Shown: piece by piece, positions 1 through 63,472 of the stretch
How the letters are laid out: every line of letters begins with the position of its first letter
Numbering within the stretch: the stretch's first letter is position 1
DNA from: an uncultured bacterium
Lineage (GTDB): Bacteria; Chlamydiota; Chlamydiia; Chlamydiales; JAJFMA01
Reading direction: 5' to 3'
NCBI GenBank assembly: GCA_964436955.1
Contig: CAYTFC010000007.1
Coordinates: forward strand, 1-63,472
DNA length: 63,472 nucleotides
The notes under the pieces: generated by a model
The model's input: only the letters and a program-made list of their open reading frames with translations
Told to the model about the DNA's origin: nothing
The model's database searches: none
Made by a program: the position numbers and the translations under genes

Positions 1-1
1 T

Positions 2-52
2 CTGATATATCGTTACGAGCGCTAGATGAAGTTTTGGTAGCAATCAGGGTCT
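2..52. repeat. Terminal copy of a dispersed repeat; inverted partner at 63422..63472. Shorter core copies at 20174..20201 (+) and 55355..55370 (-)
   Basis: The reverse complement of 63422..63472 equals 2..52 except for 2 mismatches (cgTtaCgag vs cgCtaTgag). The shared core is GGTAGCAATCAGGGTC. Confidence 0.9.
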
Positions 53-59
53 AAGCGTC

Positions 60-726
60 TCTGGGTGTTGATCCCCACTAATCATCCCAATAACATCCTC
101 ATCATGCCCGCGCCCACATCCATTACCCATAAGTTAATTGTTCTCGCTCCCTATCCTTCTCTGCGTTAAAAATTATTCAAACCAAAATCATGCAAAAACA
201 GTGTGTATTTTTTTTGAACGCAGAGGCGGAGAGACGGGGAGACGCAGAGGAGGACGAGGAATATATAAAATTTAAGACTTATGGATAATAGAATGCACGC
301 CCATGCCAAAATTAGCTTAAAACCCGACTTGCTACCTACATCCTAGCTCCGGCTCACCCCTTTATTCGAAATATTATGGCTGGTAATGAAGCCAAGCCTG
401 TCCTTGGCAAGTTACCAGACAAGATAGATCGGGTGAATGAGTGAGCCAGAGCTAGAGCGAGTTACAAACAATATTCACCGAGAAAATTGAAAAAAAACAC
501 TATTTCAAAAGTTTTACCTCTAGTTTGTCGCGCTAGAACAGGCCTATTCTTCCCAATTGAAAAGTCGCGCCACTCGGCCAAGTCTCGACTTGGCCTTCGA
601 TGCGCAACGTTTCACTACGAAAGAACGGCTGTGTTCAAGCACGATGTAGGTGGCAAGTCGGGTTTAAACGCGTATAGGCGCGGTCACGATGAAGATGTTA
701 TTGGGATGAGGGGATCGGGGTCCCGA
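60..726. repeat. Non-coding mosaic of nested imperfect inverted repeats
   Basis: Arm pairs read directly: 70..114/677..716, 317..342/643..668, 344..358/441..455, 143..167/217..258. Sub-motifs recur at 11875..11940, 29290..29330 and 41241..41415. Confidence 0.8.
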
Positions 727-2361
727 TTACTGGCGCTGCTGCTTCTCAGCATGGCGCTGCTCCTGCCCCAAACGACCAAGTTCATACCCATCATAATCAA
801 CGAACTTAAAGAATCGCTCGAACGCCGGCACTGCATTGCAAACCAGCTTTGCCATTTCTTGCGCAAGGTGTCGATAAGTGGGATGTCCGGCTGACTGAGA
901 TCGTAGCTCACACATCCACTGCAAAGCCCGCAGGTTAATGTGGAAATACCAACGGATGTTATACGCCATTGGCACCGCATACTGCGCTTCATCAGGAAGC
1001 TCTGTTGCAATAGCATCATACACTTCTTTGGCTCGACAGAGGGCTTCATAATAGTCAGACTCAATCTCCGTGCCTATAATCTCTTGTGGCACCCAGAAGC
1101 CATAATTGCAAGTCAAGCGCTGACGCTCTTGCGTTAGCATGCGGTGACGATGCAAATCTCGGTAAACACCAAAGTCAGCCAAAATTTCGAACGTAAACTC
1201 AGCGTGCTCAAGGGCGCGCGGTGACTTGTGCCTGCGATTGTCTCGGGAGCTACATGCCGCATCTAGGATAGTGGCAAGCTCTTCTTCCGTGAGATTCTTG
1301 CAATGTGCGCGTAAGTCACCCAAGCTCTTATGAGATTCGGCAAATAATAAGGCCGCCGCCACCTTACACACAGCATTGGAATCGTGATCAATGAGCTGCA
1401 CGCCAACATGCGGGGCGGAAGATGTGAATTCAGTATTTTGCTCGGTCAATAATTTGAGTTGAGCAGAAGTAGCCTCAACATATTGCTCGTAACTTTGGTG
1501 CGTGCGATGCGCAGGATCCGATCGTCTAACAAAAGATGGAATGACAAGCGAAAGTTCTTCATGAGCACGCTTACCGATGTCTTGCAGCTCCGCTAAATCA
1601 TCGCAATGCAGTTTGTGCAGCAGCGATTCATAAAAACGTCCATTGCCAAACATTCCCATATTGGTAAGGGTGGACGCTGGTAGTAGGCCACGCAAGCAGT
1701 CCAAAACCTTCGCACGAAGTGCGGAGTTATAGGCGACCTTAGAGATCTCTGCTTCCTTAGGAAAGCGAGCTTCCATAATCGCAGTCATGGGAGGAATGAG
1801 CTTGCTGTACGTTTCAAACAGCATGTTGCATGTTTGCTCATATATATCTCTGAAGGCAGATGTCATCAGGATAGGCTCGCGGTAGAAGAGATACTCGCCC
1901 TTCACCTTTTGGTCAAAATAGATATAACGTGTCGACTTTTCCAAAGGAGAGCCACCAATACGAGCATCTTCGATGATCTTCGCAGCCAGCATGGAAACAT
2001 TTTCAATAGCCAAATGCGCGCCACCGAGCTCACCGATCGAATCGTCACCATAACCGTCTAATATACGATCATAGAAATTCTGGGCCTTTTGAATGGCTAA
2101 GACTTGCGCTTCGGAATTCTCATTGCCTTCAATAAAAGGTCCCGCAATCGCCTCAAAACCTGTTTCATCGTTATTGGTGATGAACTCCTTGAGAAGCAAG
2201 GCCCGCAACCCTAAATTCGAGCGCGAATAGCGCGAGAAAAGTGCCCCTTTGATAACCTCTGGCAAGTTCCGCAAAGCGAAGATATGCCCGCGGGTATTGG
2301 TCACAAAGCGTTCTAGGGTCTTAATTTGGCTTTCAGTAAATTCTTCATAATCGTCAAGCAT
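727..2361 (-). CDS. thyX: Flavin-dependent thymidylate synthase ThyX, long chlamydial-type form
   Basis: 544-aa ORF with a YRDLHRHRMLTQERQ (RHR) ThyX signature. The length fits the about 530-aa chlamydial ThyX. An AGGAAA SD lies upstream of the ATG. Confidence 0.75.
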   Translation of the reverse strand: MLDDYEEFTESQIKTLERFVTNTRGHIFALRNLPEVIKGALFSRYSRSNLGLRALLLKEFITNNDETGFEAIAGPFIEGNENSEAQVLAIQKAQNFYDRILDGYGDDSIGELGGAHLAIENVSMLAAKIIEDARIGGSPLEKSTRYIYFDQKVKGEYLFYREPILMTSAFRDIYEQTCNMLFETYSKLIPPMTAIMEARFPKEAEISKVAYNSALRAKVLDCLRGLLPASTLTNMGMFGNGRFYESLLHKLHCDDLAELQDIGKRAHEELSLVIPSFVRRSDPAHRTHQSYEQYVEATSAQLKLLTEQNTEFTSSAPHVGVQLIDHDSNAVCKVAAALLFAESHKSLGDLRAHCKNLTEEELATILDAACSSRDNRRHKSPRALEHAEFTFEILADFGVYRDLHRHRMLTQERQRLTCNYGFWVPQEIIGTEIESDYYEALCRAKEVYDAIATELPDEAQYAVPMAYNIRWYFHINLRALQWMCELRSQSAGHPTYRHLAQEMAKLVCNAVPAFERFFKFVDYDGYELGRLGQEQRHAEKQQRQ

Positions 2362-2437
2362 GGGCCGTCTGATTTCCTAGTCTTAAGTCGTTTTTTTGGA
2401 AGAGTACCAGAAAGGGTGCCATAGACGCTAGGTGCTT

Positions 2438-3328
2438 TCAAGCAAAAAAAGAAAAATACGCATTGTGAATAACCTGCCATCGCACGGATTGATTGGCACT
2501 TTCTCTAGCAAATTCAAGAAGTTCCTCAGCACTTTTGCGACTGATATGTTCAATCTCAGAATCTGTCAGTCGGTAAATCACTGCGTCCGCAAATTGTGAG
2601 TTTTTTAGCGTATCACATAGTTTCTTACGACAAGACTTAAAGGTGCGATGACGCCACACTAAACGAATGAGCAAGTAGCAAATGTATGCCAACGGCAAGA
2701 GCTTCCAAGTTTGAGCAGAAATAAGGGTTTGTGGACTTCCTTGGGTCATTGCTACAAGATCTACGGCTAGACAAAGCAAAAATAATCCCATGAGAATCAG
2801 GGTTTCGTACGAATTTTGGAAAAGGGGTCCGAAAAAGCGACGAAACGTTGAGGGGGATGAGCGATAGGCCAGGATTTCTTCGTAACGTGGCTCTTGATAT
2901 GCCATGCGTCCAACGTGACTATATTCATGCGCCATGAGTTCATCGCGGCGGTATCCGAGGAAGCAATCTTGCCGAGCAAAATTTCGTCGCAATTGCAGAA
3001 CTGCCAGTGGAGGACTTTCACGTTTCATTTGAAAGATCCACGCGCAACCGCCGTGCCAAGGCATAAGTTGACGATTGCTGAAGAAAATAGGTACCCAGCT
3101 GGGCTTAATATCATAGAGAGTTTGTGTGGTGGAAAACGCCTCCTGTTCGACAAGTTCGGAGCCAAGCTCATCTTGCACGAATGGGGTGTTGTCTTTGAGT
3201 TCAGTAATAATCGTTTGTTTGAGCCGCAAACAGCGATTGGCGCGATCTAGAAAGGTAGGTTCGTCCTCATCGGGACCAGGAATAAGGCCTTGGCGATTGA
3301 AATCTATCAGTTGGTCGGTCATCATCAT
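2438..3328 (-). CDS. Membrane-anchored protein with an HExxH motif (putative zinc metallopeptidase)
   Basis: 296-aa ORF. It has an HEYSH motif (MAHEYSHVGRM) followed by two closely spaced hydrophobic segments (LILMGLFLLCLAVDLVAM ... WKLLPLAYICYLLIRLVW). Confidence 0.45.
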   Translation of the reverse strand: MMMTDQLIDFNRQGLIPGPDEDEPTFLDRANRCLRLKQTIITELKDNTPFVQDELGSELVEQEAFSTTQTLYDIKPSWVPIFFSNRQLMPWHGGCAWIFQMKRESPPLAVLQLRRNFARQDCFLGYRRDELMAHEYSHVGRMAYQEPRYEEILAYRSSPSTFRRFFGPLFQNSYETLILMGLFLLCLAVDLVAMTQGSPQTLISAQTWKLLPLAYICYLLIRLVWRHRTFKSCRKKLCDTLKNSQFADAVIYRLTDSEIEHISRKSAEELLEFARESANQSVRWQVIHNAYFSFFA

Positions 3329-3383
3329 GCCCTAAGAACTTAGCGAAGTACAAAAATAATTGCTAGAACAGAGATTCAATGGC

Positions 3384-4868
3384 TTAATGATAGACGCGGC
3401 GCTGCTGGGCGTTGCCAAGGCCTAGCTCGCCACGGTATTTGGCAATAGTGCGTCTCGCACATTGAATGCCTTGCTTCAACATCAGCTTAGAAATGGCTTC
3501 ATCTGAAAGTGGGCGATGTTTGTCCTCTACTTCCAAAAGTTTACGCAAAAGGTCTCTAGCTGTATTGGAGGATACCTCGTCTCCTTTTTCAGACACTAAC
3601 GCACTCGTAAAGAAAGAGCGCAAGGGGACTATACCTTTTGAACAATTCAAATATTTATTAGATACAGCACGTGCAATAGTGGATTCGTGCAGTTCTAGCT
3701 CATCTGCCAACACCTTCATTGTCAGTGGAACCATCTTGCCATCTGGCCTGAGAAAAAAATCTGCCTGCCTTACGGCTAGACTTTGTGCAATTCGTGTCAC
3801 TGTGTCATTCCGCTGATCAATGGTACGCATTAGCCACTTTGCAGATGCGATCTTCTCTTTAATGAATTCCGCAGTTTCAGAAGATACAGTTGGGTCGTCC
3901 AACATGCGTAGATAACGTCGGTTCAGCCTAAAACGCGGAATGGGTTCCTCGTTAGTTTCTACAATAAGCTTCTCGCCTTCTTTACGGATGGTGACGTCCG
4001 GTACAATATGCTGCACCGGACCGCGACCAAAGAGAGCTCCAGGGTGGAGGTCCAGCTTAAGAATATCCTTACTTATGGCTCGTGAGATATCGTCGCTCGT
4101 GCTGCCTAAACACTTCGCTATGTGTGGTATGCGATTATGCAGGAGATCATCATAACATTGTTCAATGATGGTGTAGGCTAGGGTCTTCTGCTTCCGTTGT
4201 GCTCGTAATTGGATTAAGAGAGAATCTTGCATGTTAAATGCACCGACGCCAGTTGGATCAAATGCTTGGATCTGCTTTAGAACTCTTTGTAGGTTCGTTT
4301 CGTTGTACCCGTACAAAGTTACAATCTCCTGCAATGGTGTGCCTAAATAGCCATTGGCATCCAAAAATCCGATCAAGGTCTCGGCCATTTCGAGATCAAT
4401 TCCCACCCCAAAGCTCTCGCGTGCTTGTGACATAAGGTGCTCAAAAAGTGACTCTTCCTCACAAATCGCGCTTTCTAAAAAGGACCGTCTCTTCTCATCT
4501 TCTGCCGTACGTGTGATGGAATAGTTCTCGCTTTCGGCAAAGTGGTCACGAAAATCATCGTCCAGTTGCCGGAGTACTTCAAAATTTTGATCTTCAAAAC
4601 GCATCTCTTCCATTTCTGATGTGGGCGCTTCATAGTCATCATCGAATTCATTATTGGCAAGGCTTTGCGCGTCATCAACATCATCTTGAGCGTATTCCAG
4701 AATAGGATTCAGCTCCATTTCAGCTTCGACAATCGTCGAAAGCTCCATTACAGAAACCTGCAATAATTGTATGGCTTGCTGCATCTGTGGCAACATGATT
4801 AGGCGTTGTGTTTGCTTTTGACTCTGTGCGTCTTTGGGATCTATTCTCATCGAGACTTGGTGTGCCAT
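3384..4868 (-). CDS. rpoN: RNA polymerase sigma-54 factor
   Basis: 494 aa with a Q-rich N-terminus (LIMLPQMQQAIQLLQ), a C-terminal HTH and an RpoN box (ARRTIAKYR). GGGAGG SD upstream. Confidence 0.9.
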   Translation of the reverse strand: MAHQVSMRIDPKDAQSQKQTQRLIMLPQMQQAIQLLQVSVMELSTIVEAEMELNPILEYAQDDVDDAQSLANNEFDDDYEAPTSEMEEMRFEDQNFEVLRQLDDDFRDHFAESENYSITRTAEDEKRRSFLESAICEEESLFEHLMSQARESFGVGIDLEMAETLIGFLDANGYLGTPLQEIVTLYGYNETNLQRVLKQIQAFDPTGVGAFNMQDSLLIQLRAQRKQKTLAYTIIEQCYDDLLHNRIPHIAKCLGSTSDDISRAISKDILKLDLHPGALFGRGPVQHIVPDVTIRKEGEKLIVETNEEPIPRFRLNRRYLRMLDDPTVSSETAEFIKEKIASAKWLMRTIDQRNDTVTRIAQSLAVRQADFFLRPDGKMVPLTMKVLADELELHESTIARAVSNKYLNCSKGIVPLRSFFTSALVSEKGDEVSSNTARDLLRKLLEVEDKHRPLSDEAISKLMLKQGIQCARRTIAKYRGELGLGNAQQRRVYH

Positions 4869-4980
4869 GATGCGAGCCTCCCTATTTCTTACTAACCTTA
4901 CTATACCGAAAAAAAGATTTTATATTTTTTCTTTCGATGAATTCCTATGCAGACTAGAGTGAGGTTAGAGGTAATGCATT

Positions 4981-7062
4981 ATGTCTATCACCACAGCTAG
5001 CCCCGAAACCAAGGCTAAAGCGGCTTTAACCGGCAGCAAATCAAAGCCCGCAATTTTGCTGGTGGACGATGATCTGCTAACACTTAAGGCGTTAGAAAAA
5101 ACGCTGCACGATGTACGTTTTGATGTCATGGTAGCCCCTAACGGAATGGAGGCATTAAAGCTGATGAGACAGCAGTCATTTGCTGTCATTATTTGCGATC
5201 AACGCATGCCGGGCATTACCGGCGCGGAAGTTTTGCGCGAAGCCATTAATCTTCAAAGTCATGCTATTCGCATTCTACTTACAGGCAGCGGCGACCTTAA
5301 TACTGTGGTCGAGGCCATTAACGTAGGTCAAGCCTCACAGTTTATCCTTAAACCGTGGGATAATGCGGCTCTGCGCCAAACAGTCACAAGTTGCGTAGAA
5401 AAGCATCTCCTTATCAAGGAAAACGATAGCCTTCACCAGCTTACTGCTTCTCAGCATGAGCAGCTTGCGGCAACCCATGACACACTTAAACGAGAGCTAC
5501 AACTTGGTGCGCGTATTCATCAAGTAATGCTCCTTGGTAAGGTGCCTAACGATGTGCCGGGTCTATCCATAGCAGCCACCACGATTCCCTCAAGGGATAT
5601 CGATGGCGATTTTATTGACTTCTTCCGTCCGCTACCACAACTCTTTGATATTGTTATTGGCGATGTCATGGGCAAAGGCCTTCCAGCTGCATTGGTTGGC
5701 ACGGCTGTAAAAACGCAGCTCACACGTTTTGCTGTCCCCTTCAATCGATTACAAGTGTTTGATAAACACGGCATTTGGCGCGATGACATTTTTTCTCCGC
5801 AGGAAATCATGACGCGCGTGCAAAAAGAGGTGGCTATACCGCTCATTGATTTAGAATACTTTGCGAGTCTGTTTTATGGTAGATTCGATCTCAAGCAAAC
5901 AACGCTCACCTATATCGACTGCGGATCCTCCAAACCCTTGCACTATCACGCCTCACAAAAGCGGGTGACAGAACTTCGCGGTGACAATTTCCCCCTTGGC
6001 GTTCTTCCTAGTGAAACCCTGACTTCGCAAACAACGCGCTTTGAGAAAGAGGACATTTTCGTATTCTATTCAGATGGGGTCACCGAGGCACGCTCTCCAA
6101 GCAACGAATTGTTCGGAACAAATAGACTAAAGGCTTTGGTTGAACACAATCATCACCTCTCAGCCCAAGATCTTCTAGATACCATCAAGCGCGCGGTAGT
6201 TGTCTTCGCCGAAAAGGAACATTTCGACGATGATGTGACAATTATCGTTGTGCGAATTGACCAAACGCTTATTCCCGAGTTCGCTAAGCAGGCAACCGCC
6301 AAATTTAGCAGTGAGCTTTCACAAGTGCGGACTGTCCGAGAATTTGTACGCAAAATGTGCCTGCAAGCGCCTGGAGACGCCGACAGATTGTTTGAGGAGC
6401 TCCAGCTTGCAATCAACGAGGCATTTTGCAATATTGTGGTTCATGGCTACAAGCGTACTCGGGGTGAAATTCGCCTCAGCGGCGAGCTAGTAGACGATGG
6501 AATCATCTTTGAACTGAGCGACCAAGGCGCCATCTTCGATCCTTCTGCAGTAGCAGATCCTAGTTTTTTGGGCGATCGCGATAATGGCTTTGGCTGGTTC
6601 ATTGTAAAGGAAATTGCCGACCGGGTCATCTACGCCCACAAAGAGTCGGAAAAGGGGTGGAACCATCTAAAGATCTTTAAGAAATATCATTTGGAAGGGG
6701 CAAAGATGGATATATCTCACGACAGCAAAGAAGGGATTTTGGTAGTTACCTTGGAAGGAGAGCATCTCGATGCACGAGAGACGCCCCTCTTCAAACAAAA
6801 GGTAAATGATCTGCTAGAAACCGAAAGTTGCAGCCGTGCTGTGTTTGATCTGCACCGTTTGCAGTTCATCGACAGCTCTGGCTTGGGAGCATTCCTCTCT
6901 ATCCTAAAGACCTTGCACAGCAAGGGAGGCGACCTCAAGCTTGCAGGCATGAACCGTACCATTCGTACCATGTTCGAACTGGTGTGTATGCATAAGATCT
7001 TTGAGATCTTTAACTCTCCAGACGAAGCCTTACGTTCATTCGAGATCTCCAGACCGCATTGA
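4981..7062 (+). CDS. Four-domain fusion protein: receiver (REC), PP2C/SpoIIE phosphatase, RsbW-like HATPase kinase and STAS anti-sigma antagonist
   Basis: REC: ILLVDDD ... IICDQRMPG ... ILKPW. PP2C: DGDFIDF, GDVMGKGLPAAL, YSDGVTEA, DDVTIIVV. HATPase: AINEAFCNIVVHGY, DQGAIFDP, GFGWFIVKEIAD. STAS: FIDSSGLGAFLSILK. Confidence 0.8.
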   Translation: MSITTASPETKAKAALTGSKSKPAILLVDDDLLTLKALEKTLHDVRFDVMVAPNGMEALKLMRQQSFAVIICDQRMPGITGAEVLREAINLQSHAIRILLTGSGDLNTVVEAINVGQASQFILKPWDNAALRQTVTSCVEKHLLIKENDSLHQLTASQHEQLAATHDTLKRELQLGARIHQVMLLGKVPNDVPGLSIAATTIPSRDIDGDFIDFFRPLPQLFDIVIGDVMGKGLPAALVGTAVKTQLTRFAVPFNRLQVFDKHGIWRDDIFSPQEIMTRVQKEVAIPLIDLEYFASLFYGRFDLKQTTLTYIDCGSSKPLHYHASQKRVTELRGDNFPLGVLPSETLTSQTTRFEKEDIFVFYSDGVTEARSPSNELFGTNRLKALVEHNHHLSAQDLLDTIKRAVVVFAEKEHFDDDVTIIVVRIDQTLIPEFAKQATAKFSSELSQVRTVREFVRKMCLQAPGDADRLFEELQLAINEAFCNIVVHGYKRTRGEIRLSGELVDDGIIFELSDQGAIFDPSAVADPSFLGDRDNGFGWFIVKEIADRVIYAHKESEKGWNHLKIFKKYHLEGAKMDISHDSKEGILVVTLEGEHLDARETPLFKQKVNDLLETESCSRAVFDLHRLQFIDSSGLGAFLSILKTLHSKGGDLKLAGMNRTIRTMFELVCMHKIFEIFNSPDEALRSFEISRPH

Positions 7063-7093
7063 TCGCCTTACGGTGATCGGGAGATAACCTGCA

Positions 7094-7837
7094 ATGAAAA
7101 TGCGTACACCACTCACCGGTAATGCCCGACAACAACTCATTGCAGAGCTGCATCGCCGCTATGCTCACGCACCCACCAAAGGCCTACGTTGGAAATATCT
7201 TCGCAAATACTACGGCTGGATTGCCGTTGTCACTGGGGCTAAAGTACTCAAGCGCGTGGTTGATGTCATAGGATCTATCATGCTCCTTATTGGCTTAAGT
7301 CCCCTGCTACTATTCATCGCCGGACTTATAAAGCTAACAGATAATGGCCCAGTATTCTATGTCTCCACCCGAGTAGGACGCTGGGGACGCGAATTTGCCT
7401 GTCCCAAATTTCGTTCTATGTACGTGGGTGCAGATAAGGCTAAGGCTAAGCTAGAAGCAAATCAGGACCATAAGAATAGCGTGACATTCAAAATGAAGAA
7501 CGACCCTCGCATTACTTGGATAGGGGCCATTCTGCGCAAAACAAGCATGGATGAGCTGCCCCAGCTATGGTCTGTCTTAAAGGGCGAAATGTCGTTGGTG
7601 GGACCACGGCCTCCGCTCCCCAGCGAGGTAGAAAAATACACGCTCGATGAGCGTCGACGACTTGACATAGTCCCTGGCCTCACGTGCATATGGCAAGTCA
7701 GCGGACGCTCAGATATACCGTTTGATCAACAGGTGAAATTGGACCTTCAGTACATTCAGAGTCAAAGTTTTTGGGTAGATTTTAAGATACTTGTGCGAAC
7801 TATTCCCGCTGTATTTCTTGGTAGAGGGGCTTATTGA
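7094..7837 (+). CDS. Bacterial sugar transferase (undecaprenyl-phosphate sugar phosphotransferase, small WbaP/EpsL type)
   Basis: 247 aa with one TM, then CPKFRSMY and [38 protein letters not shown] signatures. Confidence 0.85.
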
Positions 7838-7838
7838 A

Positions 7839-9293
7839 GTGAAAGTTGTCCTAAACGCAACAGGATATAGCTCTTCATTGATTCCATTGGTCCATCGAAG
7901 GCCGACGCCACTCTTTCGCGTGGTTGACAAGCCGATTATTATTCACGTGATCGAATTTCTCGTTCAAAACGGTTTCACCAAGATTGAGCTGGTATTAAGC
8001 CACCTTCCAGAGATGATAGAAGGAATCTTGGAAGATGGGACGCGTTGGGGCGCAAAAATCACCTACCACCTCAGCCGTGATCCTAATAAGCCCTTTAACG
8101 TCTTGGGACCAGTAGCAAAAGGGTGGAAAGACCATTATATCCTGATTGGGCGCGCGGATGTTCTTCCTAACTTCGACCCACAAAAGCTTAAGACCCCTGG
8201 ACAAGGCAAACCAACCATGCTTTATGGGCCAGATGGCAATTGGACTGGATGGGGAATTGTCTCAACCGAGGGCTTGGCAGCCATGCCCTTTGATGCACCA
8301 TACGAAGCGCTGCCAGAGCATTTAGGAGAGCATAATCATCAATCCACCAAAGAGCCAATCCTTGCCGTTCAGAACTTCGGAGGATGGCAGCGCTCCAATA
8401 ACGAACTCCTGCGGCGGAAGATGTCTAGTGCCTCCTTTCCCTCCAGCGCACGAATGGTAGAGCCAGGAATATGGCTATCGCGAGCGACCACAATCCATCC
8501 TAGATCAGTGATTATTCCCCCTGTATTTATTGGAGATAACTGTCAGGTACTTGAAGGTGCAAGTATTGGACCAAACGCCATTGTGGAAAATCACTGCATC
8601 ATCGATAGGCTTTCGCTGGTAGAAAACTCTATTGTCTGCCAAGAAAGCTATGTTGGCCGCAGCTTAGAGATTCGAGATAGCATCGTTGATAGGAATACAT
8701 TGGTAAATCTATCGCTTGAAACATCGGTGTTGATTCGAGATGATTTCATCTTAGCACACTTACGCCCTCCGCCATTTAGTCAGCAACTCTTCAATGTAAC
8801 GGAACGTATTTTAGCCGGACTGTTATTGCTAGTATTAGCACCTCTACTGCTGCCATTAAGTGTGATATGGGGAATTCATTACTCTCAAGTCTTAAAGCTG
8901 CCTATTGAGCGAGAAAACGAGATTTGGCCCACATTTTTGCTGTATACGTTTACTAGGCCAAAGGGATGGCTTTCATCACGTTTATGGAAGCGCCTTCAGA
9001 ACTTACCAGCGTTGGTGAATATCGTGAAAGGAGAGCTTCATTTTGTGGGAGTTCCTCCTATGACCTCTGCCCAGCTAGAGCGTCAGCTCCCGGACTGGCA
9101 AAGCTTATACCGTAAAACCAAAGTAGGTTTGGTAACTTTGGCAGACGTCGATTATGCCGAATATCCCTCAGATTCTGAACGTTTTGCATCAGAAACATAC
9201 TATGCAGCGCATCAACGCGTCCGCTTTGATTTGCATGTTCTTGCCCGCTGGATCCTTCGAAAGGTCTTCGGTCGCGGCAAGGCAGAAGGGTGA
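7839..9293 (+). CDS. Fusion of a nucleotidyltransferase-like domain, a left-handed beta-helix and a degenerate sugar-transferase-like domain
   Basis: The preferred start is the in-frame GTG at 7839, just after the upstream stop at 7835..7837. The N-terminus resembles an NTP-transferase fold but has LNATGYSSSL instead of a G-rich loop. Hexapeptide-like repeats lie around residues 240-300. A TM segment (ILAGLLLLVLAPLLLPL) is followed by LPALVNIVKGELHFVGVPP. Confidence 0.55.
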   Translation: MKVVLNATGYSSSLIPLVHRRPTPLFRVVDKPIIIHVIEFLVQNGFTKIELVLSHLPEMIEGILEDGTRWGAKITYHLSRDPNKPFNVLGPVAKGWKDHYILIGRADVLPNFDPQKLKTPGQGKPTMLYGPDGNWTGWGIVSTEGLAAMPFDAPYEALPEHLGEHNHQSTKEPILAVQNFGGWQRSNNELLRRKMSSASFPSSARMVEPGIWLSRATTIHPRSVIIPPVFIGDNCQVLEGASIGPNAIVENHCIIDRLSLVENSIVCQESYVGRSLEIRDSIVDRNTLVNLSLETSVLIRDDFILAHLRPPPFSQQLFNVTERILAGLLLLVLAPLLLPLSVIWGIHYSQVLKLPIERENEIWPTFLLYTFTRPKGWLSSRLWKRLQNLPALVNIVKGELHFVGVPPMTSAQLERQLPDWQSLYRKTKVGLVTLADVDYAEYPSDSERFASETYYAAHQRVRFDLHVLARWILRKVFGRGKAEG

Positions 9294-9306
9294 TATCAGA
9301 TTTAGA

Positions 9307-18184: not shown

Positions 18185-18980
18185 ATGGTGACCCTTACAA
18201 TTGATCAATACAGCTTCCATGACGGAACATTATTTGAGATCGAGCAAACGGGACGCGACCTAATAATCTCTATGGAAAGCTCTTGCATAGGGCCAGAGGA
18301 AATATCCAATCATACGCTGCTTAGCATATGGGGTACTTTAAGGGGTCAACTACATATCGATGGCGTAACCGCTATATATGAAAACAATGTGTTGGTTACA
18401 GAGATCACAAAAAAAGGTTATGAGCATGGATATATTTTTGATGTCGATCTCCAAGAAAACACCGTCAAAATCGTTCTCAGCTGGAAAAGGTGGGTAGCAG
18501 GACATAAAGAAGAAACTGATTTCTTTAAGATTAGAATAGTTGGTGAAACAATCTATTGGAAAAATACACCAAAAGCTAAAGTCCCTTTTGAAGACGGTCC
18601 GATCGAGGAATATGCAAAGTTCTTCATGGAAGGGACCGTTACAAAGATTGAATCCTCGACAGATCACCCTGAAATTTCCATATTTATGGAGAGCAACAGA
18701 TTACCTATTCAAAATGAAATGTATCCAATTACCTCCAAGGGTACCACTATAGGACAATTACGTGTGGATTGGCCCCTTGATTAACAGCGTGCCAACACCT
18801 TGGCCTACACTTAATAGAACCGGTTATGGGATCATCAGACGTTTTGAAATTAATGATCATGTTATGACCTTAGAGATCCTATGGCAAGACACAGAACAAA
18901 ACTTTTCTGAAACCTTTGTAATCGACTGTTGGACCATACACTGGCGTCCTGACCGTACTCAAGCGGTTAATAACAATTGA
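18185..18980 (+). pseudogene. Second copy of the putative immunity gene, interrupted by a +1 frameshift
   Basis: ORF 18185..18784 aligns with residues 1 to about 200 of paralog 1. ORF 18762..18980 aligns with its C-terminus (VPTPWPTLNRTGYG ... CWTIHWRPDRTQA vs ISTPWSTLSRQGRG ... CWAIHWRPNSTQA). Removing one C from the C4 run at 18773..18776 restores WPLINSVPTPW. Confidence 0.7.
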
Positions 18981-19118
18981 GTTATCGGGTTCTCTAAAAC
19001 CCATTTAGCCCACTCGTCCATTAATCGTCTTACCGTTAATGAGATGCGCGAAAAGTTTGCCAAAAAATAGAAAACGACTATACAGAAGGTAAGGTTCGCT
19101 ATTAACCAAAGGATTCCT

Positions 19119-19775
19119 ATGCGCACGACTAGGTTGACCGCTTTGCTTTTTAGTCTTCCGCTAGCATCCTTGCTACTCACAGCACCCTTATTGGCTGACG
19201 ATCTGGTTACTGGGACTTCTGTAGACAGCACCCTATTGGATGACGAGCAGTCATTCTTTGGTGAATCCGATAGCCCACAACCGGATACCCCTTCACAAGT
19301 CCAATGGCAACCAGCTGGACAATTTGGCATTGGTCTTCCACCTCAGGTCCAAACACAGGATCAAGATGATCCTGCTATGAAATATTGGGCAGATAGTCGG
19401 GGTCAATCCTTCTATAATAGAAATAAACGAAGCACCGGTAGTGGTTCAAGGGGCAGTAGCTATCGATCCTCCTCGGCTTCAACATTCGATTCACGCGATC
19501 GCCGCTCCAGCAATAACTATTATCTACCCCAAAAGCAGCAAAATGATGGACGATTCCAGAATTACTATTACCCTGACAAAACAACTACTGATGATCAGTA
19601 TGATCTGTATGAAAACTACCAGTACTACCCTGGTGAATACGAGCGTAACTATATGAGTCTCTATTGGGGAGGTCGTCCCCAATACTATCCTTCACGCCAA
19701 ATTCTTAGTACCGGTGGCACTCCTTACAATCGAACTGTGGGGCCTATCGGTCATGGTTATTATCGCATTCGCTAA
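19119..19775 (+). CDS. Secreted Tyr/Ser/Arg/Asn/Gln-rich low-complexity protein
   Basis: Signal peptide MRTTRLTALLFSLPLASLLLTAPLLA. By manual count there are 21 Tyr, all in the last about 130 residues (NNYY, QNYYYP, ENYQYYPGEY, RPQYYP, GHGYY). Confidence 0.6.
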   Translation: MRTTRLTALLFSLPLASLLLTAPLLADDLVTGTSVDSTLLDDEQSFFGESDSPQPDTPSQVQWQPAGQFGIGLPPQVQTQDQDDPAMKYWADSRGQSFYNRNKRSTGSGSRGSSYRSSSASTFDSRDRRSSNNYYLPQKQQNDGRFQNYYYPDKTTTDDQYDLYENYQYYPGEYERNYMSLYWGGRPQYYPSRQILSTGGTPYNRTVGPIGHGYYRIR

Positions 19776-19833
19776 TAAGCCTTAGCGAATGAATCAAATT
19801 TAATTTAATGCCAATAATTAAGGAGTTATTGTG

Positions 19834-20094
19834 ATGAAAAAGTTAACTAATTTATTTTGTTTTTTCTCGCTATCTCTAGCTTTGTTTTCCGGACCTTTGT
19901 TCGCGGACTTCGATCACAGTGATGATGACAATCTACTCTATGATCGGGAAAGACGTGATGATAGACAGGGTCAGTGGGAACGGGGCAGTAATCCTCATAA
20001 CAGTAGCTATGATACATATAATCCCCGTGGTAATCGCTATCGCGATAACAATACCTACTATTACAATGACAATGATAACGGTCAGTATCGCTAA
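19834..20094 (+). CDS. Small secreted Tyr/Asn/Asp/Arg-rich protein
   Basis: An AGGAG SD lies 8 nt before the ATG at 19834. The signal peptide is MKKLTNLFCFFSLSLALFSGPLFA. The mature part of about 60 aa has 8 Tyr (NTYYYNDNDNGQYR). Confidence 0.55.
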   Translation: MKKLTNLFCFFSLSLALFSGPLFADFDHSDDDNLLYDRERRDDRQGQWERGSNPHNSSYDTYNPRGNRYRDNNTYYYNDNDNGQYR

Positions 20095-20108
20095 GGGTAC
20101 CTAATAAA

Positions 20109-20130
20109 GGCAAGGGGTTAAACCCTTGCC
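20109..20130 (+). terminator. Stem-loop after the small secreted gene (possible terminator, no T-tract)
   Basis: GGCAAGGG gttaaa CCCTTGCC forms an 8-bp perfect stem 15 nt after the stop. Confidence 0.3.
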
Positions 20131-20173
20131 GATAAACCAATGCTACGCATTGAAACCCAAGAAGATTGGTTGC

Positions 20174-20201
20174 AAGTTTTGGTCGCGATCAGGGTCTAAG
20201 C
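20174..20201. repeat. Core copy of the dispersed terminal repeat
   Basis: aagttttggtCgcGatcagggtctaagc matches 29..56 with 2 mismatches. Confidence 0.75.
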
Positions 20202-20269
20202 TTTCAAAAAATGGCAGTTTGTGTCACAAAAAAGACTGAATAGTAAAGAGCCACCCAAGGGAGTGTAGC

Positions 20270-22426
20270 ATGCGTAAGCTAATGATTATCCTACTTCTGG
20301 CCATCTTAGCCCTTGGCGGTTTCGGCCTCTATTACAGGGCTAAGATCTGGAATTACATTTCCCGTGAGCACTACTCACCAGAAAAGGAAAAGGTAGACAT
20401 AGAGAAGGCTGAAGGGTTGCTGAAAGATGGCCAACCCAAAGACGCCCTTGATGTGATTCAAGTCTATCAAGAACGTTTCGCGCAAAAAGATGATGTGGCC
20501 AAGAAGTGGGTGGACCTCTTTATGAAGGCATCCTTAGGTGCCCAAGAACCAGAAAACATCTACTTTCTTTATCAGCAGTTTCCCCATTCAATCGATGGCA
20601 ATGAAGAGGGCGCTCTTATTGTGAGCGACTTACTCGTGAAAACGGGTAAAATCAATGACTACACGCATTTAAGGGATTCCTGGAAGGGCAAGGAAACGCG
20701 TCCAGCGGCTTGGTTCGTTCTGGATGCTGATAAGATCCTGGTTGATGGTGACCGTCAAGCGGCTATTAAGCTATTAAATTCTCAGTCTTTTGAGGGTTCA
20801 GATGATGTGCCTCGTTTGGTACGTCTCGCATTTTTGAATGTGGAAGAAAATCCTCGTATGTCCTGGGAATACCTTACAGAGGCTTATCAGAAGGATCCCA
20901 AAAACGTAATTGTGCGTTCCTACCGAGCACGTCTTTTGGAAGCTGTTAACAAGAGTGCTCTAGCCCTCTCAGAATACGTGGCGGCTGCGAGCATCGAACC
21001 AAAAAATGCGGCGTTACGTGACCAATTGGCCGAGTTCTACCGTCGGCATGGTCGCTATAAGCTTGCGCTTAAGGTGTGGGAGGATGCGCTAACATTCCAA
21101 AATTCAGACAGCCTTTGGGTTAAGGAATGGTTTTGGGGACGTATGGCAACGCCGGTAGATTTTAAATGGGACGAGAAAAAGGTTCCCGCAGGTGAGCTAC
21201 AGCCATTTGTGGATTACCTTCTTAGTCTTACGGCCGAACAATATTGGGATAGTTCCAAGTTTGAAGCGTTAAGCAATGCCAACCAGTATCTTCAAACGCA
21301 GCAATCCAGCTTCTGGCTACGTCTTGTGCAAAATCTAAAGGACAGCCAGGATGATAAGGCTTGGGAACTGATTCAATACAACAGCTTCAATCCTGTGAGC
21401 TGGAGTCCAGAACTGGAAACGATGATTAAACGTATCCTTGCTTATCGTAAGACAGGGTCTTTGATTCTGGCAGAAGAGGCTAAAAAACCGCATGGTTTGG
21501 ATGAAGAGGATACTCCTAAGCAAACTCTTACTCCCGCAGCAACAACTCCTATTGCCACACAAACGCCGACCAAAGGTCCAGACGACCAAGAGGGTGCTGC
21601 TGCCACTCAAACCACATCACAGCATCCTTTCTACATTCAGCTTCAGAATTTAGCTAAGTCTGAGCAAAAAGGTGAAAAGGATGTTGTTCCTGAGTCACTT
21701 AAGAAGCTACTTACAGGAAAGGACGCCTTTACTGCTGCATTTCTAGCAGCAGGTTGGTTAGAGGCGGCTTTAGCACTCAATTCTGCTAAGGTTCTACCAG
21801 ATGATTCACCAGAGTGGTTCAGCTATGGCCTGACACAAGCCATTCGATTCAATCGCGGAACAATGCCAGCTCTCGAGTTCGCAACCAAACAAAAACCTAC
21901 TCCAGCGTTGAACATGCTAATTGGCGAGTTGCTTATTTCAAGTGGTAGCCCAGATGCTGGACTTGAAAAGCTACTTGCACTAGCTAATCAAAACGATGAC
22001 ATTGGCTTTCGTGCAGCTTGGTTAGTGACCTTGCTTTACATCGAGAGACAACAGTTTGATAAGGCAATTGAAATGATCCAATCACATCCGGCTTTAGCCC
22101 AAAATGTTATTGGGCGCGAAGCTCTAGCTAGGATTGCATTGCTGCAAGGGAAGATCGAAGAGGCCGACCAACAATATAGTGCGCTAGAAGCTGAATCCTG
22201 GGAAGCTAAGTCCTACCTCGCTCGCAAGGCCTATGAAGATAAAAACTTCAAGCGTGCCAAAGAGCTCACTGAGGCTCTCCTAATCGAATTCCCTAACAAC
22301 ATCCTCATTCAAAAGAACTATCAAAAGATCTTGGATGATGAAAAAGGTGGCAACACAGCAACTCCACAACAGATGCAACCAGTTACACCATCTACACCTG
22401 ATGTAAAGGGAACTCCAAAATTATGA
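20270..22426 (+). CDS. TPR-repeat protein with N-terminal TM anchor (paralog B); PrsT-like position upstream of the exosortase
   Basis: 718 aa and collinear with 9585..11579. Its stop overlaps the exosortase start (ATGA at 22423..22426). Confidence 0.7.
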   Translation: MRKLMIILLLAILALGGFGLYYRAKIWNYISREHYSPEKEKVDIEKAEGLLKDGQPKDALDVIQVYQERFAQKDDVAKKWVDLFMKASLGAQEPENIYFLYQQFPHSIDGNEEGALIVSDLLVKTGKINDYTHLRDSWKGKETRPAAWFVLDADKILVDGDRQAAIKLLNSQSFEGSDDVPRLVRLAFLNVEENPRMSWEYLTEAYQKDPKNVIVRSYRARLLEAVNKSALALSEYVAAASIEPKNAALRDQLAEFYRRHGRYKLALKVWEDALTFQNSDSLWVKEWFWGRMATPVDFKWDEKKVPAGELQPFVDYLLSLTAEQYWDSSKFEALSNANQYLQTQQSSFWLRLVQNLKDSQDDKAWELIQYNSFNPVSWSPELETMIKRILAYRKTGSLILAEEAKKPHGLDEEDTPKQTLTPAATTPIATQTPTKGPDDQEGAAATQTTSQHPFYIQLQNLAKSEQKGEKDVVPESLKKLLTGKDAFTAAFLAAGWLEAALALNSAKVLPDDSPEWFSYGLTQAIRFNRGTMPALEFATKQKPTPALNMLIGELLISSGSPDAGLEKLLALANQNDDIGFRAAWLVTLLYIERQQFDKAIEMIQSHPALAQNVIGREALARIALLQGKIEEADQQYSALEAESWEAKSYLARKAYEDKNFKRAKELTEALLIEFPNNILIQKNYQKILDDEKGGNTATPQQMQPVTPSTPDVKGTPKL

Positions 22427-23238
22427 ATAGAACAGACTGGGGCGTCTTACTAGGCTTAGTCCTATTGGCAACCTTCGTGTGGCTACGAGACACGACGTGG
22501 ATGTCTTCAGCCGAAGACACGCTGCCTATTCTAGTCGCGCTTCCAGTATTTTTCTATCTGGGACGCCCTTGGTATTTCGATAGCACGAAGCCATTACAAT
22601 TCCCCGTTGTACCAGCCCTTATTTTTATGGCACTCTTTCTAGTGGGAATTGCCGGAGATAGCACCTTACTGATGGCATTTGGATGGGTCTGGCTACTGTG
22701 GACATGGTTAAAACAGCGCACGCCTCTAGTCAATCACAGCTCAATAAAAAAACTATTAGTGCTGCCTTTAATGTCTTTTCCTTGGGTAACATTAGATCTG
22801 CAAACCCTAGGGTGGTATTTTAGGCTCTCAGGTGCCTTTGTCACTGCACACTTATACTCATTACTAGGTTATGAGGTGCAGTGGGAGGGAACGACAATCT
22901 TCATCGATAAACTGCCTATTTCAGTAGAAGCTGCTTGTGCGGGCTTAAACACACTGCAGTCGATGTTTATTGCAGGCACTGTTGTGGCATACGTTATTTT
23001 AGGTGAGACAAATCGCTACTGGCCAAACTTAGCTGTTATCTTCCTCATGGCGTGGGTAGCAAATACATCACGCATTGTTCTCATCAGTGCTGTTGCATTA
23101 GGTTTTGGACGCGAATTTGCTATGGGAGCTTTCCATACTTGGGGTGGCTGGTTTATATTAGTTCTGATGTTCGTCCTATGTTGGATGATTTTTGAATTAC
23201 AGGCACCCAAGGCACCTCCTGCGAAGTCTAAGACATGA
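22423..23238 (+). CDS. Exosortase-family transpeptidase (short form)
   Basis: 271 aa and polytopic. It carries exosortase-type motifs in the canonical order: SVEAACAGLNTLQS (Cys), WVANTSRIVLIS (Arg) and GAFHTWGGWF (His). Confidence 0.75.
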   Translation: MNRTDWGVLLGLVLLATFVWLRDTTWMSSAEDTLPILVALPVFFYLGRPWYFDSTKPLQFPVVPALIFMALFLVGIAGDSTLLMAFGWVWLLWTWLKQRTPLVNHSSIKKLLVLPLMSFPWVTLDLQTLGWYFRLSGAFVTAHLYSLLGYEVQWEGTTIFIDKLPISVEAACAGLNTLQSMFIAGTVVAYVILGETNRYWPNLAVIFLMAWVANTSRIVLISAVALGFGREFAMGAFHTWGGWFILVLMFVLCWMIFELQAPKAPPAKSKT

Positions 23239-23705
23239 TAAAAAGAATTAGTCTCCCTTCAGTTTTGGAATTCGCTGTTCTTGGCTATTGTATCTTTCAA
23301 GCCTCGGATTTAGTCACATCATGGGTAACCACTCCAGCTGCACGATGGGCCTGGATAGCTTTTATTATCTGGTGCTTGCCTGCGGTGCTTTACGTCACAA
23401 CGACAATTCGGTATGGGCGCGTGAAGGAGTCATCGCCGATATTACTTGGCTTAGCGATCACAATCTCATTGATTAGCGGTCTAGGATCATTGAACATTCT
23501 GGGTCATATTGGCTTAGCGCTAGCCATAGCTGGTCTTATGCCGTTCCATCTCGCTATGATCCCTTGGCTTGCAACAGCATTATCCTGGCTCCCCAGCTTT
23601 GGATGGATGATAAAAAGTTTACCTTTTGCTGTAATGCCTGCCATTCAGATCACCTTGGCGACAGTTGGCACAGCCATTTTAATATTCAGCACAAGGAGAC
23701 CGTAG
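23235..23705 (+). CDS. Polytopic membrane protein translationally coupled between exosortase and EpsI
   Basis: 156 aa with 4-5 hydrophobic helices. It has an ATGA overlap with the exosortase gene and a 1-nt gap to the next gene. Confidence 0.6.
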   Translation: MIKRISLPSVLEFAVLGYCIFQASDLVTSWVTTPAARWAWIAFIIWCLPAVLYVTTTIRYGRVKESSPILLGLAITISLISGLGSLNILGHIGLALAIAGLMPFHLAMIPWLATALSWLPSFGWMIKSLPFAVMPAIQITLATVGTAILIFSTRRP

Positions 23706-23706
23706 C

Positions 23707-24300
23707 ATGCAATCACAACGTGGTACTACTTTGCTATGGACTGGTTTAGTAGTGGCTATTGTTTTGGGTCTGCTGTGGCAATTTTTTCCGCTTCCAGATG
23801 CCCAAAGCCGCATTAAAAGCCTACCGCTTGCCGGACCAAATTTCGTGGGTCAAGATGTCGCCCTGAGCGATTGGGAAAAGGGCTTTTTTAAAAACGTTAA
23901 CGTGCTAAAACGTCTATATCATGTGGATAACAAGGTTCTGTTTGTTACCGCTTTAGATGGAACCAAGAATCGTCACGCGGTCCACGATCCGTTGTATTGC
24001 TTCAGAGGTAGTGGATTTGAAGTGGTGAGTCAAAAGAGTGAAAAACTCGACAATGGTGGGACGGTAGCCTTTGTTAAACTTAAAAAAGACGGTAAAGAAC
24101 AGGACGCAATGTATTGGTTCACCAATGGCAAAGACACGTACGACAGTCCATTGAAGTTTTGGATTCAAGCTACAATCCGTCGTCTATCACTTGGAATGTC
24201 AGGCCAAGAACCTATCTTGATCGTCGTTCAGCCAGTGGACAATACTGCCTTGGATTGGAAAAAAATCGTCCACACCTTCCCACAGCTACTCACCCTTTAG
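23707..24300 (+). CDS. EpsI-family exosortase-associated protein
   Basis: 197 aa with an N-terminal TM anchor, then HDPLYCFRGSGFEV. This resembles the EpsI H-x-P-x-x-C-x-x-G-x-G-W/F signature. Confidence 0.65.
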   Translation: MQSQRGTTLLWTGLVVAIVLGLLWQFFPLPDAQSRIKSLPLAGPNFVGQDVALSDWEKGFFKNVNVLKRLYHVDNKVLFVTALDGTKNRHAVHDPLYCFRGSGFEVVSQKSEKLDNGGTVAFVKLKKDGKEQDAMYWFTNGKDTYDSPLKFWIQATIRRLSLGMSGQEPILIVVQPVDNTALDWKKIVHTFPQLLTL

Positions 24301-24327
24301 TTTTTGGAAGAAAACTGGGCCTCGTCC

Positions 24328-24541
24328 GTCCTTTTGGTCCTTTTTTCCTAGTCCTTTATGTCCTTTTCGTCGTTTTGGTCCTTTGTCCTTTAGGTCTTTT
24401 TTTTCACTTCTAATATGGCTTGGTCACGCATTAAACCACCCAAACTTGTTCCTCAGTTTAGGGAAGAGAAAGGACCCAAAGGACAAGGGACCAAAACGAC
24501 GAAAAGGACATAAAGGACTAGGAAAAAAGGACATAAAGGAC
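24328..24541. repeat. Long hairpin element of GGAC-ending units
   Basis: Arms at about 24328..24396 and 24469..24541 are reverse complements (about 70 nt, few mismatches) with an about 70-nt spacer. An example of the units is gaaaaggac ataaaggac taggaaaaaaggac ataaaggac. Confidence 0.9.
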
Positions 24542-24916
24542 AAAGAATGAAATCACCTATCCAGAACATGGGTGACAACAACTAATGACGAGAAAGACAA
24601 AAAATCAAATAGTTTGTTTTACGTCTTTCTCGTCCTTTTTACTGAAATTTAAAACGTCTAGGGCTTCACTTCCATTAGATCTTGGGCAAAGGTCCACGAT
24701 ATATTAAGGGGGAAGTCGAATTATCATGTGCAGGCCGCCAGCTTTCTATAAGTCCCATATCTTCCGCTAATTGGTAAGTGACTCGCTTAGCTCTAGTTTG
24801 GAATTACGAATAGAGTTCATAATATCTTTATCTCTTAAATTCTAAAATTAAAATTAAAATCAATAAATTTAAGCTGAGGCAGCAGTCCCTTTTGAAGCAG
24901 CTCTTTTTTGAGGGTT

Positions 24917-26056
24917 CTAACCTTTCGGCATGAGATGAAAAATATGATGTATGGACTGAATAGAAGCGGGTATGTCCCTATTTGAAAGAAGGCCGGCATA
25001 TGAATCTTCATCCTTGGGATGATAACCATGCATCCCGGGAATACGTTTGTGACCCATGAAACTGGGCACGATCAACCATCCCGAGCGCATTAGAAATATT
25101 GTATCACCATAGCGGCCATCTTTGAAAAAAACCCCAAATTCCTGTAGCTCTTGGTCTGATACAATCTCTCCTACTTGGAGCCCCTTTAACAGATGGTGAA
25201 TTTTGACTTTGGCCTCTTCATTAAGAAACCAAAACCGCGCCATTGTGGAATCATACATCACTGCAAAATCAACTCCGTATGTTAGTCCCAGCTTACTAAC
25301 TTCCTTTTGAAGGTCAAACTCACCAACGACATCATGCATTCCATGATCCGCGAAGATATAGAGAGCGACCTCATCATAAGTGCGTTTGGCAACATCCATG
25401 ATACGCATGATCTGCTGTTCATACCACTGTAAGAGTTGCAAAACGCTGGGATGATGGGTTCCCACGCGATGCATCAGGGCATCTAATTGACCTAAGGTCA
25501 CATAGGCCATGTCAACATTGCTGTGGTTGAGCTCTTCTATGAGAGTATTGATCTTGGTGGCATCATCGACACCTGGAGCACACATGTGATAAGGAATTCC
25601 ACGCTGCACAAGAATATCGAATATGTTTTGGCTTCCCGGAAGCCCTCCAGGCGTATAAATGCGCTTTTTCTCGGCATAATCAAAGTAGGGAAGATACTCA
25701 AAGGGAACGTTGTAGAGCTGCACATAGCCGGTATAACCCAGACTCTTCGCAACCATTTGGCTAATGCGACTGCGTACACGATGGTTATCCATGACTATAC
25801 TGGGTAGCCATTTCATCCAACTGTAGTTTGCGAAGGGAGATGTTTCCGGTGAATAGTAAAAAGAGGACCATAATCCATGCTCATTAGGCAACTTTCCCGA
25901 TATAATCGAGGGGTCGCAGGCGCTAGAGTAGCCAAAGATTGTTTCCAGCCGTTTGCGATTGGGAGCTACCTGACTAAGCAATTCGGGATGGCGCTGAATG
26001 ACCTCCCAGCCCATTGCGTCCACAAAAAGAAATAGAGAAAGCTGTCGTGTTGTCAT
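24917..26056 (-). CDS. Alkaline-phosphatase-superfamily enzyme (nucleotide pyrophosphatase/phosphodiesterase type)
   Basis: 379 aa with LFLFVDAMGWE (metal Asp), FADHGMHDV and PGMHGYHP motifs typical of the type I phosphodiesterase/NPP fold. Confidence 0.65.
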   Translation of the reverse strand: MTTRQLSLFLFVDAMGWEVIQRHPELLSQVAPNRKRLETIFGYSSACDPSIISGKLPNEHGLWSSFYYSPETSPFANYSWMKWLPSIVMDNHRVRSRISQMVAKSLGYTGYVQLYNVPFEYLPYFDYAEKKRIYTPGGLPGSQNIFDILVQRGIPYHMCAPGVDDATKINTLIEELNHSNVDMAYVTLGQLDALMHRVGTHHPSVLQLLQWYEQQIMRIMDVAKRTYDEVALYIFADHGMHDVVGEFDLQKEVSKLGLTYGVDFAVMYDSTMARFWFLNEEAKVKIHHLLKGLQVGEIVSDQELQEFGVFFKDGRYGDTIFLMRSGWLIVPSFMGHKRIPGMHGYHPKDEDSYAGLLSNRDIPASIQSIHHIFHLMPKG

Positions 26057-27198
26057 GCAAGCCCCTCCCTCAGTTCGTAAAAGCGTTGCAGGAGTTTATT
26101 GTAATCTCTTCTACCATTTAAGAGATGCTGGACAAGGCTTAGGTCAAGAGCATTGCTGCTGTCAAAGCTTAAAAGTAACCAAAGAGCCGGATATAATCGA
26201 TTGCGAGGGTGAATGAGAGACCATCTCCAGCTAGGAGCGAACATGCCTGCACCCATGTCACGTACATTGAGTGCCCAGGCTCTAGCTTGTGCTTTGGGCG
26301 TACCAGGGTGTAGGGGTAGTTGATGACAATAGGTTTGAAGGCTGGGCAAATAGGTTCCTAAGCGCCGTCCTTCATACCAAAGCAAAAAGCCTAAATAATA
26401 ACGCAACGTATCACTAAAAGCCGAATAGAGGTCCTCTTCTTCAAGTATAGTTGAATCGCCTTTCAGCTTGAACTCAATAGCCTTCAAATACTTTTGCACC
26501 ATCCACTTTGGGTCTGGAATGTCCATATGGTTTAGATAGGCTTCGATCCTATTAGCCTTAACAACATAGCTAAGGTCATAGTCTCCGTGCGTTAGCAGTA
26601 CACAGTCACCAAAGGCCAAATGATTTTTCCAGAGAAACTTCTGAAATCTAAAGCGCAACTCTTCAGTCATGATGGCTTCGCCGCCCAAGCCCATTTTAAC
26701 ATCTAAAAGGAGCTTGCCACGGTTTAAAAGAAGACGCGTTCCTTCATCCAAAGACAGATTTAAAAGGATATAAGGGGGCATTAAGGAAAGAATGTCCTGC
26801 CTGCCATAGAGCACCTGATGTCCATAGCGGAGTTCATAGTTCATCAGAGAAAACTCTGCATTTTTGAGGCTATGCAAAGTGTGCAAATAGAGGTCTACAG
26901 GAATTCCTAGCTGGTCTGTAAGTTCCTTTTCCAACATTCTCAGGCGTTTTTGGAAGTGCTGACGTGTCTGGTACGACAAATTTCCGCAAATCACCATCAA
27001 ATCATAGTCATTGAAAGGCTGCTCAATACCATCTTTATGAAGTGGAGTCCCTTCGCCACGTCCATATCCGCCCATCAAGACAATAGCCTCGATAGGCGGC
27101 GCTTGGGGAAGATCGCGAACTGCTGTCACAATACGTTGCAGCTCATTACCTAGCCGCTGTTCAAATTGGGGGGATCCAGCAACTGTATATTTTCCCAT
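26053..27198 (-). CDS. Pol-beta-fold nucleotidyltransferase with a GlnD/GlnE-like GGYGRGE motif
   Basis: 381 aa. LMGGYGRGEGTP ... FNDYDLMV is a G-G-x-G-R-G-E ... D-x-D NTase signature, with a longer-than-usual insert. The stop overlaps the downstream phosphodiesterase start (ATGA at 26053..26056). Confidence 0.5.
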   Translation of the reverse strand: MGKYTVAGSPQFEQRLGNELQRIVTAVRDLPQAPPIEAIVLMGGYGRGEGTPLHKDGIEQPFNDYDLMVICGNLSYQTRQHFQKRLRMLEKELTDQLGIPVDLYLHTLHSLKNAEFSLMNYELRYGHQVLYGRQDILSLMPPYILLNLSLDEGTRLLLNRGKLLLDVKMGLGGEAIMTEELRFRFQKFLWKNHLAFGDCVLLTHGDYDLSYVVKANRIEAYLNHMDIPDPKWMVQKYLKAIEFKLKGDSTILEEEDLYSAFSDTLRYYLGFLLWYEGRRLGTYLPSLQTYCHQLPLHPGTPKAQARAWALNVRDMGAGMFAPSWRWSLIHPRNRLYPALWLLLSFDSSNALDLSLVQHLLNGRRDYNKLLQRFYELREGLA

Positions 27199-27204
27199 AC
27201 ACGA

Positions 27205-28080
27205 CTACTCTGACGCCCCTTTTTTGGTGTAGCGCTGCGTTCCCTCTTTATGTCCTTGGTGATAGGCAAGATGAATAACAGACCGGTACAACACATTATA
27301 GGGAATCGTTAAGGGTTGGCCACATTTGAGGGCGCTTAGCGTATCACGAGCAAGTTCCTTGCCAACTTGATACACACGCGCAAATCCATTAGGAGCCGAA
27401 CCATAAATATAGCCAAAGGCCACTCCCTGACGATACCGCTTACGATACAATCCTTGAATGGAGTAGTTATGGGAATGCTCGACCACAGACTCCTGAACAA
27501 TTTTAAAACGCGCTCCTTTGGCTTGGCACATACGACACCAAGCAAGGTCTTCAGCATAGCCGGTGGTATAAAATGGAGTCTCCTCCCACAGGCTACGCTT
27601 AAATGCGCAGGCAACAGCAGAAAAGAAGTCCGTCAGAAAGCCATCGGGAAATCTGCTAGGAGCATAAGCTCTTAAATAGTCCTGTTTTACGATAAAATAG
27701 GCATCCACACGAGCAATTTGACGACTCATCGTTCCATCAGCCTCATCATCAATAATTGGACGAATAAGGCGCTCCAACCAATAAGAGTCTTGCGGGATTG
27801 CATCGGCATTAAGAAATACGATGATGGATTCGGCAGTGCGTTCTATCATCATATTTAATACCTTTCCAGGTACATAATCCTCCGGGGGAATGCGCACGAC
27901 TTTGCTTGCATCGCGGTTGTTGGCTTCCACCACTTCCAACGTCCCGTCTGTGGAGCCTGAATCCACATTATACAGCACGAAATGGCGGTATGTCTGCGCT
28001 TCCAAAGCCTTAAAGACGTCGGTTGTATAGGGCATCTCGTTTTTAGAACGCATGATAATAGCCACAACGGGATCAGCCAT
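27205..28080 (-). CDS. Family 2 glycosyltransferase
   Basis: 291 aa with VAIIMRSKNE ... LYNVDSGSTDGT ... FLNADAIP (DxD-like), which fits a GT-A fold. Confidence 0.8.
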   Translation of the reverse strand: MADPVVAIIMRSKNEMPYTTDVFKALEAQTYRHFVLYNVDSGSTDGTLEVVEANNRDASKVVRIPPEDYVPGKVLNMMIERTAESIIVFLNADAIPQDSYWLERLIRPIIDDEADGTMSRQIARVDAYFIVKQDYLRAYAPSRFPDGFLTDFFSAVACAFKRSLWEETPFYTTGYAEDLAWCRMCQAKGARFKIVQESVVEHSHNYSIQGLYRKRYRQGVAFGYIYGSAPNGFARVYQVGKELARDTLSALKCGQPLTIPYNVLYRSVIHLAYHQGHKEGTQRYTKKGASE

Positions 28081-28101
28081 ACACCTCCTTAGGTTAAGTC
28101 A

Positions 28102-29235
28102 TCAAGTAACACACTGCTCGTACACTTTCAACACTTGCCGTGCTGCCGAGGTCCAATTAAACGTGGCAGCGTAAGCTATGCCCTTATTAATACGTACTTC
28201 ACGGTCAGTGTAACCTGCAGCTTTTACTAGAGTTTGCAAAATCTCTTCAGGTTGCGTCGGATCAAATGTATCCGCATAATCTTTAGCCAATTCACCTAAA
28301 GATGTTGTATTCGAGCATATGACTGGCGCCCCACAGGCCATCGCTTCTAATAGAGGAAACCCAAAGCCCTCAAATAGAGAGGGAAAGACCATAAAATCAC
28401 AGGTCGAATAGAGTCGTACAATATCATCCCGTGGAATAGATCCCAAAAAGTGAATGGACTCATGGCATGCACTATCACGCGCGTATTGTTTGACAACGTC
28501 TGCTCCCGGCCAATCGGGTCCCGCCAGTACAAGCTGATAGGAATTCCCTTCACGCTGCTTGAATAACTCAAAAGCCTTGATGAGATTCAGGTGGTTTTTT
28601 GCTGGATGTTCCACGCGGGACACATAAACGATAAACGGCGCTTGAATCGGGTAGCGTTGGCGCAGTTCCTCTAGGGCTTGCTCCTTAGCTAGTGGCCTAA
28701 AGACCGTTCTATCGATACCAGAATAGATAACGGTAATTTTATCTTCGGGATAGCCCGTAAAGCGAATGATATCCTCTTTGGTATAGTGACTTACGGTAAT
28801 AATGTGGTCGCAGCGATGGACAATCCGCGATTGAAATTGTTCGTGATAGAACGTTCGCGCCATGTCGTATTTCCCACGCATGGCAAGGGGTGCCATGTCA
28901 TGAATTGTCGCCACAATAGAACAGGTCTTAATAAGAGGAATCCGTCGCATACTCGGGATATGTAACAGATCAAAAGGTGTTGTGCTGGCTTTCCAGGCGA
29001 GAACACTATTGTGCCAGGCGATGTTAACCAGAGGCTTTCCCACAATGTAAGGCGAAGATGTAAAACGAAAATTGGGTGACAGGGGAGTAAATAGCTGTTC
29101 GTCTCCTTCTGGCAGAAGAACTTCGTAGGAATTATCCCGATCAACAACGGATAGGGCTTCCAACTGTTTTAGAATGTAAGTGCCTATGCCACTGCGACCT
29201 TGATCAAGAACAAAGGCTGTCCATGCTATTTTCAT
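28102..29235 (-). CDS. Family 4 (GT-B) glycosyltransferase
   Basis: The preferred start is the ATG at 29235 (MKIAWTAF), which has an AGGAGG SD. The C-terminal motif is FPSLFEGFGFPLLEAMACGAPVICSN. Confidence 0.85.
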   Translation of the reverse strand: MKIAWTAFVLDQGRSGIGTYILKQLEALSVVDRDNSYEVLLPEGDEQLFTPLSPNFRFTSSPYIVGKPLVNIAWHNSVLAWKASTTPFDLLHIPSMRRIPLIKTCSIVATIHDMAPLAMRGKYDMARTFYHEQFQSRIVHRCDHIITVSHYTKEDIIRFTGYPEDKITVIYSGIDRTVFRPLAKEQALEELRQRYPIQAPFIVYVSRVEHPAKNHLNLIKAFELFKQREGNSYQLVLAGPDWPGADVVKQYARDSACHESIHFLGSIPRDDIVRLYSTCDFMVFPSLFEGFGFPLLEAMACGAPVICSNTTSLGELAKDYADTFDPTQPEEILQTLVKAAGYTDREVRINKGIAYAATFNWTSAARQVLKVYEQCVT

Positions 29236-29333
29236 GTTGGCCCCTCCTAATGGAAGCATGCGCAATTCCAGGACAAATTTCAAAACAAGTTACGTGCAGA
29301 GGCAGGAAGACGGGGAGGCGCAGAGAAAAACAT

Positions 29334-29487
29334 CCTTTATGTCCTTTTTTCTAAGTCCCTTATGTCCTTTTCGTCCCTTGTCCTTTTGGTCCTTTTCAAA
29401 GGTGACCAATCCAGTACATTTTCCTTTTTTAGACGCACGGAACAAAGGACCAAAAGGACAAGGGACGAAAAGGACGTAAAGGACTAG
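29334..29487. repeat. Long hairpin element of GGAC-ending units
   Basis: The left arm 29334..29396 pairs with the right arm 29444..29487. The right arm is homologous to 24469..24527 (ggacaagggacgaaaaggacgtaaaggactag). Confidence 0.85.
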
Positions 29488-29525
29488 CAACGTCAATGTT
29501 TGTTTATGTGAGTTTAAACCTGTGG

Positions 29526-30038
29526 CTAGGGACTTTGTAGTGGTATGGGCCGCGCCATTAAATACAGTTCTATTAGCGCAAAGAAACCCAACATTATAAA
29601 GAACGGAAAGATCGCAGCAGGAATAGAATAGTGGAGAGTAAGCCCCATTAAAACCAAAAATTGGAAGAAGGTTGTTACCTTGCCACACCAAATCGCCCGA
29701 AATTGGTAGCGTTCCCAATCCCCCGTCAGATAGAGATATATCCCAAAGGTTAGCACCGCAAAGTCACGCCCTAACATTGCCAGCATTTGCAATGGAGTCA
29801 AGCTACCTTCAAGAATAAACGTGATAAACAAAAAGACGACGAAAAATTTGTCCGTCAAAGGATCTAATACAGCGCCAAGCTGACTGGTATTCCGAAAGCG
29901 CCGAGCAAAATAGCCATCAAGACAATCCGTGAGCATGGCAGCAATAATGGCCAAACATCGCAACGTTTGATTTTCGCTAAGAAAAGCAAGCGCAAGCGGA
30001 AGGCGTAGGGCAGATAAAATATTAGATACGTTCCACAT
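29526..30038 (-). CDS. pgsA: CDP-alcohol phosphatidyltransferase (phosphatidylglycerophosphate synthase-like)
   Basis: 170 aa with DCLDGYFARRFRNTSQLGAVLDPLTDK, which matches D-G-x2-A-R-x8-G-x3-D-x3-D. Confidence 0.7.
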   Translation of the reverse strand: MWNVSNILSALRLPLALAFLSENQTLRCLAIIAAMLTDCLDGYFARRFRNTSQLGAVLDPLTDKFFVVFLFITFILEGSLTPLQMLAMLGRDFAVLTFGIYLYLTGDWERYQFRAIWCGKVTTFFQFLVLMGLTLHYSIPAAIFPFFIMLGFFALIELYLMARPIPLQSP

Positions 30039-30046
30039 AGATAGCT

Positions 30047-30688
30047 CTAGCTGCCATTTTTGCAGCTATTCGCCCACCTCCGGTAAAAATAAATTCCTAT
30101 TAACCCTGTAACAATCACCAGCAGAGTATACAGGATGACCTCTTCATAAGAACGAAAATACTTAAACAGAACGTGGTAATTTTCACCGAATGCATGCCCG
30201 ATATTGAATAACACAACGGTGGCAAAAGCCGCTCCAATTCCATCCCGCAACGCAAATCGCGGGAAAGGCATGCACCATAAACCGCAGGTCATGAACAAAC
30301 AATTCCGTATTCCCAAAGGCATGAAGCGACCCACCATAAAAGTGAGAATGCCATATCTTTCTAGCCAACGACCAATGCGATGCACACGTTCTGGCGTAAT
30401 CACATGGTGAAATATCGTGATCTCATAGAGCTTTGGTCCCAAGTATCGTCCTAAGCAATAGGACACATAAGCCGACAAAAGTGCAGCTACATAGAGCCAA
30501 CCCAACATCAACCAATAATGCGTAGGCGCACAAGTGCTCACCAACACTCCGCCAAGCATGACTAGAATATCCTCACTGAATGGCAAATTTAACCCAGCCA
30601 AAACAATCAAAATAAACAGAACATAATGAGCCTGTGATGCATGCGCGCAAAGATAGGTGGTAACTGTCTCCATTAGAAAACTTTTCAA
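30047..30688 (-). CDS. DedA/VTT-family membrane protein
   Basis: 213 aa and polytopic, with a LPFSEDILVMLGG N-terminal motif and a GRFMPLGIRN re-entrant loop motif. Confidence 0.7.
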   Translation of the reverse strand: MKSFLMETVTTYLCAHASQAHYVLFILIVLAGLNLPFSEDILVMLGGVLVSTCAPTHYWLMLGWLYVAALLSAYVSYCLGRYLGPKLYEITIFHHVITPERVHRIGRWLERYGILTFMVGRFMPLGIRNCLFMTCGLWCMPFPRFALRDGIGAAFATVVLFNIGHAFGENYHVLFKYFRSYEEVILYTLLVIVTGLIGIYFYRRWANSCKNGS

Positions 30689-30790
30689 ATTAATCTTGGA
30701 TCTTTCCCCGGTCTATGGTAAGCCAGGGGATTGTGAATTGTACCTTGCAAAGGGTGAAAAACTCAAGCTCACCACAGGAATTAACCAACT

Positions 30791-32752
30791 GTGTTGGTAT
30801 CTGCTTCTCTAACCAGTCCTGACTTTACGATCGCTTTAAGGGGAAAGCCCCCCGCTCCCCTTATTATTCCAGAATTTCTTGCATCTCCACTAGTTCTGCA
30901 ATTAGAGCCATATGTCGGTGAATATGCGCTATTTATACAGATCTCTCTTGCTACAAATTTAAGTATTGTAGGGTATCCAGCCACCGCTGAAAAAGGCTTT
31001 CCGGCACCACGTTTTATTCGACACTTAGAAAACTTGCCTTCACAATCATTTTTAGTTCTTATCCAAGAGCAGCTCGGCTACACCTGTCTACTCTGCCTAT
31101 CCCACGCAGATCAAAAGGCATACCTAAACCCTCTTGATGAAGGCACCTTGCTTTTGCGAGCATTTAGCAGAAATAGTAGTCGATCCAACCTTCAAAGGCC
31201 GGTACTTGTATGTACCAAAGGGGCCAACCCCTATCAAGCCATCGATCAAGCTATGCGGCTCGGCTTACAGCTTACCCAAAGTCCAGGAAAGCCTTTGGTG
31301 GAAAAATCGGGATTTCCCATTTGGAGACATACTTTAGGGTGGAATTCTCGCCTGCTATGTGGCACATCACCCTCGCATGATGCTATTGTTACTGCTGTCC
31401 AAAGCTTGCATGAAGAGGGCTATACCCCACATTATGTGATAATCGATAAGGGATGGCAACGTCTTGTAATCAATCCTAAGGATCGCCATCTAAGACCCTC
31501 CTTAACGAATTTCGATGCAGATAAAAAACTGTTTCCACATGGACTAAAAGGCCTCACAGAGTCCCTTCAGCACCTTGGAGTACGCCATATTGGAGTGTGG
31601 CATGCCATGATGGGAGCAACTAACGGACTACATCCTGATTTGGCCCGAGTATACCATTTGCAAGCAAGCGAACAAGGACAGTTTTTTCTCGGAAATGATT
31701 TAGGTAAAAGTTTTGAATTCTATTGCGACTATTATGAATATCTCCGAGCGCAAGGCGTCAGCTTTGCACAAGTGGGAGATCAAATATGCGCCACACCTTT
31801 AATCCATCAAAATTTGCAGTTGGCACTACAAGCCGCTGCCAGCATCCATTTTAATCACGCACACCTCAATACCGACTGTTTACGCAATGAAAATCTTTTC
31901 TATTGGGGTACTTCAACAATAGCTAGGGCCGCAGAAGATCTTGATCCAGCCAATCCTGTAGGAGTGCGCCGCACCATTCGCAACAACCTTGCCAATGCTC
32001 TCTGGCTACAAAGCCTCATGTTGCCAGACCTTGACGTGTGGCGCACGGATGCGGATCCTAATGATATGTTGGCCGTACTACATGCCCTAAGCGGATCTTT
32101 GCTAACCATTGGAGATCCACCCGGAGCTGCTTTAAAAACCACATTGCAAAAATTAGTGCTACCTTCAGGAAAAGTTGTCACAGCCGATCAACCCCTTACT
32201 CTGTGCCGTGACTCTATCTTTCGCAATCCACTGGAAGACAAAGCCATCTACAAGGCCTTCACAAAGAAAGCTTCAACAGGAGTCGTTGCTGCATACAACC
32301 TATGCACCGGACGTCATACCTTGCACGGAACTGTTAGTAGTACAGACGTAGAGGCTCTTTCTGGCGAACGGTTTGCAGTATTTAGCCACCTGCATGGCTT
32401 AGTAGCTATTGTAGAAGCTGGTAAACCTGTGGAAATCAAACTAAAGCCACGACAATGTGATATTTTCGTGTTCGCGCCGGTAATAGTAGGGGTGGCAGTA
32501 TTAGGATGTCATTTACTCTATTTACCGCCAGGAGCTATTACAGAGGTTGTTATTGAAGAAGACAGCGTACACATTAGTTCTATGATAGCAGCGCCCTTGC
32601 TCCTGTATTGTGAAAAGCAAGTGCTAGAAGTGCGCTGTAATGGACATGTATTGCCTTGGGAGCACGATGCCAAAAGGCATTTACTCAGCATTGATGTGCG
32701 CACGCATATTGAAGAAGTACCATCCGTCTATTCCATCACCTTCGAAGCGTAA
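30791..32752 (+). CDS. GH36-clan / raffinose-synthase (Sip1)-like glycosidase or transglycosidase
   Basis: 653 aa with YVIIDKGWQ (compare DDGWQ), GVWHAMMG and IARAAEDLDP (compare R-x-S-D-D-F-x-P). The GTG start is uncertain. Confidence 0.4.
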   Translation: MLVSASLTSPDFTIALRGKPPAPLIIPEFLASPLVLQLEPYVGEYALFIQISLATNLSIVGYPATAEKGFPAPRFIRHLENLPSQSFLVLIQEQLGYTCLLCLSHADQKAYLNPLDEGTLLLRAFSRNSSRSNLQRPVLVCTKGANPYQAIDQAMRLGLQLTQSPGKPLVEKSGFPIWRHTLGWNSRLLCGTSPSHDAIVTAVQSLHEEGYTPHYVIIDKGWQRLVINPKDRHLRPSLTNFDADKKLFPHGLKGLTESLQHLGVRHIGVWHAMMGATNGLHPDLARVYHLQASEQGQFFLGNDLGKSFEFYCDYYEYLRAQGVSFAQVGDQICATPLIHQNLQLALQAAASIHFNHAHLNTDCLRNENLFYWGTSTIARAAEDLDPANPVGVRRTIRNNLANALWLQSLMLPDLDVWRTDADPNDMLAVLHALSGSLLTIGDPPGAALKTTLQKLVLPSGKVVTADQPLTLCRDSIFRNPLEDKAIYKAFTKKASTGVVAAYNLCTGRHTLHGTVSSTDVEALSGERFAVFSHLHGLVAIVEAGKPVEIKLKPRQCDIFVFAPVIVGVAVLGCHLLYLPPGAITEVVIEEDSVHISSMIAAPLLLYCEKQVLEVRCNGHVLPWEHDAKRHLLSIDVRTHIEEVPSVYSITFEA

Positions 32753-32757
32753 AGCGA

Positions 32758-33117
32758 TGAGGGCTTTTTAGGATTTTCACATCAGAGATCACAGACTCGA
32801 CTTTAGGTATTTTGCCTACACAACATCCATTTTAGTAAGCGTGAAATAGACGGTGGCGATAGATCGCTTTAAAGATTACTCTTCAGGGCTATATCCTTGT
32901 ATCCATCCTGCCGCCGAAGGCGATCCTAATCATCCTGTTTTAAAAAAAATGAATAGCTTAGGCTTGTTAAAATAGCCACTTAGATAGGAAAAAACAGGAT
33001 GATTAGGATCGCCTTTGGCGGCAGGATAGGAAAATTTCAATAGACCAATCTTGCTCCAAAAAAAAAAGCCTAAAGTCGAGTCTGTGATCTCTGTGGTGAA
33101 AATCCTAAAAAATCCCT
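32758..33117. repeat. Nested inverted repeats filling the convergent intergenic region
   Basis: The outer arms 32758..32808 and 33067..33117 are about 50 nt. The inner arms 32903..32938 and 32990..33028 are about 36 nt. Read directly. Confidence 0.85.
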
Positions 33118-33129
33118 CAGAAACCTGTA

Positions 33130-34647
33130 CTACACTTCCACTTCTTCGGTTAGGCAAAAGGCGCAGTCGCCCATGTCAAAGCCAGCTTTCATGACGTCTA
33201 GACGCTTCTTGGAAATGCCTCCCAAAAACTCTATCGTCTTTAAAAAGCGCGCGCGAGCTGTAAATTTACCCAAGATTTCAACCGAATCAAATAAGGGAGG
33301 ACCAAATCGCTTACCCATTATCGAAGCAAACAACAACGGCATCACAATCTTCTTGTGATTCACACCAAACACCTTCGCAACATCTTTAGATGCCTGAAAT
33401 AGTGCTGAAGAACCCCAATCCTCCACCGCGTCCAACTTCCAAATGATCGCCTGAATAATATACGCCCCATGCGGCAGCCTTATTCCATCCAATTGAAACA
33501 GCTCTGGAGTATATTTAAGATCATTAATGAAGAAGAAATTACAGAGATCAAAGAAATCCCCAAAATTCTTAATACGCGTGTGAATTAGCGGCATTAATTT
33601 ATCGATGCGATTATCTCTAAAAGCCCATTCCTGCAAACGGCTCCATAGATTATCCACAGGGATATTATTGATGACGTAGTGCTGATTCAACCAATCAAGT
33701 TTTTTCACATCAAAAACAGCACCTGAAACGCCGACGCGGCTCACATCAAACTCTTTAATAAACTCATCCAAACCGTAAATTTCCTTATCTCCGAGCATGC
33801 TATAGCCCATCAATGACAAGAAATTCAAAAACGCTTCGGGCAGATATCCAGAATCGCGATAGTAAAATATTGATGTGGGATTTTTACGCTTCGAAAGCTT
33901 CTTCCCATCCGTACCTAAAAGCAGTGGCATATGCATAAAAACGGGAGCTTCCCATCCAAATGCCTCGTAAAGGTATACGTGCTTAGGAGTAGAACTCATC
34001 CACTCATCTCCGCGGATCACATGAGTGATCTTCATGAGATAATCGTCCACCACATTCGCAAGATGATAAGTAGGAAATCCATCAGATTTCATCAAAACTT
34101 GATCATCCACATCCGCCCAAGGAACTGTAATGCGACCTTTAATCGCATCTTGATAAACACATTCGCCAGTCAGAGGCACTTTCAAGCGAATGGTATAGGG
34201 TTGCCCTTGCCCCTCTCGCTGCGCGATTTCGTCGGCACTTAGGTTACGATAACGTCGATCATAACCCGAGCGCTCTCCTTGAGCAGCCATCACTTCACGC
34301 ATTTCTTGCAGTTCTTGCGGAGTCGCAAAGCACTTGTATGCCTTGCCATCATCCAACAACTTCTGACAGTATTCGCGATAAATTTCTGTACGTTCAGATT
34401 GACGATAAGGTCCATAGGGGCCACCAACATCGGGACCCTCGTCCCACTCTATGTTACACCATTTCAAGCTATCAAAAATGCTTTGCTCATATTCAGGACG
34501 GCTGCGCGTGCGATCGGTATCTTCAATACGAAGAATGAACTTACCGCCATGATGTTTGGCAAATACTAGATTAAATAGTGCCATATAGGCTGTGCCTACA
34601 TGAGGGTCCCCTGTTGGGGAGGGAGCAATGCGTACACGAACGGTCAT
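33130..34647 (-). CDS. gltX: Glutamyl-tRNA synthetase
   Basis: 505 aa with a HIGH region ([12 protein letters not shown]) and a KMSKS-type KLSKRK motif. Confidence 0.92.
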
Positions 34648-34659
34648 AGGAACAATTCC

Positions 34660-36618
34660 TTACTGCTTGTTATGTGTCATGAACCAAATGAGATCTCTCA
34701 TTATGTTATATGTTTCATTGAGCTGAAAATCGTTTTGCACAAGTTTGTCCAGGTCAACTTCCGCTTCGATATCCTTGTCCTTATCTTTATTCTGGATTTC
34801 CTTAAGAAATGCCTGGTACCCCTTATCATCCCGAATACGTTGTTCAGAGTTCTTTTTAAGTCTCTCAATGTACTTAGAATAGATATCTAAGCGCTGTTGC
34901 AGGTCAAAACGATAGAGCTTGGCAACGCGCGCGCGCTGTAAAAAGGGAATATCTAATAGCTTATCATCAAAATTATCTTCTATCTTATCTGGCTGTAACG
35001 GATATTTGGAGGTTTTTTCCCCGATGTCCGATGACGACATGGAACCTGGAATAACAATTTCCGGGATAACTCCGACCATTTGGGGAGTCTTTCCCGATAC
35101 TGTATAGTAACGTCCACGTGTGACCTTATATTCCCCTTCTGGATTCACTTTGCTTTCTTGAGTGCCATTTAAGGTAAACGTCTGGAAAGAACCCTTACCA
35201 TACGAATGCTCATCACCAACAATAATTGCTCTGCCATAGTCTTGTAGAGCTTGTGCAACAATCTCTGCAGCGGACGCACTTCCTTTATTGATAACGACTA
35301 CCAATGGGCCATCCCACGCCATCTTGCCATCAAGATCGCGCATATGCTGCACTTTCCCTGTTTCATCCTTAATAGAAACAACCACACCTTTAGTGATAAA
35401 GAGACCCGTCACCGTGACTGCTTGAGCAAGAAGTCCGCCAGTGTTGGACCGCAAATCCAGCACCATGCCTTTGACATTGTAGGTCTTCTTCATCTGCTCG
35501 ATGGCTTTTTGTAGGTCAGCTGCCGAGGATGTCTCGGGATCTTGATAGAAAGTGTGTAGTCGCAGATATCCAATAACACCGTCGCCAAAAGCTTCTACTG
35601 AAGACTCATAGCGAGCATCCGTAATCACTACTTCGCCGCGTTCAATCGGAATCTCAATATTCGTTTCCTTTTGATTACCCTCTCCGCCTTCCTCTTCTCT
35701 AATAACGGTCAAACGCACAGTTGTGCCCTGCTCACCGCGGATAAGCCCCACAGCATCCGTAATATCCATACCAACGATAGGCTCGCCATTAACGGCTATA
35801 ATACGATCTTTTACCTTGAGCTTGCCGTTGCGTGCCGCAGGACCACCATCGACAATCTTTACTATTGTTAAACCCGTGATATCATCGCGCAACTGAGCTC
35901 CAATACCAAACAAACGCTGCTGCACGCCAATTAGAAAATCCTTGGCTTCGTCCGGGGTAAAATAGTTCGTATGTGTGTCAAATGAAGACGCTGTCGCCTT
36001 TAACACGTTCGCAAAAATTTCGGTCGTTCGCTTTTTTGCATCAGTGGTCAAGATTTCATCTTCGTACTTCAACTGATACTTTTCGATGCGTTGCTGAGCT
36101 TTTTCCCTTAACTCAGGCGTCATCTTCTCAGTAACATCACGTTGAAGCGCCTTAATTTTCTTTAACCGATCAAGAAGTTCGGTTTCGGAACTAACCCAAT
36201 CCGGATCTTTGAATTCTTTTCTATCTACTTTTGCAGGGAGTTGATCGGGATTAATTGTCTTCATCAGCTCTCGACGACGCAGAATTGCCTTTCCCATAGC
36301 AGTCTGTATGGCGACAAACGTCTCGTAATTGGCGGACGAGTACTCCTTTATAATCTCTTGCAATTGAGCATCAGTGGGCTCTATCCATTGCTTGATATCG
36401 CTCTTAATAAAATACGTTTTTGAAGGATCCAATAACTCAAGATAGTTATTCAATGCTCTTTTAACAACAACAGGGTCCAACTGCTTTACACTCGCATGGG
36501 CAGCCATGATCTCATTCAGCTTACTCTTTACACCCTGAGCATCGATTTCCGGCAGTTTTGCCGAGAACGCCACGGGAAGCAATAGGCCAATTAAAACAAA
36601 TAGACATCTCCGCAGCAT
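34660..36618 (-). CDS. tsp: Tail-specific (C-terminal processing) protease, S41 family with PDZ domain
   Basis: The preferred start is at 36618 (MLRRCLFVLIGLLLPVAFSA signal) with a GGGAGG SD. A PDZ region is present, along with the S41 motifs TGGLL and GSASAAEIVAQAL. The gene lies 12 nt upstream of gltX. Confidence 0.85.
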   Translation of the reverse strand: MLRRCLFVLIGLLLPVAFSAKLPEIDAQGVKSKLNEIMAAHASVKQLDPVVVKRALNNYLELLDPSKTYFIKSDIKQWIEPTDAQLQEIIKEYSSANYETFVAIQTAMGKAILRRRELMKTINPDQLPAKVDRKEFKDPDWVSSETELLDRLKKIKALQRDVTEKMTPELREKAQQRIEKYQLKYEDEILTTDAKKRTTEIFANVLKATASSFDTHTNYFTPDEAKDFLIGVQQRLFGIGAQLRDDITGLTIVKIVDGGPAARNGKLKVKDRIIAVNGEPIVGMDITDAVGLIRGEQGTTVRLTVIREEEGGEGNQKETNIEIPIERGEVVITDARYESSVEAFGDGVIGYLRLHTFYQDPETSSAADLQKAIEQMKKTYNVKGMVLDLRSNTGGLLAQAVTVTGLFITKGVVVSIKDETGKVQHMRDLDGKMAWDGPLVVVINKGSASAAEIVAQALQDYGRAIIVGDEHSYGKGSFQTFTLNGTQESKVNPEGEYKVTRGRYYTVSGKTPQMVGVIPEIVIPGSMSSSDIGEKTSKYPLQPDKIEDNFDDKLLDIPFLQRARVAKLYRFDLQQRLDIYSKYIERLKKNSEQRIRDDKGYQAFLKEIQNKDKDKDIEAEVDLDKLVQNDFQLNETYNIMRDLIWFMTHNKQ

Positions 36619-36907
36619 CCGAGCCTCCCAAATAAACTTCCACCGGAAAAATTTGTATACTAGCGTCATCATACTTGAGTGAAACTTTTCATTCCAGGCC
36701 CCTGATCGCTAGTGAGCCTGGTTCCATAAGTCTCGGTGCGAATTGGAGCCCCAGGGAGGGAGCGCCCCTCTAGACATTTTTTTGCAAAAATGCTTGCTTT
36801 GAATTCATTAATATGTACAATAGATCTACTAATTAATCAATTAAGTATGAGTTTGTGCAATTTAAGTGACCAATAAAAAACGGTCAAAAGGAAATAAGGA
36901 ATCAAAC

Positions 36908-37369
36908 ATGGCAACCAAGATAAAGACGACAAAGGGTAAGACCTCAGGAATGAAGAAACCGCCTATCGGCAAGGAAATTCTCTCCATTACTGAAGCTGCT
37001 CGACTTAATAACGTTACGCGGCAAGCAATCTATGTCGCAATTAAACTAAATAAACTAAGAGCCAAGAAAGAAGAAGCCCGTTGGGCAATTCATGTAAACG
37101 ACCTAGAAGAATACAGGAAGAATAAGTATTCCAGGTCTAAGTCTGTTTTTGGCGGAGAACTGCTTTTTGATAATAAAAGAGGTTATTTCTCAGTTAATCA
37201 AGTGGCTCGCATGCTCGGCGTTCCACCCCAAAAAATTTATTACGCTACTCGCGTGGGCAAAATGAAAGCTCTGCGCAAAGGAGCAGCTTGGGTCATTCAT
37301 GTAGACGACGTGAAGGACTACCAAGGCAAACATTTAGAAAGTAAGAGCATCAAGTTAGAAGCTTGCTAA
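36908..37369 (+). CDS. Basic protein with two tandem excisionase/MerR-like helix-turn-helix repeats
   Basis: The ATG at 36908 has an AAGGA SD. Repeat 1 is LSITEAARLNNVTRQAIYVAIKLNKLRAKKEEARWAIHVNDLEEY. Repeat 2 is FSVNQVARMLGVPPQKIYYATRVGKMKALRKGAAWVIHVDDVKDY. Confidence 0.5.
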   Translation: MATKIKTTKGKTSGMKKPPIGKEILSITEAARLNNVTRQAIYVAIKLNKLRAKKEEARWAIHVNDLEEYRKNKYSRSKSVFGGELLFDNKRGYFSVNQVARMLGVPPQKIYYATRVGKMKALRKGAAWVIHVDDVKDYQGKHLESKSIKLEAC

Positions 37370-37489
37370 TAAGTTTGCTCTCTTACTTCATGCTGGCGTT
37401 CGCAAGAAGAACGTCAGCCGCATTCCCATCTTGAGTTCTTCTCGCGAATCTCTTACGATACGCGATACGTATAAATTCAGGAGATTTGA

Positions 37490-38212
37490 ATGGGATTAAG
37501 AAGCACGCTATTAGCAAAAATAGGGTACGAGAAGAAGCGATATAAGCATCAGCTTCCTTACCCGCTTGACGCTTTGCGAAATCTATCTAAGGGCCATCCC
37601 GTGTCGACAATTTTTGATGTCGGGGCACACTACGGGGTGGTTACAGGTAAGCTGCGTAAAAAATTTCCGCAAGCTACTGTATACAGTTTTGAACCCCTAC
37701 CTGCCAGCTTTGTCCAGCTATCGGCTGCACATAGTCATGATCGTCAGGTAAAGTGTTTTCCCTTAGCTTTAGGGGAGCAGGTCGGGGTAAGCCAGCTTCA
37801 TGTCAATAGGTCGTCGGCAACAAGTTCGTTGCTACCCACTGTACAAGACGTATCGAAATGGGTGCCCATGAACCTTATCGAAACGGTGGAGACCGCCGAG
37901 GTTAACGTAACAACTATCGACGCATTTTGCGAGCTAGATAGGGTACGCCATATTGATATATTGAAGATTGACGCACAAGGCGGCGACCTTGCTGTACTAC
38001 GTGGGGCCAGCGAGATGTTGACCGCCAGACGTGTGCGGCTAATACTTGTGGAAGTGAACGTCGTTAAAATGTACGACGGTCAAGCTGGCTTTCATGAGAT
38101 TAGTAGCTATCTGTCGGGATTTGGATTTAGATTATTTGATCTTTTTGCCTTGTCCCATTCAGAAAACGGCCAGCTCAAGTGGGCGGACGCTATTTATTGC
38201 CAAGATGTTTAG
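37490..38212 (+). CDS. FkbM-family SAM-dependent methyltransferase
   Basis: 240 aa with IFDVGAHYG (SAM loop) and IDILKIDAQGGDLAVLRGA ... LILVEV, typical of FkbM. Confidence 0.7.
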   Translation: MGLRSTLLAKIGYEKKRYKHQLPYPLDALRNLSKGHPVSTIFDVGAHYGVVTGKLRKKFPQATVYSFEPLPASFVQLSAAHSHDRQVKCFPLALGEQVGVSQLHVNRSSATSSLLPTVQDVSKWVPMNLIETVETAEVNVTTIDAFCELDRVRHIDILKIDAQGGDLAVLRGASEMLTARRVRLILVEVNVVKMYDGQAGFHEISSYLSGFGFRLFDLFALSHSENGQLKWADAIYCQDV

Positions 38213-38252
38213 GAAAAGAAGCCCCACTTTTTTGTGAAGACGCAACGAGATT

Positions 38253-39152
38253 CTATCTGACTAGAAAAGCCTTTAGCTTTTCGCGATCGCGAAGCCAGCG
38301 GGCATAAGCAAATTCTGCAGTCTCCAAAACTTTTTCTTTCAACTCTGCCGGAGGCGGCCACGCTTTGCTAATCGGTCCATTCTTGTTGAATAAATGCCCA
38401 TTAACGCCGTCCTGAATATATTCATTCATCGTGGCGCCGTGATAACTAATGACAATTTTACCCAATGCTAGCGCTTCTAAAAAACTAAAGCCTATTCCTT
38501 CATAACAACGCGGTGCTAGGTAGTAATCAGCCTGCTGAACTTTCGCCATAAGCGCTTCTTTAGTCAGCCATCCCTGCAAATGTTCGACTTCAAAGGGAAA
38601 GGAAGGTAATGATGCTACAGGCAAGTCTGTTTTATAAATCACCTTTTCTACAGTACCATTCGGAAAGACTTCTTGAATAGTTTTCAAACCAATCTCTGAT
38701 TCACGCTGCCAACAAAACACAGTATAGGGTGGAGTTGCTCTATGAGAGACCCTCTCTAAATTGGGTTCGGGAAAATACTGTGCCAAAAGCGAATGCATAC
38801 CCCGAGTTATCATAAAACGGTGCAATTCCTCACAAAATGAAATCGTTTCAATACCGCAGATTCGATGAGCCAAGCACCGCATTCTTGGCAAAGGCTCAAC
38901 CCCTTCCCACATAGGTACCCATATCTTACGCACGCCGCGTAGTTTCCATAAATGATGGGTTATAGAGGGGCGAGTTTGAAAGAAGATCACAAGATCGGGT
39001 TGATGGCCTTTAATCTGTTCTAAACATTGCTCTTCCGTAAATTCTTCGCGTCTAATGAGTTTAACGTCACCAATTTCATTAAGAATTTTAAGCAAAAAGC
39101 CATCACTTTGCGTGGCAATATGGCATTTACGGCCTAGGAATGCGATTTTCAC
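38253..39152 (-). CDS. Glycosyltransferase (GT-B C-terminal half recognisable)
   Basis: 299 aa with APRCYEGIGFSFLEALALGKIVISYHGATMNEYIQDGVNGHLF. The start overlaps the recJ stop by 4 nt. Confidence 0.6.
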   Translation of the reverse strand: MKIAFLGRKCHIATQSDGFLLKILNEIGDVKLIRREEFTEEQCLEQIKGHQPDLVIFFQTRPSITHHLWKLRGVRKIWVPMWEGVEPLPRMRCLAHRICGIETISFCEELHRFMITRGMHSLLAQYFPEPNLERVSHRATPPYTVFCWQRESEIGLKTIQEVFPNGTVEKVIYKTDLPVASLPSFPFEVEHLQGWLTKEALMAKVQQADYYLAPRCYEGIGFSFLEALALGKIVISYHGATMNEYIQDGVNGHLFNKNGPISKAWPPPAELKEKVLETAEFAYARWLRDREKLKAFLVR

Positions 39153-40957
39153 TGTGAAACCTGATCTATCATCTCTACGATTTCAGAAGTGTCCTCGGTA
39201 TCGCGAGGCTCGCCTTCTCCAATGACTTGAAAATCACGAATAAGGAGTTGAATGCTCGCTTTGTTTTGAAAAATATTGATTTGTGGAGTGAAGGCTACTC
39301 TCAAGGTAAGATCTTTGCGGCGCAGTTCTCGATAATGCTGAGCTTTACCAAAAGCCACTCCTTCTAGAATGCGATCCCCTTGCTGCAGATACATACGCAG
39401 ATGTGTTTTACCGATCACCTTAGGTGGCCATGCTTGCACCGCATCGCAGTAGAGAACGGGAGGAGCATTTTCATTACCAAAAGGCTCTAAAAGTTTAATG
39501 GCCTCCATGAAATCAAAGGTAAGCTCTTGAAAACTAACTTGGCTATCCAAGTAGAGTTTACTGATGATATCGTCATCACCAAGTTCTCTCTCTACAGCGG
39601 ATATAAAACGCTCTTTAAAAGCATCGATATTACTCGCCTGAATCGTCAAACCCGCAGCGTAATCGTGTCCTCCGAAGTTCAAGAGAAGTTCGGCACTCTC
39701 TTTAAGAGTGGTCAATAATGGAAATTCGCGAATAGAGCGGAGAGATCCCTTGCCGATTTTGCCATCAATGGCGATCATAACAGTAGGGCGATTATACATT
39801 TTGCAAATGCGGGTGCAAACAATTGCGATAACTCCTGGGTGCCACTTATCCGAGAACATCACAATCCCTTTACGGCTTAAGATTGCTTTGTCTGTATCTA
39901 AACTTTGCTCCACATCAGCAGACATCGTACGTTCAATACGCTGACGCTCTATATTATTAAGATCCAATTCTTTAGCAAGTATTTCAGCACCTTGAGCATC
40001 TTTTAGAAGAAGAAGTTCGACGCCTTTTTGCGGATCATCAATTCTCCCGAGACTATTTAGGCGGGGCGCTATTTTAGAAGCGATATCAAAAGTAGTTAGG
40101 TCTGTAGCATCAACCTCACAGACCTCCATTAACTTAGCCAACCCCATACGCTTTCCACGTCGCAATTGCCGCAGACCGTACCGCACTAAAACACGATTTT
40201 CGCCGAGTAAGCTGCCCATATCGGACACAGTTCCGAGAGCCACAAGATCAAGACAGCGCTTCAGGTCTACAGCATCCGCCGCAATTTTACCTTGGGCAAC
40301 ACGCACATTCATGATCGCATGTGCTAGTTTAAAGGCAACTCCAACGCCAGTCAGATCTCGGTTAGGATAGACATTACCAACTAGTTTAGGATTTAAAGTA
40401 GCCACGCAATGAGGGATTTCGTCGGTCGGCTCATGGTGGTCAGTAATGATGACATCAAGACTTTTTTCAATGACTTTAGCAATTTCAACAGCAGCTGTGA
40501 TGCCACAGTCAACCGTAATCATCAGCTTGCATTCATGCTGCAAGGCATATTCAATGGCATCAACGAATAAGCTTTCGCGCAACAACGTGCGGCTTGAGAT
40601 AAAAAAATGGGCATTAGCACCAATGTGACGCAAAAACTCGGTAAGAAGCGCTGTGCCTGTCATTCCATCTACATCATTATCACCATAGATAAGGATGGCT
40701 TCCCCTGTATCAATAGCATGACACACTCGCTTAACAGCCTGATCCATACCACCCAATAGAAATGGATCCAGAAGATCGGGTAATTTGGCATAAAGATAAG
40801 AATGGATCTCATCAAGAGAAGTGAAACCACGTGCAACAAGAATTTGCGCTGTAACAGGATGTAAACGAAACTCTTTGATAATAGATTCTTTGAGAGCCGG
40901 ATCTTCTTTCGGATAAACCCAAACCGGTTCATCATGCGACGCGCCATTAGTCAGCAT
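39149..40957 (-). CDS. recJ: Single-stranded-DNA-specific exonuclease RecJ
   Basis: 602 aa with the DHH-family motifs IYGDNDVDG, TVDCG and IITDHHEP, plus a DHHA1 region (GGHDYAAG). Confidence 0.9.
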   Translation of the reverse strand: MLTNGASHDEPVWVYPKEDPALKESIIKEFRLHPVTAQILVARGFTSLDEIHSYLYAKLPDLLDPFLLGGMDQAVKRVCHAIDTGEAILIYGDNDVDGMTGTALLTEFLRHIGANAHFFISSRTLLRESLFVDAIEYALQHECKLMITVDCGITAAVEIAKVIEKSLDVIITDHHEPTDEIPHCVATLNPKLVGNVYPNRDLTGVGVAFKLAHAIMNVRVAQGKIAADAVDLKRCLDLVALGTVSDMGSLLGENRVLVRYGLRQLRRGKRMGLAKLMEVCEVDATDLTTFDIASKIAPRLNSLGRIDDPQKGVELLLLKDAQGAEILAKELDLNNIERQRIERTMSADVEQSLDTDKAILSRKGIVMFSDKWHPGVIAIVCTRICKMYNRPTVMIAIDGKIGKGSLRSIREFPLLTTLKESAELLLNFGGHDYAAGLTIQASNIDAFKERFISAVERELGDDDIISKLYLDSQVSFQELTFDFMEAIKLLEPFGNENAPPVLYCDAVQAWPPKVIGKTHLRMYLQQGDRILEGVAFGKAQHYRELRRKDLTLRVAFTPQINIFQNKASIQLLIRDFQVIGEGEPRDTEDTSEIVEMIDQVSQ

Positions 40958-41240
40958 GCTTTAGCTCCTTGGTCTCACGCTGTATTGAAGCACGCGTCAT
41001 TTGGCCTCTACGGTTACGCTATTTATGCGCACACGGCCAATAGCCCTGCTGGAAAGATGCCTATGCGTCACAGCTATGTATAAACGACAGCTGAGAATTG
41101 CTTAAGAACCTGTCCACCAAGAAACTTTAGATATACCTCCTACAAAGGCGAGATAAAGTGAGCTATTCCAATGTGCTAGCCCCTTGTATACCTGTTCCTA
41201 GAGTGGTCTGTCAAGTCCATTTTCGAGAGCAAGAGCTATA

Positions 41241-41415
41241 CAAATTACATCTTAATCGTGCCCGATCCCTACCTCGCTTCTCAATAACATCCTAAACCGT
41301 GCCCGCGCCCGTGCCTGAAAAAAAACTTCTAATCAGATAACTGAATTTAGAAAACGGGATAGGGCACGATTAGGATGTTATGGGGAAAGTTAGCGGGCTC
41401 GGGCACGAGTGGAGT
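41241..41415. repeat. Copy of the mosaic repeat family with internal inverted segments
   Basis: 41282..41310 (caataacatcctaaaccgtgcccgcgccc) is homologous to 88..116. 41356..41385 is an inverted, rearranged copy (gggatagggcacgattaggatgttatgggg). Confidence 0.7.
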
Positions 41416-41456
41416 GTCATTTACAGGAGTGTTGGAGATCGGAAATTTGAGGGGAT

Positions 41457-41487
41457 AAAAAAAGCGCTGCCTAGCGATAGGCAGCGC
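41457..41487 (-). terminator. Rho-independent terminator of secDF
   Basis: A perfect 10-bp stem GCGCTGCCTA/TAGGCAGCGC with a 4-nt loop. On the minus strand it is followed by T7. It lies 10 nt after the secDF stop. Confidence 0.7.
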
Positions 41488-41497
41488 ATAAGATTCT

Positions 41498-44400
41498 TTA
41501 CGCTTTACGCAGCTTATATTCTTCTTGTTGCTGTTGCTCTTCCCTATCATGGAAGTACAGCATAATTGGAGAACTGATAAACAATGAAGATATTGTTCCT
41601 ACAATCACACCTACAGTCATGACGAGCGAAAATCCGAATATTGAGCTACCACCAAACAATAACATACAAAGCAACACGACCAGTGTTGTACTTGACGTCA
41701 TCAATGTACGACTTAGTGTAATGTTAAGTGCATGATTAACCATATCGCGGAACTTCATCTTACGTAGGACGCGCACATCCTCACGAATACGGTCAAATAC
41801 AATAATTATATCGTTTAGCGAATAACCTAGAATGGCCATTACAGCGCCCATAATCTCCAGGTCGATCTGCACAGAAAAACCCATCACATGCGCCACCGCT
41901 AGCACTCCTAACGAAACAATCACATCGTTCACTAAGCCAACGACAGCCGCGATAGCATACTTGAACTCGAATCGAAGGGTAATGTAGATCAAAATAGCCG
42001 CTAATGCTAGGCACAATGCCCATAGCGCGTTATAACGCATCGCATCAGAGAACTGACCACTCATGACTGTCCAGCGGTTGTAAAGCTGATCTAAGTCCGC
42101 ATGTCGCACTTCCAATCCGGCTTCCTTCAACGCATGAGTTACCCAGACGATACGAGGATTCTTCTCGTACTGGTATTCATATTTGCCTTCATTAGACAGC
42201 TCCAATGGCAAGCCATGGAATACGCCACCTGCTTCTTCCACACCCATACCAATCTGAATTTTGATTTGATTGGGTCTGCTAAGCTGTTTTACTTGCACGT
42301 CCTTAGCGGCGATACCTTGACGCTCTAATGCTTGCTTAGCTAGTAGGCGGTAGCTGTCCACATCTTTCTTTTCTTGGAGTTCAACTGTCAACGAATAACC
42401 ACCAGTAAAGTCCATACCCATGATGGTGTTACGCTCTGCATAGAGCAAGTAAAGGCTTGCAACACAAAGGACGCCAAAGGTGATGAAAGCTGTTTTGGCA
42501 TAGGATAAGAAATCAATTTTGGTGTTGCCAATCCAATGAGACATCGTCAGGTTCTTGTGCTTAGGATCCTGCACCCAACCCGCAAAAAAGAAACGTGTCA
42601 TGAAAAGACCAGTAAACATCGATGAGGCAATACCGATGATGATGACCGTTGCAAAGCCTTTAATCGGCCCGGAATCGAATTGTGTCAAAATTAAAGCGGC
42701 AATGATGGTTGTGAGGTTGGAGTCCACAATAGCGCTAAACGCTTTGCGATAGCCGGCTGACAACGCTGAGCCTAGGCGGCCGGATATTTGGAATTCTTCT
42801 CTGAACCTCTCAAAAACCAGCACGTTAGCATCGACCGCCATACCGATAGTCAATACGAGACCAGCAATACCTGGGAGTGTTAAGGCTGCACCAATGTTCT
42901 GTAGCACGCCCCACATGATCAGTAGGTTGAAGAGAACCGCTACGCAGGCCACTAGACCAGCAAAACGATAGTATCCACACATCATGATCACTACGCACAA
43001 AATGGCGATACCAAAAGCAACCATACCTTTTGTACGTTCTTCAAGGCCAAGGTCCGGGCTGATGTTTTCTTCCGACAAAATACGTGGTGTAAAGCTGAGC
43101 GATCCGGCTTTGAGGTCAGCAGCCAGCTGATTTACTTCACGTTGTGTAAATCGTCCTGTAATACGCGCTTGCGCACTCAGTGCGGCCTGCAAAGTAGGTG
43201 AGCTAATGATGCGGTCATTCAAAATCACCGCCATGCGCCAACCGCTACCGTTGGTGTACTTCTCCTTGGATGTTCCCGCTACTTCTTCTTTAGCGAATTG
43301 CGAGGTCCATGCATAGAAATCATCTCGTGGGTTGCCGGAGCGATGTTGCCCATCATAGGAGCTCTTTACTTCAAAGCTCAACATATTGCCTTCAGAAGGA
43401 TCATATCCTACCTGAACGTTCGACAGGCTGGAACCTTCTAGAGCATAGTTGCGGAAGACAAACATTAAGGGGTGAGTGTATCCCTGCCACGCATTGTAGT
43501 CGTCACCGGATCGCACTGCGATAGAAGACACAGCATCATCAAAGGCGCCACTAACGGACTTTTCATCGGGATTACCGAGGCGTAGACCATTTTGGTAGAG
43601 AAGACGCGCTTGCTCCGATCGTGGGCGGATTTGTCCACCAAGCATGTCACCACCTAGGTGCTTCCATGCGATGGAATTGATGCTATCAATGTCTTTGCGG
43701 TTGGTAACAACTGCTTCGTTCCATACGTCTTGTAGGAAGCGATCGGAGGCATTAAAGAGGTCTTTGTTCTCGTTATTGCGAGCATCACGTGATGGAGGGC
43801 CAAACTTCTCGTTCACAATATGGAATGTCATGGTAGAAGCTTTTACAAGCTCGCTAGCAGATAGACCTTGTGAACCAGGGAAGTCTAGAATGATGTTTTC
43901 ACCTTCAACGCGAATGGATCTCTCAGCTACACCCATCTTGTTGATACGTGTGTAGAGTTCATTAACAGCTTGATTAAGGTCTTCTGGTTTGGTAACAGGA
44001 CGGCCATTTTGGTCTGTGAGGCCAATACGCACTGTTTTACCGCCAGAAAGGTCCAGGCCCCACTTCAAAATTTTCGAGTCATCACCACGGAAATATTTGC
44101 GACCACTCAATTCAAAGTTGTCTACAAATACGTTCTTAGTAGGAGCAGGGACAAAGAGACGGTTTACGGGATCTAAGTCCACCTGAGCTGTGTGATACTC
44201 GTCACGCCATTTAAGCAGGTCCTCGTGAATTTTGTCTTCAATGCGGTTGAGCGTCAAAATGCGCTGCTCAACATCGGTATAGTCTAAGACTGCAAAGCGT
44301 TTGCTTCCTTTAACAGAAAAGTCTTCACGAGTCGCTTTTACCAGTGCGTCATAATAATTAGGCAGACGGAAAATGTAGTCGTGTTTGTATTCAGGTGCAA

Positions 44401-46087
44401 TCCCCCAAGAGTTGCCGGGATAATGCATGAATCCGCGCTGCTCTAGTACGGTTACTAAGGCATTAAAGTCTGTGATAAGGGCTTGAGCACCCTCGGCGGA
44501 TGGAACATCGCGGTACTTCTGTATAATATCTTGCAGACCTTTAGCAATAACATAGATGCCATCGGTTACAAAGCCTTCTGGAGGGGCTTCGGGTGACAGT
44601 ACTGGCGCATACACGACTAATCCAAGGCGCTGCTCTTGTTCAGGCAGCTTTTTAAAGGCTTCATAGCCTTCAATAGGAAAGTTCGCTCTGACTAAGTCGG
44701 GATGCTTGGGATTCCAAGAACCTGCGAGAAGGTTTTGAATCTGCTCAGATTCCTTTTTGGCCAATGAACCTAAGTTAAAGGCCATAAGGCTGTGACTGTC
44801 GGTTAATGTGCTAAGGTTTACGGCGTAGCCATCTGGTCGCGGTGCGAGGGTTTCGTCAGAAGCTTGGGAGATTCTTGCGAGGTCATTAATCAAGAAGCTT
44901 GTAATTTTGTCCTTGAGAAACGCTTGCTCATCAGAATTCGGTACAGTATTTACGAGGGTATTGATGTCAGGATACAGAACAAGGCTTATAAGATTAGCGT
45001 CCCAATCCACCACAATGGACTGAATGTATGGGTTACGTCCACCCAGGTCAATGACTTGTTGGCGTGTGGTGGCATTATAGGGAAGGGCTCCGTCTTCAAA
45101 GGACTTAGCAACAGCATCCGCAGTTAATGGCTTCTGAACAGCGTCAAAATCGGCTTGATTTTGTTGCAGAATGGTCGCAGCTTGTGCCAAGAAGGCTATT
45201 TGCTGATCATATAGAGCAACGCGTTCGCGTGTTTCACCATCTAAGGATGCGGTTTTGCCATCTTTGCCAGACAGCTCTTGACGCTTCGCAGAAATTTTGG
45301 TGGAAACACTCTGCATCTGTGCAGCGAGCGCTTTTGTCATTCCGCCTTCTGGCAGGTTGGTTGTTTGCGAAACGGTATGTGCAATGCGTTTAAAAATAGC
45401 CTCTGTCGGGCCAACAAGAGCCTTTTTAGCGTCCACAATATCTTGAGCAAAGCTTAGCAGAACATCTTGCTGTTCAGGTGTAAGTTCTCCTTTAGCTACC
45501 AGCTCGGCTTCCTGAGCCTTCGGACTGGTTCCACCCACTGCTGCAGCGAGGTGCGCCACTCGATCAATCACCAACGCTTTATAAAGAGGTGTAGGTGTTC
45601 CTTGAGCATCAAAGCGAGTGGTAAATTGAAACAGCTGGTCGATATCTGTTTGATCAAGATGAACGCCAATACGTCTTTCCACCACTATCGTCGTGCCTTG
45701 ATCAGAAGCGACTTCTTTACCTAAGCGTAGTTGTGCGGGTAGAAACGGGATGCGTTTACCGGCCTCAGGCAACACTGCTTTGAAACGTTGCGCATCTGCG
45801 GCGTTCGTAAACGTCACGTCTATAAAACGCGGATCGGATTCGCGTAACGTGATGGCGTTTGGGTGAACCTGCAACAGCTTTGCAAATGATTCCAGCCATT
45901 CAACTGACTGCGGCTCCAAGACGTCGATTCGATCGACAATCTGCCCCGCAACTTGGTGCGATTGTTCCAGTCCAACAGGCTCCTTGAGAGGCTTGGAGTA
46001 GAAAAAGACCGTTGGGAGGACGTTATAAAGAGTGATGAGCAAAACAGATATAATGAGATATAGCTGCCAGCGTTTTTGCCTTTCCAT
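41498..46087 (-). CDS. secDF: Fused protein-export membrane protein SecD/SecF
   Basis: 1529 aa with a very long periplasmic N-terminal region and two SecD/SecF 6-TM modules ([53 protein letters not shown]). Confidence 0.92.
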   Translation of the reverse strand: [1529 protein letters not shown]

Positions 46088-46234
46088 TGCAGAAACTTCC
46101 TTAACGACGTGATTCAGAAGGATGTTTTTTAGCAGAACACAATGATCATAATTGGAAAGGGTATCATGTAAAACCGGATTCTGTCTAGGGAAAACTCAAC
46201 TTTTGAAAATCTCCATTTTACAGGATGCAATGAT

Positions 46235-46345
46235 GGACTTTAGGAAGGACGAAAAGGACAGTAATAAAGACGCAAAGGACGCAGCAAAGACAGCAACCTA
46301 TGCGGTCCGTTTATTTATTGTCTTACTACAGTCTTTTGCGTCTTT
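46235..46345. repeat. Short, degenerate GGAC/AGAC-unit element
   Basis: The units are ggaaggac gaaaaggac ... aaagacgcaaaggac. The inverted segment 46266..46280 pairs with 46331..46345 (1 mismatch). Confidence 0.5.
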
Positions 46346-46354
46346 GATCGGACA

Positions 46355-46388
46355 TAAAAAAAGACAAGGTTGAAACAACCTTGTCTTT
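46355..46388 (-). terminator. Rho-independent terminator of the NTT gene
   Basis: An 11-12 bp stem aagacaaggtt / aaccttgtctt. On the minus strand it is followed by T7. It lies about 27 nt after the stop. Confidence 0.7.
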
Positions 46389-46414
46389 TATTGAACAAAT
46401 ATTCTGTCGAAAAC

Positions 46415-47971
46415 TTAGGCTGGAGAAGCCGCGCGGTTTGCTTCTGTAGCAGAAGCATTTTGTGCCGCTTTGTCTTCTTCTTCCCTTTTCTTGCAGCGCT
46501 CGAGGAACATTTTGTTCAGAGCAACTACTGCAACTAACCATGCTGCTACAATCACAATCAAAATGACTGCAACGTATGGCGTAATTGCAGAGATAGCACC
46601 AACAAAGGAGAACAAGAGGATCTGAATGAGCGATCCGCCTGATTTACCTAGTCGAGCACCTACTACGTCAACTGCAGCTTTCCCTTTCACTTTGGATTCT
46701 GGGTCCAATGGGATATAGCTCATTTCCTTAGTTGGGTCGAAAAGTGAGTACTTCGCAGATTTACTCATAATGTTCTGAGCCGATCCGAACAAAACAGCAA
46801 GCATCAATGGTGTTGTTGCAAAAGCTGCTGCTAGTCCAGCGAAAACATCACCAAACATCATGAATCCAAAAAAGCCCATACCAGTAACAATAAGAACAAC
46901 TGGTGTAAAGAGGGCTCCAAAGCGCCATCCTAGGCGACGTACAACGTTACCACCAACTAGCAGCATCATTAAGATGGTGACGATACCAGTTACTGTTGAG
47001 AATCCACCCATAAATGCGGCATAGGAGTTGTGGTCCGTATATTGCATCTTTACAGAAGCTTTCCAGGTCACTTCAACGAGATTGATCGCTATGCCATAAC
47101 TCATAACAATGATCGTCAAGCAGAGCAAGTATGGGGAGCGTGCGATGAAGACAAAGCCTTCCCAAATACCCATTTTGAGTTTTTTCTTTTCTTTCTTTCG
47201 CTCGTTTGGATCATAGAAGCGAGGGTCAGGAAGAACGTTTTTATCCATCCAGTAATAAGCAGCCATAATTATCAAGCCGCCTAGAACAACCATGGACATT
47301 AGGTAGTTCAAGGTTACGCCCCATTTATCCACGCCTGGTGCTGGTTCCCAGTTAGAGAAATAAATAATCATTGGGCCGGAAACAACCAAGGCAGCATTAA
47401 AACCCAAACCGAATAGGTTATAGAATCGCTTTGATTCCGAAACGCGCGTAATTTGGTTAGCAAAGCCCCAGAAGCAGAGGGACAATACAGCGCTACCCCA
47501 TAATTCGGACATAATATAGAAAAGGGAACTTGTCCAATGCTGAAGAGCTTTTGTTAGTCCAATCCAACCGGCTGGTAGCCAAGATTGCATGGTCATTGTC
47601 GTTTCATCAGAGAGATGAAGGAAGTCTTTATAGGGGTGGAACACGAAAGGAAAGGCCGCGAAAAACACCAAAAACGCAGTGACTGTTACGTAGAAAAGCG
47701 CAGGACGGTTCAATACATTACTCAGCTGGGAGTAGATGATCATGAACAGAATCGCTCCTGGAACAGTACCGCAAACTTTCAAGAAAGGTAGTGCTTCAGC
47801 GCCAGCATCAGTAACAACCAGTGCGTCTTTTGAATCGCGTAATACTGTGTAGTTAAAAGATATAAAAAATGCCATTATCAGCATCGGAATGAGCTTTTTC
47901 AGCTCGAAATTGTGGATCGGCCACAAGAAGGCTCTCCACTTTCCGAATTCTTGTTCTAAACTTTGTGCCAT
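46415..47971 (-). CDS. ntt: Nucleotide transporter (NTT / Tlc ATP:ADP antiporter family)
   Basis: The ATG at 47971 (MAQSLEQEFGKWRAFLWPIHNFELKKLIP) has a GAGGA SD. About 12 TM segments are present. The N-terminal FLWPI ... ELKK and FNYTVLRDSKDALVVT motifs are typical of Tlc/NTT. Confidence 0.88.
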   Translation of the reverse strand: MAQSLEQEFGKWRAFLWPIHNFELKKLIPMLIMAFFISFNYTVLRDSKDALVVTDAGAEALPFLKVCGTVPGAILFMIIYSQLSNVLNRPALFYVTVTAFLVFFAAFPFVFHPYKDFLHLSDETTMTMQSWLPAGWIGLTKALQHWTSSLFYIMSELWGSAVLSLCFWGFANQITRVSESKRFYNLFGLGFNAALVVSGPMIIYFSNWEPAPGVDKWGVTLNYLMSMVVLGGLIIMAAYYWMDKNVLPDPRFYDPNERKKEKKKLKMGIWEGFVFIARSPYLLCLTIIVMSYGIAINLVEVTWKASVKMQYTDHNSYAAFMGGFSTVTGIVTILMMLLVGGNVVRRLGWRFGALFTPVVLIVTGMGFFGFMMFGDVFAGLAAAFATTPLMLAVLFGSAQNIMSKSAKYSLFDPTKEMSYIPLDPESKVKGKAAVDVVGARLGKSGGSLIQILLFSFVGAISAITPYVAVILIVIVAAWLVAVVALNKMFLERCKKREEEDKAAQNASATEANRAASPA

Positions 47972-48135
47972 ACATATCCTCAATGAAGTTTGCGACAGAT
48001 CTCAATTTACTGAAAGAGACTCGTCATGAAAGAGTTACTGTTTTGAAGAGGTTTATTATAGAGAAGACCTACCTAAATTTCAAGGAAAACATTTGGTTCG
48101 TTGCACTTAGGATTGCTTTTTATAGATATAATAAG

Positions 48136-48174
48136 TAGAAAAAACCCTTCGAAAAAGCTGAATTCGAAGGGTTT
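48136..48174 (-). terminator. Rho-independent terminator after the euo-like gene
   Basis: A 12-bp stem aaacccttcgaa/ttcgaagggttt. On the minus strand it is followed by a T-rich tract. It lies about 22 nt after the stop. Confidence 0.65.
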
Positions 48175-48196
48175 AAGTGAATTACTGGACTACCGA

Positions 48197-48733
48197 CTAG
48201 ACGCGGTTGAACTCTGGGGAAGCAGCCAAAGCAGCGAAGTTGTTTTGGTGAGTGATTGCTTCGACATAGCTATTCCATAGTTCTGGCTCAACACGGCCAT
48301 GACGGATAGACGCGATGAGTTCACGTTTAACAGTGCGCAGATCTTTTTTTGGTGTCAATTTACGGACCATATCTTTATCGCCAGCGAGACGTGCCATGTT
48401 CAACATGCGCTCGAGGTCTTGTTTCGTAAAGGCGATTTGATCACGACGCTTACGTGAACCGCGAGCTGCCCGTGGCTTTGGTGGAACTGTAATAGGCTTA
48501 TCAACGTTAGTAACAAATTGTTTAATAAGAGTGGTTAGTTGCTTTGGATTCTCACCCTTCATTTTACGCATTGTGAAGTGGTGCATATAGCCACCGGTAC
48601 TAACAGGAAGATAGCGGCACAGATCGTTTTCTTTTCTAGCGCCAATTTTTTTTATTGCGCTTGCAATAAGGCCTTCTAGATCCTTTATGTCCGTTTTACT
48701 GAACTTTTCGTTTTTTGTGTCTTGTTGAGTCAT
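48197..48733 (-). CDS. euo: EUO-like DNA-binding protein (chlamydial early-gene repressor family)
   Basis: 178 aa, and chlamydial EUO is about 180 aa. The motif CRYLPVSTGGYMHHFTMRKMKGENPKQL matches my recollection of the EUO core. The neighbourhood with recJ/secDF/gltX also fits. Confidence 0.6.
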   Translation of the reverse strand: MTQQDTKNEKFSKTDIKDLEGLIASAIKKIGARKENDLCRYLPVSTGGYMHHFTMRKMKGENPKQLTTLIKQFVTNVDKPITVPPKPRAARGSRKRRDQIAFTKQDLERMLNMARLAGDKDMVRKLTPKKDLRTVKRELIASIRHGRVEPELWNSYVEAITHQNNFAALAASPEFNRV

Positions 48734-49274
48734 GTTTTACCTACCTTATGTGTTTTCTTGTGATGAATAATAACTTTTCGTAGTAAGCCCTTAACCTAGA
48801 ACATAGGACCTACTCCGACTTGTCTGAACGACAAATCGGTTATTCTCATGCACCCGACAAACAACTTTGAAACTGTTAGTTTCAAAGGTCTCCGCTGTTT
48901 GTTGGTTTTCAGTTTAACTCTTCTTAAAAACCGATGCCCTGTTGGTAAACGGGGTTTTCACCACTCTTCTCACTCACCCCTAATGAAACCAACCAGTTGG
49001 AGCATGGTTCTTAATTTACTATTTCGGAACTTTATAGAATTATGTCATTCGGTGCAACTTAAAATCAACAGATAAGGCTCACAAGCCATATGAATCTATA
49101 TTTTCCGTTGTGACAAAAATCTGAAGTTTCTCTAGGTAACGCTATAAATGTAGATCTTTTTGTTTCCTTCGGTATTTTTTTTCGTTGGAATGTATGATGA
49201 TTGCCTTGAAACTGAATATGGTCTAAAATTAATCACCTAATACTGAATTTCATTCAAAATTGGAGAAGCAGAAA

Positions 49275-50117
49275 ATGAGTCTACCAATTCATTCATCCAA
49301 ATCATCTGGGCCTGTTAATGTCATTGCGGTGGCCGCGGGCAAGGGTGGCGTGGGAAAATCTACAGTTACGGTTAATTTAGCTTTAGCATTGAGTTTGTTA
49401 GGACATAAAGTTGGAATTTTGGATGCAGACTTATATGGACCATCTTTGCGGCGCATGCTCCCGGAGGATCAACTTCCTTCACAAAAGGGTCCTTCATTAC
49501 TGCCAGCAATGTGTAAAGGGGTACGTGTGATGTCGATGGCATATTTCCGCCAAGACAATGTAGCAACGGCTGTGCGAGCACCAATAGCGAACAGTTTGAT
49601 TAGTCAGTTTTTAGATCAAGTAGAATGGGGACCGTTGGATTATCTTCTCATCGATTTCCCACCGGGAACTGGGGACATCCAACTGACTCTAAGTCAGAAG
49701 GCCAAGTTAACAGGAGCTGTCATGGTGACGACTCCTCAGCAGGTCGCGGTGATGGACGTGCGCAAAGCTATGCATCTTTTTTCCCAGGTGCATGTGCCGG
49801 TGCTTGGTATTATGGAGAATATGAGCTACTTTATTCATCCTGATTCAGGTGAGACGCTTCACTTATTTGGACAAGGTGGTGGGCGGCGGTTATCGGAAGA
49901 GACGGGTGTTCCTTTTCTTGGCCAAATCCCTATTGACCCGGTGTTGAGTGCATGCGGAGATGAAGGCCGATCTCTTTTCGATGAAAAAAGCATCTCGGGC
50001 GCGGCGTTTAAGCAATTGGCACGTCAGGTGGTGGAGAGGACAGATAGCTTAAGGGCAGATGGCATGGGGATGTTAGAGAGTTTTGAATTGGTGTGGAAGG
50101 AGATGGTAGCACGATGA
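49275..50117 (+). CDS. mrp: Mrp/ApbC/NBP35-family Fe-S cluster carrier ATPase
   Basis: The ATG at 49275 has a GGAG SD. Motifs are VAAGKGGVGKST (deviant Walker A), DADLYGPS and DYLLIDFPPGTGD. Confidence 0.88.
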   Translation: MSLPIHSSKSSGPVNVIAVAAGKGGVGKSTVTVNLALALSLLGHKVGILDADLYGPSLRRMLPEDQLPSQKGPSLLPAMCKGVRVMSMAYFRQDNVATAVRAPIANSLISQFLDQVEWGPLDYLLIDFPPGTGDIQLTLSQKAKLTGAVMVTTPQQVAVMDVRKAMHLFSQVHVPVLGIMENMSYFIHPDSGETLHLFGQGGGRRLSEETGVPFLGQIPIDPVLSACGDEGRSLFDEKSISGAAFKQLARQVVERTDSLRADGMGMLESFELVWKEMVAR

Positions 50118-50434
50118 ACGCAGCAATATCTTTCCGTGTAAAACGCCTCGAACAAGTCGATAACCATTGTTTTTTGATTGAATGGAATGATGGACGTACT
50201 GACATCTATCGTTTAAGCCAACTGCAAAGGCATTGTCCATGCGCAGGCTGCGTTGAGGAGCATAGTGGACGCCGCCAAGTGGATCCTGCATCGGTAGATG
50301 ATGGAGTTCGTGGGGTTAAGATTACAAGTGTTGGGCGCTATGCGCTGCGAGTACAATTTGCATCAGGTTGCAGTAACGGCATTTACGGTTTTGATATGCT
50401 AAGAGCGTTATCTGATACAACCAAAAGTCGCTAA
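50114..50434 (+). CDS. DUF971-family protein
   Basis: The ATG overlaps the mrp stop (ATGA at 50114..50117). FLIEWNDGRTDIYRLSQLQRHCPCAGC is a typical DUF971 core. Confidence 0.7.
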   Translation: MNAAISFRVKRLEQVDNHCFLIEWNDGRTDIYRLSQLQRHCPCAGCVEEHSGRRQVDPASVDDGVRGVKITSVGRYALRVQFASGCSNGIYGFDMLRALSDTTKSR

Positions 50435-50451
50435 GTTTAGAGAGGATTAAA

Positions 50452-51462
50452 ATGAGTAAGTGGATCGGTTTATTTTCAGTTCTTTGCACTGTGATGTTAC
50501 TGACGGTACAATGTTCGTCTGACCATGGACATCGCCACACAGCGATGACTGAATGGACTAAGGATAATGGCAGGATTAAGACCCTCGCTACTACCTGTAT
50601 GATCAGTGATTTGGTGGAAAAAGTGGGTGGGAAGCATGTTGATAACATTTGCTTAATAGCCCCTAATTTGGATCCGCATAGTTATCAGTTAGTCAAAGGA
50701 GACGACGAAAAACTACAATTTGCATCCATTATTTTTGCAAATGGGTTGGGACTGGAGCATGGTCCAAGCTTACATCAATACCTTACGAATAGCAAAAAAG
50801 CTGTGCAAGTCGGAGATGAAATAGCCAAAACAGCACCTGAAGCAGTGTTGACATTTCAAGGCCAGACTGATCCACATATTTGGATGGACATTTCCTTATG
50901 GATGCGTGCATTACCCGTGGTGGTAAAGGCGTTGAGCGAACAAGACCCTGCTCACGCAGAGCTCTTTCGAACCAATGCTGAAAAACTTAGTCAGGAAATG
51001 GGTATGGCTCATAAAAAAACACGCGAAGAGCTACTGACTGTTCCGGATAGTAAACGTTTTCTGGTCACTAGCCATGATGCCTTCAACTACTTTGCTCGCG
51101 CTTATCTCGCTACTGACGAAGAATTGAAAAACAACACTTGGGAAAAACGCTTTCAAGCACCCGAAGGGTTGGCTCCTGAAAGCCAATTGAGCAGCAAGCA
51201 CATCCAAGAAATTCTGACTCACCTGATGAAATATCGCATTCACGTGATTTTCCCGGAGTCCAACCTCAACAAAGATTCCATTCGTAAGTTGGTTCAGGCG
51301 GGCCAAGAAGAAGGACTACATCTGGGCATTGCGGATGACCCTCTTTATGGGGATGCGATGGGACCTCCCGGATCTGATGGTGATACCTATCTAAAAATGA
51401 TCGATCACGATAAACGCATATTAATGCAGTACTTAAACAAACAACCCGATCAAATGGAATGA
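50452..51462 (+). CDS. ytgA: Metal ABC transporter substrate-binding lipoprotein (cluster 9, TroA/ZnuA/YtgA type)
   Basis: The lipobox is LLTVQC. The sequences LDPHSYQ, DPHIWMD and VTSHDAFNYFA contain metal-ligand His/Asp motifs. Confidence 0.8.
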   Translation: MSKWIGLFSVLCTVMLLTVQCSSDHGHRHTAMTEWTKDNGRIKTLATTCMISDLVEKVGGKHVDNICLIAPNLDPHSYQLVKGDDEKLQFASIIFANGLGLEHGPSLHQYLTNSKKAVQVGDEIAKTAPEAVLTFQGQTDPHIWMDISLWMRALPVVVKALSEQDPAHAELFRTNAEKLSQEMGMAHKKTREELLTVPDSKRFLVTSHDAFNYFARAYLATDEELKNNTWEKRFQAPEGLAPESQLSSKHIQEILTHLMKYRIHVIFPESNLNKDSIRKLVQAGQEEGLHLGIADDPLYGDAMGPPGSDGDTYLKMIDHDKRILMQYLNKQPDQME

Positions 51463-52244
51463 CACATCACCCGAATTCTCAATCTGCTGTCGCAGCCTAC
51501 CAGTTGACTGTCAACTATGATAGAACACCGGTCTTATGGGATATTTCATTTGAAATCCCCGCAGGACAGCTGGTGGGAATCATAGGGCCGAATGGCGCTG
51601 GCAAAAGCACATTAGTCAAGACGGCTATGGGGCTACTACAACCCATGTCTGGTAAGGTCCAATTTTTTGGGCATTCGCTGACAGATTTGCATAATCGGAT
51701 TGCGTATGTGCCGCAAAGGGAGTCTGTGGACTGGGATTTTCCAATTACGGTCCATGAGCTTGTGCTCATGGGACGCTACGGAAGACTGGGACTTCTGCGA
51801 CGTCCAAGAGCTGCAGATCACGAGGCTGCGGATTACTACTTGGATTTGGTTGGCATGATGGAATTCCGAAATCGCCAAATCAGTCAGCTTTCTGGTGGTC
51901 AACAGCAGCGAGCGTTCATTGCTCGAGCACTCATTCAAGAGGCCGAAGTCTATTTTATGGATGAGCCTTTTGCTGGAATCGATCACGCGTCTGAAAAAGT
52001 GATCATGGAGCTATTGCGGCAGTTAAGAGATAAAGGTAAAACCGTTTTTGTTGTGCACCACGATCTGAATACAATCGAAAGCTATTTCGATTCAGTAATC
52101 ATGCTAAATATTGCCTTAATTGCTTGCGGGCGCGTGTCCGATGTATTTACGCCAGAAAATTTGAGCAAGGCATACGGCAAAAGCTACGCGCTATTGGATG
52201 AGGCACTACGTCTTTCCAACGCTCGCCAAAGCGGAATAGGTTAG
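51459..52244 (+). CDS. ytgB: Metal ABC transporter ATP-binding protein
   Basis: Walker A is GPNGAGKST, the signature is LSGGQQQR and Walker B is VYFMDEP. The start overlaps the ytgA stop. Confidence 0.88.
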   Translation: MTHHPNSQSAVAAYQLTVNYDRTPVLWDISFEIPAGQLVGIIGPNGAGKSTLVKTAMGLLQPMSGKVQFFGHSLTDLHNRIAYVPQRESVDWDFPITVHELVLMGRYGRLGLLRRPRAADHEAADYYLDLVGMMEFRNRQISQLSGGQQQRAFIARALIQEAEVYFMDEPFAGIDHASEKVIMELLRQLRDKGKTVFVVHHDLNTIESYFDSVIMLNIALIACGRVSDVFTPENLSKAYGKSYALLDEALRLSNARQSGIG

Positions 52245-52246
52245 AC

Positions 52247-53593
52247 ATGCTACAATCACCTTTCCTCTTTTTCACAGATGCGGTGCTGCGGGCGCCCACG
52301 ATTGGATGCATGTTGATGTGCCTTGCAGCATCACTCGTGGGAGTGATTGTGTTTTTACGGAAGGAATCTCTGCTAGGAGAATCTCTCTCCCATGCGGCCT
52401 ATCCCGGAATTATTGCAGGTGCGCTTGTCACAGGTCTTTGGATTGGCGATGAAGCGTCTGAAGAGTGGCTAGCATTGCTTGTATTTTTGGGAGCATTCTC
52501 ATCCGCTTTTATTGGACTAAAGATCATCGCATGGTTGGAAACACGCCACCATATTCGCAGCGACTCCGCTCTTACGTTTGTACTTGCTTCGTTTATGGGC
52601 ATTGGAATCACTTTAGCAAGTCATATTCAGTTTACGCATGCCACGCTCTATCGGCAGTCACAGAACTATTTGTTTGGGCAAGCGGCGACAATGACGGATC
52701 AGCATGTCGTCATGTATGGCAGCTTGGCACTTTTTACAATTGCCATCATCCTAGCTCTCCAAAAAGAACTGCAGCTTATCACCTTCGATCGGGCCTTTGC
52801 CAAAACTACCGGTATTAAAGTGTCTTGGGTGGATTTTGCAGTTTTCACATTGGTTGTGTTGGCAGTCGTATTAGGACTGCGTTCCGTTGGCGTGGTTCTT
52901 ATGTCGGCGATGTTTATAGCCCCTCCCGTGGCGGCTAGACAATATACCCACCGCTTCAGTGGTATGCTAGTCTTAGCAGGCATCATTGGTCTTCTTAGCG
53001 GCTTTTTAGGAAACTACCTATCGGTCGAACTTTCCGATGTTATCGAAAGCTACTATCCCTCCTTGCGTTTGGCCCTTCCCACTGGTCCTATGATCATTCT
53101 AGTGGCTTGCACATTCTGCTTTTTATCCTTGTTAATAGCACCTGAACGAGGGTTGCTTCGCCGGTTGCTACGCATTGGCGGCTTTCGTTATCGCTGCGTG
53201 ATGGAGAATACGATAAAGTGCATTTGGCGGTTTGGGCCAAGAGCTCCTGTGACTTATGAACAAATTCATCACTTTCAGGGCGTTTCAAACCTCTACCTAC
53301 GATTTGTGTTAATTCGCTTGATCATGGGCGGATGGGTTGTGAGACTAAGGAATGGCATGTATCGGCTGACCAAAGATGGACGCCATCGCGCGGCTCGCAT
53401 TGTGCGTTTACATCGCCTGTGGGAGCTCTATTTGGCTGATCAACTTGGGCTCGGTATTGAGAGGGTGCACCGCAACGCGGAAGAGATGGAGCACATTCTT
53501 ACTCCCGAAATTGAAGAGAAGCTGACACAATTGCTAAACAATCCCAAGAGTGACCCACATGATCAACCCATTCCTCCTCGTAAGGCACTCTAA
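52247..53593 (+). CDS. ytgC: Metal ABC permease fused to a C-terminal DtxR-family repressor domain (YtgC-YtgR type)
   Basis: The N-terminal about 300 aa form a polytopic TroC-like permease. The C-terminal about 140 aa are soluble with a winged-helix plus RLHRLWELYL ... HRNAEEMEHILTPE pattern, which is DtxR/TroR-like. Confidence 0.8.
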   Translation: MLQSPFLFFTDAVLRAPTIGCMLMCLAASLVGVIVFLRKESLLGESLSHAAYPGIIAGALVTGLWIGDEASEEWLALLVFLGAFSSAFIGLKIIAWLETRHHIRSDSALTFVLASFMGIGITLASHIQFTHATLYRQSQNYLFGQAATMTDQHVVMYGSLALFTIAIILALQKELQLITFDRAFAKTTGIKVSWVDFAVFTLVVLAVVLGLRSVGVVLMSAMFIAPPVAARQYTHRFSGMLVLAGIIGLLSGFLGNYLSVELSDVIESYYPSLRLALPTGPMIILVACTFCFLSLLIAPERGLLRRLLRIGGFRYRCVMENTIKCIWRFGPRAPVTYEQIHHFQGVSNLYLRFVLIRLIMGGWVVRLRNGMYRLTKDGRHRAARIVRLHRLWELYLADQLGLGIERVHRNAEEMEHILTPEIEEKLTQLLNNPKSDPHDQPIPPRKAL

Positions 53594-54562
53594 ATGACAA
53601 ATAACCCTTACTACGACCAAGATTTCTTTAGTTTTCTCTGGATATTTATTCAGCGCCTGTTTGGATTTATGACGGGTCAATTGGGTTTGGCTAGCATTGC
53701 CGTAGATGAAGTACAAATTGGCGTGCTGTCACTCGTAGCAGTCTCTTCCGCGCTTATTGGAACGTTTCTAGTTTTGCGTCGCATGACAATGCTAGCAAAC
53801 GCCTTGTCGCACACAATCTTATTGGGAATTGTAATCGCATTTCTACTTACAAATGCTCACACAAATGAAGCCTCCCAACATCTGGGTGGACTCAATATTC
53901 AGGCTATGCTCATTGCCGCTGTTGTCACAGGGCTGGGAACGGCATTTCTCACACAATTTTTCACAACCACAATCGGTTTGCAGGAAGACGCAAGTACAGG
54001 TCTCGTGTTTAACGTGTTGTTTGCCTTAGGTATTGTGCTTGTCACTCTCTTCACGCGAAATAGCCACATCGGTGTAGAAGCAATTATGGGCAATGTCGAT
54101 GCCTTACAAGTTAGTGATCTGAATCTTGTTTTCGTCATTCTGATATTAAACTTGGTGGTTCTCGGCGCCTTCTATAAGGAATTCAAAATTACGACGTTTG
54201 ACCCCTTGCTATCGCAAGCTCTGGGCATTTCAGTAGGTCTCTTTAATTATTTGCTAATGCTGCAGGTTTCCATTACCAGCATTGGAGCATTTAGGGCTGT
54301 TGGAGTCATCATGGTATTGGCTTTGATGACAGGGCCTCCCCTTACGGCGCGCCTGCTCGCACATCGATTGGGGCGGCTACTTTGGGTGGCCACAGGACTG
54401 GGAGTGCTTGCAGCTATTTTTGGAGTCGCTTTGGCAAGACACATGCTCACCATGTTTGATCTAGCCTTGTCTACCGCGGGATTAGTAGTGTGCGTTGTGG
54501 TACTATTCTTTATCGTTGCCTTGCTGTGGAATAGTTTCAAATGGCTACGCCGCCCGGTTTAA
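53594..54562 (+). CDS. ytgD: Metal ABC transporter permease (second subunit)
   Basis: 322 aa and polytopic, paralogous to the N-terminal part of 52247..53593. The start lies directly after the upstream stop. Confidence 0.8.
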   Translation: MTNNPYYDQDFFSFLWIFIQRLFGFMTGQLGLASIAVDEVQIGVLSLVAVSSALIGTFLVLRRMTMLANALSHTILLGIVIAFLLTNAHTNEASQHLGGLNIQAMLIAAVVTGLGTAFLTQFFTTTIGLQEDASTGLVFNVLFALGIVLVTLFTRNSHIGVEAIMGNVDALQVSDLNLVFVILILNLVVLGAFYKEFKITTFDPLLSQALGISVGLFNYLLMLQVSITSIGAFRAVGVIMVLALMTGPPLTARLLAHRLGRLLWVATGLGVLAAIFGVALARHMLTMFDLALSTAGLVVCVVVLFFIVALLWNSFKWLRRPV

Positions 54563-55221
54563 ATACCATGCGGCGCTGGACATTCCGGCCAAGGGCTAGT
54601 CCAAATATTGTAGAGTATCCACAGCATTATCGTTCCCACAATGGCATCAAAAATTCGCGAACCAATGGGATTTAAAATAAACCTTCGTAACAATCTAGCA
54701 CACAATCCCAGCGTTAAAAACCAAATAAAAGATGCCACGATTGCTCCGACCGCAAACTCGATACGTTCCTCTTGAAGGGTATAACGTAAAGCCACTGCCC
54801 CAATCAAAATAACGGTATCAAGAATGGCGTGAGGATTTAATAGACTAAAACCTATAGACGTAAGAATGACTCGTCCTCGTGATGCTACGTCATTACCTCC
54901 GAAAGTCAAAGCTTCCATATATCCGCCAAAAATTGCGCGGCGCCACGAACGAAGGGCGTAACATCCGATAAAGACTACGCCACCCCAAAGAAATAGTGTA
55001 TGCAGCCATGGCACACAAGCAATACAGTGCGAAAGGCCTAGTGCGCCAGCCATAATGAGGATTGCGTCGCATACTGTGCAGACAACGATAACTGTAAGGA
55101 CGTGCCGGCCTAGAGCCCCCTGACGTAATACATACGTGTTTTGAGGGCCAATTGCCATAATCAGAGAAATGGACAAGACAAAACCTTGTCCTATAGGACC
55201 GGACCAAAAATTTTCAATCAT
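54559..55221 (-). CDS. LysE/ArgO-family amino-acid exporter
   Basis: 220 aa with an N-terminal GPQNTYVLRQG motif and 6 TM. The 3' end overlaps the ytgD 3' end by 4 nt (convergent). Confidence 0.7.
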   Translation of the reverse strand: MIENFWSGPIGQGFVLSISLIMAIGPQNTYVLRQGALGRHVLTVIVVCTVCDAILIMAGALGLSHCIACVPWLHTLFLWGGVVFIGCYALRSWRRAIFGGYMEALTFGGNDVASRGRVILTSIGFSLLNPHAILDTVILIGAVALRYTLQEERIEFAVGAIVASFIWFLTLGLCARLLRRFILNPIGSRIFDAIVGTIMLWILYNIWTSPWPECPAPHGI

Positions 55222-55340
55222 GATAATGAAAACCTCGACCGAGCTTTTGACGCTCTAATTTCAGCATAACCCATTAGTCAATTATCCGCGAATTTACACC
55301 TAAATAGTTAATCTAGAAGGGAATGCGATGGAAAGGGCTG

Positions 55341-55469
55341 GTTAATGCCGCTTCGACCCTGATTGCTACCCAATGCTGTCAACTTAAAATAAATCCTTGT
55401 TAATGCCGCTTCGGCGAAGCGGCGCTACAACGTGTAACAAAACATGTAGAGCCACTTCGCCGAAGTGGC
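55341..55469. repeat. Direct repeat plus two covarying palindromic hairpins; includes a core copy of the dispersed terminal repeat
   Basis: gttaatgccgcttcg occurs at 55341..55355 and 55399..55413. The hairpins are GCCGCTTCG-g-CGAAGCGGC (55405..55423) and GCCACTTCG-c-CGAAGTGGC (55451..55469). gaccctgattgctacc lies at 55355..55370. Confidence 0.75.
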
Positions 55470-55529
55470 AGCCCTAATATTTTTCCTTGTTTTGACGACA
55501 TTGAGTTCGTCATGGCTGAAATTAGGTTT

Positions 55530-56750
55530 TCAGATTTCTCGTTGATAGATTTGGAGTATTTGATCAGCAACCGACTCCCAGCTGTAACTACGAACGGCTT
55601 CTGCGCCACCTAGTACTAATTGATGAGATAGGAATGGATCCTGCGCAATGCGTTCCATGCAATCGACAAGCTGTTCTTGGTTGCCATTTTCATAGAGAAG
55701 TACATCTTTACCTTGGGTAGTGAAACCAGGAATTCCTCCGACATTGCTTGCAATGACGGGGATTCCAGCTGCCCAAGCCTCTAAGATGACAATCCCGAAT
55801 GGCTCCATACGTGACGGCAGTACAAACATGCTGGCTGCACGATATGCGCTTGGTAATAGCGGATCCTCTGGAGAGAATCCTGGCACGATTAAGAGATGAT
55901 CCTCGACACCGAGTTCCTTGGCTGTAGCAAGAATCTCCTTATGATAGTCCTCTACATTGATAGGACCAATCAATACGAGTTTATAGCTAGGATGTCGCTC
56001 CACAAAGCTGGCGAAGGCACGTACAAGCAGGACTTGATTTTTCTGAAAGTCGATCCGGGATACACACAGAATAATTTTTTCCGTTTCATCAATCCCAAAT
56101 TTATTTCGGAACAAGGAAGCATCTGCAGATTGAAAGATCTCTCGATTGACCCCATTGGGAACATAGAAAATCGGTTTATTCGGATATTTCTTTTGCATGG
56201 CCTCATACTCGTCCTTGCCCACACATACAATGGCATTGGCATCATCTAGCGTCTTTCGAGCGCCAAAGAACCATCCAAAGAGCTTTCCCCATTCCCACTT
56301 ATTCTTAAAGGGTTCTTGCATTTTAGCTGAATGGTCCTCTGGCATAGTGAGATAACCACCATGAATGCTGACCACATAAGGAATGCCTCTGAGACGAGCG
56401 ACTGTGCGTGCAATCCCTCCTAAACGGTGCTGAACGTGCGTATGGATGAGCGATAGGTTGGGTTCGCGCAGCAAGGCCCAGAACATGCAAAGTGAAAGTG
56501 GACTACCTCCTTTAAGCTCCATTTTATGCTTAGAATCCTGGCTCAGACCAAACCACGGGAAAACAAATCGGTGACGTCTCACAGTCACTCCATCGACAAC
56601 CTGTTCGCCACATTGACAGAACATATCTGTGCAAAAGATGATGCTTGGAATTTCGCGAGCATTCAATTGCTTAGATATGTTCCAAACGACAGATTCCGTG
56701 CCACCCCATCTATTCAAATTAAAGCGGCGCATTACGTGTGCAATTTTCAT
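55530..56750 (-). CDS. Family 4 glycosyltransferase
   Basis: 406 aa with LPSRMEPFGIVILEAWAAGIPVIASNVGGIP. The start overlaps the upstream flippase stop by 4 nt. Confidence 0.85.
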   Translation of the reverse strand: MKIAHVMRRFNLNRWGGTESVVWNISKQLNAREIPSIIFCTDMFCQCGEQVVDGVTVRRHRFVFPWFGLSQDSKHKMELKGGSPLSLCMFWALLREPNLSLIHTHVQHRLGGIARTVARLRGIPYVVSIHGGYLTMPEDHSAKMQEPFKNKWEWGKLFGWFFGARKTLDDANAIVCVGKDEYEAMQKKYPNKPIFYVPNGVNREIFQSADASLFRNKFGIDETEKIILCVSRIDFQKNQVLLVRAFASFVERHPSYKLVLIGPINVEDYHKEILATAKELGVEDHLLIVPGFSPEDPLLPSAYRAASMFVLPSRMEPFGIVILEAWAAGIPVIASNVGGIPGFTTQGKDVLLYENGNQEQLVDCMERIAQDPFLSHQLVLGGAEAVRSYSWESVADQILQIYQREI

Positions 56751-58303
56751 GAGTATCCTGTAACAAAATCTAACATTCTATTGAGACCTTTCAAATTAAT
56801 AGCCTTGAAGTGCTGTGTATCGCTTGGTCGAATGAGGTGCAAATAGCGAATGGCCAATACTAACAGAACTGCATAGACAGCCGATAATACAAATAGCATT
56901 AAAAGATTGGCTTGCGGAAACGCTAGGTACAAAAGCCCTGCAATCAAGAGGGATGGTATAAATATGCGTAGCAAAAATCCTACCGGAATATAGAGACCAC
57001 CTACAAGCTTGCGAATGACATACAACTTCAAGGGTGTAATCACTAAGAAGGTGGCGACAATCGCCACTAAGGCACCTGGGATTCCCCAATTAGAGATAAA
57101 ATAGTAGTCAAAACTAAGGTTCACAATCAAGTGCACCACATTTAACCACATGGTATTGGCTACTTTTTCCGTGGCCGTCAGTGCCATGGAAAGGGGAATC
57201 CAAACCATTGGTAAAATACGGAAAAGACAAAAGAAGGAGGCGATCAAGCCAGCAGGGGCCATGGCTTCTCCATAGATAATACGGATAGCTTGAGGCGCAA
57301 AATAGGCGCCAAAACAGCCCAGGGGAATGACTACAACGGCCAGGGCTTGATAGACAGCCGCGGTGAGATGCCCTAAACTAGATTGACTACGCGTATAGGC
57401 CTCCGAAAAGGCAGAGGTAAACAGCGTTTGCAGAGCCATAGGAACAAAGGTAAGCAACTGACTGGCTAAGAGTAGCGCTAGGGAATAATACCCTAAAAAC
57501 TCATGTGATACATAATATCCAAGGAAAAATATCTCTGAATATTGCGTTAACAGCTTGTTCGTGACAGCCATGAATGTCATTGGCAACGTAAGCCAGAGCA
57601 CACGACGGCGTCCAATCCCTGGATGTGGTTTGTCGATTTTCCAAACTTTCAAATATTGCCAAATCTTGTAAACCGCCACGACAGACATTGCGGCAATCGA
57701 CAAACTGAAGGACATGATCACTAATGCAACTGTGAAATCACCAGTAGCATACAAAACACCTAAAGCTGCAATAAATAAAATTCCTTGCCCTACGCTGGTG
57801 AAAGCTAGGAATCGCGCCATCAACAGAGAGGTCAGCAGATTATTGAGAAACTCCTTCGAGACCAGCATAGCGGTGAAAAGAGTCACCACAGCGATATAGG
57901 GAGCAAAGGAAATATGAAAGGTCCTACTGATCCAAGGTGAGAGGGTATATAGAAGAAACGCGACCACAAGCAGTGCACTTGCTTGTATAACTAGCGAATT
58001 CTTTAAAAATCGCTTAAGCCCTTTGCGATTTCCCATCGATGTCAGTTCTGGAACAAAGCGTAGCAGGCTTTGATTCAATCCCATGGTACAAAAGACCATT
58101 AGGTAATCTGCCATGCTTCCCAGCAACGAATAAACACCATATTGTGCGGGGCCTAATCCTCTTACAATCACTATAGATACGGCAAAATAGAGGAAAAAGG
58201 TGAGGGCTTTGCCAATCAGTAACCATGGTACTGACGACAAAGCCTCTCTCGAAAAGAATGATCCAGGGCCCGCTGTATTCCTAGGGCCGTCTCCCTGGTT
58301 CAT
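56747..58303 (-). CDS. Polysaccharide biosynthesis / Wzx-like MOP-family flippase
   Basis: 518 aa with about 12-14 TM and an N-terminal LIGKALTFFLYFAVSIVIVRGLGPAQYGVY pattern typical of the polysaccharide-biosynthesis family. It is coupled to the upstream gene (TAATG at 58303). Confidence 0.7.
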   Translation of the reverse strand: MNQGDGPRNTAGPGSFFSREALSSVPWLLIGKALTFFLYFAVSIVIVRGLGPAQYGVYSLLGSMADYLMVFCTMGLNQSLLRFVPELTSMGNRKGLKRFLKNSLVIQASALLVVAFLLYTLSPWISRTFHISFAPYIAVVTLFTAMLVSKEFLNNLLTSLLMARFLAFTSVGQGILFIAALGVLYATGDFTVALVIMSFSLSIAAMSVVAVYKIWQYLKVWKIDKPHPGIGRRRVLWLTLPMTFMAVTNKLLTQYSEIFFLGYYVSHEFLGYYSLALLLASQLLTFVPMALQTLFTSAFSEAYTRSQSSLGHLTAAVYQALAVVVIPLGCFGAYFAPQAIRIIYGEAMAPAGLIASFFCLFRILPMVWIPLSMALTATEKVANTMWLNVVHLIVNLSFDYYFISNWGIPGALVAIVATFLVITPLKLYVIRKLVGGLYIPVGFLLRIFIPSLLIAGLLYLAFPQANLLMLFVLSAVYAVLLVLAIRYLHLIRPSDTQHFKAINLKGLNRMLDFVTGYS

Positions 58304-59679
58304 TAGGGAGACAGCATTACGGGTGACGGTGATACTATACCGTTCACGTTAATGTTTGGAATCACGTTAACGGGTTCGATAGCGACACCATTCGTAATTG
58401 AGGCCCACGATACCGCTCCAGCCTGGGACGCTGCCGTCGAAACAAAGATACGCACAGCATATTCCACCAGTTCACGGAATGTCGTAAATGTCCTTGGAGG
58501 GACGTAAACAATATCGCCTGGACGGAGCAAAAAGTCTGGCTCGCAGCCCTGCTCTATCAACTTAAAGTCGATATAGAAAGTATAAGGTTCGTTTAAACTA
58601 CCACGCACTACAAGCACACGAGAGCTTGCATTAAAGGTTAATCCACCAACCATGGTGATGGCCTGAGCAAGGGTGACCTTATTTAAATAGCCAAGTGTTG
58701 CAGGCATTGGAACTTCGCCCAACACGTAGATCTCTTTTTCCAATGAGCTAGGAATATAGATATAGTCTCCAGGCTGTAAGGGAACGTCGCTCTTAGTATC
58801 GCCTTCTTGAACCAACTTCTTAAAGTTGACGGAGATATATTCGCTTCCACGCAACAAGAATGCGTGCTCTAAGTCCGCAAGATCAATAGTCATCGAACGC
58901 CATGTACCGGCTGGGAAGCCTCCTGCACGGCAGAGCGCGGACAAGACTGTTTCCCTACCTAGCAAGCTCTTCTTGCCAGGAACGTTTACCCATCCCAAAA
59001 TTGTATAGGATTGACCACCGAACTCAATGGGTGTCAAACTCACGAATGTATAACGATAAATCTTACGAATGCGTTCATCCATCTCGCGACGCACTTGGTC
59101 AAATGTCTTCCCATAGACCTCTAACGTACCCACTATCGGATAAGTGATCGTTCCAGCAGAATCGACAATCACATAGCGCTCTGTATTAGGCTCGCCGTAA
59201 ATGGCTACCGAAAATCGGTCTCCAATATCTAGTTGATAAAGGGCACTCGATGGATCCTTGTGAGGTGGATTTTTTCTCAAATCCATCTTTTTAAGGTCTT
59301 CCATTGTTACCTGGCGCAGCGGACGCAACTGCGGCCCTTGACCCACGTTAAGTTCCGTAAAACTAAACTTATCTTCATTAGTGTTTAATGGTCCTTGCGA
59401 AGATGCTCTTCTGATAGGCCTATCAGAGCCCATCATCGGCATGTCACTGCGATCAAATGGTCTTTGTATCGGTGCCGGCTGATAGCCATAGGATATTTCA
59501 TCCATTGCAACCGGGTGCATGTAATGCGGGGCTGGCTGATAGCCATATTGCCCTTCATGCACCGGTTGAAAATGGTGAGGCATGGGTTGTGAGCCATAGT
59601 ATGGCATGTCAGCTGCTAGATGCTGCTGACTTCCCAGAAGAATTGCAAAGGAGAAGAGAGCGCTTTTCGTAAGCCGCAT
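58303..59679 (-). CDS. Polysaccharide export protein (Wza-like, Poly_export + SLBB) with a Pro/Tyr/Gln/His-rich N-terminal extension
   Basis: The start is at 59679 or 59685 (MRLTKSALFSFAILLGSQQHLAA signal). Core motifs are YQLDIGDRFSVAIYG ... VDSAGTITYPIVGTLEVYGKTFDQV and PGDYIYIP, PGDIVYVP. Confidence 0.7.
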   Translation of the reverse strand: MRLTKSALFSFAILLGSQQHLAADMPYYGSQPMPHHFQPVHEGQYGYQPAPHYMHPVAMDEISYGYQPAPIQRPFDRSDMPMMGSDRPIRRASSQGPLNTNEDKFSFTELNVGQGPQLRPLRQVTMEDLKKMDLRKNPPHKDPSSALYQLDIGDRFSVAIYGEPNTERYVIVDSAGTITYPIVGTLEVYGKTFDQVRREMDERIRKIYRYTFVSLTPIEFGGQSYTILGWVNVPGKKSLLGRETVLSALCRAGGFPAGTWRSMTIDLADLEHAFLLRGSEYISVNFKKLVQEGDTKSDVPLQPGDYIYIPSSLEKEIYVLGEVPMPATLGYLNKVTLAQAITMVGGLTFNASSRVLVVRGSLNEPYTFYIDFKLIEQGCEPDFLLRPGDIVYVPPRTFTTFRELVEYAVRIFVSTAASQAGAVSWASITNGVAIEPVNVIPNINVNGIVSPSPVMLSP

Positions 59680-59727
59680 TCCCATCCCTCTTATCATTAC
59701 TTCGAGCATCGCGCCATGTCTCCGTTA

Positions 59728-60912
59728 TTAGTTCAAAATCTTGTTCATTTGATAGACCGCTGCCGAGCCCGCAAAGGCTGAGATAAACGATTCGACGGCT
59801 AGTCTTACCAACGCACGACCAAATCTTAGGTTTTGGTTCGGTACGTATATGATGTCTCCAGGCTGTAAGTAGATATCTTTAGCGTCACCATTAAGAATCG
59901 CCATGAAGTTAGCCCTGATTACGCATGGACAATCAAGGCTGCCGCGCAAAATAAGAACGTTTCTCCAATCACCATTTAAGTAAGGGCTGACCTGAACCGG
60001 TCCATAAACCGGAGATAGAGCCCCGACCAAGGTAAGGTCATCGCTATAAGGAGTCATACGACCGCCAATAGATCCTAGAATATATACTTGTTCGTCCAAC
60101 GCAGATGCGATGTAAACGTAATCGCCAGGCTTAAGGTAGATATTCTGTGAGTTGTCACCTTTCTGGATCAAACCCTCAAAGTCAACAGCCAACCGGGCGC
60201 CATCACGCGCAACAAAAGACTTGGCAAGGTTATAAATGTGCACCGTAGACCCGCGGTAGCCACCGTCATTCAAACCGCCTGCTTCACCAATAGCGCTGCG
60301 TAGGTCAACAGACGTATTCAAAGGATAGGCACCTGGCCGCATTACCTTACCTAATACCATATAATAATCGGCAGCTTTCACACGTGGTACAACGGCTACG
60401 CTAGGAGATGTTAGCATCCGCGCTAGCTGTGTTTCAACGTCAGCCGCCAACTCGTCTGCTGTACGCCCTGCAGCGGGAATGCCATCCATATACATAAAAT
60501 AGATGCGACCATCAGGGGCAACAACAACCTCACCAGACCCGTTTTCATCGTTGGTAAAGATAGAAATTTCCAGGATATCGCCTTTATGGATGCGATATGG
60601 TTCCTTATTCAAAGTCATTTTCTTAAGATAGTCATCCGTAAGGGGGGTGCGATCAAAGTCATCCTTATTGGCCCCACAGTCACCCGGAGCATAGTCTACT
60701 ATCACAGGTGGATAGTTAACCATGACTGGCGGACGCCTTGCAAAGGCATCGCTAAGGCAGTTTTCTGGACATACCCGAATGGTGCAGCCCTTCTTGTAAA
60801 CAGTACAACTGCTCATACAGGTTAGGCAACTGACAATCGTGGCAATTAGCCATAGGCACGATACGAGTCTACGTAACAGAGGATGGATTATCCTCGAAAT
60901 AGTTATGGTCAT
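59728..60912 (-). CDS. Polysaccharide export lipoprotein (Wza-like, Poly_export + SLBB)
   Basis: The preferred ATG is at 60912 (MTITISRIIHPLLRRLVSCLWLIATIVSCLTCMSSC, lipobox-like). Core motifs are YRIHKGDILEISIF ... PDGRIYFMYMDGIPAAGRTADEL and PGDYVYIA, PGDIIYVP. Confidence 0.7.
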   Translation of the reverse strand: MTITISRIIHPLLRRLVSCLWLIATIVSCLTCMSSCTVYKKGCTIRVCPENCLSDAFARRPPVMVNYPPVIVDYAPGDCGANKDDFDRTPLTDDYLKKMTLNKEPYRIHKGDILEISIFTNDENGSGEVVVAPDGRIYFMYMDGIPAAGRTADELAADVETQLARMLTSPSVAVVPRVKAADYYMVLGKVMRPGAYPLNTSVDLRSAIGEAGGLNDGGYRGSTVHIYNLAKSFVARDGARLAVDFEGLIQKGDNSQNIYLKPGDYVYIASALDEQVYILGSIGGRMTPYSDDLTLVGALSPVYGPVQVSPYLNGDWRNVLILRGSLDCPCVIRANFMAILNGDAKDIYLQPGDIIYVPNQNLRFGRALVRLAVESFISAFAGSAAVYQMNKILN

Positions 60913-60955
60913 TCCTTGTCTCCCCACCAGTTCATCGCTACGCGTGTGTACTGTC

Positions 60956-63082
60956 TTACTTCTTGCTGCCAAACCAGGATGTCTGTCCTGATGTACTTGT
61001 ATTTGCTGAGCGACCACCTTCAACTTGAATACGAATGTCATCGACGAAGATCTTTAGCGCTCGGTTCAATACGATTCCAATAGGAACCACATCAACGAGT
61101 TCGCATTCACGCAAGCTAGTGTCTACATAATCACGGTTAACTTGATTAGATCCGATCACAAACAATGTATGGTCCGCATGTACCAAAACGTTCAGAGTAT
61201 GATCATGATCCATAACTCCTGGGGTATCGAAGATAACTACGTCAAATTGGCGACGTAGCTCATCGATCAGTTGCTTCATAGGGCCTTTTCTGATGAACTC
61301 TTTAATGTTGGTCTCTTGACCCACGACGACGCGAGAAATGTCGCCATGATGCACGATCTCGTCGAAGCTAGCATTTCCGCGAAGATAGTCCATTATGTTC
61401 TTACGAGCAGTATCACCTGCATCGAAGAACGAACTGGGTTTTGGGTCCCACTCGACTAAAGCTACTTTTTTGTTTAAGCGCTTATACTCACATGCCAAAC
61501 AGTACGCTATAGTGCTCTTACCTTCATCCTTTATTGAACTTGTTACGGCAAGAATTTCATGGTCGTGTGGACGCATACCTCGGGTTATTGATTCCTCTAA
61601 GTAACTGACGAATGGCCTTAAACGCTCTTCCGCAGTTTTTGGAGTCAACTTAGCTAATTCTGGAATAGTGATTAGGCACGGTACTGTATAGGCACCTTCG
61701 AGCTCACGTGAAGTACGGATCTTAGGATCGATGATCTCCAGAAAAGCTGCCAAAGCCAGTCCAAAGCCAATTCCCACAAGGAAGCCGACTAGAGGCAACA
61801 GGTCAAGGAATAAGCTGTCAACAGCTTGTGCTTTGCTCGCTGGTAAGTAGATATCGATATCGCCTTTACCTAACTTCAGCATCATCTCCGTCGCCTTCAT
61901 GATGGCTTCGGTTTCCTTTAGATCAGCTTCGTAACGACCCTTTTCATCCAACATTCGAGAAAATTCCATCTCTTCAGCTGGAAGATTATCCATGTTTTTG
62001 CGTTGCGACTCAATAGCACTTGCTAAGTCATCTTTAAGTTTCTGAGAAGAACGAACTTTACCACGTAAGCTAAGTAGGTTTAAGTTAAGCTGTTCCTTAA
62101 CAGAGTTTTTCTCCACTTGCTGGAAAGGTCGGTGGGCTGGATCTTTCTTTTGTGGTCTCGCCATCATTGCATTCAGCTCATCAAGCTCAGCTTCCAAAAT
62201 TTTAATTTTAGGATTTTCAGGAGCATAACGCGTCTTAGCTTCTAGTAGACCAAGTTCCGCCTGAATAACGCGTCTCTGAAGTGGATTATCCTCTACCAGG
62301 CTTCTAACAATAGTGTCAGGCATACGAGCCGTTTCACGACGGAGATTCTCATACTCGATCAAAAGGCTGTTATAAGTAGCAATCGCATCTTGCAGGCGTC
62401 TTTCCGAATCTACCATTCCTTTCACAGCCATCATCCCTTCCGGGGTAATGTCGATGAATGAATGCTCTTTACGGAACTTCGCAATTTGCTTGATTTTGTC
62501 GTCGATTTTGGATTCTAGAGTAGCTACCTGTGCCGCTAAGTAGTCGTTTGCGGATTTTAACTGACGCTTCGCGAACTCTTGTGCATCTTTAACAACTACT
62601 GTGGCTAATGTATTGGCAATGTCGGTAGCCAAATTTGCGTTTGGTGCTGAAACTGTAATATCGATAAGGTTAGAGTCTCCCATTGGGGGCTTTACCTCAA
62701 CCATCTTAGCCAGTTCTTGTTCTGTCAGGTCCAATCCTAAGATAGCTCTTACAGCGTTTAAGTGTGATGGTAAAGTCACCATTTCTGTGGCAGAGGTCAT
62801 GGTGAAGTGCCCAAGAGGCAAGTTTCGAGGGAGAAACTTAGAAGTCTGCACCTCAAACATGAGGTAAGCATCAGCCACATAAGTGCTCTGCAAGTGCAGC
62901 GCTAAGAATCCAAAACCTAGAGCAAACAATATCGCACTAACCACTACCAACCAGAGACGGCGCAAGATGCCGCGAAAGATTTTGACCACATCGAAACGAC
63001 TTGCTAAGTCCTCAATGCCCCCTCTCCGGACTATGGAACGGTGAGGTTCTTCAGATCCTAACTCCACAGTCTCTTTAGACAT
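60956..63082 (-). CDS. Chain-length-determinant / Wzc-like (GumC/EpsF-EpsG type) protein with a C-terminal P-loop domain
   Basis: The preferred ATG is at 63082 (MSKETVELG), which has a GGGGGAGA SD. Two TM segments flank a long coiled-coil periplasmic region. The P-loop domain has SSIKDEGKST and VVIFDTPG, and there is no C-terminal Tyr cluster. Confidence 0.75.
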   Translation of the reverse strand: MSKETVELGSEEPHRSIVRRGGIEDLASRFDVVKIFRGILRRLWLVVVSAILFALGFGFLALHLQSTYVADAYLMFEVQTSKFLPRNLPLGHFTMTSATEMVTLPSHLNAVRAILGLDLTEQELAKMVEVKPPMGDSNLIDITVSAPNANLATDIANTLATVVVKDAQEFAKRQLKSANDYLAAQVATLESKIDDKIKQIAKFRKEHSFIDITPEGMMAVKGMVDSERRLQDAIATYNSLLIEYENLRRETARMPDTIVRSLVEDNPLQRRVIQAELGLLEAKTRYAPENPKIKILEAELDELNAMMARPQKKDPAHRPFQQVEKNSVKEQLNLNLLSLRGKVRSSQKLKDDLASAIESQRKNMDNLPAEEMEFSRMLDEKGRYEADLKETEAIMKATEMMLKLGKGDIDIYLPASKAQAVDSLFLDLLPLVGFLVGIGFGLALAAFLEIIDPKIRTSRELEGAYTVPCLITIPELAKLTPKTAEERLRPFVSYLEESITRGMRPHDHEILAVTSSIKDEGKSTIAYCLACEYKRLNKKVALVEWDPKPSSFFDAGDTARKNIMDYLRGNASFDEIVHHGDISRVVVGQETNIKEFIRKGPMKQLIDELRRQFDVVIFDTPGVMDHDHTLNVLVHADHTLFVIGSNQVNRDYVDTSLRECELVDVVPIGIVLNRALKIFVDDIRIQVEGGRSANTSTSGQTSWFGSKK

Positions 63083-63421
63083 GCTTATTCTCCCCCTCAT
63101 AGGTACTCAAATATGTTACGCTCGTCGCTGTCTCAAGAGATCAAGCGCAAGACAATCCAGATCTCATTTTTCCAATTTGTGCGCAAACATTAAACTTCAA
63201 ATCGGTAAAAAATATCTTCTTAATTAGGTGATGAGACGTCTAAAGAGACGAGGCTCCGCACGATAACTAAGAAATTGTTTACATTCCTAATGGATTTTAG
63301 AACCCTTGTCAATGTGAAAAACACATCTACAGCATTTTTTGAGAAGAAAGAACAAAGAAGACCACAAAATAGATGTGCCATACATATTTTGGCTAGTTGG
63401 CCTCATTTGCATTGGGCACTA

Positions 63422-63472
63422 AGACCCTGATTGCTACCAAAACTTCATCTAGCGCTCATAGCGATATATCAG
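63422..63472. repeat. Terminal copy of the dispersed repeat, inverted relative to 2..52
   Basis: See 2..52. Confidence 0.9.

Follow-up and report, generated by a model that had tools for sequence, protein, structure and literature searches.

The best explanation for the four consecutive genes described here, to which we assign a probability of roughly 70%, is that they encode an exosortase module that is complete, probably functional and of an unnamed subclass, with PEP-CTERM as its sorting signal and with a cargo that is encoded elsewhere in the genome or has been lost. The module sits inside a Wzx/Wzy-type exopolysaccharide (EPS) locus of an environmental chlamydia. The term window refers below to the whole stretch of 63,472 nucleotides that was analyzed.

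The four-gene operon and its surroundings

Four plus-strand open reading frames occupy positions 20270-24300, in the order TPR protein, exosortase, 4-5-TM protein and EpsI-like protein (Table 1). The translational coupling proposed in the original prediction is present at every junction: ATGA overlaps join the first three genes (22423-22426 and 23235-23238), while TAG-C-ATG (23703-23709) leaves a 1-nt gap at 23706 in front of the fourth. The upstream hairpin, together with a weak terminator-like site 3′ of the EpsI stop codon (24316-24328), suggests the bounds of a four-gene transcription unit; it should be noted that both sites come from consensus scans only and show no enrichment relative to shuffled sequences. 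TPR, exosortase (Xrt), 4-5-TM and EpsI genes strictly co-occur in 30 or more loci.

Table 1. Features of the window discussed in the text
Feature	Coordinates	Strand	Remarks
rpoN	3384-4868	-	Divergent from regulator fusion; start of conserved upstream cassette
Response-regulator/PP2C(SpoIIE)/HATPase_c_2/STAS fusion	4981-7062	+	Domain matches
Bac_transf priming sugar transferase	7094-7837	+	Domain match
NTP-transferase/hexapeptide/Bac_transf-like protein	7791-9293	+	Domain matches
Paralogous TPR protein, 685 aa	9522-11579	+	40% identical to 718-aa TPR protein
Third small secreted Tyr/Asn/Asp/Arg-rich protein	11581-11859		
Small secreted Tyr/Asn/Asp/Arg-rich protein, 218 aa	19119-19775	+	
Small secreted Tyr/Asn/Asp/Arg-rich protein, 86 aa	19834-20094	+	
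GC-rich hairpin	20109-20130	.	Between 86-aa secreted-protein gene and TPR gene
TPR partner protein, 718 aa	20270-22426	+	ORF, TPR domain matches
Exosortase, 271 aa, putative catalytic subunit	22423-23238	+	ORF, PF09721/TIGR04178
4-5-TM membrane module, 156 aa	23235-23705	+	ORF, TM segments, fused relatives
EpsI-like protein, 197 aa	23707-24300	+	ORF, PF11984
Type I phosphodiesterase-family protein	24917-26056	-	Convergent downstream EPS-type gene
Protein of unknown family	26053-27198	-	Convergent downstream EPS-type block
GT2-like protein	27205-28080	-	Convergent downstream EPS-type gene
GT4	28102-29283	-	Convergent downstream EPS-type gene
Second EPS block	55530-63100	-	GT4, MOP-type flippase-like, two Wza/OPX-like, Wzc-like

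The first line of evidence is family membership. The exosortase passes both PF09721 (85.7 bits; GA 25.7) and TIGR04178 (44.9 bits; cutoff 23), and the EpsI-like protein passes PF11984 (34.9 bits; GA 26.1), which bears out the assignment of the operon as exosortase/EpsI. The three exosortase motifs, CxG, NxxR and HxxxG (defined in PMC1569441), are found as claimed, in the form of EAAC172AG, AN214TSR217IV and FH238TWGG242W. Across 20 exosortase homologs of 24-70% identity, C172 and R217 never vary, and conservation is at least 90% at N214 and H238; Cys172, Arg217 and His238 constitute the putative catalytic triad. The AF2 model (pLDDT 92.4) predicts about eight helices and a periplasmic three-stranded sheet preceding C172. 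The protein had been described as short, yet 271 aa is a normal length, as the stand-alone XrtA, XrtB and XrtV models span 261, 268 and 270 positions, respectively. Because it reaches the cutoff of none of the named Xrt subclass HMMs (the best being XrtV, 52.9 bits vs 313), the exosortase represents a distinct subclass, in line with the original prediction. This subclass occurs in Chlamydiota, in one or more Verrucomicrobiota MAGs and in several MAGs that carry no label; within the searchable literature, the unnamed PVC-type variant is apparently undescribed for Chlamydiota. We know of no comparable study in PVC bacteria or chlamydiae.

The second line of evidence is provided by gene fusions. 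The 156-aa protein matches no Pfam or NCBIfam family in profile searches; nevertheless, its gene sits between those of the exosortase and EpsI in all sufficiently long loci, and W46, W118 and P120 are invariant among its homologs. In some relatives, the exosortase and 4TM parts form a single polypeptide (P0132, P0141, P0146 and L035), of 407-513 aa in the representatives; in others, exosortase, 4TM and EpsI parts are all joined in 607-682 aa (P0143, P0199, P0186 and P0138). The 156-aa protein aligns to residues 290-401 of fused P0143 (32% identity, E=3e-17), and the EpsI-like protein to its C-terminal part (39% identity, E=2e-51). Since fused relatives exist, the suggestion that the 156-aa protein is a split-off module holds, and the protein is a genuine part of the system.

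A single TM segment near the N-terminus (residues 9-27) precedes a periplasmic domain in the EpsI-like protein, which carries the HDPLYCFRGSGF motif, so that the predicted signature behind a TM anchor is indeed found in the last gene. Residues R89, H90, H93, D94, P95 and C98 (R89-H90-x-x-H93-D94-P95-x-x-C98) are invariant in 21 homologs. The score against TIGR02914 (26.9 bits) lies under the cutoff of 42.8, and the top matches are the C-terminal EpsI regions of the XrtO and XrtN models.

The 718-aa TPR protein matches TPR_19/17/14 in a profile search and is anchored by one N-terminal TM/signal segment (residues 4-22), the remainder being predicted to be periplasmic. By tblastn, a TPR homolog of 29-65% identity lies directly 5′ of the exosortase gene in all loci with sequence there (L001-L011 and L014-L038). 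A second TPR copy is present in the window and in loci L002 and L005. The 718-aa protein, earlier described as PrsT-like, is not PrsT, the PrsT model giving 61.7 bits vs a cutoff of 312; PrsK and PrsR are absent too.

Synteny extends beyond the operon. The order of the upstream cassette (3384-9293) is kept in L001, L002, L004, L006, L007, L012, L016, L020 and L031. Two genes for small secreted proteins (218 and 86 aa) lie directly 5′ of the operon, and counterparts with an LY(D/E)RN motif occupy the same position in L001, L002, L007/L008 and L038. In profile searches and TM prediction, these proteins show neither a family match nor a C-terminal TM segment, and they are linked to the exosortase system by position only. 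The Wzc-like protein of the second EPS block is of the chain-length determinant/tyrosine kinase type; the top matches of this block are XrtA-associated families, all under cutoff (TIGR03007, 97.6 vs 278.9; TIGR03027, 90-91 vs 180).

Cargo and sorting signal

Three different scans agree with the original prediction that no ORF of the 63-kb window ends in a PEP/TM/basic tail. This absence carries little weight, given that PEP-CTERM genes are usually dispersed as single-gene operons (PMC1569441). Nine of nine outgroup loci with upstream sequence (L010, L014, L026, L027, L029, L033, L035, L037 and L039) have a PEP-CTERM gene directly 5′ of the TPR gene, and most of these genes encode mutually homologous DUF4114 proteins (for an example of this homology, L005 vs L010, 32% identity, E=4e-31). 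A DUF4114/PEP-CTERM protein is also encoded within the chlamydial cassette of a Chlamydiales MAG (L005) and a Waddliaceae MAG (L012). All locus-linked candidate cargoes of the clade carry (A/V/T/M)PEP(S/A/E/G/K) ahead of a TM segment and basic residues. Four of them pass TIGR02595 (cutoff 16) with 23.1 (L005), 21.9 (L027) and 17.6 bits (L014 and L037); several tails score narrowly under it (14.4-14.9 vs 16), and in three candidate tails, the Waddliaceae one included, the PEP-CTERM HMM detects nothing.

Of the chlamydial-type loci for which 5 kb or more of upstream sequence is available, only one in about ten has a PEP-CTERM gene. Among 120 DUF4114 homologs listed by a word-indexed search, which misses divergent proteins, none is located on a contig of the same length as any of three Mb-scale chlamydial contigs (3,904,876, 2,260,404 and 998,202 bp). 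Dedicated cargo may therefore really be absent from a large part of the chlamydial clade; and since the window and most chlamydial loci are without a PEP-CTERM gene, the cargo of the window's system is encoded elsewhere in the genome or lost.

A rival reading, which we consider rather unlikely, is that the chlamydial sub-clade to which the window belongs has lost its dedicated PEP-CTERM cargo and has repurposed the TPR-Xrt-4TM-EpsI module to act on the EPS pathway or on substrates without a PEP-CTERM anchor. The obvious substrate candidates would be the small secreted Tyr/Asn/Asp/Arg-rich proteins, which stand in the cargo gene's slot: the loci with LY(D/E)RN-motif proteins directly 5′ of the TPR gene, the window among them, form one sub-clade in an NJ tree, albeit a tree without support values in which most loci have no taxonomic label. 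The contrast between chlamydial-type and outgroup loci and the lack of listed homologs on the Mb-scale contigs also fit this reading, and since the catalytic motifs and translational coupling are retained, the module is not decaying. However, the small secreted proteins, with neither TM anchor nor PEP motif, do not fit the known mechanism, and cargo is still found within the cassette in two chlamydial MAGs. The scattering of PEP-CTERM genes, the divergent proteins that the homolog search misses and the size of the window, which covers just a few percent of a genome, likewise weigh against loss.

The original prediction raised the possibility of a distinct subclass with an unknown sorting signal, read here as a new, non-PEP signal at the C-terminus. 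The failure to match any named Xrt class, the pairing of named classes with variants such as VPLPA-CTERM, VPDSG-CTERM and PEPxxWA-CTERM (model names) and the lack of cargo in the window are all in keeping with it. It is nonetheless improbable, because homologous systems, two chlamydial MAGs included, carry classical PEP-CTERM proteins at the same locus; these have plain PEP tails, four of which pass the generic model, and a motif-agnostic scan that covered about 500 kb of related loci (signal peptide plus C-terminal TM/basic tail) finds PEP-type tails only and no other recurring motif.

With classical PEP-CTERM as the likely cognate signal, a mechanism may be proposed by analogy with PEP-CTERM/EpsH. 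A Sec-exported protein would stay tethered in the inner membrane via its C-terminal PEP-CTERM helix, and the polytopic exosortase would attack at or near the PEP motif through Cys172, aided by Arg217 and His238. Cleavage would free the TM/basic anchor, and an acceptor would take over the protein, which would then be displayed on or within the EPS layer. The 4-5-TM protein and TM-anchored EpsI, which in some relatives form one polypeptide with the exosortase, may be obligate subunits of the machine, and the TM-anchored TPR protein may be a periplasmic partner specific to this clade, perhaps serving as a scaffold to the EPS export apparatus. The ancestral dedicated cargo was presumably a DUF4114 protein of about 270 aa, no gene for which is present in this window.

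Chlamydial origin of the contig

Of the chlamydial markers claimed for the operon's contig, three are confirmed, namely NTT (611 bits), SecDF (top match, chlamydial-type PRK12911) and a YtgC-YtgR-type fusion (ABC-3 + Fe_dep_repr_C); the EUO assignment is putative. The k-mer check gives no compositional sign of chimerism: in tetranucleotide composition, the operon correlates with the NTT/SecDF/YtgCR region at 0.82, a value equal to that of other window parts, vs 0.44 and -0.20 for non-chlamydial loci, and GC is uniform (0.41-0.48). The cassette is found again in many MAGs, a part of which bear the labels Chlamydiales, Parachlamydiales or Waddliaceae, and on contigs of 1.0, 2.3 and 3.9 Mb from independent assemblies; ThyX-rpoN synteny is common to the window and a Waddliaceae contig. 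Given this composition, recurrence and synteny, it is extremely improbable that assembly or binning has joined an operon from a free-living contaminant to chlamydial DNA, although binning is not always clean, as shown by P0007, a close homolog (68% identity) that bears a Nitrosomonas MAG label.

Relation to known exosortase systems

The window's system resembles XrtA/PEP-CTERM-EpsH (Haft et al. 2006, PMC1569441; TIGR03109, TIGR02602) in its polytopic exosortase with CxG, NxxR and HxxxG motifs, which lies within an EPS locus and has an EpsI-type protein encoded after it, in the PEP-CTERM cargo of related loci, and in Wza-, Wzc- and GT4-like genes that best match XrtA-associated families. It differs in that the exosortase scores only 49.8 bits vs the XrtA cutoff of 208, PrsT (61.7 vs 312), PrsK and PrsR are lacking, an extra 4-5-TM subunit stands between Xrt and EpsI, and the regulators are an RR-PP2C-kinase-STAS fusion adjoining rpoN. 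Moreover, in the window's relatives a single dedicated DUF4114 cargo gene stands beside the operon, whereas XrtA has many scattered cargoes.

The XrtD/VPLPA, XrtN, XrtO, XrtT and XrtW classes (NCBIfam) have a fused C-terminal EpsI domain, as do the window's fused relatives of 607-682 aa, and the window's EpsI scores best against the corresponding regions of XrtO and XrtN. However, split and fused members reach at best 41.9-61.5 bits vs cutoffs of 200-425. In P0143, the 4TM alignment covers about 110 of the approximately 150 residues between the exosortase and EpsI domains, whereas the EpsI match to XrtO begins at model position 287/451, which leaves too little room for a 4TM module. XrtV (NF035943) is the top-scoring named class, matched over its full length (model positions 5-259/270), and also has a stand-alone EpsI partner (EpsI type V), but the window's exosortase is far under its cutoff and the window's EpsI scores 18.6 bits with the EpsI type V model (cutoff 228).

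Among experimentally studied systems, the Nostoc punctiforme cyanoexosortase B (PMC12188702) and the Flavobacterium johnsoniae exosortase implicated in surface colonization (PMC10936215) are described as members of the same superfamily, with surface/biofilm phenotypes and PEP-CTERM-type cargo, but represent other subclasses from free-living phyla.

The exosortase module and its natural fusions

The four open reading frames are present exactly as originally described. Their junctions, ATGA at 22423-22426, ATGA at 23235-23238 and TAG-C-ATG at 23703-23709, make an arrangement that suits translational coupling. Sigma-70 and terminator scans of the window gave no enrichment over shuffles, and the hairpins that flank the operon are at most suggestive.

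Features of the window and of related loci (L-numbers)
Feature	Locus	Coordinates	Strand	Remark
Double-length ThyX (544 aa, two Thy1 stretches)	window	727-2361	-	near the rpoN region
Open reading frame holding the perfect sigma-54 match	window	2438-3328	-	downstream of rpoN, upstream of the ThyX-like gene
Perfect sigma-54 -24/-12 consensus match	window	3044-3058	-	TGGCACGGCGGTTGC
rpoN	window	3384-4868	-	divergent from the four-domain regulator fusion
Receiver-PP2C (SpoIIE)-HATPase_c_2 (RsbW-like kinase)-STAS fusion	window	4981-7062	+	divergent from rpoN
Small secreted protein	window	11581-11859		
RHS block	window	12052-18784		inserted in the cassette relative to L002
RHS-repeat protein, 1672 aa	window	12052-17070		
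Immunity-like paralog	window	17058-17882		53% identical to the next
Immunity-like paralog	window	18185-18784		
Small secreted protein	window	19119-19775		
Small secreted protein	window	19834-20094		
GC-rich hairpin	window	20109-20130		flanks the operon
TPR protein, 718 aa	window	20270-22426	+	ORF
Exosortase, 271 aa	window	22423-23238	+	ORF
4TM protein, 156 aa	window	23235-23705	+	ORF
EpsI-like protein, 197 aa	window	23707-24300	+	ORF
Weak terminator-like site	window	24316-24328		flanks the operon
Raffinose-synthase/Sip1-family protein	window	30791-32752	+	PF05691, 114 bits
Wza-, Wzc-, flippase- and GT4-like genes	window	55.5-63.1 kb		
Small secreted proteins	L001	7454-7756		
Small secreted proteins	L002	5872-7218		
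Type I-C CRISPR-Cas and repeat array	L002	12200-20810		directly downstream of the exosortase operon
Chemotaxis protein (NIT-HAMP-MCPsignal)	L004	17014-19008		5 kb from the exosortase operon
Small secreted proteins	L007	7389-7903		
ThyX	L012	1-268		adjoins the rpoN region
Small secreted proteins	L038	59-328		

The 271-residue product scores above threshold with Pfam PF09721 (Exosortase_EpsH; 85.7 bits, GA 25.7) and also with TIGR04178, the NCBIfam signature for exosortases/archaeosortases (44.9 bits, cutoff 23). The motifs that define the family, Cys-x-Gly, Asn-x-x-Arg and His-x-x-x-Gly (Haft et al. 2006, PMC1569441), occur in the right order as C172-A-G174, N214-T-S-R217 and H238-T-W-G-G242, and are kept across the clade; among 20 homologs of 24-70% identity, conservation is complete for C172 and R217 and at least 90% for N214 and H238. 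An AlphaFold2 model built with 44 homologs (pLDDT 92.4, pTM 0.85) predicts a polytopic protein with about eight transmembrane (TM) helices, its helical segments spanning residues 3-21, 30-46, 62-77, 81-99, 102-117, 127-147, 175-193, 199-228 and 236-260, and a three-stranded sheet (152-167) leading into Cys172. Searches of the PDB by sequence (phmmer, best E=0.78) and by fold (Foldseek, best E=0.36, TM-score at most 0.23) returned no relative and no solved structure alike.

None of the named subclass cutoffs of NCBIfam release 20 (XrtA, B, C, D, N, O, Q, T, V, W; CrtA, CrtC; ArtC, ArtE) is reached by this exosortase, for which the best models are XrtV (52.9 bits vs 313) and XrtA (49.8 vs 208), the rest scoring lower. 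Judged by these profiles, the protein is a member of the superfamily that belongs to no named NCBIfam subclass. Contrary to what had been proposed, it is not short, because the models of the stand-alone XrtA, XrtB and XrtV span 261-270 positions.

The 156-residue product contains four to five hydrophobic segments and matches no family in Pfam or NCBIfam. When 1.84 billion representatives were searched exhaustively, 435 relatives of the exosortase came up at E<=1e-3, 97 of them at E<=1e-30, and several of the 435 have unusual lengths. The exosortase (Xrt) and the 4TM protein form a single polypeptide of 407-513 aa in the homologs P0132, P0141 and P0146, while in P0143, P0199, P0186 and P0138 (607-682 aa) EpsI is joined to both. 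The 156-residue protein of the window aligns with residues 290-401 of P0143 (32% identity, E=3e-17), and its EpsI-like protein with residues 419-605 (39% identity, E=2e-51). Split or fused, the order TPR-Xrt-4TM-EpsI recurs in all related loci of sufficient length; for two fused relatives the contigs are too short for neighbouring genes to be seen. The fused relatives likewise reach no named Xrt cutoff. The fusions, the constant gene order and the lack of a named Xrt match together bear out the earlier suggestion of a split, distinct exosortase subclass. The C-terminus of the 156-residue protein, a TM segment followed by Arg-Arg, was considered as a sorting signal and rejected: the protein is polytopic, its tail is what the positive-inside rule leads one to expect, and where the protein is fused this tail runs straight into the TM segment of EpsI.

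The EpsI-like protein, the last product of the operon, has one N-terminal TM segment and passes Pfam PF11984 (EpsI/DUF3485; 34.9 bits, GA 26.1); with TIGR02914 it scores 26.9 against a cutoff of 42.8, and it matches best the EpsI portions at the C-termini of XrtO and XrtN. By definition EpsI is coded directly downstream of an exosortase or fused to one (PMC1569441); here its gene closes the operon. In 21 split and fused homologs, residues 84-104 carry the invariant motif D84-G-x-x-x-R89-H90-x-x-H93-D94-P95-x-x-C98-x-x-G-x-G-W, and E57, R158, R159 and E168 are invariant as well. The His/Asp/Cys motif looks like an active or metal-binding site. An AlphaFold2 model of this protein alone was unusable (pLDDT 49).

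In the 718-residue protein, a single N-terminal TM segment precedes the TPR repeats. This protein is not PrsT, because its score with the PrsT model TIGR02917 (61.7 bits) falls far below the cutoff of 312.2 and amounts to a weak likeness; a TPR paralog scores 53.6. PrsT is expected together with PrsK and the sigma-54-dependent PrsR, and neither is present here. The TM-anchored TPR protein is a fixed partner of the exosortase module.

Chlamydial host, cassette and regulation

Several of the expected chlamydial hallmarks were recovered on the same contig: an NTP/NDP translocase (NTT; TIGR00769, 611 bits), a fused SecDF of 1529 aa whose best model is the chlamydial-type PRK12911, and an ABC-3 permease that carries a DtxR-type repressor domain as a fusion, an arrangement we take to be the YtgC-YtgR architecture of Chlamydia. 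The candidate EUO gene gives no match with the models available. The window shows an even GC content. In tetranucleotide usage, the operon correlates with the region holding these hallmarks at r=0.82, compared with 0.72-0.85 for other window segments; a verrucomicrobial locus gives 0.44 and a GC-rich one -0.20. The k-mer check gave no sign of chimerism. Homologs of the exosortase form at least 120 clusters at >=49% identity, most of them probably chlamydial, and occur on contigs of 3.9, 2.26 and 1.0 Mb, the last two being ERZ25067825 ctg182834 and ERZ25039558 contig_46148; loci L001, L005 and L012 come from metagenome-assembled genomes (MAGs) labelled Parachlamydiales, Chlamydiales and Waddliaceae, respectively. 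Given the even composition and a cassette shared with megabase-scale contigs and chlamydial-labelled MAGs, contamination or chimerism of the contig is very unlikely. One homolog with 68% identity to the window exosortase, P0007, lies on a 5.1 kb contig that NCBI labels 'MAG: Nitrosomonas sp.'; this contig is probably a mis-binned chlamydial one.

In related loci the cassette starts with rpoN divergent from the regulator fusion, followed by a Bac_transf sugar transferase and an NTP-transferase/hexapeptide protein. A fusion of the glycosyltransferase WecG to STAS often comes next, and the cassette continues with one or two genes for TPR proteins, then Xrt, 4TM, EpsI and genes for glycosyltransferases. 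Genes for exopolysaccharide (EPS) synthesis and export also surround the operon of the window: Bac_transf and NTP-transferase genes lie upstream and GT2 and GT4 genes downstream of it, and farther along the contig are genes of the Wza-, Wzc-, flippase- and GT4-like kinds.

The sole response regulator nearby scores 38 bits against 502.6 for PEP_resp_reg, and its output is of the PP2C/kinase/STAS type, not AAA+. A scan for sigma-54 promoters (TGGCAC-N5-TTGC, at most two mismatches) gave 70 matches vs 60±8 expected, none of them upstream of the operon; no PrsR-type regulation can be claimed. With such a regulator as its neighbour and no sigma-54 promoter before it, the operon is probably regulated differently from the PrsK/PrsR type. 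In chlamydial loci the four-domain fusion is conserved and heads the EPS/exosortase cassette, and WecG-STAS fusions are found in relatives L004, L005, L006, L014 and L039, which suggests partner-switching control of EPS synthesis.

Several further features of these loci deserve mention. The only perfect sigma-54 consensus match in the window falls within an open reading frame between rpoN and the double-length ThyX gene; ThyX likewise adjoins the rpoN region in the Waddliaceae MAG. The raffinose-synthase/Sip1-family protein represents an unusual glycoside-transferase family for Chlamydiota. The closest relative, L002 (ERZ25039454 contig_1137), lies on the 3.9 Mb contig, very large for a chlamydia, and its CRISPR-Cas locus comprises Cas3, Cas5d, Csd1, Cas7, Cas4, Cas1 and Cas2. 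A methyl-accepting chemotaxis protein is coded in L004, on the 2.26 Mb contig (35% GC) of the chlamydial-type clade.

Candidate cargo in the relatives, and its slot in the sub-clade of the window

As anticipated, no open reading frame of the 63-kb window ends in a PEP/TM/basic tail, by hydropathy scan, PEP-motif scan, tblastn or motif-agnostic scan. The window represents just a few percent of a genome. PEP-CTERM genes are typically scattered as single-gene operons (PMC1569441).

The relatives are more informative. In L005, a DUF4114 protein coded 5.7 kb upstream of Xrt has the C-terminus ...VPVPEPSTYLILASLLVFVIFAKRRK... and passes the curated PEP-CTERM model TIGR02595 (23.1 bits, cutoff 16). 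A homolog of this protein (32% identity, E=4e-31) is coded in the GC-rich L010 directly upstream of TPR and a fused Xrt-4TM-EpsI; in L014, a Verrucomicrobiota MAG, a DUF4114 homolog lies directly upstream of split TPR, Xrt, 4TM (159 aa) and EpsI (197 aa) genes, and the same is true of L039. In L012 the same DUF4114 protein is found inside the rpoN/PP2C-STAS/Bac_transf/NTP-transferase cassette, with an RHS gene directly after it. Another DUF4114 protein, P0288, belongs to Cerasicoccus.

The locus set was enlarged by 24 metagenomic loci, retrieved with an alignment of closer homologs, and candidate cargo was judged both by its architecture, with a signal peptide at the start and with PEP motif, TM helix and basic cluster at the C-terminus, and by a TIGR02595 score above 16 bits. 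Outside the chlamydial clade with the rpoN cassette, one to three PEP-CTERM genes adjoin the TPR gene in all nine loci with upstream sequence (L010, L014, L026, L027, L029, L033, L035, L037, L039), DUF4114 homologs being present in eight. TIGR02595 is passed by the candidates of L005 (23.1), L027 (21.9), L014 (17.6) and L037 (17.6) and missed by one to two bits (14.4-14.9) by L010, L029a, L033 and L035a; L012, L029b and L035b give no match, their architecture being visible all the same. With four candidates passing, four falling short and three undetected by the model, we hold with moderate confidence that the sorting signal read from these tails is classical PEP-CTERM. An unknown, non-PEP signal is unlikely, since the candidate cargo of the relatives is PEP-type and a motif-agnostic scan of about 500 kb of related sequence found no alternative tail.

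The RHS-repeat protein of the window was rejected as cargo: its C-terminus bears no anchor, two immunity-like paralogs come after it, and L002 does not have it. The k-mer fit of the RHS block is slightly lower (r=0.72).

A different reading is that the exosortase has been orphaned or repurposed in the sub-clade of the window (window, L002, L001, L007/8, L038), its DUF4114/PEP-CTERM cargo having been lost. The rpoN-cassette loci form one clade nested among cargo-adjacent loci in a neighbor-joining tree (no support values), and a PEP-CTERM gene is kept in only one of about ten loci of this clade with enough upstream sequence. Among the 120 DUF4114 homologs listed, none lies on a contig matching the three megabase-scale chlamydial contigs in size. 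Directly upstream of the TPR gene, in the slot that cargo genes occupy in other loci, the sub-clade has genes for small secreted proteins of 73-218 aa with signal peptides, Tyr, Asn, Asp, Arg and Gln making up 40-67% of the mature part. These proteins look disordered from their composition, share the motif LY(D/E)RN (more fully [LF][YF][DE]RN(R/Q)D), often with ...F(N/D)PYN(Y/F)P, and show no TM anchor and no Pfam or NCBIfam match. That the LY(D/E)RN proteins have taken the slot of a lost cargo, and that the machine works without a PEP-CTERM substrate, seems to us improbable. If true, the fully conserved TPR-Xrt-4TM-EpsI machine may have a novel type of substrate, or EPS itself, as its target, and may build an extracellular coat in a host-dependent bacterium.

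Proposed mechanism and relation to known systems

Following the PEP-CTERM/EpsH model (PMC1569441), a PEP-CTERM cargo would be exported by Sec and kept tethered by its C-terminal helix. At the outer face of the inner membrane, Cys172 would then cleave at the PEP motif with the help of Arg217 and His238 to give an acyl-enzyme, from which the cargo would be passed to an acceptor, ending on or in an EPS layer that the surrounding Wzx/Wzy-type genes would make. That some relatives join Xrt, 4TM and EpsI in a single chain argues that the three may form one complex, and the invariant His/Asp/Cys motif suggests that EpsI adds a binding or second catalytic site.

Free-living bacteria that produce EPS and inhabit sediments, soils and biofilms are seen as the typical bearers of exosortase/PEP-CTERM systems (PMC1569441). 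Here, the module is found on an NTT-bearing chlamydial contig, beside rpoN and a partner-switching-type regulator, which suggests that many environmental chlamydiae build a surface layer of polysaccharide and protein. Such a layer would matter for how these bacteria survive outside the host, attach, or live within the inclusion. Our literature search found no paper tying exosortases, PEP-CTERM or DUF4114 to chlamydiae, and none on EPS export loci (Wza/Wzc-type) in Chlamydiota; some clade members already carry names in database annotations.

For the exosortase field, the result is a new subclass that can be curated, with a four-part TPR, Xrt, 4TM and EpsI architecture, fusions arguing for a physical complex, a dedicated one-to-one DUF4114/PEP-CTERM cargo and, in the invariant EpsI motif, a hint of a second active site. 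More interesting is what the module does in those chlamydial genomes from which the neighbouring cargo gene seems to have disappeared; their loci are a natural test of what an exosortase does when its usual substrate is absent. In its logic the module is closest to the XrtA/EpsI systems and to the fused exosortase-EpsI proteins XrtD, XrtN, XrtO, XrtT and XrtW. It differs from both in its extra 4TM module, its dedicated TPR partner, its one-to-one DUF4114 cargo and its occurrence in Chlamydiota.
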